Shown piece by piece: positions 1 through 64,000 of a DNA stretch of 64,000 nt. This DNA is from Schmidtea polychroa. Its lineage: Eukaryota. A program made the position numbers and the translations under genes. Numbering within the stretch: position 1 is the first letter of the stretch; the number at the start of each line of letters is the position of its first letter. Below the pieces are notes generated by a model. It made no database searches and was not told the origin of the DNA. It saw only the letters and a list, made by a program, of their open reading frames with translations. The stretch spans positions 26,412,001-26,476,000 of the forward strand of contig CM097885.1 in the NCBI GenBank assembly GCA_044892525.1, in the 5' to 3' direction.

Positions 1-359
1 TGATAATACTGGATAAACATAACAAAAATATATTATGTAACTCATTTGATTTTAAATCGAGCAAAGCATTTTATGATACATAATAAAATTCACAATATTC
101 AAACAATATTTATATTAGAAATTTTACTAATTATATATTATATTACTAAATAAAGTAATATTTAAGTTTTAAATTAAATGTTGATTTAAGATTTTTTTTA
201 TTTAAACACTATTAATATAAAAAGTTTTGAAAAACAAAAGTTTAAAATTATTTTAATATTTTTAAAATAGGTAAAGAAAAAAAACTAATTAAAATAATTA
301 AACTAATTTCAAAAATGGAATGTAAATGAAATATAAATTGTGAATAAATCTCTATTACA

Positions 360-630
360 GTAGTTTCATGTGGTTTGCAATGCGATTCATTAGATGTTTG
401 AAGTTCGGTGATCTTGTGATCGCAAATGATACCTTGATTCTCTGACCAAAATTTCTCGATTTACTTGATCATTTTGTTCAACTTGCGCACATATTACCAT
501 GCCGCGTCGTTTTTACACATTTTTGGACAGTTGGTATGGCTCTGTCAGTTTGGCGAGCTGCTTTCGATGTATAGCGTGCTACGTATTGAAGAAATTTTTA
601 CATAGGATCCATTGCAAATCTGTCTATTAA
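360..630 (-). pseudogene. Decayed coiled-coil ORF fragment, paralog of 25585-25950
   Basis: Reverse complement reads DPM*KFLQYVARY... and contains gagaaattttggtcagagaatcaaggtatcatttgcgatcacaagatcac, aligning by eye with DPMKKFHQDVERY... and gagaagtttcgggttgaagatcaagagatcatttgcgatctcaagatcac at 25600-25810; contains stops. Confidence 0.5.
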
Positions 631-964
631 ATCTAAATTAAAAGCGCTGATGTTAATAATACAACCATTTACATTTTTCGATAATAAAAAGTTATAAAAT
701 AATATCAATTTTTTTATTGTAGAAAAAATATATAGTCATAAAATTTTTTATTGATATCTATTTTTCATTTTGAAGTAAATATATTTTTAATTTGGTACCC
801 TAAATTTTACTTATTTCTTTCTTATTTTCAAAATTTCTAGTCATCAAAAACTTTACTTATTTACTTTTATGATTACTGACTTGATCGTTTTTTTAAAATC
901 AAATAAATTCAATAAAGAAATTGTTGAATATAAAAATTTTTATATATTCAAATAGTGGTAGACT

Positions 965-1250
965 TTCTTCCAGGAGCGCTTCATTATTTCAATTTGTTTG
1001 TTAGATATGGCTTTTCTTTCTACTAGTCCATTTCACATTCAACGTTTAAGGAGTTAGTGAAGAAAGCACTACGCAACATAAAGGGGTCAATGGTTTGTTT
1101 TGATGATATTTTTGTGTTCACAGAGACGAAATAGCAATATTGTGCGGTTCTGAAAGAGGTGCTAAAAAGAGTTTGATGAGCCGGTTTGAGAATAGACCCA
1201 GAAAATTTCATACACTGGTTCTAGAACTACTACACATTTGTGGGTTACAA
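965..1250 (+). pseudogene. Ty3/Gypsy reverse transcriptase fragment (degenerate)
   Basis: Manual translation ...TFKELVKKALRNIKGSMVCFDDIFVFTETK*QYCAVLKEVLKRV**AGLRIDPE...TFVGY matches the Gypsy RT pattern FQRLM..VL.GL....YLDDILI....EH...L..VL.RL..AGL.L..EKC...FLGH; in-frame stops. Confidence 0.7.
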
Positions 1251-1599
1251 GTAAACCATATTTTACCCTTTATGTTGTTTCCAGTGTAACATAAGATACA
1301 ATGATGTCACATCACTTGATACCCGTTGAGTGATAAATGTTGGTACTGTTTTGAGGGTTTGAGTACCAGCAAAAGTAAGCGCGCTTTTCCGCATTGTAAT
1401 TGGCGAGTACAAATACGGTTTCATGGACTACCGATAGAATGATTGCGTCTGATTTTTATTCTGATCTCTATCTGTCAACTTCTTTTCCCCAACATCATCA
1501 TGACATTGAACATACCTGTATAACATTCAATCATTAGGTTCATATAACCAAGCAAAATTTTACACCCATATATGCTCACATGGAAATGTTTTGGGTGGA

Positions 1600-2900
1600 A
1601 GAGTCGGCTAGGCTGCTCTGCCCGGGCGTTTCCTCTTGTTGGTTACTTAGGAGAAAGAAAATATTATGCGCTCAGATGGAGTTCCCTAAACAATCTTCAT
1701 GACTTCTCAATCACTTCCCTTACGAGTGCCCGTGATGAAATGTCACGTTGGTGATGCACATGCAGGTCGGAACTTACCAGCAGGTGAGCCCTTGTGGTAG
1801 GACTACTCCCGGTAAATTCACGATGCGGGTTCTTCAGTGCCATAGAAGGACTTACCTCATTCGGTCAACAGAACAGTACGACCCTGGTCCAAGGGGACGA
1901 CTTTCCTTACTCAATATCACTGTAGTACAAAATCCGTTAAATTCCAACTCAGACAAACTTATAGACATTCATAAGATACAGAATAGACATCCATAAGATT
2001 TATTGTATATAACAAAACAAAACGCTTTCAATGAGCCAAATACACTTGATTCAAAGGTTTCAAAGTTTACATTGAATATTGTTCATCCACTTGCGAGTGA
2101 TATATATAGGTACCTTTGGTTGTCACTTACGAAAACATCTCTCCCTCGTCTAACAGGGCATCTATGTCACCCTTCAGCCGAGCATATTCCTGAGAGTGTA
2201 GTGTTTCGGATGGAATGATATGATAGGATTCCGTCGCGGCGGGCGAAATTGTCGTTGGGATTGTGTCCTTGGTATCCTGAGCCGCAAATAATGAAGCTTC
2301 CAAAGCGGCGATCACGTATCGACGTTTATGGTTCTTTTCAGCCCGAAAGGGGAGTTTCCGTTTTTTCGACGACGTTGTAGTAGGTTCGTTTATGAGACTA
2401 GAAATCAGAGTGGGATTGTATCTCTGGTGCTCGTTATCGGTGCTTTAGATTCCTTTGATGACCCGGACAGGACTGGATCGGCTATGAATGGAAAGTGACT
2501 TCTATGCCCAATACAAGTGGTTACTGGAAATTGTGATTCATCAACTCGGTGATGCAAGGGGAATACATTGGTCCTATCCTTGATAGGATACTCTCGCACT
2601 CTTTTCTGAATTTCGGATTCTGAGTAAACTTTGTGCAGTGCCTATGACTGGGCCTTGATGATCAATCTCTTACATCTGCTTTCTTCAAGGAGACTGTCTC
2701 TACAGTGCTCCAGTCTCAATATCTTGGTTTTCTCTTCCTTCATTTGTGGCGGGGAGAACCACGTGCATTCGAATATCTCGATGCGTTTCTTTTAAGCTCC
2801 TATGTACTCGTGCTGTTTCGTTATGTCGGCATTTTTATTTGCACAGGAAGAACACTGCCTTGGCCCTTTGCGCGGTAGACTTGGCTCGCATATAACTGAA
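1600..2900 (-). repeat. Decayed copy of coiled-coil ORF plus downstream conserved non-coding module (paralog of 16162-17260)
   Basis: Minus strand reads CSSCANKNADITKQHEYIGA*KKRIEIFECTWFSPPQMKEEKTKILRLEHCRDSLLEESRC...VREYPIKDRTNVFP...PVLSGS...IAALEASL, near-colinear with ORFs 16162-16870; 1720-1910 matches 17010-17200. Confidence 0.8.
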
Positions 2901-3389
2901 AATAAATAAGGAAAATTTATCGAGATAGTAGAGATTCGGTCACAGTAGATTGTCAGATATTTTGGTAATGATTCCCTTCTCCCTATCTTGTACACTACTT
3001 TAATATACTTCACCTCATACCTTATGCAAAACAACTTCATCTTGGGAATTTAAATCATTAAGGGTGAGAGTTGATCAAGAATGAACTTTTTATTTCACAA
3101 ATTATCAGCATCCGAACGCTGCTGAGATTTTATGTTTTACCGATTAAACTCTATTTCGAGGGCGTGAAAGGTATTATCATTTATGGGAAAGTGATACCTT
3201 AGCGTTTTCCTTATATAGCATATTCTGTCCAATCTAAGTGGTGTTGTGTTTGGCTTTTTTTCTTTATTTCTTATATTTTAATTGTTTTTATTAGGTATTA
3301 TTTTGTTTTATTTTGCTACTTTATTGTTTTATTTATTTTCTAAATTTTTTTTCTAATTTGTAGATTTTTCGTTAAATCTTATTAAATTG

Positions 3390-3592
3390 TGAATATTGAT
3401 AAAGATTTTGACAAAGCTTCAGCGCCGAGCGGAGAACCGATTAAACTGGTAAAACTCTGTCGTTGATTGTATCATTGGATTGTGAGAGATTTGTGATTCA
3501 AATATACGTTTGGTAGTTTATTGTTTTGTTATTTTCGATTAAAAGGACACGTGGAGAAAGAGGTTACCGACTTGAATTAATAAAACCCAACA
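3390..3592 (+). mobile_element. Partial LTR (3' part), same family as 3832-4578, in inverted orientation
   Basis: cgccgagcggagaacc...aaaggacacgtggagaaagaggttaccgactt...aaaacccaaca is the inverted homolog of 3832-4010; ends in CCCAACA. Confidence 0.6.
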
Positions 3593-3831
3593 ATAATGTT
3601 CATATGGTGTGTGGTAATACTGATAGTAGCAATGCTAATTTTGCTAATGATAAATTCACAATAATGGGAGTAATTGTAGTGCCTTCACTTTATATATATT
3701 TGCATATTAGCATAATAGAAAACAAATAAGAATTGTTTAAATACTCAGAACAGAAAATAGGCACCTTTGAAATAAAGAGAAACAAGAATATAAGAAAAGG
3801 TGAAGCTCACCAATAACATTTGCAGTAATAT

Positions 3832-4578
3832 TGTTGGTTTTTGGTTAATTTAAGTCGGTTCCCTCTGACTCCTCGTGTCCTTTAAATCAAAACAATAACG
3901 ACCCAACGTATATTGAAATAACAAAATTCACAATCTTTTCTCACCACTTTACAATCAATAATCAAAGTTACGTTTGACCGATTCTCCGCTCGGCGTTGAT
4001 GCTTTGTAAATAGATAGTATTCACCTTTTATTTCTTTAGATTCTCCTGACCCACGTTTTCCTCTTTTCTGTTTGATTTGATTCTTTTTCACCTTTTCGTA
4101 TTCTATATCTTCTTTTCCCTAATCTCCTTAATTCGTTTTCGCCTTTTCCTAACTCGGTTTCTTCTAACCCTAGCTGAGGCAAAATGCCGATTTGCTCTGA
4201 TTTTCCCTTTCTTTATATATTCTTCGAAATCGGGATGACAAATGGTTAATAAATTAATAATTAAATCAATTAATAAATAAATTAATTAATAAATAAATCC
4301 CTAACCATCATCTTGTTGACCATTAGCTACTCTATACCTGTCCCGTTTTCCCCATTCGATTTCGATGATTCTTTAATTTATTGATTTTTCTCGGATTTGC
4401 GGATTCTTGCCTTTCGTAATTGCTTTTACATTTTCTAATACTGCTTCCATCACACTTTCCTTTACTATCGATTCTGTGCATGATCCCGCTTTTATTTGTC
4501 TTTTTTCTTCACTTACATTTTATTTAAATTATTAACCTAAATTTCATTTAAATTTATTTTAATTTACGGACCTCAACA
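3832..4578 (-). mobile_element. Solo LTR (Gypsy-like), 747 bp
   Basis: On minus begins TGTTGAGGTCCGTAAATT and ends ...AAAACCAACA (TGTTG...CAACA); 4-bp direct repeat ATAT on both flanks (3828-3831, 4579-4582); internal TATATAAG box; homologous to 31091-31951. Confidence 0.75.
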
Positions 4579-6009
4579 ATATTTCAGAAGAAACTTTTCA
4601 TCCATCACGGATATCGCAGCCAAATCATTATCACCTTCAGATGGATTCAAATATCGGCATCTCAATTTTATTATTAATAAATTTTCGAGGTTATTAATTA
4701 TAATTTTTTTCATAGTTACTATAGTAATAATTTTAATACGGATATGGGTAGTACTAATAAGGACCTGTATGATAAATATGGTGATAATAGCAACATTAAT
4801 ATGAAATTGGCGAGGATAATATAATAATTGCGATAACTTGAGAACCTGAATAACGATCATTGTAATAGTAATATAAAATTTCGTAATAATAAGGTAATCA
4901 TTGTAATAAGGACAAAGATATTAAAATTTAACGACTCGAACACTGAGAATAGTGATACTAATGTTATAAATATATAAATTTGTCATACTGATATAATAAT
5001 TGGAATGATGACAGGAATATTAATTTTAAGAAGTTAAGCAATAAAAATGGTGATAATGGTATTAGTAATATTAAAATTTCTCGTAATGATACAATAATTG
5101 TCAGAAGTATCAATACATTAGAACTCGAACAATAGTAATGGTAATAATCGCAACCCTAATAACAGTAATTATATAACGATAATGGGTGATTTCTCTGTCA
5201 TTTGGGTTGGCGGGTCGAAAGGTTTCATCCGTCCTTTGGCCTGAGGTCTTATCTTAGGTCTTGAAAAGTTAGTAATTTAACAAAGTCTTTAAATCCCCTT
5301 GAAAATTTTGAGTAGGGATCATCTCTATTATTTTAGTCTTTCATCGATTAGTTTTGTTGCGATAAAATTGTTTCAAATGAACAGACTACATTTCAATAAT
5401 TAGCTCAGTGATTCCTGTTACTGTGATGAATTTGAGTGAGATATAGGTCATTTGCTTACCTCCTTCAGCCGATCTGACCTCAGAAAATAAAAACTTAATG
5501 TTACAGGATGGACGAACACTAAAGATTCTGAAAATTAAATATTACATGATGGGAGCAGATAAATACAAAATAAACATACATATGGACAATAATCAATAAT
5601 ATCTATGAGATGAAAGAAATAAACATTACTATATTGACTTGTGATAATAACTTATTATTAACAATTTGATGTGATCTTTTAATTTATATATTTATGCAAT
5701 TATATTGATTTATTGGTTCTTGGTGACATTATAATAAAATAAACCCCATACGAATAAATTTATCTTGTTTGTTGATAAAAACACTTTTTCTTCATGGTAC
5801 TGGCGACGATGCCATCTGGGAGCTTCGGGTATGATGCGGACGAGCTGAAAACATGCCACAGAGAACTAAATGATATTGAAGAATTTCGAAACTTATGAAT
5901 GTCAAAATATCGTAGAATTGAACTGCTGGAGCCACAATGAGGATTCGTGAGAAGTAGTATGATTGGAGCTCCCCAGACCACATATACCCCCCTCCCCCCG
6001 GGGAAAAAA

Positions 6010-7680
6010 ATTTTTAGAACGATGCCACATATTTTTAGAACTATTATGTAATCGATGCCGCATATTTTTAGAACTATTACGTAATCGATGCCACATATTT
6101 TTAGAACGATGCCTATATTTTTCGAACGATGCCTCATATTTTTAGAACTACTACGTAATCGATGCCTAATATTTTTAGAACGATGACTCATATTTTTAGA
6201 ACTATTACGTAATCGACGCCTCATATTATTATTCAAAATATTATTAGTGATCTATCGGTGACATGGTTTTCGTTTGCCCAAAAGTTATCGTTCCCATTAT
6301 TTGAATTTATTGGACGATACCTCATCTTAAAGCCCTTTGCAAGATCTTTAAGATGAGTTATAGATTCCTATCATGCTATGATTCGTCATATTTTTAGAAC
6401 GATGACTCAATCGATGCCTCATATTTTTAGAAGGATGCCTAATATTTTTAGAACGATTATGTCATATTTAGAACGATGTCTCTTATTTTTAGAACGATTA
6501 CGTCATTATTTTAGAACGATGCCTCTTATTTTTAGAATGATTACGTCATTATTTTAGAACGATGCCTCTTATTTTTAGAATGATTACGTCATTATTTTAG
6601 AACGATGCCTCTTATTTTTAGAATGATTACGTCATATTTTTAGAACGATGACTCATCCTATGACTCATCATATTTTTAGAACTATTACATAATCGATGCC
6701 TCATTATTTTTAGAATGATGACTCATACGATGATTCATCAATGTCACTATAATTTTAGTAATAAAGACATCTATTTTTAGCAACATTTTAAATCTATTTT
6801 TAGTAACATTTTCGAACCAATGTTTTAATTATCGATTATGTAATAGTTTGATTTTGTTTAAATCATTGATTATATTATATTTTTTTTTTGTTTTAATTAT
6901 CGATTACTTAATAATTTAACTTATCATTATTATTGGGAAAGATATTAAAACACGCGCGAGAGTTATTATTATTATTATTATTTTTCTCCGAGTTTATCCG
7001 ACACGATATTCTGTCCCCCTAAGGGTAATGGTCACAAAGGTATTGCTAAAACTTTAACATATTATTACACACAATGTATCAAAAATATTATTAGTGTCCA
7101 CACATGCTACAAGTTAGTATTCCCATCGATAGCTCATCTTAAAGTCTAGTGTAAGATTATATAATTATCGAACGATGCCTCTTATTTTTAGAATGATGTC
7201 TAATATTTTTAGAACGATGCCTTATATTTTTAGAATGATGCCTCTTATTTTTAGAATGATTACGTCATATTTTTAGAACGACGCCTCTTAATTTTAGATT
7301 GATTACGTCATATTTTTAGAACGATGCCTAATATTTTTAGAACGATGCCTCATATTTTTAGAACGATGCCTCTTATTTTTAGAATGATTACATCATATTT
7401 TTAGAACGATGCCTCTTATTTTTAGAATGATGCCTCTTATTTTTAGAATGATTACGTCATATTTTTAGAATGATGCCTCTTATTTTTAGAACGATGCCTA
7501 ATATTTTTAGAACGATGCCTCTTATTTTTAGAATGATTGCGTCATTATTTTAGAACAATGACTCGCCCGATGACTCATCATATTTTTAGAACGATGCCTC
7601 ACCCGATGACTCATCATATTTTTAGAACGATGCCTCATTATTTTAGAACGATGACTCATCCGATGACTCATTAATTTTTA
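6010..7680 (+). repeat. Minisatellite arrays in the left arm (about 19-20 nt and 31 nt units based on tatttttagaacgatgcct), separated by spacer modules
   Basis: Arrays at about 6010-6235, 6385-6730 and 7170-7670, directly visible; the repetitive ORFs in the track here are artefacts of the repeats. Confidence 0.95.
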
Positions 7681-8160
7681 TGGAACAAAGACAATGACTC
7701 ATCAAGAAATTATTATTATTTTTCAAAATATTATTAGTGATCTAGCGGGCACATGGTTTTCGTTTGCCCAAAGGTTATCGTTCCCATCATCTGAATTTAT
7801 TAATCGTTATCTCATTTTAAAGCTCTGTGCAAGACCTTTCTAATGAGATATAGAAATATTTATAATCATTATTAAATTTAAAGATATTAACGCGAGCAGG
7901 GAATATTATTATCATATATCATATATAATCTATCCGACAAGATATTCTGTCCCACTATGGGTACTGCACACATGGGTACTGCTCACACTCAACAAGTCAC
8001 ATGGGTACTGTTCACAAAGTTACTACTAAAAATATTCAAGACAAAACTTTAACAAAGAAAGTCTAAATATTATACTTTAAATATACACTCAAACTAAAAT
8101 TTATTAACACATTCACATTCATCATCTCCACAGTTCATAACATTTTCAAATACAATTTCA

Positions 8161-8209
<49 letters not shown>

Positions 8210-8453
8210 GCAAATATTAGTCAAAAATATAAAATATTTTTACACACATACACAACCCATTAAACTTTATTATTATTATTATGATTATGATTATTATGAT
8301 TATTATTATATATAGACAGAGTCTGTCCGACAAGATATTCTGTCCCCCTATGGGTATTGCTCATAAGGGTGATGGTCACAAGGGTACTACTCACACTCAA
8401 CATATCGCAAGGGTTTTCGATCTTAAAGCATATTATGGTTTATTAGGGTTAGT

Positions 8454-9023
8454 AAATAAAACTTATCACACACACTTTAATATTTAAACGATAAAAAATC
8501 AAGACAAGAGAGGACAAGGCAAAGTGTATGCATTTAGTATTGCCAGGCCTAATGAGCAGTGACCAAATATCTGTGCCTGAAAGACACGGTGGATATTTGT
8601 TCGCGTCCACAAGGGTCGTCTGTGCCTCCCCCAAGTGGGGTCAGAAGAACCTGGGCATTATAGTTTTCCGTACGGAACATTACGCCTAGCATGGGTAGTC
8701 AACTACCAGCACATTCGAAACGTATAATTTCAAAATACATGCGTCATTGGCACTATAACCAAATTAATTAATGTTTTCACTAACACAAATATATATTTAC
8801 AGAGGCCTCCCACTAGTTAGATTACAACCGCCCACCACGACGATCAGCTTGTAAATATATATTAATTAAGGTATAAAGAGGACCCACCCAACCCTATTAT
8901 ATTTAATTTACAAATTTTTCTCGCTCTTCTGCTGGTAATCTATCTCAAAATTATCATCTCCATCGGGCCATTTGGAATACATCTTTCAAATTGGACGTAT
9001 TTCTTAGTTTCTGATGCGGTGCA
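8454..9023. other. Unique 570-bp central spacer (loop) of the foldback element
   Basis: Lies between ...ttattagggttagt (ends 8453) and its inverted copy actaaccttaataaacc (starts 9024); no other copy seen in the window. Confidence 0.85.
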
Positions 9024-9455
9024 ACTAACCTTAATAAACCATAATATGCTTTAAGATCGAAAACCCTTGCGATATGTTGAGTGTGAGTAGTACCCTTGTG
9101 ACCATTACCCATATGAGCAATACCCATAGGGGGACAGAATATCTTGTTGGATAGACTCTGACTATATATAATAATAATCATAATAATCATAATCATAATA
9201 ATAATAATAAAGTTTAATGGGTTGTGTATGTGTGTAAAAATATTTTATANNNNNNNNNNNNNNNNNNNNNNNNNNNNNNNNNNNNNNNNNNNNNNNNNNN
9301 NNNNNNNNNNNNNNNNNNNNNNNNNNNNNNNNNNNNNNNNNNNNNNNNNNNNNNNNNNNNNNNNNNNNNNNNNNNNNNNNNNNNNNNNNNNNNNNNNNNN
9401 NNNNNNNNNNNNNNNNNATATGTAAAAATATTTTATGTTTTTGACTAATATTTGC

Positions 9456-9494
<39 letters not shown>

Positions 9495-9562
9495 TGGTAA
9501 TGGGTTGTGTGTGTGTGTAAAAATATTTTATATTTTTGACTAATATTTGTAATAATAATATT

Positions 9563-9649
<87 letters not shown>

Positions 9650-9705
9650 GTTTAATGAGTTGTGTATATATGTAAAAATATTTTATGTTTTTGACTAATA
9701 TTTGC

Positions 9706-9747
<42 letters not shown>

Positions 9748-10389
9748 TGGTAATGGGTTGTGTGTGTGTGTAAAAATATTTTATATTNNNNNNNNNNNNN
9801 NNNNNNNNNNNNNNNNNNNNNNNNNNNNNNNNNNNNNNNNNNNNNNNNNNNNNNNNNNNNNNNNNNNNNNNNNNNNNNNNNNNNNNNNNNNNNNNNNNNN
9901 NNNNNNNNNNNNNNNNNNNNNNNNNNNAAATGTTATGAACTGTGGAGATGATGAATGTGAATGTGTTAATAAATTTTAGTTTGAGTGTATATTTAAAGTA
10001 TAATATTTAGAATTTCTTTGTTAAAGTTTTGTCTTGAATATTTTTAGTAGTAACGTTGTGAACAGTACCCATGTGACTTGTTGAGTGTGAGCAGTACCCA
10101 TGTGTGCAGTACCCATAGTGGGACAGAATATCTTGTCGGATAGATTATATATGATATATGATAATAATATTCCCTGCTCGCGTTAATATCTTTAAATTTA
10201 ATAATGATTATAAATATTTCTATATCTCATTAGAAAGGTCTTGCACAGAGCTTTAAAATGAGATAAAGATTAATAAATTCAGAACGATAACTTTTGGGCA
10301 AACGAAAACCATGTGCCCGCTAGATCACTAATAATATTTTGAAAAATAATAATAATTTCTTGATGTGTCATTGTCTTTGTTCCATAAAA

Positions 10390-13265
10390 ATTAATGTGTC
10401 ATCGGATGAGTCATCGTTCTTAAATAATGAGGCATCGTTCTAAAAATATGATGAGTCATCGGGTGAGGAATCGTTCTAAAAATATGATGAGTCATCGGGT
10501 GAGTCATTGTTCTAAAATAATGACGCAATCATTCTAAAATTAAGAGGCATCGTTCTAAAAATATTAGGCATCGTTCTAAAAATATGAGGCATCATTCTAA
10601 AAATATGACGTAATCATTCTAAAAATAAGAGGGATCGTTCTAAAAATATGAGGCATCGTTCTAAAAATATTAGGCATTGTTCTAAAAATATGACGTAATC
10701 AATCTAAAATTAAGAGGCATCGTTCTAAAAATATGAGGCATCGTTCTAAAAATATTAGGCATCGTTCTAAAAATATGACGTAATCAATCTAAAATTAAGA
10801 GGCATCGTTCTAAAAATATGACGTAATCATTCTAAAAATATAAGGCATCGTTCTAAAAATATTAGGCATCATTCTAAAAATAAGAGGCATCGTTCGATAA
10901 TTATATAATCTTACACTAGACTTTAAGATGAGCTATCGATGGGAATACTAACTTGTAGCATGTGTGGACACTAATAATATTTTTGATACATTGTGTGTAA
11001 TAATATGTTAAAGTTTTAGCAGTACCTTTGTGACCATTACCCTTAAGGGGACAGAATATCGTGTCGGATAAACTCGGAGAAAAAAAAATAATGATAATAA
11101 TAACTCTCGCGCGTGTTTTAATATCTTTCCCAATAATAATGATAAGTTAAATTATTACGTAATCGATAATTAAAACAAAAAAAAATATAATATAATCAAT
11201 GATTTAAACAAAATCAAATAATTACATAATCGATAATTAAAACATTGGTTCGAAAATGTTACTAAAAATAGATTTAAAATGTTGCTAAAAATAGATGTCT
11301 TTATTACTAAAATTATAGCGACATTGATGAATCATCGTATGAGTCATCGTTCTAAAAATAATGAGGCATCGATTATGTAATAGTTCTAAAAATATGATGA
11401 GTCATAGGATGAGTCATCGTTCTAAAAATATGACGTAATCATTCTAAAAATAAGAGGCATCGTTCTAAAAATATTAGGCATCGTTCTAAAAATAAGAGGC
11501 ATCATTCTAAAAATATGACGTAATCATTCTAAAAATAAGAGGCATCATTCTAAAAATAAGAGGCATCGTTCTAAAAATAAGAGGCATCGTTCTAAAAATA
11601 TTAGGCATCGTTCTAAAAATATGATGTAATCAATCTAAAATTAAGAGGCATCGTTCTAAAAATGTGAGGCATCGTTCTAAAAATAAGAGGCATCATTCTA
11701 AAAATATGACGTAATCATTCTAAAAATAAGAGGCATCATTCTAAAAATAAGAGGCATCGTTCTAAAAATAAGAGGCATCGTTCTAAAAATATTAGGCATC
11801 GTTCTAAAAATATGATGTAATCAATCTAAAATTAAGAGGCATCGTTCTAAAAATGTGAGGCATCGTTCTAAAAATATTAGGCATCGTTCTAAAAATATGA
11901 CGTAATCAATCTAAAATTAAGAGGCATCGTTCTAAAAATATGACGTAATCATTCTAAAAATAAGAGGCATCATTCTAAAAATATAAGGCATCGTTCTAAA
12001 AATATTAGGCATCATTCTAAAAATAAGAGGCATCGTTCGATAATTATATAATCTTACACTAGACTTTAAGATGAGCTATCAATGGGAATACTAACTTGTA
12101 GCATGTGTGGACACTAATAATATTTTTGATACATTGTGTGTAATAATATGTTAAAGTTTTAGCAATACCTTTGTGACCATTACCCTTAGGGGGACAGAAT
12201 ATCGTGTCGGATAAACTCGGAGAAAAAAAATAATAATAATAATAACTCTCGCGCGTGTTTTAATATCTTTCCCAATAATAATGATAAGTTAAATTATTAA
12301 GTAATCGATAATTAAAACAAAAAAAAATATAATATAATCAATGATTTAAACAAAATCAAACTATTACATAATCGATAATTAAAACATTGGTTCGAAAATG
12401 TTACTAAAAATAGATTTAAAATGTTGCTAAAAATAGATTTAAAATGTTGCTAAAAATAGATGTTTTTATTAATAAAATTATAGTGACATTGATGAATCAT
12501 CGTATGAGTCATCGTTCTAAAAATAATGAGGCATCGATTATGTAATAGTTCTAAAAATATGATGAGTCATAGGATGAGTCATCGTCCTAAAAATATGACG
12601 TAATCATTCTAAAAATAAGAGGCATCGTTCTAAAAATATTAGGCATCGTTCTAAAATAATGACGTAATCATTCTAAAAATAAGAGGCATCGTTCTAAAAT
12701 AATGACGTAATCGTTCTAAAAATAAGAGGCATCGTTCTAGAATAATGACGTAATCGTTCTAAAAATAAGAGACATCGTTCTAAAATATGACATAATAGTT
12801 CTTAAAATATGATGTAATCGTTCTAAAAATATTAGGCATCGTTCTAAAAATATTAGGCATCCTTCTAAAAATATGAGGCATCGATTGAGTCATCGTTCTA
12901 AAAATATGACGAGTCATAGCATGATAGGAATCTATAACTCATCTTAAAGGTCTTGCAAAGGGCTTTTAGATGAGGTATCGTCCAATAAATTCGGATAATG
13001 GGAACGATAACTTTTGGGCAAACGAAAACCATGTCACCGATAGATCACTAATAATATTTTGAATAATAATATGAGGCGCCGATTACGTAATAGTTCTAAA
13101 AATATGATGCGTCGTTCTAAAAATGTTAGGCATCGATTACATAATAGTTCTAAAAATATTAGGCGTCGTTCTAAAAATATGTGGCATCGATTACGTAATA
13201 GTTCTAAAAATATGTGATATCGATTACGTAATAGTTCTAAAAATATGTGGCATCGTTCTAAAAAA
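10390..13265 (-). repeat. Minisatellite arrays in the right arm (reverse complement of left arrays), with an extra spacer-plus-array block
   Basis: aggcatcgttctaaaaata units; spacer module at 10895-11340 is repeated at 12040-12500, whereas the left arm has one copy (6740-7170). Confidence 0.9.
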
Positions 13266-14371
13266 TTTTTTATCCCGGGGGGGGGGGGGGGTGGGGGTAT
13301 ATGTGGTCTGGGGAGCTCCAATCATACTACTGTGAGATCTAGATTGATGCAAGGATTGAATATTAAATGAAAATGAGTGAAGATAATGAGAGTCATCATA
13401 CCCGGAACCCAAATGACATGGTCACCAGGTGAATTTTCATTTATATATTTACTTATTTATGCATTTATTTCGTGCTGATTTTCATTGAATTGAAGTGAAT
13501 TGGGTTGATTTGTCCCTCATGACGGTGCAAGAGTGGTGGGCAGCAATGCTTGTGACTTTTGGGTGTGTCATGAGGGGTGGAGAAACTCTGGGATGAATGT
13601 TAGAAATTGAGCATGAAAATGACTTCATCGAGTGCGATCGATGACATTTTTCTTTATAAATTCCATCGTCAGAACATGAATTTCCAACAGCTTTGAAGTT
13701 AACAGCGAATTGAATAGATTCCACGAGAAACATGATTTGCACTGTAATTGATAGAACATCAAGTCTTGGCATTTTGACAACCAGTTTAGATTTGAATGAT
13801 TCGTTTCTTGTGAAGCATGACTGCTAGAGGATTTGGCCGGAGATATTGTTAACAATTGTAAATTCACGAGTAGTTCCAATACCTTTCATAGCAAACTTCA
13901 TATTTCTGAGACATTTTTGAGGAAAACTAGCATCGCGAGTGTATTAGCGACTAAATCTGGTATTCGTCGATCTAAACGTCCAAGGCAGGATCCGTAATCG
14001 ATTTTCTTGACAGACAAATGTCAGATAAGGAATCACGTCTAAACTAAATCTCGATATCTTAGATAACGAACATAAACAATTACCGGAATCATGATAGACT
14101 TCACGAGATATTTGTCCTTAGATTAGACTTGTCCGGGAACATTGCTGCAATTTGCTGATAAGACACTGCCGAAAGACATCCAGCACACAGATGCACTAAG
14201 CGTCTACCATTGAATAAATAAGACGGCTGATATCTTCTGGATGATAAACACTGTCTAAAAAATCGCAGACATTAGTATAAACCGTCAATAGATAAAGCGA
14301 TAAATAACGTCGACAATTATGGAAATCGCTCGTTCAGCAAATCCAATCGACAAAATTCTCATCTGTCAATA

Positions 14372-15264
14372 CACCAAACGCCACTCAGATGCATTTCCTA
14401 TAATATAACAAAAAAATCAATAATCTTACATTATAGAAACATACATACTTACTCTGATTTCACGTTGATGTTCTCATTTAGAGTGCAGTCAGATACATCC
14501 TATATTATAGAAATCTGAAAAGTGGAAGAAAAATTAAAAATTACACACAAGCGCAACACATACTAAAAACACATACAAACTTTTGATTCATCGAAATGCA
14601 CCGCTGAGATACATTTCTATAATAATTCTATTTTAGACAATTTTTGGATAAAAAAGATCGCTGAAAATTTTTAAAAATATATTTTTAATGAAATTTCAAG
14701 AGCAGATAAATTTTGTTCAATGTCTTTTCAATCCATATTTGCTTTCCTGAAAGAAGCTCCTCATATTGAGCTCAGAAAAAAAAATTACAAAAATTATTTT
14801 ATTTTTATTATTCGGGGATTTTTCCCAAAATGTTTTAGAAAAGTAAATATTTTTGGTAATTCATTTATTTAATTATAATTAAAAACATATCTAACTCACA
14901 TTTTTTCGAAAATATTCCAAAATACTTGTCATAAAATATCAAAAATCCCTGAAAATAAATTAAAAATAATTTATAATTATAATGTTGACTAAAAGTAAAA
15001 TTTAAGAACTTCAGTAATGATCGCATATCTATATGGATCAAAATTCAAGACTTAAACTTTACTTAAAATTAAATATCTTACCTGGAAAGCCATTTCTAAA
15101 ATAGCTAAAATAAATTTCCATAAAACATTCCAAAGCAATTCAGTAAATGATAAATATAAATTGATTACAGTACAGTGAGAATACAGTACAGTAAATATGG
15201 AAAGGAGAAATTGTTCTACACGCCAACCACCACTATAGAGAATGTATCTCAGTGGTGTTTGGTG
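14372..15264. mobile_element. MITE, TA target duplication, Tc1/mariner-type (copy 1 of 3)
   Basis: TA|CACCAAACGCCACTCAGATGCATT ... AATGTATCTCAGTGGTGTTTGGTG|TA; highly similar to 49026-49912 and more diverged from 60036-60843. Confidence 0.9.
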
Positions 15265-16161
15265 TATAATCGATTAATGATGATAGGCACAGTATCAGGT
15301 ATGCATAGCAGCACACGCAGACAAGTTTGTCGAAGTCTAGTATAACATGTGTGCCAATTTCATAATAATAATGAGGAGAGATATCATAACTGCAGGCGTA
15401 CATACAGGGAAATCATGACGTCGTTAAAATATAGTTAAACATAATTCGAAATCTCCATGGCAATTTAGACGATACCAATTATAATAATCATCTAATAGTT
15501 CACAAAAATAATTCTAGCATAATAGATGTACCAGTTTCGTCATCATGTCGAGGTAAGGCATAGGACTTGTCGACTTGCACGCACAAAATATATGATGTTG
15601 TCACGACATAATTAGACGTAGTTGGAATCTTCCTTGAATTTTAAACGATAATAATTATGATAATTATCTAATATTTTATAATAATAATTAATGTTTCCTA
15701 ATAATTATGTTTCATCCCTTCCCGGATAGTAAAATGCTAAGTGCGTTGGAGAAATTTGTTAACCTATTTACCATATGGAATGAATAGCCATAAATAAGAT
15801 ACATAACCAAATGAATCAAATACAGTTAATAGTCAGTAACAATAAAAAGCAAAATACAAGGATTTAGGCATATAAAACTAGTGAATAAAATAAAATGATG
15901 ATTGTCAAACCTAAGATATACACAATATTGATAATTTCGCAAATGGATTCGATGATTCTCGTTTTCTCTTGGGCTGCATGAACTGAGTTGATTGAACGTG
16001 GGTTGCTTGCGGGTACTATTTTGAATGTCTGCGAGGGTTAAAAATCCGCTGAGGGTCACCGGGTAAAACGGTTGACGACACTACGCAAACCACATTTGAA
16101 TCTGTAAATGACCTATAAATGATTGCTACTAATTATAATAGGAATTTTTCTTTGACTCTAG

Positions 16162-16870
16162 ATGACTGCACCTAACAGCTCTAGCAAAGACCTTCGTCCG
16201 TGTTTTTCTTGTTCAGACAAGAACGAGGACATCAAGAAGTTACATGTCTATATCGGGGCATTGAAAAAACGTATTGACGTATACGATGGCACGTGGTTCT
16301 CCCCGCCACAGATGAAGGAAGAACGTAACAAAGTCTTACGTCTGGAGCACTGTCGCGACAGTCTCCTTGAAAAAAGTAGATGCCAGCGGCTCACTATTAA
16401 AGCCCAATCAGAGGCACTACACAAGGTTTACACCGACGCGAAAGTCGCAAAACGTGTTAGAGAATACCCCATTCAGGACGGGACCAACGTCTTCCCGGTC
16501 CATCACCAGACATATGGGGTCTCATTTACCGCCCCTTCTCGCACCAGTTCTTTCGGGCTCTAGGCCAATGACAAATGGTCCGTCGGACCCTATCTTAGCT
16601 CCAATCCTTCTTCCTCAGAATATCCAGCCCTCAACAGACGCTGTAGCGCCGAGCCCGAAGGGTAAGAGCCCCACGCGTTCCGAGAAAAATCAAAAAAGTC
16701 GAAATGCCATCGCTGCGTTAGAGGCATCGTTGTTGGTCGCTCAATCAAAGATACAGGAGATCTCGGCTTCTCACTCAGTACCCACCAAAGAAGTTTTCCG
16801 GGTGGTCCCAGCAGGAGGGACGAGATTCATTGAGGATCGTCGACTGCCCGTCAATCCGTGTTTTACTTAA
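16162..16870 (+). CDS. Unknown coiled-coil protein (CxxC at N-terminus, Pro/Ser-rich C-part), split into two overlapping frames 16162-16563 and 16367-16870
   Basis: Preceded by a pyrimidine tract ending in AG (tttttctttgactctag); both frames have matching segments in the paralog at 2127-2900, implying one ancestral ORF with a frameshift near 16530. Confidence 0.55.
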
Positions 16871-17009
16871 TCTTTGTATGTGTATTTCGTTTATGCCTAT
16901 TAATTGTTTTGGCGAATTAATATAATTTTTAATTGTGTTTTGATATATTGGTCTGAGATTATTATGTAATCCATATTGGTTGAATGAGTGTCTGGCAGTG
17001 CAGGAATAT

Positions 17010-17260
17010 AGTAAGGTCATCCCTTTGGGCCAGGGTAGTACCAAGTTGTGTGTATAAATGCGGGTAAGTCCTTCTATGGCACCTTAGAACCCGAACAGCG
17101 AGCTAGCTAAGAGTAGTCCTAAGATAGGGGCTCACCTGTTAGCGAACTCCGACCCATGTGCGCAGAACCAACGTGTGACATCACCACGGGCAGACATGCG
17201 GGAAATTGACAAAGTCATCGTGGATATGCCGGGAGGGTACACTGAGCAGGCTAGGGCAGC
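17010..17260 (+). other. Conserved GC-richer non-coding motif downstream of the coiled-coil ORF
   Basis: Blocks CTTCTATGGCA..GAACCC, GAGTAGT, GGGCTCACCTG and ACCAACG recur at 1720-1910 (-), 52900-53150 (+) and partly 50587-50700 (+). Confidence 0.65.
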
Positions 17261-18593
17261 TGTATCATGTTTTTAATTTCCTTCTTCCCCGGGTATCCAA
17301 CAAGATGCAGCACTGGCTTGAATCTCCTGCATAAAAAACATGACTACAAAGATCCTAGTCACTCTTACAGAAAAAAAAACCGAAACTTTATGAGGATGAT
17401 AATTAATAAAATTAACAATATAAAAGGATAATAACAAATAAATAATTAATCGAAATATTTTAATAGTAAGGAACAAATAATATTTCAATAATAAATTTCT
17501 ATTTATCATGAAAAATTATATAAATCAGATTATATTAAATATAATAAAATAATTACATGAACAAAATTCTGTATAAATAGTGCTGGTAAATTCATTATAG
17601 CCGCCTAAAATAAAATCATGAACACAGCGTGTAGTGGTTCTGACTTCCATATTAATAAAAAATATCAATTTAATAATTAAACTTAAAATATATTATTAAA
17701 TTAATTAAATTGAAATTAAATTAATTGTAACTAAATCAAATTAAAATCATTGTTTAAATAATCTTTTCAAAAAAAAATAAAAATAACAAACGATATAAAA
17801 CAATTCATGAATCATTCGACATCTCAAGCGTTAACTCTCATCAGAACCAATAAAGAAAATATGCTAAACATTCAAACATTGACTGTTGGAGCATATATTT
17901 CCATGATCACTTTTAATGTAGTTTTGAATAAAATCTTTATTCAAATTAGTTTCATGTCTCTACACAGCGATTTATAAAGTTAAATTCATATTAAATCTAA
18001 AAATAACACAGACACGACCAAGTTTGCATTAAGCACAACATGCATATACACACAAAACTCAACAAGAATTTCGAAATATTGATCCCAATGCAGAAAACTG
18101 TGCAAAATTTCGGAAGTTGTCTATTTTCAAAAATTTTAACTTCAAATAAGAATGGTTTCTTGCTTAAATTTTTTCGAAGATGCAGACAATGATTAGCAAT
18201 CAAAATACGTGATGTGAAAGTAATCCTAATTATGAATAGTGAATGATAACAAAAATGTAAATTCTTCTATCAGTAGTATGGTATCGATAAGAGATAATGA
18301 AATGGAGAGTTATTTGTTAACGGAACTCATTAGCTCATTTATTCTATTGCTGGAAAATGTAGCCACCGTGGGTATAACAGTGACTGGCGCCATAGAAATG
18401 GAATAAATTATCAACCCTGAAAACACATACATTTACTAAAATTATATAAAATGTAAAAATTCCAATTTTTTAATTAAGAATAATAATAGTTAATTAAAAC
18501 GTTATGTCGGTTTTTATTATAATAAGAATAAATCAATTTCCTATAATGTTTCATTAATCCATTTTTTAAAATTAATAATTATAAATTTAAAAT

Positions 18594-19655
18594 ATGCATA
18601 GACCAACAGATAAAATTCCGCTTCTTGTAGAATCTGATTTCCCTGGAATGTGGGATAAACTAACTTGGGAATTTCTCGGAAGACTTAAAGAAAATCCAGT
18701 TGATAGAAAGACAGCATGGGATGATTTTGAACACATACGTGTACTAGGGGAAGGTGGGTTTGGAAAAGTTATTTTAAGCAGACACAAATCGAAGAATCTA
18801 TATGTTGCCCTGAAAATCATGGAAAAGGAAAGAGTAATTAAAATGAAACAGATTCCGATTGTAATTGGGGAAAAGACTATTTTGGCTTTGTGTAAATTCC
18901 CTTATTTATTGAGACTCTATACAACTTTTCAAACAAACGATAATGTATGTTTTTGTTTGGAATTAGCACCAGGTGGTGATTTATATGGTGTCATAAAATT
19001 ATATTCACCCTTTGATGCTCATGCAGTAAGGTTTTACGGCTCTCAAGTTTTATTAGGTCTTCAATATTTGCATACAATGAGAATCGTTTATAGAGATCTT
19101 AAACCTGAAAACATATTAATTGCAAATAATGGATATGTTAAACTTGCAGATATGGGATTTGCTAAATTTTTGCAAGACAGTCCACGGACATATACTTTTT
19201 GTGGGACACCAGAATACATTGCACCGGAAGTAGTTATGAATAAAGGATATGGAACAGCAGTTGATTGGTGGGCGTTTGGTGTTCTAATTTATGAATTATT
19301 TTTTTCTATCACACCATTCTATTATACTGATCAAATGAAAATATTTCGAAATATTGTAAAAGGTAAATATAAAATACCACACGATCTTTCTATTGAAGCA
19401 AAAAGTTTGATAAAATATCTTCTGCAAGTAGACAGTACGAAAAGAATTGGAAATTTAAGAAATGGAGCGCTGGATATAAGATATCATTCATTTTTTAAAC
19501 TTATAGATTGGAGAGATCTGTTTGAACAATTATTAAAACCCCCTTTTCCTATTGTAAATCCAGATTATTCACAAATGAAAAAAGATGAAAAAGTTGAAGA
19601 GATGAGAGATAAGTCACATTCTTTGCGATTCTATGAGGAATTTAAAAATTTTTAG
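18594..19655 (+). CDS. cAMP-dependent protein kinase catalytic-subunit-like AGC kinase, intronless, 353 aa
   Basis: GEGGFGKV, VALKIMEK, YRDLKPEN, DMG (DFG variant), RTYTFCGTPEYIAPE, DWWAFGVLIYE; C-terminal EEFKNF resembles the PKA-C FxxF tail; open frame ending in TAG. Confidence 0.92.
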   Translation: MHRPTDKIPLLVESDFPGMWDKLTWEFLGRLKENPVDRKTAWDDFEHIRVLGEGGFGKVILSRHKSKNLYVALKIMEKERVIKMKQIPIVIGEKTILALCKFPYLLRLYTTFQTNDNVCFCLELAPGGDLYGVIKLYSPFDAHAVRFYGSQVLLGLQYLHTMRIVYRDLKPENILIANNGYVKLADMGFAKFLQDSPRTYTFCGTPEYIAPEVVMNKGYGTAVDWWAFGVLIYELFFSITPFYYTDQMKIFRNIVKGKYKIPHDLSIEAKSLIKYLLQVDSTKRIGNLRNGALDIRYHSFFKLIDWRDLFEQLLKPPFPIVNPDYSQMKKDEKVEEMRDKSHSLRFYEEFKNF

Positions 19656-20292
19656 TAAAAAATACTTTGTTAAATGGACACGAAAATTAAAGGATTCAAT
19701 AATATATAATGGGTAAACAAATTCAATAAGAATTAATGATTGTATGAACATCAAGTCCATAAAGTTTTTAAAAATTTCGTTTGAAATTTAATTTACTTTT
19801 AAAAAACAAAAATTAACATTTCAATAAATTTATTTTATTTATTAAATAAAACTAATTTGAATTTGTTTAATTAATGCAAGACTATTAAATATCAAAATTT
19901 CAAATCAGTTATAATATTTTCCATTAGACATTTGTATTGTTTGATAACAAATAAAAAATTTATTTTATTTGTGTATAACAATACTAAACTAAATTTATAC
20001 TAATGATTATTTTTATTATTTATTAGTATAAACATCGACAAGTGGTTAAATTTGATTCAATTTATTATCAGAGAATTTAAATTGCATTGAAAGTTTTTAT
20101 TATACTTTGTAAAATTTGTTGTTTTTATAACTTATTTTCTATATTTCAGATTCATAGTCATAATATCAACCAAACAAAATATATCACAAGTGACCAAAAA
20201 AATAATATACAAAATAATATTACATTTTTCCGATTCGGTTGTTACATCATTATTGTGTAATTAATCTAAATATAATTGACTAATAAATCAAT

Positions 20293-20658
20293 TTGATTGT
20301 AGAAATTATAATTATCAACAGTACAGCATCAACCATCAAGTTGTTGTGTTTGAAAGTTTTGGCTTCAGATAGTATGAGACCAGTAAAATTAAAACGGCAC
20401 CAGGAAACTCTACACCCTGAATATGTTAACAAGCCCATAGAATTTTTTCAAAGAAAATTTCACGAGATAAAAATTCAAAAAGAAACGTTCAAAAAAATAG
20501 TTTCAGTCACCTCAAACGCATTATTGACTTCGTACCATGTCTCATACCGAATTGCGAAATGTAAGAAACCACATACATTAGGAAACCCTAATTTTACCAG
20601 CAGCTGTTGATATGGTTCAAATAATGTTCGGCGGTAGCATAAAGGTTGGAAACCGCTG
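20293..20658 (+). mobile_element. Deleted hAT (Buster/ZBED5-like) element: transposase N-terminal fragment plus right TIR
   Basis: SMRPVKLKRHQETLHPEYVNKPIEFFQRK...ALLTSYHVSYRIAKCKKPHTLG; followed by GGTTGGAAACCGCTG (20644-20658), similar to the TIR at 49006-49020; left end not located. Confidence 0.75.
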
Positions 20659-22559
20659 ATGTAATGTCAACTGATTATTTTCTTCCACTTTTGCACTTCA
20701 TAAATACTCAATTACTTTTTGATGGAAATCAACATTTTCTTTACTTTTTCTCCATTTACTTTTTTGAAAACAATACAAGCATTTACAAATGACATTGAGA
20801 AAAATTTCCATTGACAGTTTTTCGTAATGGACTGGAAAATGCTGACAATGCTTGACTTTTCAATATTTCATTTATTTTCATTACGACTATAATAATTGTT
20901 GGACTTGTATAAAAATGTACAGATAAATATAAAAGTGGACAAATTCAAAGGCAAAACTCGAAATACGAATAAAATTAATTAAAATCAAAAATTAATATTA
21001 CACTAACGTATATTACCAAATAGTATCACTACACCTAATAGTATCATTAATACTATATTTAGTGATACTATTTAAATAATATCACCATATTAAAACATTG
21101 TATATGGAGTGTATATGGAGTGGAGTTCTGTAAGGCGTGGATTTCTTCAAACACCGAATCCCGATTAAATAACGTGTCTATACTTGATGAAAATGATTAT
21201 TATGAGGACGTTGAGTATTTGGATGATGATGATGAATAAATTTTTGATAATTATCTAAACTTATTTTTTATTAAAATGACCAAAGCACTGAATAATATCA
21301 CTATACTAACTCTAATATCTAATATATTTTTTTTTGGTGATATTATTTTTATAGTATCACTGATACTATTCGGTGATATCCGTTAGGTGAAAAGTTAGGT
21401 GGGTAGCAAATAAAAAAATTTAGACGTAATTAAGAATTGAATGGGAGATACTAAGTAAAATTATAAAAATAAAAACTAATTAATTAATTATTCAAAAAGA
21501 TAACCACTAATAAAGGCACCGCAAAAACAACGCGGACAGTAAAGTCGCAGATAAATCTATATCGAATCGTGAATTAGGTATTTATAACTAGATTCTAAAT
21601 AAGACATAGTGATTAAAAAAAGATATACGGACTTTCGAAAATATTAGGTTCCCATTTTGGCGCCTCCCCCAATTTAGCGTTCAGTGACATATGCTTTTCT
21701 CTGCCAACCCTTCGATACGCTACTGGCACTGTTTTGCACATATAAATAAAAAAATAGTTACAAAAAATAGATAAATTTCCGTTCCAACAAATAAATTATA
21801 TATTACGTAATTTTATTATGTATGTGGAATTTAAAGATTTTCTGTTTGTTTTTCTGCTGTTTTCTTTATACTGAAACAATACATAATAAACAATAGAATA
21901 TTATTCTGGATCTCGGTCCCTGAAAACAACTAGACGATATAAGTTTAATTTATATATTAATAGTGTTAGAGTCAATTTTATTAGAAATATAATTTCATTA
22001 TTTAATTTCGTTTGTTCATATCGTAAGATGGAATGATGATAGTACGAGTGGCGGTGATTGGTACATGGAGAAGTTGAGTGAGTGATATTATTTCTACGGG
22101 ATATAAACTGTGATTGGTGGCGAGTATTCAGTTAAGTATTCAGAAGTTCTCAAATTGAAGCATAAATGACATCGGGATAAAATGAAAACGATAAAACAAT
22201 AAATAAAAATTAGTTGCCCTATGTCGACCGGACAAAATAAAGAGGGAAATGTTCAGGGGTTTACACCAAAATTCGAGTCTACATTTTCCAGATTATTGTG
22301 ATTGTTAATTTTAGTGTAGCGACTGAGTGTGCGAGTGGAAAGGGAAGTGGCCCTGTGGTTGGTCGAGAAGCTGCGATTCAGAGTAAAAATACTTAAAGGC
22401 CAGCGCAGGGAGATGGAACACTCTTGGTTTCGTCCAGAAGATGTGAAAAAACCTACCTGCGGACACGGGTTGCCCAGGACCGGGTGTAGCTCATGGCACT
22501 GATGATCAGGATGCAATAAACAGATACCGGATCAACCAACAAACGATGGATGATCACGC

Positions 22560-23220
22560 AGTAAAGCAGATTGAGCCGCTGGTTTTGATGGAACTATTTC
22601 CCATAAGAATCTTTCTTGGATTGACTAAAATGTGGCGCAAGTAGATATATAATGAAATCTCTAAAAGCGCCTCTTTTATAACGACATGACACAATTCTAC
22701 AGGTATTAATTACACTTACAGTGCTCTCATTTGTTACACGATTAGTTAGGACATTAATATATGCTTTGATATTAGAAATAGAGTATTCATATTTTTTGCT
22801 GATATGGAGATTAAATCCGGTTTCATCAAGGTTTCATTACCGATTTTTGAAAACTCTGAGGCATAAATCGCCCGGCGTCAATTTTCCCCTTGTTCTTTTC
22901 TGCTGGCATTAGAAAAGCCTATTTTTAATGATATTCATCCTCGCCAATTTGCTCGCGACTGTGGTTGTGACAAATTTGTTTCTGTTGTTTGTGCACTATT
23001 TTTATATTTCTGTCTGATTAAGTAAATGAGTTATTCTGCTAAGTCCATGAAGCTTTCAACTTTTTATTTGCGAGTACGAAATGTTTTCTTCATGAAGATG
23101 TATCAGTAACCGTTCTCGCAATTTCTTTGATTTTGTAGTGACTATTTTGCTTCATTGCCACAATTATGTTTAAAATGTCTTGTGTTGTGTATTTTCCTTC
23201 CTTTCTTGCCATTTGGGATT
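22560..23220 (-). pseudogene. IS630/Tc1-mariner superfamily DDE transposase remnant
   Basis: Minus strand NLDETGFNLHISKKYEYS...RYKRGAFRDF...; shifted frame KILMGNSSIK resembles ILMDNASIHK; multiple stops and frameshifts. Confidence 0.7.
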
Positions 23221-23399
23221 ATTTTCAGTAACATAAAACTCATTACATCACTTTAATAAAAATCCTTTCAATTTCCTTATCACTTCTAGGCATTTTTCGT
23301 TCACACGACATTTTTTAACTTTAAAAATTTTTTGAAATATTAATGATTAGTAAATTGATCCAATATTCACTCATAACACAACAGAATAACTATCTAGTA

Positions 23400-25598
23400 C
23401 AGGGCTGTCCAACTAGCGGCCCGCGAGTGCATTTGAATTTGAATAAATTTATGTTACTAAATTATTATTATTAATATTAAAATTATTTTACTATGTGAAA
23501 ATTTAAATCTAATTTGAATTTAAAGTAGGTACTATTTAGTTTGCGTAACCTCACTTAACCTAGCTGAATATAGCAGCAATCCGCTTAACGTCTGATGATG
23601 ATTGGATCAACGTTGGTACCACATATTATATTTGTAGTTGGTTGTTGTTTATCTATAGTTGGTGCACGTGATGCGCACACTACCCTGCGCTATTTGGTTG
23701 ATTCCTGCAATCGTGCGAGTGCAGTCTTGTCTAGAATTTGTTGAATGGTGACTGTGTTATAATATTACATCTAAATCCGAAATATAAAAGTTTCTATAAT
23801 ACACGTTGGTGTGTGCATCAGTGGATGACTCAACATTTATAATAGTGTGAAGTTATTTACTTCATTTATTCAATTTTATAAATGGGTTTAAAGTAAGTTT
23901 TTTAAATTAAAGTAACTTTGAGGTTTGAATTTTGATTTTATATAATTATTAATTATCATTATTAATTATCATTATATAATTATCATTAATCAAGCTCTTA
24001 AATATTACTTTTAGTTAACATTTTGATTATAAATTATTTTTAATTAATTTTCAGGTTTTTTTAGGATTTTTATGACATGAGTGCTACTAATAAAAGAAAA
24101 ATAGACCTCGAAAATTGAGAATTTCAAGATCGCTGGGAGATAGATTATTTATTTATTCTGAACAATAATGGTAAACCACAGTGTTTGGAATGTTTAAAAA
24201 TCATAGCTGTGTGTAAAAAATATAACTTGAAGCGCCATTATCATTCCATGCATGAAAAAAAGTATCATTCGTACGCGCGAGACATGAAAATACCACTAGT
24301 GAAAAAAAGAAAAAAGTGGCTGGATCATCAAACGAATTATTATAATCAAGAACCAAAATTTCAAGAAGCATCTGTAGCTGCATCGTTTGAAGTTTGTTTA
24401 GAAATAGTAAAGTCAAAAAAGAACTTTTTGGATGGAGAATTAATTAAAAAATGTGCCATAAAAATGGCTCAAGCATTTAATGACAACTAAATGGTAAGAA
24501 AATTTCAAACAGTATCACTTTCTCACCAGACTGTAAGCCGACGTGTAAACGAGATTAGCATGCATGTCACTAATAAATTAGAAAATCTAATCAATAGTTG
24601 CTGCTATTTTTCGGTAGCATTGCATGAAAGCACAGATATTTCCGATACAAGTCAAATGCTTATCTTTATAAGAACTGTAAATGAAAACTAATTATTCAGA
24701 AGAAGTTTTAAAATTACAATCATCACACGGAACAACAAACGCTAAAAATATTTACAAACAATTAAGATGTGCAGTAAAGCAGTATGGCGGATTTGACAAG
24801 TGAACTGCTATTGTAACTGTCGGTGCTAGAGCTATGACTGGCAAAAATATTGGGCTCGCGGGAATTTTGCAAAAAGAAGGAATAAAGAATCGTATTCTGC
24901 ACTGTATTATCCATCAGGAGCCATTATGTGGTTCACCCCTACAACTAAAAGACGTAATGGACAAGGTTTGCAAAATTACTAATTTAATTCACGGAGGAAA
25001 TCGTTCTCTTACACACTGAAAATTTAAAACATTTTTGGATGAATTGGAAACTGAGTATGGAGATCTGCTTTTATATAGTAAGGTTCGTTGGTTAATTGCT
25101 GAAAAGTGCTCGAAGAGATTCTTTACACTTCGAAAAGAAGTTCATCTTTTTCTCACAGAAATTGCCGTAGATGAAAATTTGACAGCAAATTTAGTTGATA
25201 AAAATTTTTTTTATTCACTTGCTTTCCTAACGGACATTACAAATTATTTAAATATTTTGAATATATCCTCTGAAGGACAAAATCAAAATGTGTGTTGCTT
25301 TTATAAATATGTTACTGGATTTAGAAACAAATTAAAATTGTTAAGGTTTAATTTGAAGCAAAATAACTTATTTCATTTTGAATCTTGCAAAGAGATCTAT
25401 GAAGAAATGAAAGGATGTAATATAGAAGCGAATTTTAAAATATTTCTACCAAAATTGGATATGCTAATTACAGATTTCAATGAAAGATTTTCTCAATTTG
25501 ATGATCTTAAACCGTCTATTGATTTATTTTGTGATCCAATTGATATTAATATCAGCTCCGTTGATCTTAAATATCAAATAGACCCATTTGCAGGCTGA
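23400..25598 (+). mobile_element. SPIN/GTF2IRD2-like hAT transposon, 3'-truncated, transposase pseudogene (24077-25598)
   Basis: Left TIR CAGGGCTGTCCAACTAGCGGCCCGCG preceded by atcTAgta; fragments KRKIDLEN*EFQDRWE, CLEC...YNLKRHY, LSHQTVSRRV, SVALHESTD, HCIIHQE, VRWL, LAFLTDIT; right end not found. Confidence 0.85.
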
Positions 25599-25950
25599 TC
25601 CAATGAAGAAATTTCACCAGGATGTGGAGCGTTACATATAGAAAGTGACTCTTCTAGCCGAAAGGGCCGAGTCTTCGGTCAGAAAGTGCAAAATACTCGA
25701 AGCAGCATTGTTCCGACGGGAACATGTTCACAAGTTGCAGCAAATTTCTAGTCAATCGAGAAGTTTCGGGTTGAAGATCAAGAGATCATTTGCGATCTCA
25801 AGATCACAATCCAAGAGCAGGAACAGAAAATTATCGAGCTTCGTGCCGGGATCTACATGGACGCAGAAGTTTGTCAAGTGCCATCATATTCGAAAACAGA
25901 ACTATTCCCGGCTATCGTGCCTTTTATCTAAACAATTCCGGTAGGTAGGT
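25585..25950 (+). pseudogene. Coiled-coil ORF fragment (paralog of 360-630; possibly distantly related to 16162 family)
   Basis: Follows tttgcag acceptor-like site; DPMKKFHQDVERY... then ICDLKITIQEQEQKIIELRAGIYMDAEVCQVPSYSKTELFP in a shifted frame. Confidence 0.45.
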
Positions 25951-26168
25951 TCAGTCATCAAGAATCCATTTAAACCCAAGCCTGATAAGTTCGAGATAAA
26001 GAAGATTAGAGAATTAAGCTCGGATCAAAATGCCAAGTAAAAGAAATGATAAAACACTTATCTAATCTCTATGATTAATATTTATTTATATATTATAAAA
26101 ACTTTTTTCAATTTTCACCACTGATTTATTTTCAATTGACATTGTATTTATTAAAAAACCTGACTATG

Positions 26169-27197
26169 TGTTGGGTTATTGAGTTGGTGATAAATTTTAA
26201 TATTACTCTGACTCCAAGCGTGTCTTTATATGATTCACAAATAACACTTGACAACAGAAATCTTTATTGATAATCACAAATAAACTTTCACTTGACACTG
26301 ACAATAAATTCAACACTCTACTTGGTGACTATACAATGCTTATTACAACACTCGGTGAGGAATAGCATTTGTGTATAACACCGGGTTTAAAGATCACAAA
26401 TTACTGATTGGTTTCTAAACTGGGAATTTGAGCTGGTTGTTTCCTTTGACCTTCTTCACAACTTTATTCGAATAATCAAACAATTTCTTTTCGTTTTATT
26501 TTTCAACTAATTCTTTTCTCCAACTATTCTCCAATATTTATTCTCCACTATTATCACCTTTGCAATTATTTTGACAATCATTTGTCCAACAATGTTTCCT
26601 CCAACGTCTAATTTTCTCTAATAATTTTATCTCTCAAATCGTCCTCCAAATTGTTTTCAATTTCGCGTCGCTTTGTCTCTAATTTTCTTCTCTCTTTGTT
26701 CTAATTTCATGTTCACCAGTTTTCCCTTATATAGTTCGCTTCTCTTGTGGCACTCCAGATAATCAAGTGTTTTTCCATTTTCCTTCTCCTGCTTTTCCCG
26801 ACTGTTCCATTTTTATCTCTGACAGCTGTCAAGTTGTTTTCCCCTTTCCTTTTTTTGTTTGACCGCATTCTCCCATCATTCTATTATCACTGGCAAGCTG
26901 TCGAGATAAGGATATTGTTGTTTTCCTTTTTCCCCGATTTCAATATTCCTTTTCCTTTCTGTACTAATTAATTAGTACTGACCTTGATTTTTATTTTCCT
27001 GTTTGATTCCTTTTATTTCCTTTATCTTTCTCATTTTTAATTTCTTTTCACTTCCGTTTTTTTTTCTGAGTTCCAATAGATCGTCCCGTTTGTCATGGCG
27101 ATCATCCCCCAGGTAATTTTATTTATTTCTTTATGAATTATATATATATATAACTTACAAAATTCATGAACTATAATCTCACAAACTGCCCATAACA
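26169..27197 (-). mobile_element. Diverged solo-LTR-like repeat
   Basis: Minus strand begins TGTTATGGG, has a TATATAAG box and purine-rich leader, and ends aaagacacgcttggagtcagag...aataacccaaca like the other LTR copies; TSD not recovered. Confidence 0.5.
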
Positions 27198-28836
27198 CTC
27201 TATATTTAACTAATTGTATTCATACTACTTTTATATATTACTTATGTGACTGAATAAAATAGTTATCCGCGGTTACTAGGAGATTGCGAACATTGTGAAA
27301 GTGGTGGCTATATAAAATTCCAGAAGTGAAAAAGTTTCACTGCACGTTTCCCGCGCTCGGCCGAGACAGTTGCCTATGTAATACCGCAGCTGTCCTAAAA
27401 AGGTTAATGTAAATAATATACATAAACTAGTGGCGACAACCTGCAATATAAGTAAAATGTTCAAATCTTTTAATCGCAGTTAATAAAAAAAATATAATTC
27501 ACCCACTTTCCGATGTATCTGAAAATGACGTTGGAATGAGTTCCAAATATCTTAGTAAAACTGATTTTTGTATTTATTTATTTTTTACAACAATACATTT
27601 ATTTTTTACGACCCCCCTGGTGTAATATTGTTTTTTTCCTGTCTATATGTAATTTTATTATTTTGATCATTATTTATAAATGTTTCCACTATTTATTCTT
27701 TTTATACGTGACCAAGTGTAATTAGGTTCTACTTGTTGAAGCGAAATAAATAGACTATATCCATTTATTTTCTATTAAATAAAAAATGATGGTTTCTTGG
27801 TAGCCGCAGAAATTTAATGTTAAATAATGAAATTATAAATCAACAAACTCTTTAATTGAGTGAAAATCTTTGATTAATTTTGTTCAATTTACTTCAGAAC
27901 TTCGTTGGAATACCATGTGAAAATATAATTAAATAAATAAAAATAAAATAACATGAATGTGTGTTGTGGATTGATATGTGGTATACATATTCCTTATGCT
28001 TAATTTACTAGACGCGAATAAAAATCCTCGTAAAGATGTTTAAATATTGCAAACAAATGGCATTGTTTTTGAATTTAATAAATATTAGTATTTAATTTTT
28101 AATGTTATAAATACTAAAAGTATAAAGTATTGAATACTCTCCCAAATATATAACTTAACCTGATAGTCATTGTCTCTATATCAGTCACTGTAAAATGCTT
28201 TAGTGTGTTGGGCTTTAGCACCAAAAAATTTATACAGCTTTTCTATCTGTAATTTCTAAGTCAAGATTTATTATAGTTTTGTAATATCTATTTAACAGGC
28301 TTCAAGAAATGCTCTTAAAGTCGCGATCACCTATGACTGGAATTAAATTTGTTTAAGGTTTTCCTCTTGAAAAAATCCCAATGTACTAAACATAATGAGC
28401 CGTCACATAATTTCAGCCCCTTGATTCCCTAGCCAGAGTATTTTCTAAAGTTCTTCACCATCCTAAAAATCCAATGATCAAAATCTGACGGGAGCTTAAC
28501 AAAATGTTAATCATTATTTATTAAAATTTATCAGATTAATTGTAATTTAAAGTTCATATTTTTAAAACACCCGCTGCCATTGGTCAGCCTAGATGCATGA
28601 TTCCATTTATGGAAGAACCTTAATAACTCGTTAAATTAACACTCATCCAAAAGATATACACGAAACTACAATGATTATAGCATCGGAGTCACAAAATTAG
28701 TAATTCAAAGCATCATAATTTCAACAAAAAATCAACGTTCAACATTTATAAATAGAGACAAAAATATATTTCATAAATTTTGATCACAAGCAAAACATAT
28801 TTACAGTGATAGTAATAATAATTGCAAAATAAATCT

Positions 28837-29432
28837 TCACACCATTGAATTACTTCCTCCTCCCAATTTCGATACAACCTGATAGTTGATAAATAAACTA
28901 TTTTATAAAATAACTTATTACTTTATTAATACCAGGCATACTCAAAATTGTTCCAATTACTGGAACTCTCAATAAAAAGTTCAATACAATAGGAATAAAT
29001 CCACTGAAAAGAAGGAAAAATCCATAAGTCTCAATGAGCATACCAATTAATGGGTGAATAAAAATCACTGTAAGAATTCCACCAAAAAAGAAACAAGATC
29101 CTTTTATTTTGTGCATTTGAAAAAAAAATCTAAATGTTCTTTCGAATCCAATGACCATTGCTAACCCCGCAAGAAACAGAAGCTTAGGATGAAATTAATA
29201 CCAAAAAAAAATATTTTAAATATCTTACATTTCCAATTGCCAAAAGAGCTTTATCAAATAAAAGCATAATTCCGAAGAAAATAAAAAATATTCCAAATCC
29301 AGCTAAGCCAACGCCGATTTCTAAAAATTTAATTTAATATATTAACTTAAATCTCCTTGGTTAAAACATATTTTAAAAATAAATCAAAACACATTAGAAT
29401 GACTCACTCTGAAAATCACTAATTTGATACAT
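28837..29432 (-). CDS. GOLT1: Golgi transport protein 1 (vesicle transport Got1/GOLT1), 4 exons: 29408-29432, 29229-29320, 28922-29182, 28837-28878; 139 aa
   Basis: GT-AG introns of 87, 46 and 43 nt give [61 protein letters not shown]...PGINKVVSKLGGGSNSMV*, colinear with GOT1/GOLT1B. Confidence 0.95.
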
Positions 29433-30190
29433 AATTTGGTTTTGAAACTTTAGAAATAAAAAATAATTAACACATCATCGATAATAGTTTGAAAAATTAT
29501 TCAATTTGTATTAATAAAACAAAGTGGCATTAAATTTAGGAAACGTTTTCTAAAAAATATAACAATTCGAAATGTAAAATTTTCAATTTAAAAGATAAAA
29601 TAATTTTCCTTAGTAAATGGGTATATAAAAATAGAATATATTTATCTTTAAAATTAAGTTCTATTTAGATTTTAAAATAATGAAAACGAAAATTATTGAT
29701 TTTTATTACAATATTGTACGAAAATTTGATATTGACTTAATATTATTTACCTTATTAATGTAAATCAAGGATGTACAATCAGTGGCCAAATAAAGTCTTC
29801 AATGAGTTTAAAAGGCTCATAATTTTATAAAAATTTTATATAATTATGTGTGCGCTTAGAGCTTGCGTTGTTTAAATATTCTAAGGTTGCAGATATATTT
29901 CTCATCAACTCTTACCTAAACGCATTAATGATTATTTTAATTTCTAAAATTCGTGTGCTCATAGCAACACCAGAGTTATTCCATTGATACGCGGTTGAAC
30001 AGCCCTTTCATCTGTTCATCCACCGTACCTCAGTTCCTCACTCGTTAGCTCTTTACTCGAAAGTTTTGGGACTGTTTCAAAAAGAATAAAATTCATAAAA
30101 ATACAAAAAAAATTAATAAAATGTGAATATTTATTAGCATATAAATCACATTATACATGAAAATAACTTGCCAGCAAACGATGATAAAAA

Positions 30191-30340
30191 TTTGAACAAA
30201 ATATATGTAACGCTTAAAAACTAAGAACATAAACCGTATTTGAATGTAAACTAAAAGTAAAATAATGAAATTTTATTTGGTGTTTAGTTTACATTCAAAC
30301 ACTGTTTGTGTTCTCAGTTTTTACATATATTTTGTTCAAA
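30191..30340. repeat. Short foldback: about 60-bp imperfect arms, about 27-nt loop
   Basis: tttgaacaaaatatatgtaa...tttgaatgtaaactaaa versus tttagtttacattcaaa...ttacatatattttgttcaaa. Confidence 0.75.
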
Positions 30341-31090
30341 CACTGTTTATACCGATTCGTGATGACCCCTATGCATTATCTGCCACTCTGTGAAATTAGG
30401 GTGCTCGTAATTATCAACTTTTTTAAACAGGCAGCATATACATGATCAAGTGCTGCCATATTTATATAGATTAAAAACAATCAAGTTATTTAATTATTTT
30501 CTTTTCAATTTTAATTCAATTATTCTTCATGCAAATTTTTTTATAATCCTTGTTTGATTATTTTTCTTATTTTATCTCATAATTTCTGAAATTTTGTTAT
30601 AGGTCCTTCGTATGTAAATTTGCGCAATAACATTCCTAATTAATTTGATTATTGTCCTTCGTATGTAAATATGACCAATAATCATTCTTGATTTTTATTA
30701 ATTTATTTTATTAATAAGGTCTTATTAATTCGTTTTAATTTTTTATTCTTCTCTTTTCGAGTTATGAAAACCACTTATGGGAAATTATATTTTACGTAAT
30801 ATAGAAAAAAGAGCAAAAACGAAAACTAACAATGATGAATTTAAAGCAATGTTTTATAAATTATTAAATAATCAGTCTTTGGACAAACAATGTAGAGAAA
30901 AGATAAATATGTTAATGTTCTCTTGTAACAAAAAATGATCAAGGAAAACTTCAAAAAATTTTATCAAGACCAACTTTCAAAGATGCAGTAAAATTTTCTG
31001 ATGATTTTATTTCAGTTGAATTTGGTAATTATGTAAAAAAATATAATAAAGCTATAGGATTGAGTTTTAGTATTCTCAAATTATCAAAAT

Positions 31091-31951
31091 TGTTGAGGTC
31101 TGTAAATTAAAATTAAAATTTAAATAAAATTTAGGATAATAATTCAAATAGAAAGCAAGCGAAGAAGAAAAGACAAATTAAAGCGGGATCATGCACAGAA
31201 TCAATAGTAAAGGAAAGTGTGATGGAAACAGTATTAGAAAATGCCAAAAGCAATTAAGAAAGGCAAGAATCCGGAAATCCGAGAAAAATGAATAAATGGT
31301 AAAATCATCGAAATCGAATGGGGAAAACGGGATAGGTATAGATTAGCTAATGGTCAACAAGATGATGATTAAGGATTTACCAGAAAATGGTTAGGAAGGG
31401 TCGAAAAACATTCAAATGTATGAAAACAGAAAACGTTAATTAATTAATTAATTGGCTAATGGAAAACCCAAGCTAATGGGAAACCCGAGCCAATGGAGAA
31501 CCCGAGAGATAAAGGAAACCCGAGCTGGGTAAACAAGAAGAAAAGCAAACATAAGGAAGATTTGGGCCCATTAGCTTGACACAATGATTAATGAGAAAAG
31601 AGCAAGGAGAAGATAGCGCGCGTAGGAAGACCGGAAGGGCCCTTAATTATCTGGATTCGTTGGACCATTATTGGTGACAGCCGAAGCAAATACGTGGGAG
31701 CAAATGTCAAATGAAAGATTGGCTCAGCAATAACCATTTGTCATCCTGATTTCGAGGAGTATATAAGGAAATGGAAAATCAGAGCAAATCGGCATTTTGC
31801 CTCAGCTAAGGTTCGAAGAAACAGAGCTTAGGAAAAGGCGGAAACGAATAAGGGAAAGTAGGGAAAAGAAGAAATAGAATTAGGAATACGGAAAGGTGAA
31901 AAAGGAATCAAATCAAACAGAAACCGAGGAAAACGTGAGTCAAGAGAATCT
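31091..31951 (+). mobile_element. 5' part of a solo LTR (same family as 3832-4578), interrupted at 31951
   Basis: Starts TGTTGAGGTCTGTAAATT, preceded by AAAT; colinear with the reverse complement of about 4035-4578 (plus an extra internal segment) up to ...gagaatct, then switches abruptly to AGTAGT. Confidence 0.8.
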
Positions 31952-32169
31952 AGTAGTGGATGTATGGCCTTCACGGACCCAACCCACCCTCGGACGCCCG
32001 TCTCAAAACTTAATAAATTTTAAACATTTCCATCCTTTTAACCCTTTATTTTTACATCTTTTATTCATAAAAACCCCTAATTTACCAACCCAAATCTGTA
32101 ATCCCCCCATCCTTTTGACAGGGAACCGCGGAAAAAGGTTATGTCCGTGAAGGCCATACATCCACTACT
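31952..32169. mobile_element. 218-bp unit bounded by 27-bp perfect inverted repeats with Polinton-type AGTAGT ends
   Basis: AGTAGTGGATGTATGGCCTTCACGGAC (31952-31978) and GTCCGTGAAGGCCATACATCCACTACT (32143-32169); flanks gaatct and ataaaa are not a TSD. Confidence 0.9.
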
Positions 32170-32252
32170 ATAAAAAAACTGTAAAAATTTTAAATCTTAA
32201 AAACTTGCAAGCGGCGCAATTTGCATACCCAATAAAAAAATTTTTTAAAAAA

Positions 32253-35200
32253 ATGAATATTGAAATTTTGAATATGTATAATTGTAACATGTGTAATAAA
32301 AAATTTAAAAATAGAACAGCATTAATATCACACGAAAAATCTAAAGAGCATTTATTAAAGACGGTTGGACTAAATGATTCAAATTCAAAACTTTGTCCTA
32401 AATGTAAACAAAGATATTTACTTTTAGGATATGATAAACATTTTAAAAACTGTAGTGGGATTAAAAGAAATAGAAAAAAATTTGAATGCCCTATATGTAG
32501 ATCAAAATTCACCACAGAATCTTATTATTTAAAACATTTAAAAGAATGTGCTATTGTTAAAAGAGATCATGAAGAATCTGAAGAAGATATAAAAGTTAGA
32601 AAAGAAGAAGAATATGAAGAAGAAGAGATTGAAAAAGAAAAATATAATTGGGACAACTTTAACCATGTAGATAAATTTGAACAAACATTTATATTCTCTT
32701 CATCTTTAGAGTATATAAATAAAAATAAAAAAAACATAAAAAAATCAATGGAAGATGCTATAAAAAAATTTGGTAAATCAAGATTTAATATTATTAAATA
32801 TAAAATTAGAATCCATTCAAGATATTGGAGAGGAGAAGATGTAAACACAACACCCTTGGATGCTATAATTGAAACATCTTATGATTATTTATTCTCAACC
32901 GATGGATTTAATAAAAAAATTAAAGAGATTATTCATAAAGTTGCAGATGAGCATAGAGTGGTTGAACAAGAATTAGGAGAGTCAAACCTAAAATTCCTTT
33001 CATTTCAATCACTTGAAATTGAATATTGGAGAGGGGCACCTCCAAATCCTAAATCATATATCCCTACACCCTTTACTTCTATTCATATTATAAATGTTCG
33101 AAATAAGGATAATAAATGTTTTCAATGGTCAATCCTTGCACACTTACATCCTCAAGAAAATCATAAAGAAAGACCTGCAAAATATAAGCAATATGAAAAT
33201 GAATTAATATATCCAAAAGGATTTAAACACCCGATGAAGATTGAATACATTCCAATTTTTGAAAAATTAAATAATATTAAACTTAACATTTATGAATACA
33301 TTTGCCAGGTGGGTGATAGGAAACATATTATTCCTATCCATGTTTCAGATAGAGAATTATCAGAACAAGATAGAAATAGAGAAATATATCTTTTAATATT
33401 ACAAGAACATAAAAGAGAACAAGTCTATAAGGAATATGATGATCAGGATGAGGAAGAACAATATTTAAATATTGAAGACGATCAAGAAGAAGACCTTGAA
33501 GAGGAAGATGAGGGGAAACAACATTATATTCTAATAAAAAACTTTCAAAGCTTTATGAGATCGAAAAATCACCACAGTGGTGGAACAACATGTAAACGGT
33601 GTTTATATTATTCAGCTTCAGACATTGCAGCATTTAAACATGAAAGATTATGTTGTAAGAACTTGCCAGCATTAATTAAAATGCCGAGCAAGGAACAATC
33701 TAACATGCATTTTAAAAACTTTTCAAACCTGTTACAATCTTTAGTTGTAATATATGGAGACTTTGAAGCCATAAATATAAAACAGGATTTAGACCAAGAA
33801 TATTTAAAAATAATAGAAAAAAATAATCTATTAGACTCTTGGAACCAAAGGACTGAAGGAATCTCCATGAAAACTTTTTAAAATTAAATAATAAATCATA
33901 CACCATAAAATTAACAAAACAGGTGGCCTCAGCCTATAAACTATTTTTTAAAAGTAATTACCCTGACCTTGTAGAATCAGAAGAATTTTCATTTAGAGGA
34001 TCTACAGAAGAAGAAACTCTAAATCATTTTACTAAAGACATAAATGATTTAGAACATAAACTTTTTAAAATATTAAAAACAAACTTCCCAATAAACTTTT
34101 CAGACAAACAATGGGAAGAATATGAAAATTGCACAACTTGCTGGATGTGCAAATAGAAATACTCAAACAAATATACTCTTTGAGAATCCTGAAGGTCTTC
34201 CTGAAACTATTGAAGAAGAAGAACAAAGATTATTTCATCAACAACAAACTCAAAACATAAAAGTCCCTGACCATGACCACTTTAAAAAAGAAAATAATTA
34301 TAGAGGAGCAGCCCAAAAAAAATGTAATATAAATTGTAAAAGACCTGCATTTGTACCAGTTATATTTCACAATCTTTTTGGTTATGAAATCCACCTATTT
34401 ATAAAACGTCTAGCTGTAAATGCCAAAAACTCTTTTAAAGTCATAGGACTGACAAAAGAAAAATATAAATGTGTTCAATATGGACGACTAAAGTTTATAG
34501 ATTCATTAAACTTTCTATCAATGTCCTTGGATGGAATAGCAAAATCCATGAAACCTGAAGACTTCACCCATACAAATGAAAAAGTATTAGTAAAAAATAA
34601 TATTCCCCAGGAGGAATATAAAACCTGTTTGGCTAAAGGAGTCTATCCTTATGATTACATCAACTCATTTGATTGTTATAATGAAACATCTTTACCCCCT
34701 CAAGACTTGTTTTTTTTCAATATTAAATCAAACGGATATAAGCGATCAAGAATATGCCCGAGGGAATAAAATGTGGGAACTTTTCAAATGTAAAAACATT
34801 GGGGATTATACTGACATGTATTTATCCCTTGATGTTTATATCCTTGCAGATTGTTTCGAGGGATTTTGCAAGGCATTTGAATTAAAGCCTTATAATTATA
34901 TAACATCTCCATCTTTAGCCTGGGATATTTTATTATATACAATGTGGACAACGGAGTCCTCTCGGACGATAGAAATATTAACTGAAATCGACATGTTTAA
35001 TGTACTTAAAGAAAATATTCGTGGAGGTGTTAGCTCCGTGATGGGAGATAGAAATATAACTGCAAACAACTTTATATCTCTATACAAGAAATTCTTTAGT
35101 GAAAATCCTGAAGCAGACTATATACAAATAAAAACATAAGAGGATTCAAAATTAATAAAGGAAGGATTATCAAATCCATCAGAGATTATGTATATAGATG

Positions 35201-36720
35201 CAACAGCTTTATATTCAGGAATAATGACTCAATACCTTACAATTGATAACTTCATTCAGGTAGATATCCCATTGGAGACTTCGTCTAAGGAAAAACTTAT
35301 GAATGAAATATTATCAACTGAAAAAGATTCAGAAGTGGGATATATAGTAGAATGTGATTTAGAATATCCTAATGATATAAAATATGTAACTAGATACTTT
35401 CCATTTGCGCCAGTGAAAAGAAAAGTAGATTCTAATTAATTAACACCCCAACAAGATAGACCTACAACTGTAAAACTTTTATGTGATCAAACTGATAAAA
35501 CTTGGTATCTTTGTCACTATCGACTGTTACAATTTTATCTTTCTCATGGAATGAAAATAAAAAATATACATTCTATAATAAAGTTTAGACAACTTCCATT
35601 CATGAAAACCTTTATAGAGGGAAATATTAAATCTAGGAATGAAGCAAAAAGAAATGGAAACGCTTTCCTCGATATGATTTATAAACTTTTAAATAATTCA
35701 GTCTTTGGAAAGACAATGGAAAATGTTGACAAATATACTCGAGTAGAATTATTAACAAATAGTTCAAAGGATTTTGCAAGGTATAATCGAATGCTTTCAA
35801 AACCTACATTTAAAAATGCAGAAGTATTCTCCGAGAACCTTGTAGCCGTTGAACTAAAAAATAGTGAAAAGACTTATAACAAACCAATCTTTATAGGTTT
35901 TACCATTTTAGAATTATCAAAACTTCAAATGTATGAAACCTATTATGATATTCTACTACCACATTTTAAAAATAGAATATCAATGCATGCAATGGATACC
36001 GACAGTATGTTTTTAAAAATATATACTAAAAACCTAAAAGAGGAAATATCTGAAAATGAAATCCTAAGGAATTTAATAAATTCATCTGGAGAATTATTCA
36101 CCTTTAAAGATGAAAAACCTAATACACCAATAATTGATGCTGTATTTATTAGATCTAAACAATATTCACTAGAAATGATTGAAGCCCCAAAGACTGAAAC
36201 CCATTCAATTAGGATCGGGGATATAGACTATACATTTGATATACCAGTATTAAAACTTGTAACATCTAAAGATAATAAAAATAAAGGTATACAGAAAGCA
36301 GTTTCTAGAACTATACCCCATCAAGACTATAAGGATATTCTAAATAAAAATCAACCAGATAAAATAGTTGAGGTTCATCAACTTAAATCTGAAAAGCATA
36401 ACATGTATTTAGAAGAATCAAATAAAATATCATTATCAAATTATGATGATAAGAGGTATATTTTATCAGATTTAAAAAAGACACTTCCAATTGGAAATGA
36501 TATGATTCCACATATAAAAAATTTAAAAGTCTTGAATGATTTATATCATACAAACATAACAGACCTTCAACTGTATCAAGTTCAAATACTCTACCCAGAA
36601 ACTCGAAATATTTTAGACTCTATAACCATAGACGTCAAGTATTTAAATACTAATCCATCAGAAGAAGAATTTGAATCTCATAGATTAGAGATTCAAAGAT
36701 TATCAGCCATCAATGACTGA
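32253..36720 (+). pseudogene. polB: Protein-primed family B DNA polymerase with N-terminal zinc fingers and endonuclease-VII-like domain; about 3 frameshifts and 2 nonsense codons
   Basis: Fragments NKDNKCFQWSILAHLHP, CWMC...DHDH...YRGAA..CN, FHNLFGYE, DVYILADCFE, IDATALYSGIM (motif A), KLLNNSVFGK (B), MDTDS (C), KGI, DDKRY; stops at 35137-35139 and 35437-35439 are in frame. Confidence 0.95.
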
Positions 36721-37151
36721 AAGTCTCTGAAAGTCATTCTGGAATCTTAAAAATGACTGAAAAATCAATACTTGAAAACTTGAAGTCTTTAACTGACGAC
36801 AAGATACTTTTAATTGATATTATTAAAGTTTTGCATAGATTAAAAAATAAACCATCTGTTTCAATAATAAAAATTTTTTCTTTTATATTTATAACATCTT
36901 TTTTATTTGCTCTTTTATTTTCTCTTGCTCAACCTTGGTTGAAGTCTTTTTGGCTTTAATCTCTTTAGATATTTTCATCAACTGAACCTCAAGATCATTT
37001 ATAATCCAAAGTAATACAGGCTCTCGAATAGCAAGTTGCGCAGCTTGCAGGGCTTTATCCTCTGAAGATTTCTCATTATATTCTTTTAATGCAAGACTTG
37101 ATTCCTTTTTAATAATAGGATTGCTTTTTATCAAGTTTAAAACACGTTCAT

Positions 37152-37625
37152 TCATTTATTAAAGTTTTTATTTTCTTCTCTCCATTTGCTAAATAACAAG
37201 GTCTGGGGTCCGGAAGTCAAAGGCTGTTGATCTAAAATATCTTCAACATCTTCAGTCGTAGAGTCTTCTATCCTGGAGGCTAAAGGATCTTTCTTTTGCC
37301 TTTTATATTTCTTAGACTTGATGCAGTTATGATTTTGTTGAAGTACATTAGTTGAACAATCATTACAATAAACACCCTTTTTCTCTATAGCCTTCTTTCT
37401 CTTACCTGTATGCCTATAGGGAGAATCAATTCCTAAATCTTTTCTAATTCTTCTCATCGTCGAGTCTGAAGTACCAATCATTTTACAAATTTGAGTCTGA
37501 GAAAAAGTAGGGTTTTCACTCTTTATTCTAGCAAATTCAAAAGCCTTCTCTTTTTGTTGAATCTTATTTAAAATTAAAGGATCAATTAATGAAAGTCGTT
37601 CAACCTTTTTTATAAAGACATCCAT
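37152..37625 (-). CDS. Polinton small protein with HTH-like segment and Cys motif
   Basis: FSQTQICKMIGTSDSTMRRIRKDLGIDSPY resembles a helix-turn-helix; part of a tightly packed run of minus-strand ORFs with 36889-37155 and 37628-37846. Confidence 0.6.
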   Translation of the reverse strand: MDVFIKKVERLSLIDPLILNKIQQKEKAFEFARIKSENPTFSQTQICKMIGTSDSTMRRIRKDLGIDSPYRHTGKRKKAIEKKGVYCNDCSTNVLQQNHNCIKSKKYKRQKKDPLASRIEDSTTEDVEDILDQQPLTSGPQTLLFSKWREENKNFNK

Positions 37626-37880
37626 TTTTATATGTTTAATAGTTGAGGGAACAAAGCAAAATAGTATTCACCTCTCATTATTTGTTCTTGTATACTTAAA
37701 GATTTAAAGTTATTTATTTTATTTAAATAATCAGGGTCATTAATTCCTACAAGGTAAAATATATAACACTTTTCACCTATTCTAATTTTATCCTCTAATG
37801 ATAAACTTCTAAAATCATTCAACCTAGATTTCATTATTTCTTCCATTTTTAAATTAAAAATTATATAGTCTTACGAAGTC

Positions 37881-38260
37881 TTACGTCGACGTCTTTAAAC
37901 ATTTCTCTCGTTGTATTTTTTTAGAATATTCATTCTTGGCACTTGAAGTTTTCAACTTTATAACTTCATTTTTAATATCCCTTATTATTTGATTTGATTT
38001 CATTATTTCATCATCTGTTAGGATTCCATCTTCCAAAGCTTTCAATTGAAATAAAAATAATTTTGATATCCCCAAGTCTATTGTCAAACAAACTTCACGA
38101 TATAAACTTTTCTTTTTTGAAGTATAAGATAAAGAAAGTATTTCAGTCAAGAAAGAATCTGCAACAGAAATACTTCCAAGTATTACGGGTGCAAGAGTAA
38201 CAACTGGTAAAGTTATGGGTAAAACAATTGTAAGTATTGCAGATGTAAATCCTAAGGAGT
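37881..38260 (-). pseudogene. Polinton accessory protein with hydrophobic segment and C-terminal helical region
   Basis: Frame extends upstream of the ORF call as ...SAILTIVLPITLPVVTLAPVILGSISVA...LEDGILTDDEIMKSNQII. Confidence 0.5.
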
Positions 38261-38478
38261 AACCTATAATCTTTAAAGCTGTATTCCCTTTATTCCATCT
38301 TTTTTAATTTTTTTATAATGCTTCAACAAGTCTTGTAAATGTAAAGTTTCTGATTTAAATTCTTTCACTCTCATGACTTCAAGTTCTGTAGGAGCTGATG
38401 GAATCTTTGGATATTGTACTTCTGGACTTCGTACTACTGGACTTTGTACTTCTGGACTTCGTACTTCCATTTTAATAA

Positions 38479-39498
38479 TTAAAAAAATAAGACTTTATTA
38501 TCTGGTACCAACACTCGCATATCATAAGAAACTCTTTTTGAGAGAATGTCTTTATACAATTCTATCAACGCTTTACGAACTTCATCAACATCAACCTTTT
38601 TTTCATAAAATATTAAATCTATATAACTTACAAGTGTGCTTTTAAAAATAATATTCTTACTTTTAACTTTATGTATTTTATGTGAATCAGTTTTATCATG
38701 CCAATGTCCATGTGGTAAATCATAACCAGTTATTATAACTTCATCCTTTTCAAACTTAATACTATAATCACATTTTACAAACCATTTTATTGTTTCATCA
38801 TCATCATTAAATAAAAAGAAATAAGGATCAATAATGTTTACAACCATAAAACAAGACCATTCTTTACTACTTGTTGTTATTAAACTTGGTTCTATAAAAT
38901 GTTTATATCTATTGGGTAATAATGTATTATTCTGTTCTAATTCAGCAGCTCTTTTTCTAATAGTGTGTGTTGTGTTAATGTGTGTTGTATGAGACTCTAA
39001 TTTAACAAGTCTTACATTAAATGATGCAATCATCTCATTTATTATATTATATATTGTATTAAATGTAGTATTCATAATTTGTTTATCTTTAGAATTTAAT
39101 ATGGTAGTATTTAACTTTACAACTTGTTCAGTTAACAAACTTTGTAACTTGTCAAATTTATCATTAAATCGTTGTTCGATATTATTAAGCTTGGATTCTA
39201 TCAAGGCATTAATCTCGGTTCCCATTGAATCAATTTTTGTCGTTAATGAATTTTCAATTTTTGTTGTTTTTAAATCAGTATAATTTTTAACACCCACCTT
39301 TGCTTCATCTACATATTTTTTATTAGTTGCATCAAAATCATTAATTGGAGGACCTAAATCTTTTATCTTGTGAGCATTTAAATTTAAATCTCCCTTCATT
39401 GAATCTCCTACTTCATTAACAAATCTTTTTTCTGTAAGGTTTATAACATCTTCATCTTTTAATCCATCATTATATAATCCTAATTTATTATAATTCAC
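38479..39498 (-). CDS. Polinton fibre-like/coiled-coil virion protein, 339 aa
   Basis: GDSMKGDLNLNAHKIKDLGPPINDFDATNKKYVD resembles the tail-fibre-like repeat common in Polinton ORFs next to the penton; followed by a long coiled coil. Confidence 0.65.
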   Translation of the reverse strand: MNYNKLGLYNDGLKDEDVINLTEKRFVNEVGDSMKGDLNLNAHKIKDLGPPINDFDATNKKYVDEAKVGVKNYTDLKTTKIENSLTTKIDSMGTEINALIESKLNNIEQRFNDKFDKLQSLLTEQVVKLNTTILNSKDKQIMNTTFNTIYNIINEMIASFNVRLVKLESHTTHINTTHTIRKRAAELEQNNTLLPNRYKHFIEPSLITTSSKEWSCFMVVNIIDPYFFLFNDDDETIKWFVKCDYSIKFEKDEVIITGYDLPHGHWHDKTDSHKIHKVKSKNIIFKSTLVSYIDLIFYEKKVDVDEVRKALIELYKDILSKRVSYDMRVLVPDNKVLFF

Positions 39499-39507
39499 TT
39501 TTATAGT

Positions 39508-40284
39508 CTAAACTTGTTTCAAATGTAAACACATTGAAATCTTTTCTCCATTAAAATTAATTAATTCTCCATTTTCATCAACAATTCTAAAATGAATATC
39601 CATTAGGTTTTTTCTACATAAAGGTAAATAATTTGGAGGATTCATTCTTTCAACCATTTTATATCCAACTCGAACAACATTGGAAGGAAAGGAATATAAA
39701 ATATTTGCATGTTTACTATTATTGTATGATCCCATTATACAATCACACTCTATATTTATAGAATTTGTATTTGTTATTTGTATAATATATTTAGATTTAA
39801 AAGTTGATGATCGTGGATATTCTCCAACTTTAAAACCTAAAATAGTATGAAAGAAACTAGAATTAGTAACAACAAGTCCAACATCTTTTAAAGTTGCAAT
39901 ACATTTTGAAGTTTGAATATCTGCTTTTATTTCTACATTTCCATCTGTTTGTTTTAGAATTGCTTTAGCTAAATCTACTATTTCATATGCTCCAGGTTTG
40001 ATTATTTTAATGGCGAATTCTCGGGATTCAAACATAGATTGATATTAAGTTATTTTCTCATCAACCCTCCTAACTATAGTAAATTTATTATTATAAATAT
40101 TTATATTAAAAATAGTATTAAAACAGCTAAACCACAAGAGTCCTAATTCATAATTTAAATCTTGATCTAAATTTATTGAATCTTCAAAATTTATAGTAAA
40201 GTCTGATTCTTTTGAATTTATTAATAAACTTCTTGAATATTTATCTGACATTATGTTTACCATTTTTTTAAAATTATCTTCCAT
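39508..40284 (-). pseudogene. Minor capsid protein (penton), one in-frame TAA at 40045-40047
   Basis: The two ORFs are in frame; PGAYEI..L, NSINIECDCIMGSYNNS..NILYSF..GYKMVE..P.YLPL, IVDENGELINFNGE motifs. Confidence 0.85.
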
Positions 40285-40301
40285 TTTTATAATCTAATAT
40301 A

Positions 40302-41069
40302 CTAGTCATTTGTATATTTATTAAATTTATCTTTTGAAATTATTCCTTGTTTAAATAAATCTTTTGAAATCTTTAAAATATCAGAATTTAAATTATTATG
40401 TCCTGCTTTTTTAGCAGCTAATAGTTTTCTCAATTCTATAAAAAGACTGATGAAATCTATCCCCTCACCTTCTTTAACAATATAACCCCTTTCATTTTTA
40501 TTTAAATAATTCATTAAATCTTGAATATATTTTGCTTTTGGACTACCACCTATTATTTTTATTAACTTTAAATATTTTTCAATTTCTTTATTATTATCTG
40601 AAGCATATCCACAAATTAATCCATAAAAATCATCTGTAAATTCAAAGTCTAAATATTCATTATTATAAAGATTTTGTGAACGAAAATGTGGTTTATCTTC
40701 AAATATACCTAAAGTAAAGTTTTGTTTATTAATTGTTATTATTTGATATCCTTTAGCATTAATCTGAAATGTGGGCCTAATTGTTTCACTTAACCCCTCT
40801 CTAATTTTAGGATCAACTTTAAGAGGTTTTATAATCATTTCATCTTCATGCCACTCCAATTCATTAGTCCTTGGACTCTTATCTTCCACCTCTTTAGATT
40901 TTAGAGATTCTATAGCTTTAATTGTTGGTTGTTGTTGTTGTGTCATTTCTTCATTTGCTGTTATAGATTCACTATGTTGGGTTATATCTTTTATATTATA
41001 CTTGTCTTGTTCTGATTGTAATTTTTTTAAAAGTGCTAATCTTTCTTCATATACCATTTTTATGTACAA
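40302..41069 (-). CDS. Conserved Polinton hypothetical protein, 255 aa
   Basis: C-terminal ELRKLLAAKKAGHNN...DILKISKDLFKQGII resembles a motif typical of Polinton ORFs; located between penton and the pX-like ORF. Confidence 0.6.
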   Translation of the reverse strand: MYIKMVYEERLALLKKLQSEQDKYNIKDITQHSESITANEEMTQQQQPTIKAIESLKSKEVEDKSPRTNELEWHEDEMIIKPLKVDPKIREGLSETIRPTFQINAKGYQIITINKQNFTLGIFEDKPHFRSQNLYNNEYLDFEFTDDFYGLICGYASDNNKEIEKYLKLIKIIGGSPKAKYIQDLMNYLNKNERGYIVKEGEGIDFISLFIELRKLLAAKKAGHNNLNSDILKISKDLFKQGIISKDKFNKYTND

Positions 41070-41070
41070 T

Positions 41071-41565
41071 TTATTGTTCCTTAAATGGTTTTAAATACAA
41101 CCCTTTACCATTTTTAGTTTTACAGAGGCATCCATTCTTTAAAGATATACATATTTTTTTTAAATCATCTTTATCTTTTGAAGATAAAGATTCAGATGTA
41201 GAAATTTGATTTTTTAAAAAATCATTTAAACCTCTACCTTTATATGGATCGAGATATAACCCCTTACCCTTCTTTTTCATTGAATCGATTTCAGTTTGTA
41301 ATTTTTCTTTTTCCAAGTCTGTCTTTTGAGATTCTTTAGCTTTTTGAACTGTAGTTGCAATTCCTCCAGCTATTCCAGCTGCACCTGATAAACCTGCAAT
41401 GATTGCAGGTATCAAAGCCATTAGGGGAAGAATCCCTCCAGTCTTCAGTCTTTCTTTAACCTGTTCTTTTACATGTTTTCATATAAAATATTTTTTTCCA
41501 TCAATTACTACTGATTTATTTTTATTTGAATTTATTAATTCTTGTAAAGATTCTTCAGTTGTCAT
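41071..41565 (-). pseudogene. Small amphipathic virion-type protein of Polintons/adintoviruses (GGILPL...GKGLYL.P motifs); one in-frame TGA
   Basis: MTTEES...YFI*KHV...GGILPLMALIPAIIAGLSGAAGIAGGIATTVQKAK...GKGLYLDPYKGRGL...GKGLYLKPF. Confidence 0.7.
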
Positions 41566-41581
41566 TTTATAATAAATAAAA

Positions 41582-42350
41582 ATGGATACTTGGAAACCAA
41601 TTTTAACTCGGCACAAGAGTAAATTTAATAATAAATTAATTCCTGATAATTTTAGATTATTAATCGTTGGGTCTTCAGGTTGTGGAAAGAATGTACTTCT
41701 TTTGAGAATATTACTAGAAGAAGGGTTTTTAGATTATAATAATTTAATCTTTTTTTCTACAACCATAAATCAACCAGAGTTACAACTTTTGAAATGTGGA
41801 TTTGAAAATAAATTAACTAAAAAAGCTATAATTGATATTTTTAAAAATCAACATAGATGTCCTGATGAGGTTTTTCAACCTCGTGATATGATTGATTGGT
41901 ACAAGGAAAAAATTTTAGAATCAGATATTGATAATAAAAATGATTACATTTCTGAAAATGAATGGATTAAAGTTTTATTCTCTAATAAACCTGAAGATGT
42001 TTTACATTGTGATTTACTTCCTAAAGATGTAAAGAATCTAGTTATATTTGAAAAACCAAGAGATTCAAAAGAGTTACTTTACACGAGGTCGACATAATAA
42101 TTGTAATGTTATTTATATATCTCAAACTTATTATGCTTTAGATAAAAACTCTATAAGAAATAATTCTAATTGTTTTATATTTTTTAAATTAGAAAAGCGT
42201 GATAAGAATATGATTTATAGTGATTTATTTTCAAATGTTGAACCTGATAAGCAAATGTTTGATATGTTTGTAGATAATCATTGGAAAGAAAAATATAATT
42301 ATATTTATTTGGATAGAGAAGAAGGTGAAATATGGAAATGTTTATTTTAG
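41582..42350 (+). pseudogene. A32/FtsK-like genome packaging ATPase, frameshifted near 42055
   Basis: Walker A GSSGCGKN; NLVIF with Walker B apparently deleted; FTRGRHNNCNVIYISQTYY...IRNNSN in the second frame. Confidence 0.9.
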
Positions 42351-42361
42351 AGCTTGTCGAC

Positions 42362-43156
42362 TTAGAAATCTGTTTTCTGTAGTTCATTATTATAAAATCT
42401 ACCTAATATTTTTTCATTATTTAAATCAATGATGCTATATGTTATTGGAATTGTATAATGTATTTTATTTATAATAAAAATTTCATTTGTCCATTTTGCT
42501 GTGAATCCTTTTTCAAATTTATTTTTATATTTAAATATTCTTACTCGGTCACCAATTTTAAACTTTGGTTTTTCATTTACCACTTTAACGGTTTCAGGAT
42601 TTATAAGTTTTAAAGGATTCAAGTAAGCATTTAAAGGTGTTGATTTTATAGAACTATGTACATCATTATTATATTCATTTACAATCTTTTGTAACAATTC
42701 ATTGTTCCATTTTTGTTTTCCAATAGCAGTAAAATATTTCCACATTTTATTTTTTAATGTTCTATTTAATCTTTCAACTACGACTGCTTTTCCTTCGATT
42801 TCTGTTGAATATAATTTAATATCATTTTCATTTAAAAACTTTGTAAAAACTTTGTTATAAAATTCTGTTCCTTTATCACACCATAAATATTTTGGAATTC
42901 TTTGATGTTCTTCAAATATATTTTCAAATGCTTCTGTAATTGAATATCCTGTTTTGCTTTCTAAACATCTTGCAAAAGCAAATCTTGTATATAAATCTAT
43001 TACTGTTAAAATTATTTTATATTTTTCAGGGTCTGATGATTTGGTTGGCATAAAGACTAAATCAGCAGACCAAGTTTGATCTTTTTCATGTACTTGAACT
43101 TTTAAATATTTTTTATTTTTTCTAAATTCATGGTGTAATTCGTTGGCATATTTTAT
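42362..43156 (-). CDS. int: Retroviral-like (RVE) integrase; frame continues upstream of the listed ATG
   Basis: ANELHH...WSADLVFM...LTVIDLYTRFA, LWCDKGTEF, VVERLNRTLKNKMW (D,D,E triad); no C-terminal chromodomain. Confidence 0.93.
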   Translation of the reverse strand: MKYANELHHEFRKNKKYLKVQVHEKDQTWSADLVFMPTKSSDPEKYKIILTVIDLYTRFAFARCLESKTGYSITEAFENIFEEHQRIPKYLWCDKGTEFYNKVFTKFLNENDIKLYSTEIEGKAVVVERLNRTLKNKMWKYFTAIGKQKWNNELLQKIVNEYNNDVHSSIKSTPLNAYLNPLKLINPETVKVVNEKPKFKIGDRVRIFKYKNKFEKGFTAKWTNEIFIINKIHYTIPITYSIIDLNNEKILGRFYNNELQKTDF

Positions 43157-43741
43157 TTATGATTCTGTTTGGAATAATAAACTAGTCTTGGATGCACTCT
43201 CGAGTTGATTCTCAATCTCTGCTTGTTGAATAACCTTTTTGTTGGCAACATCTTTTGCTATTCTAGGAAGTCCTGCTCCAAAGGTGGCTCCGGCTCCAAA
43301 AAAGATCTTACCTTTCATTGCTAATTTAACTAGAGCTCTTTGAATCTTTTCTTGGATTGATGGGTTTTCTATATTATTTAAATCATGTATTAAATTAACA
43401 TCTGCAAGGTGTCTATCCCTAAGGTCTTCAGAATTGTAAGCAATATCATGTTTTAAAGCTGCTTGATCAATTCTATTCACTGGTTCTTCGCCAGGTTTGG
43501 GATTATTATTTTCATCTAATCTAAGGTCTAGACGTGTTCCAGGTCCAGTATAGTTGTGATGGAATAAATGTCTTTCACCTGGATATTTTTCAGTAGTAAA
43601 AGGTTTTAATATTGAAGATGTTGTCTTTGAAGATTGTAGGTCACCACCAACTCGAGTTGTATGTTTTTTAGTTTTTAGATGACTTGCTTTATGATGTTTT
43701 CTAACTTGACAATTACAAATTTCACATTTCCAATAAGACAT
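43157..43741 (-). CDS. C2H2-type zinc finger plus parvovirus-type phospholipase A2 domain
   Basis: CEICNCQVRKHHKASHLKTKKH; HNYTGPGT Ca-loop and NRIDQAALKHDIAY catalytic HD motif. Confidence 0.88.
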   Translation of the reverse strand: MSYWKCEICNCQVRKHHKASHLKTKKHTTRVGGDLQSSKTTSSILKPFTTEKYPGERHLFHHNYTGPGTRLDLRLDENNNPKPGEEPVNRIDQAALKHDIAYNSEDLRDRHLADVNLIHDLNNIENPSIQEKIQRALVKLAMKGKIFFGAGATFGAGLPRIAKDVANKKVIQQAEIENQLESASKTSLLFQTES

Positions 43742-43757
43742 TTTTAAAAGTTAAAAA

Positions 43758-45029
43758 CTATGAATCCCCTCGTACATTTTCAATTATTGAAATCTTTCCA
43801 CCATATAACTTCATTTCTATTTTCTTTTCTTCTAATATTAATGTATATATTTTTGCTTTAAAATTATAATCCTTTGTTATATGAAGTGTAACATCAACAT
43901 TATTTATGGCTAGACAATCATCTTGATCTGAAACATTTATACAAAATATAAAATATAAATTTTTGAAATCTTCTAAACTTAATTGCGGTTCAACTTTGAA
44001 ATCATAACATGTTTCAATATAATTTAGATATGGGAATATGTTTTCATTATTTTCAATATTAAATTCCATTCTATTTATTGGATAATAAGAACTATTTAAT
44101 TGAATTTGTATTGATTTTAAATTATCATCTCCAATCTTTTGAATAAACAAGTTGTTATTTTTTTGGAAAGATGAATCTACTTCTTTGAATCCAATAAAGA
44201 TATATCTCGGTCGGTATGCTAAATTTGCTACCTTTATAGAATATGTTGAACCCTCTGTCATACTAAATTCACTACAGACTCTATTTAAATAATTTACATT
44301 TATAGATTTGTTGGAATTTAATCTTTCAAGGAGTTTGATTTCAGATTGAGGATTTAAAGTCCATTCAGGTATATGTAATTCAAGTGTTGATAATTTTAAT
44401 TTAGCTTTTGTATCTACAGCTCCATAGAACAATCTTTTATCACCTTCTATTCTATTACAGGTTAATTCTATAAAAACATTATGAAGTATACGGTTATAGT
44501 TTTGAAGGAATCCAAATAAGTGTTTTAATTCAAAATAACCTTCAAATTTTTTAGATTTATAAAGTTCAACTCTTTTATAGTATCCAAAATTTACATCTAA
44601 ACCATCTTTATCTAAATCTCCTTTGTTAGTATTAGGATTCCAGCCCGTTAATTCACCATATTCATTTTTATAATCACAACCAGTTAAAATAAAATTTAAC
44701 ATTGTAGAATATACTCCTGGATGTAAAACAATTTCAATTTCTGATGATCCTAGTTTTAATCTCATGTTGGAGATTAAATTTGGAAAGAAATTATTTTCTA
44801 GGGTTATATCTTTGTTTGCTTCAATTTCTAATTCAATTTTATAATATAATTTGGCATTACAAATATCTATAGGATTTGATGTTTGAAGAGATTGAAAAAC
44901 TATATCACCTCTACGATTTAAGTTTGCAATAGATCCCGAGGTTGGAGAGATTTTTAAAATATCAATTTTTTTTATTTCATGCATAAATTCTTTATTGTAA
45001 TCAAGATTTAATTTATTTTTATTAGTCAT
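43758..45029 (-). CDS. Major capsid protein (double jelly-roll), intact 423 aa
   Basis: LENNFFPNLISNMRLKLG..EIE, LKHLFGF..Y.RIL, KLSTLELHIP, RPRYIFIGF, LKSIQIQLNSSYYP motifs typical of Polinton MCP; no interruption. Confidence 0.88.
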   Translation of the reverse strand: MTNKNKLNLDYNKEFMHEIKKIDILKISPTSGSIANLNRRGDIVFQSLQTSNPIDICNAKLYYKIELEIEANKDITLENNFFPNLISNMRLKLGSSEIEIVLHPGVYSTMLNFILTGCDYKNEYGELTGWNPNTNKGDLDKDGLDVNFGYYKRVELYKSKKFEGYFELKHLFGFLQNYNRILHNVFIELTCNRIEGDKRLFYGAVDTKAKLKLSTLELHIPEWTLNPQSEIKLLERLNSNKSINVNYLNRVCSEFSMTEGSTYSIKVANLAYRPRYIFIGFKEVDSSFQKNNNLFIQKIGDDNLKSIQIQLNSSYYPINRMEFNIENNENIFPYLNYIETCYDFKVEPQLSLEDFKNLYFIFCINVSDQDDCLAINNVDVTLHITKDYNFKAKIYTLILEEKKIEMKLYGGKISIIENVRGDS

Positions 45030-45140
45030 TTTTTATATTACTAAATTAGCAATTGCGCAGCTTGCTAGTTTTTAAGATTTAAAATTTTTAGAATTTTATA
45101 AATATAAAATTTTAAAAAATGACAAAAATCCGAACCCTAA

Positions 45141-45196
45141 TAGCGCAGTGGGAATAGACTGGCACAGTGGTTCAAATGGATAGTGGTTCAAATCCC
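45141..45196 (+). other. tRNA-like Pol III promoter (A box plus B box); SINE head or tRNA pseudogene
   Basis: TAGCGCAGTGG at 45141 and GGTTCAAATCC at 45185, followed by a T-run; no full cloverleaf seen. Confidence 0.45.
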
Positions 45197-45444
45197 AACT
45201 GACATTATTTTTTTTCAACATAAAATAATATTAAAAATTTGAAAATAATTTTTGAAAATAGTGTGGGTATCTTAGGAAATACATCTTGTATATTTTATTT
45301 TTTTATTAATTAATTAATTTTTAAACATAAATATGAAAAAAAATTATTGAAACGGGTGATGGTGGCGAACCGGTAATTATCGCCACCAGTCTTTCGAACA
45401 CCCCCCGGATCGATCCCATAATGTGCACATTTATTTCTTCGTTG

Positions 45445-46147
45445 TTTTCGGACCTCTTTCGAATTCGCTTTCGAATTCATTTGTACTTTCGAGCAGCACG
45501 CGAGAAGCTGCTATTATCGAATTGATTCTGATGTATGAGTCTGGCCAGCTTGTATATTGGAAGAGATTTGATAAACGAAAGAGGTTGAAATGATCCGAAT
45601 CAAAAAAACTGTTGAGAGGACAGTGAAAAAAAAACAAATACCACTGTCCTTTCAGAGCAGTTTTACTATTTCATAAATATTTTTATTCTTCAAGGCATCA
45701 AGATTAAGAATTTTAAAATAAAGTAAATAATGGTCTTAAAAAATTAAATTACAGTACACAGGATGGCAAAAATAAGGGACAAGACTTCTAAAACAATTAA
45801 GGAGACTTTTAAAACGCGCAAAAATTTAAAGAACACTAGGAGTCAGAGAGAACCGACTTGAAATAATCTAAAACCCAACAAAATTATAAATGTATGAAAC
45901 ATTTAGAATGTTTTTTTTTATCTGGATCTTAAGTTTTGTAATTTAAACCTCTTTCGTGTATTGAATTTATTCTAATATACAAGGTGGCCAGTCCCATACA
46001 TCAGAATTAATTCAATACTTGTAGTTCGTATTATTAACACTTCTCGCTCTCAAAGGTTATTTCAACCGTGTTTTAAGCGCACTACCAAATGATCGAAAGA
46101 TTTGAAACAATGAAAGTTTCGAAAGAGGTTCGAAAGAGGTCTGAAAG
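45445..46147. repeat. Diverged inverted repeat pair (45445-45560 and 45972-46147)
   Basis: tcggacctctttcgaa...ctgatgtatgagtctggccagcttgtatattgg versus ctaatatacaaggtggccagtcccatacatcag...ttcgaaagaggtctgaa. Confidence 0.65.
45824..45880 (+). mobile_element. 3' end of LTR (probable continuation of 31091-31951)
   Basis: atttaaagaacactaggagtcagagagaaccgactt...aaaacccaaca followed by AAAT, matching the AAAT before 31091. Confidence 0.65.
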
Positions 46148-46807
46148 AAATTCAATCCTAAGTGTGCTGGAAAGACTTGTAGCGAAGCTTTCCTGTTCGT
46201 CACCACACCTGATTCAATAAATTATTTTTTAAGTTAATTAAAATAATAATACACACAAAATATATTAATTCATACACTATATTAAAAAATAGTTGTTATT
46301 CTTGGGCTGAAACCGAGAATTGAGAGTTTGTTTTAATGGATCGAAAATACCTAACATCCAAACCGCACAAAGTTGAATAAAATTTATGATCAAGGTTTAA
46401 TATAAAATAAATAAAATAAAATAAATTACATAACTTATTGATTATTATAAATTATTGATTAAGAATCAATAAAACCCGTATAATAAAATAAAGAGATAAA
46501 TAAATTAAAATAATTGAAACTAAAAATTTTTATTAACAGATAAACAAATAAAAATCAAATTAAAATTAGTTAGAGTTATGTAACTTATGAAATTTATAGA
46601 ATCAAATTGTTTAAATTAATAAAAATTAAAATAAAATTAACTAAAATTATTTAAATTATAAAATTTATAAAATTAAATTATTAAAATTAATAAAAAATTA
46701 AATAATATAATAATTAAATCAATTAAATTCAAAAATAAATAATTGCACACACTCATGTATGTGTGCAAAAGAAATTCAATTCTACTACAATCTAATAGGG
46801 TATACAG

Positions 46808-49020
46808 CAGTGTTTCTCAACCCAAAAAGCAGTACGGTCTCAATTTTTTTCACTACCCGTAAATTCAGTTTGACTTTACAATCTAATTAAATTAATAATT
46901 TAAAAAAAAGTTAACAGATGAACAAAATATTTATTATAAAAGGATCAACAATAACGAAATCAAAACAATTAGAAACATAATTTTATAAATTAATGTGATT
47001 GTTGTTGCTCTTTCTCTCGTACCAGTTTGTCTATTCTTGGTTTTAAAGAAGTGATAGCAAGTCGCAAAGCAGGGCCAGTAAATAATCTGTTTCTTTGCTT
47101 CGTTTTAATAATTTACATTGCTGAAAATGCTGATTCACACAAGTAAGTTGTAGAAAAAGGTAATAAAATGTGAATGGCAATTTTGGTGAGGGCTGGATAT
47201 TCCTCCTTGACTTTTATCCAAAACTGTGTAATGCTCATTGAGCTAAACATTGATTTCAATCCCATATCTGATGAAAACTCAATCAATTTTTCTGCTTCTG
47301 TGTTTGAAAGGTTGTTTTGTTGGTGATCAAGAAATGGATTGGATATCCACATGTTTCCAAATCGAACATCGTCATTAGGTGGATAGTAGCTGTCAAACAT
47401 TTGAGCAAGCACTTCTAAATGTTCAGTGATACAAGAAACAACATTATCCAAATTCAAATCAAAAGATTCTGTGAAATCGTTAAATGAAGGAAACATTTCA
47501 TAATTCTGCTCTTGTGTGCGGTTTAACAAAGTTTTTATTTTTTTCATTGAAGACAGTTGTCATTGGACCTTGTAGACTCAGATTCAGCTGATTTATCAGA
47601 GAAAAGAAGTCTGATAAATAAGCAAGTTTTTCAATCCATTCTTCATCAAAGAAATGATTGACATGATCTGAATTTTTTTGACTTAAAAAGATTTTCACCT
47701 CATCTCGCAACTCGTAGAGCCTTGTAAGAACTCTCCCTCTGGAAAGCCAGCGCACTTCAGCGTGAAGTAGCAACTGTGAATTTCCTGAATCCATTTCATC
47801 CCACAGAATTGTGAACAATCTGGAATTGAGTGCGTTGCTCTTGATGAAATTAACAACCTGAATTGAAACTGAAAGAACTTCATGTAATTCGGGAGACATT
47901 TCTTTTGCTGCTAAATGCTCACGGTGAATAACACAGTGAGTAAATTTAAATGTATCACCAGCAACTTCTTGGATTCTTGTTCTTACACCTGAAAGTCTGC
48001 CAACCATGTTTGCTGCACCATCTGTATACAATCCAATGCACAATTTCCACTTCAAAGAATTTTTTTTGACATATTCATCAATGATGCGAAAGATTTCTGA
48101 ACTGGTTGTGTAAGAGGGAATCTCACTGCTACACAAAAGGTCTTCTTTGAGGTCACTGCTGTCATAATCAATATATCTAACATGACATAAAAGAACTGCT
48201 TTGTTTGCAACATCTGTTGACTCATCCATTTGGATTGCAAATGAGTCTGACTTCTTGACCTTTTCGATGAGTTGATCTTCAATATCTGCCGATAATTCCT
48301 CAATTCTTCTTCCAGTTGTGTCATTGGATAAAGGAATGACCTTCATTTTGTCACCAGCTTTCAAACCCAAAATCTCTGGTTTTATTAGTTTTTCAGCAAT
48401 TGAAAATGGTTTTTTACATTCGGCAATTCGAAAAGCAACCAAATAAGAAGCCTTTAAAAGTGATTTGTTGGCTAAAAGGGACTTTTGAAATGAATTTTCT
48501 TGGCTTCTTATCTCAGAAGCTTTTCTCTCAAAGAAATCATTTGGTTTTGATTCCAATTCTTTGTGTTTTGAGTTCAAATGTCGTGATAAATTATTTGCTT
48601 TCATGCTTTCATTGGACAGCACTTCCCCACAAATGATACATTGTGGTTTGGGACAACTTGCATCTGATCCAGGCCAAGAAATAAATCCGAATCTTAAAAA
48701 AGTAATGTTGTATTTGCGAACAAAACTTGACCTCTTCTTTTTTTCGGGTGGACATTGAACTTCTTCATCATTGTTTTCAACAGCTGTTGAATTGTTATTG
48801 TTAATCTTTATAACAAAATTGTTTAATGTTGCTTGTCTTTTTTTACGTTTCATTTTAGGATTGGAAAAAGTTTAGGATTATTAAAAACTTGATTAATTTT
48901 TAGCAATTTTTAAATTATATTTATTGATTAATTGTAAAAAATTAGCATTAAATAAAGTTTTTTCAAATTTGCTCACGACCCGCACAAAATCTTCCACGAC
49001 CCGGCGGTTGAGAATCGCTG
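46808..49020 (-). mobile_element. Full-length Buster-type hAT transposon (2213 bp)
   Basis: TIRs CAGTGTTTCTCAACC and GGTTGAGAATCGCTG; 8-bp TSD GTATACAG/GTATACAC with central TA. Confidence 0.92.
46990..48853 (-). pseudogene. ZBED5/Buster-like transposase; frameshift near 47520 and nonsense TAA at 47113-47115
   Basis: BED finger CIICGEVLSNESMKANNLSRHL, AIQMDESTD, HCVIHRE, EVRWLSRG, FSTTYLCESAFS*IIKTKQRNRL. Confidence 0.92.
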
Positions 49021-49025
49021 GTATA

Positions 49026-49912
49026 CACCAAACACCACTGAGGACCATTTCCTATAATATAACAAAAAAATCAATAATCTTACATTATAGAAACATACAT
49101 ACTTACTCTGATTTCACGTTGATGTTCTCATTTAGAGTGCAGTCAGATACATTTTATACTATAGAAATCTGAAAAATGGAAGAAAAATTAAAATCTGCAC
49201 ACAAACACAAGACATACTAAAAAACACATACAAACTTTTGATTCATCGAAATGCACCGCTGAGATACATTTCTATAATAATTCTATTTTAGACAATTTTT
49301 GGATAAAATAAGATCGCTGAAAATTTTTAAAAATATATTTTTAATGAAATTTCAAGAGCAGATGAATTTTGTTCAATTTCTTTTCAATCCATATTTGCTT
49401 TCCTGAAAGAAGCTCCTCATATTGAGCTCAGAAAAAAAAATTACAAAAATTATTTTATTTTTATTATTCGGGGATTTTTCCCAAAATGTTTTAGAAAAGT
49501 ACATATTTTTGGTAATTCATTCATTTAATTATAATTAAAAACATATCTAACTCACATTTTTTCGAAAATATTCCAAAATACTTGTCATAAAATATCAAAA
49601 ATCCCTGAAAATTAATTAAAAATAATTTATAATTATAATGTTGAGTAAAAGTAAAATTTAAGAACTTGAATAATGATCTCATATCTATATGGATCAAAAT
49701 TCAAGACTTAAACTTTACTTAAAATTAAATATCTTACCTGAAAGCCATTTCTAAAATAGCTAAAATAAATTTCCAAAGAACATTCATTATTGTAAGCAAT
49801 TCAGTAAATGATAAATGTAAATTGATGAAGATGATTCACAGTAAATTGGTAAGAGAAATTGTTCTAAACGCCAACCACCACTATAGAGAATGTATCTCAG
49901 TGGTGTTTGGTG
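49026..49912. mobile_element. MITE, TA TSD (copy 2 of 3)
   Basis: TA|CACCAAACACCACTGAG ... CTCAGTGGTGTTTGGTG|TA; colinear with 14372-15264. Confidence 0.9.
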
Positions 49913-51172
49913 TAGTAGTAGAGAATGTGTAGGTGTACAATCAAAATCGGTATAAATACCGATGAAAAATTCATTTAATTTAACCAAAACCAAAACCAAA
50001 AAACCAATCAAAACCAAAACTAGTTTCAACACTACAACTTAATTAGACAGAAACAAATTCAGTTTTCTGACATTTAGTAAAAATTCGCGATTAACTCCCA
50101 GTTCTGCGGTATATGCCATCGGGGTAAGATTAAATTGGATTTAGTAATTTTATGTATTGTAAATTTATGCAATGTTATAAGAATTAAAATTTTATATACA
50201 ATTTGGCTTAGTTAATTGTTAAATTTTGTTTGTTCTTTTTATCGTTTGCTTCTAAGTTTTAATATTTAAAGTTTACATGAAAGGCCACAATCTCAGCTCG
50301 TCTGAGGGGTGGCATTGAGTCTGAGGTCTTGTGAGGGTCCCTTAGTACTTGGTTTCAAAAGGATTATAACCTAACTATTTACGCAAAATTTCAAAGCATA
50401 GTATAACATCAAGTAATGAGAAAACTCTGCAGGATCTGACAGTCATGAAACACATAAATTCATTATAAATTCACGGGTTACCATTTCCACCGAATGAGAT
50501 AAATAATGATAAGCTTTTCTTGGTTTTATGCATCTCCAATTTATTGGACTTATCAAATTGGGACTTTACCACAAGTCGGACACACGCCTTCTATTGGCAG
50601 TTCGCGAACCCACTCAAATGCTCGACGACTATAGTGTATAGAGGTACTCTCACTTTTCGCAAGCATTAACACATACAGCACGGTACCAACGTTGATCGCT
50701 CAGAGGATTGGTGACTATTTGTGACAGATCCACAAGGAGTTTGAATTGCACTTGTAAGGAGGTCCAAAATTCTGATTTAAAAATAATAGTTTAAATGTTA
50801 TAAGTGTAATCATTTAGTTGAAATAATTAGTGATGTTAAATAGGTAATTATATTTGGGACCAATAGTTACATCAATATTAATAAATGCCACGACTTAGTT
50901 GTTTAAATTTTCAAATAAAACGAGCGAATTTAAAATTATAAATAATAAATAAATGTTGGAAGAAGACTTAAATTTAATTGCACCTAACAATGTCCAATTT
51001 CACAATTGTCGTCAATATGCATTTATTCCCCTGCTCATTTCACCACACTAAAAGAACAAAACATAAAAATGATATTGAAAAACCTTATTTTATCCAGAAC
51101 ATTCCTGGTCTATTTTTAAGATATGAAGTTAGTGAACTTTCTACTCGGACAGCAAAGCCAATATACTAAGTA

Positions 51173-51615
51173 CACCTAATTCTGTTTTTACGCGAACTTT
51201 TTTTACGCGAATTTGATTTAACGCGATTCAAAAAAATTATTTCGTTCTGTTTTTACGCGATTTGATTTGATTTAACGCGGTTAAAAAATATGTTTAATGA
51301 TATATTTTTCCACTTTTTGTTTTACTAAAATGAATTTTTTGTGATTTTTTTGTTAAATAATGAATTTTTTTTGTTAAATTAGTATTTTTTCGTTTGTCGT
51401 TATTTTATTCATAAATATATATTTAAATAAATAAAAAGTGTATAAAACACGTAAAAACCATGAATTTGTATACTTTAATCACATTATTTTAGTTGATTTT
51501 GGAAATGAAGAACCAATCCTCTACTTTTATATGGACACCATATCTTTTTTTACGCGATTTATTTTTACGCGTATTTTCGGGGAACGTATCTATCGCGTAA
51601 AAACAGAATTAGGTG
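51173..51615. mobile_element. pogo/Tigger-like MITE, 443 bp, TA TSD
   Basis: TA|CACCTAATTCTGTTTTTACGCGA ... TCGCGTAAAAACAGAATTAGGTG|TA; subterminal TTTACGCG repeats. Confidence 0.88.
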
Positions 51616-52899
51616 TACTACTGTTTCATATGTATTTAAAATTGCAAGGAGAAGAAAAACCATTAAATGAAAGATATTTGACCTTCAAGATGTTGGGCTG
51701 GAACCGAGAATTGAGAGTTTGTTTTAATGAATCGGAAATACATAACATAAAACCGCACCAAGTTAAATTAAAATTCATGATCATACACCAAATAATACAA
51801 AATAAAGTACATAACACATTGAGGATAAATAAAACACGTATAAAAAGATAAAGGAACGCAAGAAGTTGCAATCACTAACACAGTTAAGAGAATAATAAAG
51901 CATTCAAAAAATCTATTAATTAGAAAAATAAAAGAATAATAAATATATTTAAAATTGAAACTAAAATATTTTCCAGTAAAACTGATAAGAATTAAAATAA
52001 AATTAGTTAAAATTATGTAAACCATGAAGTTGATAGAATTAAACGGTTGAAATTAATAAAAATAAAAATTTTTTATTAATTAAATTAATTAAATTAAAAA
52101 ATAAATAATTACACATACTCATGTATGTGTGCAAAAGAAATTCAATTCTAATGCATTCTAATTGGATATAGTAGCAGAGAATGCTTAGGCGTTCAATCAA
52201 AATCGGTATAAATACCGATGGAAAATTCATTTAATTTAACAACAACAACAGAAACAAAAACTTATTTTTAACCAAACTGCTTATGCAGATCTCAGTTTTC
52301 CGCTTTATGCCATCGTAGTAAGTTGAATTAGATTTTAGTAATTTTATGTAAAGTGTAATTTTATGTAAAGTATAATTTTGTAATGTCATGATTTAACAAA
52401 ATTTTAAATTCAATTTACTTTAGTTAAATTTTTGTTTTGTTCTTTTTTATTGTTTATTTCGATTTTTTTGAAGTTTTAGTAATGTTTAATGAATGTATTT
52501 GATTTGATTTTTATGATTTCTATGTTTTTAAAGTCTTCAGATTGAATACCTTCGTGAACCGTTGGCACTCGTGTTGATGGACAGTGGATGTTGAACAGTT
52601 TGGAGCATTGTTTTGAATACAGGTAGCTTAGGACGGGTCCGTCACCGTTATTTTGATAAATTTTATGGAGTTAGTAGCGGCGATAGAGTAGCTAAGATCG
52701 GTAAAAAGTATATAAGGTTCAGTTTGGGCAATATCATAGAATCTATGACTGGTTTGGATGTCAAATAGGTCAGAATTTGAAATATAGGCATATCCCTGCG
52801 ACAATTTTGGGAGATAACATTAGAAAGCATCTAGTAGGGAGGATCATACTTTCATGAATCAGCACCAATAATCTAAGAAAAAAATAGATAATGACATAA

Positions 52900-53150
52900 G
52901 ATCTTCTATCGGCAGTCTAGAACCCGAAAATGAAAATATCATGAGGAGTAGTTTTAGCGATAGGGCTCACCTGCTCATGGATTTTCAACCATTGTGTACA
53001 ACACCAACATGATCATCGCCATAGGTACACAGATGGTATAAAGACAATAATCATGAAGGCGTTTAGGAAATAGTCGCGGAAAGATCCATAAATACCCATA
53101 ACACATTTAAATATGACACACCCTTAAGCGACACAACAAAGAGGAAACAG
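52900..53150 (+). repeat. Copy of the conserved non-coding motif (see 17010-17260)
   Basis: tcttctatcggcagtctagaaccc...ggagtagt...gggctcacctgct...accaacatg...catgaagg.gtttagg...aacaaagaggaaac matches the 1600-1850 minus copy. Confidence 0.65.
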
Positions 53151-54489
53151 GATTATCAGCTCAGGTAACGTCATCCATAAGTCACTTGTTGGCAGAAGGA
53201 AAATCCTTTTGGGACTCCTTCATTTCTTGGGTTCAAAACAGTCAAATTTTAAAATTACGATAAAATTCCTTAAACATTGTACTTTACAATATATATTATA
53301 AACTTGCACTTTCACTTAAGAAATTTAATTCGATTGTAACAAATCACAGAAAATAAAAAATTATTTAATGAACAAAAATTAAATAACTACACATATCATT
53401 TTTAATTATATCAAAAAATTAGTTTTATTTCATGAAGTTAATTTAACGATGTATTTGTTTTATATAATTTAATCATAGATTTGACCTTAAAGAATATTCA
53501 AATTTTTAAAATCATAGTAACATGTTAGAAATACTTTTATCTTTAATTTGTATTTATAAATTATATATTAGTAAAGTTTTTTCGACAAATAAAATAATAT
53601 CTTAATACTTTAATTGACTATTTTCAATAAATTAATTTATAGATATAAATTCAATTTAAATTTTATTAATTTTTTTGAATATATATTTCTATTAGATTTA
53701 TTTTTTGATAGTATTTTCTGCCTTTTAGATTCCAATAATGATCGGATCAAAGTCGGATTTTGACATCGCCGGGTGAGTGATATTTAATTTATTGTTTTTA
53801 TAAACTATATTTAAATTTCCTATATAAAATAAAGTGAATAATAATAACTTTGTGGTAGCTTTTATAAATTATTTAAATGATTAAATAAAATGATTAAGTA
53901 TTTAAATCTCTAATATGCTAAATTATGCTAAATTAGATATAATATTTTATATTATTTAAATTTTTTTTAAATAATTTAAATTTATCTCTAATAAAATGTC
54001 TAATAATTTTCAAATAATAATTGAAATTAAATCACGCAAAACTGTTAAAATTTAATATTAGAAAAATAACTATTTAATTTTAATTTAAAATTGAAATTTG
54101 AATTCACCAATGTGAGTGATGCTGGAATTAATTAATGATATTCGTAATAATAATGTTAATATGCTAACTGAATATAATATGGAAATATAATTTATTTAAT
54201 AGGATTGAATTTGATTGGATATTTGTGTGTGTAGCCTTGACGTCCTACATGATGAAATTGCTAATTAATTTTCTAAATATATATCAACATAAAAAGAAAT
54301 TTTCTCTTTATTATTACTCAGAATTTACTTTAAAATTTCTACATTGTATGCGACTGCATTTTAATTAATTATAAAATATTTATATTTGACCAATCATAAT
54401 GCTTTATTTGTTTTTAGTTATTATAATATGTTACATAATTATTTTTTACGCTGTTATATAATGATATTAAAGAACTCAAGCCCACCTTT

Positions 54490-54745
54490 CAGTGGCGGAA
54501 CTTCTAAATTTGGGCCCCCCGCGCAATGTAAAATAATTCCACTTAAATTTTTCGGTTAAAGTTTAATACATAGTTATTCACAGCAGCCGCTATTCAATGA
54601 TAGTTTTATGTTTGTAGGCAAATATAACTGCTGGAAAAAAGTTTCAGAAAATGATTGTAAATATTTTTTTAGTAATCATTTTGGGCTCCCTATAGCTGGT
54701 GGGCCCCCGCTACGCAGGGTCCTACGTCCACTAGTTACACCACTG
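54490..54745. mobile_element. hAT MITE, 256 bp
   Basis: TIRs CAGTGGCGGAAC and GTTACACCACTG; perfect 8-bp TSD CCACCTTT. Confidence 0.9.
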
Positions 54746-56134
54746 CCACCTTTCTATTACTCGCCAAGATATAATAATAAATTACACTTTTGACCAGTTT
54801 CTATTTTTATAATTTCGATCGGTAAATCTTTTTTCAGCATATATTCCACATGCAAATGATAAAATATAATTTAAGTGTAGATTAGTTGCCTTGCTTTGGA
54901 AATGACTATGAGAAAACTAAGCCTACTACATAGAATTTCGAACGGTTTTCGTGGTTTATGTTATCATCTGTGTTATATAAATGTGCCTACAGCCTAAAAC
55001 ATTGGATTTTTGTGACATAAAGAACTTCTATGAATTAATATAGATTTTGAATCATCTTAATAAATTTTAAGCGTAAAAATTAGTAGTCGGGACTTTTATA
55101 GAGAAATATATATAAATAATATTCATATAAAGAGATGATATTTATATTTCCCCAACATAAATAAATAGAATGCGATTCTCGCCTATGAATACTAACCAGG
55201 AGTGCAGGTAGAATTATCCGCTTAATTGACGTGCGTTACTAATAGCATTTTATTGGGTAACTATCCTGTATTGCAATTGGTCAAATTTAAATCGAATTTG
55301 TGAATATATTTACCTAAAACTTAATAATTTCACAATCAATTTCTCTGAAATATCGCATTGAACTTCCCAAAGCATTTTCGATATTCAAATTTTTTATTAA
55401 ATTAAATTGTTTATTTTTCAATATTTTTATATTGTTTTACTTTCTATTTCAATGAACTGCATTTCTTTTCATTTCTAATGAATTTGCCTAGAAACAGTTT
55501 ATTTAAAATTCACAAAAGACAATTGAGATAATTGAATGAATTCCATTTAATAAATTTTGCAACGGTAATAATAAATTATTCAACATGTTTACTTACCAAG
55601 TCTGCAAATTACGGATTGATGGATATTGGTGCCCGTTTTGAGCTCTGCAGACGCAGTGAAAATGAAAATTTTCAGACTAATTTCTTGAATTAAAATGTTT
55701 GGTATTTGTTGTGTATTTTTCGTAAATTCTACTCATTGAAGCGTGACAGAATGTCGGCCAATATGTGTATAAAATAGATTTATTTCATTATATTATCATT
55801 TAACTAAGAAACCAAACCATTGAAATTGGATGTTATGTAATACATAGGCAAATAACCCATTCCTGCATTTCCCGCAGTTTCTAAAATGACCTTTTAACTA
55901 ATTACTTTGACATCGCGATTGTTCGAATTTGTACGTAAGTGAAATATTGTTGCATATGCAGCATTCTTATTATAAAGAAATTCGACTGGTGTGATGTAAG
56001 TTCAAACTAGGAGAAAGTACGGGTTAGGTATTAATTGAAATGATTTCTGTATTTTATAAATTTGGTTTGTCATTGATATCTTTTTATTAAAATTTCATAG
56101 CATAACAGAACAAGGAAACGGTAAATATTTAAAT

Positions 56135-56294
56135 CAGGGGTCTGAAACACGCGGCCCGCAACGAAAAAACAGATTTGTAATTTAACCAAACTTATTTAAC
56201 AATTAAAATCATAATTGGCTGTATAAATTAAAACTTATCTTTTTAATTATTTTTATTTATACATATGACGTTATACATATTATTATTATTATTA

Positions 56295-56353
<59 letters not shown>

Positions 56354-56522
56354 AATAATAAAAAAATGTTTTTTAGTTTTGTTGAGTTTTTAATTAAATA
56401 AATATTAACGTCGGAGTTTCAGACTCCACATGTTCTGAAAAACAATTATTAATGTTGCGGCCCGCCGGCTCATAATACTAGTCTAATGCGGCCCGCAGGC
56501 CAGTTTGAGTTTGAAACCCCTG
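56135..56522. mobile_element. SPIN-like hAT MITE, 388 bp, with internal (TAT)n
   Basis: TIRs CAGGGGTCTGAAAC and GTTTGAAACCCCTG; GCGGCCCGC subterminal motifs; perfect 8-bp TSD ATTTAAAT. Confidence 0.92.
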
Positions 56523-59500
56523 ATTTAAATAAATATAAAATTAANNNNNNNNNNNNNNNNNNNNNNNNNNNNNNNNNNNNNNNNNNNNNNNNNNNNNNNN
56601 NNNNNNNNNNNNNNNNNNNNNNNNNNNNNNNNNNNNNNNNNNNNNNNNNNNNNNNNNNNNNNNNNNNNNNNNNNNNNNNNNNNNNNNNNNNNNNNNNNNN
56701 NNNNNNNNNNNNNNNNNNNNNNNNNAATTTTGAAGTTGAATTTGATTTTGAATTTTTTATTTTTTTGATGAAATCATAAAAAATATTAAATATTAAATTG
56801 AATAGAAAATATTAAAAGAATTAAAATTTATTTGTAGTGTCACTAAAAATTAAAAATTTTTATTTCTTTGGCCTGAGAAACCAAAAATGGTTAATAATAA
56901 TATTAATAATAATATTAATAATATTAATAATATTAATAATATATTAATTGAAGATACATATTTCAAATTACAACGTAAAAATGGACGAAATATTTAATAA
57001 TGAAAATTGTTTCACTTATTAACTCATTAAATATACAATTGGAAAAGGAAGTCAATTTATAAAATAAAGTTAAAACTGTAATTATCCTTTTTGTGGTACT
57101 AAATAATTTATAATATAAATTTGTTTATACGCTAATGAATTTGAAAATATTATTTGTTTAACTAATTAAATGAAAGGACCATTAAACATTCAACTGGACC
57201 ACAAAATGGGTTACAGAGAGGTATGCTACTATTATTTTTCATGGTATTTAAAAAGTGAAGCTATTAATAAAAGAACTTTCCTAAATTTGACGAGTTATTA
57301 TCCAATATTTGACCTTTTTGCCTTTTTCCAAAACATAAAACTCAAACCATCGATCCATGAGATGTTTTCGTGAAAAAGCATAAATGTAAACATAAACGAA
57401 ATGGAATAAAATCCGATTTGAAATGGCAAAAATTTGGATACTCAAATACCCAAATTATGGATAGAAAAATTCATCTATGAGAAGAAATGATTACTGAACG
57501 AGCTACTTTATTAGCTGCTAGAAAGCAGCCATTTTCTATTTCCACTTATCAAGATCTTTTCACTATTGAAAAGGATAATAAGTTCTTCAAATAGTAATTT
57601 AATAGGATGAAATTATCTTTTGTTTTCTTTGAAATTTGAGAAAATGACAGAAAATATTATTAGATCGTTCATAAGAGCCCACTTGAATTCTTTCTTTTTA
57701 ATTTCATCTGTAGGTTGAGTGGAATAAACAACGAAACCAGTTCTTACAAATATCAAAGAAATCATAAGAGTTCGTCAAAAGTCCTCGAGCTGTGGCAAAG
57801 GATAAATCGAGACAAAATTGAAAAATTTGTTTCTCAGATTACAAACGGTTAAATCACAAATTTCATTATTTTTATTCCGATAATGGCATTNNNNNNNNNN
57901 NNNNNNNNNNNNNNNNNNNNNNNNNNNNNNNNNNNNNNNNNNNNNNNNNNNNNNNNNNNNNNNNNNNNNNNNNNNNNNNNNNNNNNNNNNNNNNNNNNNN
58001 NNNNNNNNNNNNNNNNNNNNNNNNNNNNNNNNNNNNNNNNNNNNNNNNNNNNNNNNNNNNNNNNNNNNNNNNNNNNNNNNNNNNNNNNNNNNNNNNNNNN
58101 NNNNNNNNNNNNNNNNNNNNNNNNNNNNNNNNNATTATTTACATCTCTCGAATATATTGAATGCGCCAGGGAACCCTTTAGTTAATATCGTGAATATTTA
58201 TAGTCAATTATTTATTCAAAATTCACTCAAATAATAATAACTTTTTTTTCAAGTTTTTTTATCAATTTTTTTTGTTTTTAATTATATGACACCAAGGGCT
58301 TCTACATATAGAGTATATATGATCTGTCTCTCACCTAAATGGATCGATATATCATGAATAAACTATAACCTCTAAGGTGCAAATGGTTGATAGATGACGA
58401 ATTTATTGATGTAATTTCTTATGGTACCCCATCAGAGATCAAACCCTGTGATCTTTGGAATAAGATTGGATAATCTGACAATAATCCTATAAAAAACTTT
58501 CAGAATCTCATAAAAAGTAGATATAAATCCACAGAAATCACTCGATCTGCTATCCAGTGCCATTTGCACAGTGTATTGAAGGTGCCAATGCAGATGATTT
58601 GCTATTATTATTATTTCATTGAATGCCACCAAATCAATAATTTCACAATTTATTAGATTAATTGATGAATTATTATTTCTATCTGCTGCCTATCGATTCT
58701 GTTTTCTCTATGAATTTATGCAATAAAATACCAATTATAATATTGTAGNNNNNNNNNNNNNNNNNNNNNNNNNNNNNNNNNNNNNNNNNNNNNNNNNNNN
58801 NNNNNNNNNNNNNNNNNNNNNNNNNNNNNNNNNNNNNNNNNNNNNNNNNNNNNNNNNNNNNNNNNNNNNNNNNNNNNNNNNNNNNNNNNNNNNNNNNNNN
58901 NNNNNNNNNTTTTTATAATTTATTAATTAATTTAATTTTTTCGATAAATTAAAAAACTTTTAATTTGAATAAATGGTTGAAAAATTAAATTATAATAATT
59001 ATTATTAGGAATACAATAAATTCTCAAAATTATTTGTTTATTTTTTAATACTCATCCTTTTAATACTGATTTCCTAAAGCAAAAAATGTAAAAATAGATT
59101 CTTGATGGATAAATGTTAAAAAATTTAGTAGTGAATTTTCAAACTTTGTCACAGAATTATCTAATTTTTTGAGGACGTTTTGTTTTCTAATAATGAAAGA
59201 ATAATTAATTCCTTCGTATTACAGTTTTATGAACCATAATTTCTACATATCGAATTAATATGAATAAGAATACCTTTACAACAGGGCATTTTTTATAAAT
59301 AAATAAATAAATCAAATGAATTTAGTTAAATTATCAATTATCAATTCTGCATAAAAATTTATCCCACATTCATAAATTCTTGTTCTGGCAAACGTTCCGA
59401 ATTCGTTTATCAACCCAAAGTATTACTCTTTACTTCATGATAAATAGGGTGCCACTGTAATTTATATTGTCTAATTACTAATGAATTTAGGGAGGAGTTG

Positions 59501-60035
59501 CCAACTTGATTATCTTATTCCCAAAAAATATTTTTTTTGCATAGAATTGCGAATTCTTTACATTTTATTTTTATTTTATAAATAAGGATTTTGATGGGAA
59601 ATTTGCATTTAAAAATATTAGATAATATAGTTCTATAAATAATATTGAAATAATCATTCCTAATCTGCCTTTTGTTAACTTAATGACTGTTTTGACTCTG
59701 TAGAAATTTCCCCATAAAATTAATTACCCGGGTAATCAAACAATAATATTCAAAACTTTCTAGAAGAATATTCTGTAAATTGTTCCAATCAAATATTCCC
59801 AACAATAGTTTATGTTAAGAAATTGAAATAAATAATTGAAAAAATAAATAATTTGATTATTTCTTAACAAAAAATTCTTAACAAACACTTTTATGTACAA
59901 AAGCTTTATAAAATAAAAATTAATATTTTTAAAATTTTTTCTATTAAAAATCTTGAAGACTAAGAATCAGTAAATATATCGATGTTTTGGATATTCACGA
60001 ATTTTTGGCACTGCCATTGCATATATTTTCTATTA

Positions 60036-60843
60036 CACCAGAAACCACTCAGATACGTTTCCTATAATATAAGTAAAAAATCAATAATCTTACTTTATAG
60101 AAACATACATATTTACTTTGATTTCAAGCTGATATTCTCATAGATAGTGTAATGAGATATACCTTACACTATCGAAATCTAAAAAGTAGTAGAAAAATTA
60201 AATACTGCACACAAACACAACACATACTAAAACGCATACAAACTTTCGATACATAGAAATGCGCCGCTGTGATACTTTTCTATAATAACTTAATTTTAGA
60301 CAATTTTTAGAAAAAAATGATCGCTGAAAATGTTTTAAATGTATTTTTAAAGAAACTACGTTAAATTATCATGAAAATGACAAAATATCATCGTAAGAAT
60401 TATTTTAGAATTAAAATTAAGTTAGATATTCATTAGCATTTCGGATATTTTTTTTAGAAATATTTTAGAAAATACATTTTTGGCGATTGATTTAATTATT
60501 TAATTATAATTAAAAATTGATCTGGCTTACATTATATCAAAATAATTCCAATATAATTATAAAATTCCTAAAAAACCTAAAAATTAATTAAAAATAATTT
60601 ATAATAAAAATGTTGGCTAAATATTTAAGAACTTGAATAATGATCTCATATCTACATGGATCAAAATTCAAGTCTTAAAATTTAATTAAAATTAAACATT
60701 TTACCTGAAAGCCATTTCAAAAATGGCTAAAATAAATTTCTAGAAAAATGAAATTTATTAAATTGATGAGACCAATTTAATGAGACCAATTGATATACTT
60801 ACTAACCACCAATATAGAAAATGTATCTCAGTGGTGTTTGGTG
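60036..60843. mobile_element. MITE, TA TSD (copy 3 of 3, more diverged)
   Basis: TA|CACCAGAAACCACTCAGATACG ... AATGTATCTCAGTGGTGTTTGGTG|TA. Confidence 0.85.
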
Positions 60844-61082
60844 TAAAATACATAAATGCAATTCGAGTATGCCATATTGCAATACTGAATACTTTAGCTA
60901 GATGTAGTGTGCATTTTATTATTATTTAGTTATTGTCAAAAATTTCACGTTAATGCATGCATTTCCTAGTCACTGTATACTCTAACTGTAACATATATTA
61001 AAAAATTAATATTTTATAATTTCACAGTACATTAAAAGCTTAATAACGTTAGTTGTAAAAGAAAACCAAAAGATTCCCTTAA

Positions 61083-61500
61083 AATGACACCTAGTGAAGA
61101 AAATATAACTACTCGGAAGAAACATGAAGATGTGTCAGAAAGGATATCTTACAAATAAAAATGATGAAGAAAAATAAAAAGAAAGTAAAAGATATTGCAA
61201 AGGCTGTACTGCTTGCAAGTTCTACAGTTTATAATATTCCTGCAAAAATTGGAAATTAATGACGGCGGTATTAGGGCAGTAGTAGAATCATTTAATAAAC
61301 CAGGAAGAAAAGCTATTAATAACGTAAGCTTTCTTCAAGGTGTAGAAGAGGCTATTAAAAACGACTCATGCGTAACAAAAAATGGAGTTATTGAAATGGT
61401 TCAAAACGAAGGAATTTCAATTAGCAGCTCAAGTGTTTGTCTTACATTAAAAGAACGTAAATTATCATGAAAATCGATAAAGAAAGTTTCTAATAAAACA
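61083..61500 (+). pseudogene. IS630/Tc1-like transposase N-terminal HTH region, decayed
   Basis: KDIAKAVLLASSTVYNI, then ...KNDSCVTKNGVIEMVQNEGISISSSSVCLTLKERKLS*KSIKKV. Confidence 0.55.
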
Positions 61501-62116
61501 CTTTTTTGGTGAAATTAAGAACTATTATACAAGGTAAATTACATTTTAATTACATTTTAAAACAATAAAATGATAATTTAAGCCTTTTGCTGCAAATAAT
61601 GTATTTAAGGAAAAAATTTTCGACCATAAGATATTCCTTGTCAATCTCCTGGAATTTAGCAATGTTATTTCCAAAAACACCTTTCAATCTTTCTTTTATT
61701 TCCTTTCTCTTAATTCTCATTGGTTGTAAATATAATGAATTTTTTTATTAAAAACTTTTAAAGTTTTACTGAAAATTAAAATTAAAAATAAAATAAAATA
61801 AATATCATTTAAAATTCCAAAATGACACAAACTAAAAATTTTTAAATTTTTTTTATACAGCTTCTATAATTAGCTTCTAGAAGCCTAATAAAATATTTCA
61901 AAATATTCTAAATAAAGCCTCCAATAACCACTTTTATATGCTATTTAAATATTTCAATAAATGTGTCAATTTCGATTTTCAAATCCTATTTTTTAAAATT
62001 TTCTATATTATTTTAATTACTACTTTTTAATTTATTATATATTTTTAAATTTCTTTATATATTGTCAGTTATTCTCAAGGTCAATGACAACAGATCAAAT
62101 TCATGATTTCATTGAT

Positions 62117-62930
62117 TTATTCTTTAGTGTTGATCTTTGGCTGTCTGTTTATGATGAGAATTGCTTCTTTGAATCTGACATTTTTCTTTTGGATGTTTCC
62201 ATTAGCTATGATTTCTATTGAAATATTTTTTCTTTCCTCTGTTGGCTGACACTGCTGGAGATGTCTGCCCAACGAGGATGTTCCACCAGGAACTAGATGT
62301 TCTTTAACTATTTGGTGCAAGGTCCTGAGTGTAGATTTCAATGCATACATTGCACGTGATGCAATAGACGATGTTTTTTCTAAAGCACATATCTTTCGGT
62401 GTCTGGCAGTTTTTCATTGTGCAATTGTTTTCTCTATTTATGTTACCTGCCAGAGCCCTTCTCAATGTCCAAGATTTATGTGCTATATGAATTGGAAGAC
62501 CGGTACGTTTAAGTTCTTTCAGGATCTTGAAGTCGAGTATGTCACTGATGAATGGGATATTCAGAGAGAAATATTTCTGATTCTTTTGTGTTAATTCCCT
62601 AGATCTTCTTGGGGTAGAATTCATTCTTTCAATGTCCTCACCTTGGTATCCGTTTCGGCGTAGGATTTTATTGAAATTTGATTGTTCTTTAAAGTTTTCG
62701 TTTTTTTCCGTGCATCGATTGGCTATTCTTCGTTTCTCGTTTCTTATGACATGTACTTTCTGTAAGTATGGAAGCGCTGATCTTTGGTGCATAAATATTT
62801 CTTTGCTAGCTGGTTTTCTGTAGAACCCGTATGTTGGAGTATTTTCTTCTATTTTAATTGTAAATCCAATAAATTGATCTATCTTCTTCCGGATATTCGA
62901 TTTCGAACTTAATATCTCGGTGAGTCGCAT
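62117..62930 (-). mobile_element. Penelope-like retroelement fragment: RT C-terminus plus GIY-YIG endonuclease (frameshift near 62340)
   Basis: FIGFTI...FYRKP...LRRNGY...IPFI...C..KNIVYCITCNVC then KEHL...LGRHL...KEAILI...PKIN. Confidence 0.85.
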
Positions 62931-63058
62931 TGAATGTTTCCTTCGCTTCTTTTCTGCTTTTGGTCGTGATTATTATAATATTATAATATTATAATATAAT
63001 TCGTGAGTATCAACAAACATCGATATATTACTGATTTATAGTCTTCAAACTCTCTTTT

Positions 63059-63083
63059 TAATAATAATAATAATAATAATAAT

Positions 63084-63142
<59 letters not shown>
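63059..63142 (+). repeat. (AAT)n microsatellite; similar tracts at 8165-8210, 9456-9745 and 56279-56350
   Basis: Directly visible; explains the poly-Leu ORF 62981-63400. Confidence 0.95.
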
Positions 63143-63145
<3 letters not shown>

Positions 63146-63379
63146 AATAAAATGATAATTTAAGCCTTTTGCTGCAANNNNNNNNNNNNNNNNNNNNNNN
63201 NNNNNNNNNNNNNNNNNNNNNNNNNNNNNNNNNNNNNNNNNNNNNNNNNNNNNNNNNNNNNNNNNNNNNNNNNNNNNNNNNNNNNNNNNNNNNNNNNNNN
63301 NNNNNNNNNNNNNNNNNNNNNNNNNNNNNNNNNNNNNNNNNNNNNNNNNNNNNNNNNNNNNNNNNNNNNNNNNNNNNNN

Positions 63380-63650
63380 TAACATGACTTTTTGATTCAT
63401 TTAATGGCGAAATGTTTCTGACGTCTTTGGAGGAATCATAACAAATATAAGACTAGAGAAGTAATAAATTGTAATGGGTTCCATCTAACATTTTTATCCC
63501 CAAATAGTCATCAATTAAACAAATTCAGGGGTTTTTGATATTAAAGAACAGATATTATAATAGAAGACCAAAAGTTAATTCTTCTGAGGGAATAATATTC
63601 CATGCTCGTAGAGTCGTAGAGAGTATGATTAATGGATTTATATTTACATT
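63380..63650 (+). pseudogene. IS630/Tc1-like transposase C-terminal remnant
   Basis: REVINCNGFHLTFLSPNSHQLN resembles FLPPYSPQLN. Confidence 0.45.
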
Positions 63651-64000
63651 TTGATAGCTTATTTTCCCATATGAGAACTTTTCTTCCTATAGCATTTGTT
63701 AATGGGATTTTTAATTATATTTTAGTTTCCTTATATTTATTTATTCTATTCAATATTGTTAGAAGTTTTTTTATACTTACTTATTAAGCTTTATATATAC
63801 TGTTAAATATTTTATATATATTATTAAAATTTTTATATATAATTATTAACAACCCTGTAAATATTAATAATTAATGACAATAATTTATAATTGATAACAA
63901 TAACCAAAGAATTGCAATAAGTGATTGTTTGAAAAGGACATTAAATTATAACGCCCAAACCTGAGTATACAATTGCAGCTATATTTTCTGTATTGCATCC

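What the first reader, a model, noticed from the sequence alone, without database searches (positions are those of the whole stretch)
5953..13331. Giant ORF-less palindromic element with Polinton-type ends and 6-bp TSD: candidate non-autonomous Polinton parasite
Seen: the termini AGTAGTATGATTGGAGCTCC and GGAGCTCCAATCATACTACT are perfect inverted repeats, flanked by an exact GTGAGA duplication. About 2.5 kb (left) and 4.3 kb (right) of inverted arms enclose a 570-bp core, with no coding capacity. Known: Polintons start with AG/AGT-repeat termini and make 6-bp TSDs through their RVE integrase, while hAT (8 bp), Tc1 (TA) and Gypsy (4-5 bp) do not fit. Inference: this is a foldback satellite element mobilised in trans by Polinton integrase and pPolB. 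Its ends differ beyond AGTAGT from the Polinton terminus at 31952, so its helper may be another family. Removing the element and one TSD restores an uninterrupted minus-strand frame of about 100 codons (...PGDHVIWVPG...LDL|TNPHCG...QQTR*), consistent with a clean insertion.
Basis: partly seen in the sequence, partly recalled or inferred. Interest (0 to 1): 0.9.

Follow-up and report, generated by a model that had tools for sequence, protein, structure and literature searches.

The report
Foldback element with Maverick-type ends
A 7.4-kb gene-less DNA palindrome in what is probably a flatworm genome has the end motif and 6-base insertion footprint typical of Polinton/Maverick virus-like elements, so it is probably a passenger that borrows their integration enzyme, but only this one copy could be examined.

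Summary
Window 5953-13331 is bounded by a perfect 39-nt terminal inverted repeat and an exact GTGAGA direct duplication (chance about 6e-4). Arms of 2501 and 4308 bases enclose a unique 570-base core. The arms hold 76 copies of a 21-bp subrepeat, all pointing away from the nearer end. No ORF has a family match.

The ends are (AGT)2//(ACT)2. That motif is reported as the commonest Maverick/Polinton end motif and goes with 6-bp duplications (PMC8097293). The other 6-bp families fit worse: IS3EU/GingerRoot ends are TA..TA.

My best reading is a non-autonomous foldback element inserted by a Polinton-type rve integrase supplied in trans (confidence 0.6). A role for the protein-primed polymerase is only inferred.

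- The "Polinton terminus at 31952" is a 218-bp unit with (AGT)2 at both ends, abutting the resident Polinton. Its status is unresolved.
- The restored 100-codon frame is weak evidence: 12.5% of background positions lie in such a frame.
- Both gaps lie in a tandem array of the right arm, so the outer right arm is joined at scaffold level only.

I left out scans that could fetch animal virus-like elements, so copy number and helper are unknown. Novelty: new variant of a known kind.

The parts
5947..5952 (.). Left copy of the 6-bp target-site duplication (GTGAGA)
   Evidence: It is identical to 13332-13337, and the neighbouring bases differ, so the length is exactly 6.
5953..5991 (+). Left terminal inverted repeat, perfect for 39 nt, beginning (AGT)2
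5953..8453 (+). Left arm (2501 nt). It holds 26 copies of the 21-bp subrepeat, all on the + strand, in three arrays (about 6020-6231, 6412-6656, 7170-7660) separated by less repetitive stretches.
8228..8453 (+). Inner inverted repeat, left copy (226 nt, 97% complementary to 9024-9249)
   Evidence: It lies in gap-free sequence.
8454..9023 (.). Unique 570-bp core (spacer) at the turning point. GC is 0.39, against 0.28-0.29 in the arms.
   Evidence: No ORF has a family match.
8750..8848 (-). Weak likeness to the 5' (Alu-domain) end of metazoan SRP RNA inside the core
   Evidence: Score 26.7 bits against a gathering score of 70, E 4.6e-5. Only about the first 45 model positions align well.
9024..9249 (-). 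Inner inverted repeat, right copy, cut by gap 1
9250..9927 (.). Two assembly gaps (9250-9417, 9788-9927) around 370 read bases (9418-9787). These bases are tandem copies of a 56-nt unit plus (TAA)n. The left arm has one such unit (8210-8265).
   Evidence: Five unit copies are visible, three of them cut by gap edges. The gap content is unknown and was not filled.
9024..13331 (-). Right arm (4308 positions, 308 of them N). It holds 50 copies of the 21-bp subrepeat, all on the - strand.
9928..11653 (-). Inner block of the right arm, mirror of left 6412-8145 (94% over 1742 nt)
11539..13331 (-). Outer block of the right arm, mirror of left 5953-7657 (89% over 1817 nt). Together with the inner block, this shows that a stretch of about 1.2 kb (left 6412-7650) is present twice in the right arm.
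13293..13331 (-). Right terminal inverted repeat, ending (ACT)2
13332..13337 (.). Right copy of the 6-bp target-site duplication (GTGAGA)
31952..32169 (.). Neighbour: a 218-bp unit with 33-nt terminal inverted repeats and (AGT)2 at both ends. It abuts the Polinton body and has no target duplication.
32170..45099 (.). Neighbour: resident Polinton/Maverick body. It has a DNA_pol_B_2 fragment, an rve integrase, a double-jelly-roll capsid gene, an A32-like ATPase fragment and a PLA2-like domain. A 50-nt inverted repeat sits at its two edges.

Best explanation
This is a non-autonomous mobile element of foldback architecture: long inverted arms built from arrays of a 21-bp subrepeat around a short unique core. 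Its ends are of the Maverick/Polinton type.

Shown:
- A perfect 39-nt terminal inverted repeat beginning (AGT)2.
- An exact 6-bp target duplication.
- No genes.
- 76 subrepeats oriented outward in both arms.
- A resident Polinton with an rve integrase in the same window.

Inferred:
- A Polinton-type (retroviral-like, rve) integrase made elsewhere in the genome recognised the two identical ends. It joined them to target cuts staggered by 6 bp, and repair of those cuts gave the GTGAGA duplication.
- The twice-repeated AGT at each end is the kind of end repetition that protein-primed polymerases use for jumping back. The element may therefore also be copied by a helper's pPolB, but this is a guess.
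- The oriented 21-bp arrays (about two helical turns per unit) are candidate binding sites for a helper protein. This is also a guess.

The unequal arms are explained by an extra tandem copy of about 1.2 kb, and by amplification of a 56-nt unit in the right arm. This is the unequal-exchange behaviour usual in foldback arms.
For: - Ends and duplication.
- The only other (AGT)2-ended inverted-repeat pair in the window sits at the edge of the Polinton.
- PMC8097293 reports that (AGT)2//(ACT)2 is the commonest end motif of vertebrate Mavericks and comes with perfect 6-bp duplications. It also reports that end-motif repetition is expected to serve jumping-back in protein-primed replication.
- PMC10045372 gives 6 bp as the characteristic duplication of Polintons, 4 bp for Ginger1 and 4-5 bp for Ginger2, and TA..TA ends for IS3EU/GingerRoot.
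- Polinton genes lie 18.8 kb away.
- Polintons are present and piRNA-controlled in the planarian Schmidtea mediterranea (PMC8532177). I suspect, but have not shown, that the window comes from that species or a close relative.
- Arm architecture.
- No coding capacity.
- The arms differ by 1-11% and by structural changes, and a 570-bp spacer sits at the turn. Inverted-duplicate sequencing artefacts do not look like this.
Against: - Only one copy was seen, so 6 bp and (AGT)2 are single observations.
- The element has no sequence similarity to the resident Polinton.
- Its ends match the Polinton-adjacent unit only in AGTAGT.
- The end motif is documented for vertebrate Mavericks, not flatworm ones.
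- Whether the 218-bp unit is truly the Polinton's terminus is unresolved.
- hAT6 families also make 6-bp duplications.
- The outer right arm is joined to the rest across two gaps.
- No helper with matching ends has been identified, because the searches that could find one were left out.
Confidence: 0.6

Rival explanations
1. Palindromised single-end fragment. One terminal piece of a Polinton-like linear genome folded back at a short internal inverted repeat and was copied into a giant palindrome. It thereby regained two identical functional ends, and the product was then integrated. This is a special origin story within the Polinton-end reading, not a different enzyme.
For: - Everything except a 570-bp spacer is inverted-repeated.
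- The turning point has the form 'short inverted repeat, non-palindromic spacer, short inverted repeat' (8228-9249). The same form is described for palindromes that arise from a free end near a short inverted repeat (Tetrahymena rDNA; Yasuda and Yao 1991 as cited in PMC5182062).
- The two ends are perfectly identical for 39 nt.
Against: - An ordinary internal-deletion derivative of an element with 2.5-kb terminal repeats gives the same picture.
- No parent sequence is known.
- The arms have since diverged and rearranged, so the original symmetry cannot be read.
Confidence: 0.12
2. A foldback-shaped non-autonomous member of another cut-and-paste superfamily that makes 6-bp duplications (hAT6, IS3EU/GingerRoot, Dada). 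The AGTAGT ends would then be a coincidence.
For: - hAT families with 6-bp duplications exist in animals.
- IS3EU/GingerRoot make 6-bp duplications.
- A hAT-like transposase ORF lies in the window at 47498-48853.
- Foldback shape has arisen in several superfamilies. For example Galileo, first taken for a Foldback element, is a P element (PMC3573991).
Against: - IS3EU/GingerRoot ends are TA..TA, occasionally TG..CA. That is not met here.
- The insertion site is not an snRNA or tRNA gene, which Dada elements target according to my memory.
- The exact (AGT)2 hexamer has a prior chance of about 1 in 4096 for an unrelated family, while it is the commonest Maverick end motif.
- hAT ends are usually of the YARNG type (from memory). 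That is not met here.
Confidence: 0.15
3. Assembly chimera. The palindrome, or the link between its two halves, was produced by scaffolding of repeats.
For: - Two gaps lie inside the right arm.
- The outer right arm (9928-13331) is connected only through them.
- The gap-edge copies of the 56-nt unit overlap in unit coordinates, which shows the assembler struggled here.
- The extra 1.2-kb block of the right arm lies in repeat arrays that are easy to mis-assemble.
Against: - The turning point with both inner repeats lies in one gap-free stretch, 5953-9249.
- The two outer ends carry the same 39-nt terminus in opposite orientation and the same 6-bp flank (chance 6.5e-4).
- The flank frames are compatible.
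- The arms are not identical, so this is not a read-level inverted duplicate.
Confidence: 0.08

Closest known systems
Maverick/Polinton elements (end structure)
   Same: 5'-(AGT)2//(ACT)2-3' end motif, terminal inverted repeats and a perfect 6-bp target duplication (PMC8097293; window).
   Different: It has no pPolB, integrase or capsid genes. It is 7.4 kb, against the roughly 13-kb body of the Polinton in this window and about 17 kb for intact vertebrate Mavericks. Almost the whole element is inverted repeat. It has no sequence similarity to the resident Polinton.
Drosophila Foldback (FB) elements
   Same: Long inverted arms made of short tandem subrepeats, unequal arm lengths, a short or absent central loop, and mostly no coding capacity (my own knowledge; window).
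   Different: FB makes 9-bp duplications (from memory), whereas this element makes 6 bp. The end sequences are unrelated.
Galileo/Kepler/Newton (foldback-like P-superfamily elements)
   Same: Long, internally repetitive terminal repeats. Many copies consist of two repeats only. Terminal-repeat length is dynamic (PMC3573991).
   Different: They make 7-bp duplications, and P-type transposase is present in complete copies.
IS3EU/GingerRoot and hAT6
   Same: 6-bp target duplications.
   Different: IS3EU/GingerRoot ends are TA..TA. hAT6 belongs to hAT, whose ends and short terminal repeats differ (from memory). Neither is known to me with (AGT)2 ends.
Tlr elements of Tetrahymena (Maverick relatives)
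   Same: Long inverted repeats at the ends of a Maverick-related element. A family with long inverted repeats is cited in PMC5182062. From memory, the Tlr1 repeat contains tandem 19-mers.
   Different: Tlr elements carry genes and are ciliate germline elements. I could not read the primary paper, so the tandem 19-mers rest on memory only.

Membership tests
Polinton/Maverick (as a non-autonomous derivative) | 6-bp target-site duplication | tested here: met
   GTGAGA on both sides, exactly 6 bp. The family value is from PMC10045372 and PMC8097293.
Polinton/Maverick (as a non-autonomous derivative) | Terminal inverted repeats with a repeated end motif, (AGT)2//(ACT)2 or (AG)3//(CT)3 | tested here: met
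   The ends are AGTAGT and ACTACT, and the inverted repeat is perfect for 39 nt. The motif is from PMC8097293, where it is documented for vertebrates.
Polinton/Maverick (as a non-autonomous derivative) | Encodes pPolB and an rve integrase (definition of an autonomous Polinton, PMC5499653) | tested here: not met
   No ORF has a family match, and there is no tblastx match to the resident Polinton. It is therefore not a Polinton proper. At most it is a dependent of one.
Polinton/Maverick (as a non-autonomous derivative) | Ends shared with an autonomous Polinton of the same genome | tested here: inconclusive
   In the window, only the AGTAGT hexamer is shared with the unit next to the Polinton. 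A genome-wide test was left out (see referred steps).
Drosophila Foldback family | Long terminal repeats built of tandem subrepeats | tested here: met
   76 oriented 21-bp units in higher-order arrays.
Drosophila Foldback family | 9-bp target duplication (value from memory) | tested here: not met
   6 bp here.
P superfamily foldback-like elements (Galileo) | 7-bp target duplication | tested here: not met
   6 bp here. The 7-bp value is from PMC3573991.
IS3EU/GingerRoot | 6-bp duplication with TA..TA (rarely TG..CA) termini | tested here: not met
   The duplication length fits, but the termini are AG..CT.
hAT6 | 6-bp duplication with a hAT transposase or hAT-type ends | tested here: inconclusive
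   The duplication length fits. No transposase is present. I know hAT-type ends only from memory, and they do not resemble AGTAGT. The ends of hAT6 families could not be looked up.
MITE | Small size (hundreds of bp) and high copy number | tested here: not met
   The element is 7379 bp. Copy number is not testable here. The 218-bp unit at 31952-32169 would fit the size criterion.

The most novel reading that the evidence does not exclude
The element is a defective, palindromised terminal fragment of an animal Maverick's linear replicative genome. One end folded back at a short inverted repeat and was copied, so that two working ends were regained. The product was then integrated by the helper's integrase. 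It would be the Maverick counterpart of the defective genomes with large inverted duplications known from other protein-primed DNA viruses (my recollection), and so indirect sequence evidence that Mavericks of animals pass through a free linear replicating form.
Probability: 0.12. Interest if true: 0.8.

Novelty: new variant of a known kind. Interest (0 to 1): 0.5.

Why it matters
Foldback architecture has been tied to the MULE-like Foldback family, and to P elements through Galileo. In the 8.4 million papers searched I found no description of a foldback-type, gene-less element with Maverick/Polinton ends, and none of foldback elements in planarians.

If a census confirms the family, three things follow:
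- Polinton-type integrases support dependent passengers of several kilobases.
- There would be a clean marker, 39-nt ends plus 6-bp duplications, for recent integrase activity in a genome where Polintons are known piRNA targets.
- The origin of the palindrome could bear on whether animal Mavericks replicate as free linear molecules.

If it remains a single copy, it is a curiosity.

Tried and rejected
- Similarity of the element to the rest of the window, including the Polinton, by blastn and tblastx: none.
- Similarity of the element's end to the (AGT)2 end at 31952 beyond the hexamer: not above chance (p 0.2-0.24).
- Other (AGT)2- or (AG)3-ended inverted-repeat pairs with 6-bp duplications in the window: none besides the element and the 218-bp unit.
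- Pfam on the two flank pieces, on neighbouring ORFs and on the core ORFs: nothing.
- Protein-level search with a 95-aa ORF of the terminal arm, as a way to see other copies: nothing.
- Exact look-up of the kinase ORF to name the genome: not on record.
- Host naming. The kinase's best hits are metazoan PKA catalytic subunits at 43-51% identity, several from flatworms. Together with the mir-753 hit, which from memory is a planarian family, this points to a planarian. The literature search for mir-753 gave no confirmation.
- The Polinton capsid protein's relatives are all unnamed metagenome proteins.
- Kapitonov and Jurka 2006 and Wells et al. 1994 could not be read.
- A target duplication for the 218-bp unit, for the Polinton body, or for the two together: none (4 of 6 at best).
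- Rejected on duplication length or ends: Tc1/mariner, standard 8-bp hAT, P/Galileo, Foldback/MULE, Ginger1/2, IS3EU.
Full report
**1. Observation**

They are the only two matches in 64 kb at up to three mismatches, against none in 100 shuffles. The terminal inverted repeat is perfect for 39 nt and then continues with small indels in a C run. GTGAGA lies directly outside both ends (5947-5952 and 13332-13337). The next bases differ, so the direct duplication is exactly 6 bp. At this composition (71% A+T) a 6/6 match has a chance of 6.5e-4. The element is 7379 positions long: left arm 2501, core 570, right arm 4308 of which 308 are N.

**2. Gaps, tested first**

- The gaps (9250-9417 and 9788-9927) lie in the inner right arm. 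They sit inside a tandem array of a 56-nt unit plus (TAA)n.
- The left arm has one copy of that unit (8210-8265). The read letters of the right arm show five copies, three of them cut by gap edges.
- The two copies cut by gap 1 overlap by 17 positions in unit coordinates. Gap 1 may therefore hide anything from no copy to several. I did not fill or bridge it.
- No reading frame is at stake. The ORFs that one search lists across N are artefacts.
- The mirror image of the left arm runs exactly up to the gap edges: 8228 pairs with 9249, and 8145 pairs with 9928. Order and orientation therefore fit the palindrome.
- The outer right arm is still tied to the rest only at scaffold level.
- The turning point itself (inner repeat 8228-8453, core, inner repeat 9024-9249; 97% complementary) lies in one gap-free stretch.

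**3. Anatomy**

- The arms carry 76 copies (3 mismatches or fewer) of a 21-bp subrepeat: 26 in the left arm, all on the + strand, and 50 in the right arm, all on the - strand. There are none elsewhere in the window.
- Spacings of 21, 33 and 43 bp, and higher-order periods of 64, 85, 149 and 191 bp, show arrays that have been reshuffled.
- The last eight positions of the unit are kept in 93-100% of copies, and two central positions in only 55-71%.
- Left 5953-7657 mirrors right 13331-11539 (89%). Left 6412-8145 mirrors right 11653-9928 (94%). The right arm therefore holds an extra tandem copy of about 1.2 kb. With the amplified 56-nt unit, this explains the unequal arms.
- Ungapped blocks are 96-99% complementary.
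- Nothing in the element resembles the rest of the window at the DNA or translated level.
- The ORFs inside it have no Pfam match, and an arm ORF has no protein relatives.

**4. Surroundings and host**

A Polinton/Maverick lies at about 32170-45099. Its matches are:
- the C-terminal part of DNA_pol_B_2;
- an rve integrase core;
- a double-jelly-roll capsid domain, whose relatives are up to 94% identical but all unnamed metagenome proteins;
- an A32-like ATPase;
- a PLA2-like domain.

It looks damaged. The polymerase match sits in the last of at least three successive ORFs on that strand, and I could not establish the number of breaks. The ATPase appears split once between two frames, on weak evidence. 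I give no positions.

The host is an animal:
- The intronless kinase at 18594-19655 is closest to metazoan PKA catalytic subunits at 43-51% identity, several from flatworms.
- There is a mir-753 hit at the gathering score.

From memory mir-753 is a planarian family. That, together with the A+T richness, suggests Schmidtea or a relative, but I could not confirm it.

**5. The 'Polinton terminus at 31952'**

This is the left end of a 218-bp unit (31952-32169). It has 33-nt terminal inverted repeats and (AGT)2 at both ends. Its right end abuts, to the base, the 50-nt inverted repeat that the Polinton body shares with its far end (32171-32221 and 45051-45099). The far end has no such unit, and no further copy exists in the window. 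Neither the unit, nor the body, nor the two together have a target duplication. I cannot say which of these it is:
- the Polinton's true terminus, with the right one lost;
- a small passenger of the same end type.

Either way, (AGT)2 ends occur next to a Polinton in this genome.

**6. What it is**

[quoted passage not shown] It also reports that such end repetition is expected to serve jumping-back in protein-primed replication.
- PMC10045372 gives 6 bp as characteristic of Polintons, 4 bp for Ginger1, 4-5 bp for Ginger2 and 3-6 bp for LTR elements. It gives TA..TA ends for the other 6-bp family, IS3EU/GingerRoot.
- hAT6 families also make 6 bp.
- Galileo shows that foldback shape says nothing about superfamily.

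The hexamer at the ends is the discriminating feature. It has odds of about 1 in 4096 for an unrelated family, yet it is the commonest Maverick motif. I therefore take the element for a gene-less foldback passenger whose ends are handled by a Polinton-type integrase supplied in trans (confidence 0.6). Use of a helper's pPolB, and protein binding to the 21-bp arrays, are inferences only.

**7. Rivals**

- An origin by fold-back copying of one terminal fragment. The turning point has the form 'short repeat, spacer, short repeat' that is described for palindromes formed at free ends.
- Another 6-bp superfamily.
- An assembly chimera. This is unlikely because both ends share terminus and flank, the arms are not identical, and the turn lies in gap-free sequence.

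**8. The restored frame**

Read apart, the two flank frames are compatible across the empty site. However, neither piece has a family match, and 12.5% of background positions in this window lie in an open stretch of 99 codons or more. The frame adds little beyond the duplication.

**10. Slips**

- The 21-mer typed as the pattern was taken from the consensus line that the tandem-repeat tool printed. It is letter for letter the natural copy at 6127-6147. From then on I used that copy by reference. The counts are the same (76).
- In my private reasoning I set a remembered stretch of SRP RNA beside the core.

**11. Verdict**

The element is a new variant of known kinds: foldback elements and Polinton-end elements. 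It is of moderate interest until a census shows that it is a family.

Noticed in passing
window 31952-32169: A 218-bp unit with 33-nt terminal inverted repeats and (AGT)2 at both ends. It abuts the Polinton body's own 50-nt inverted repeat exactly, has no target duplication and has no counterpart at the Polinton's right end. It could be the Polinton's terminus or a miniature passenger.
   Followed up: partly
window 8750-8848 (-): The core of the foldback has a sub-threshold match to metazoan SRP RNA (26.7 bits, gathering score 70, E 4.6e-5). Only about the first 45 positions (the 5' Alu domain) align well. It may be a captured or SINE-like fragment.
   Followed up: partly
window 60622-60682 (-): A mir-753 microRNA precursor hit, full length, just at the gathering score (62.1 against 62). 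From memory this is a planarian family, and I used it as a hint to the host.
   Followed up: partly
window 18594-19655 (+): An intronless 353-aa protein kinase ORF, 43-51% identical to metazoan PKA catalytic subunits. It may be a divergent retrocopy or paralogue.
   Followed up: partly
window 32170-45099: A resident Polinton/Maverick that looks damaged. The polymerase match is confined to the last of at least three successive ORFs, with the number of breaks not established. The ATPase is probably split once by a frame change. A 558-aa ORF with C2H2 zinc fingers sits at its left end.
   Followed up: partly
window 47498-48853 (-): A 451-aa ORF with zf-BED and DUF4371, a hAT-like transposase remnant. 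Its ends were not determined.
   Followed up: no
window 45425-46167 and 49024-49914: Two further small inverted-repeat elements right of the Polinton. The second has ends that look like a TA-flanked Tc1/mariner-type MITE.
   Followed up: no
window 9212-9249 and 9421-9455: The unit copies cut by gap 1 overlap by 17 positions in unit coordinates, so the estimated 168-N gap could be much shorter or could hide further copies.
   Followed up: partly
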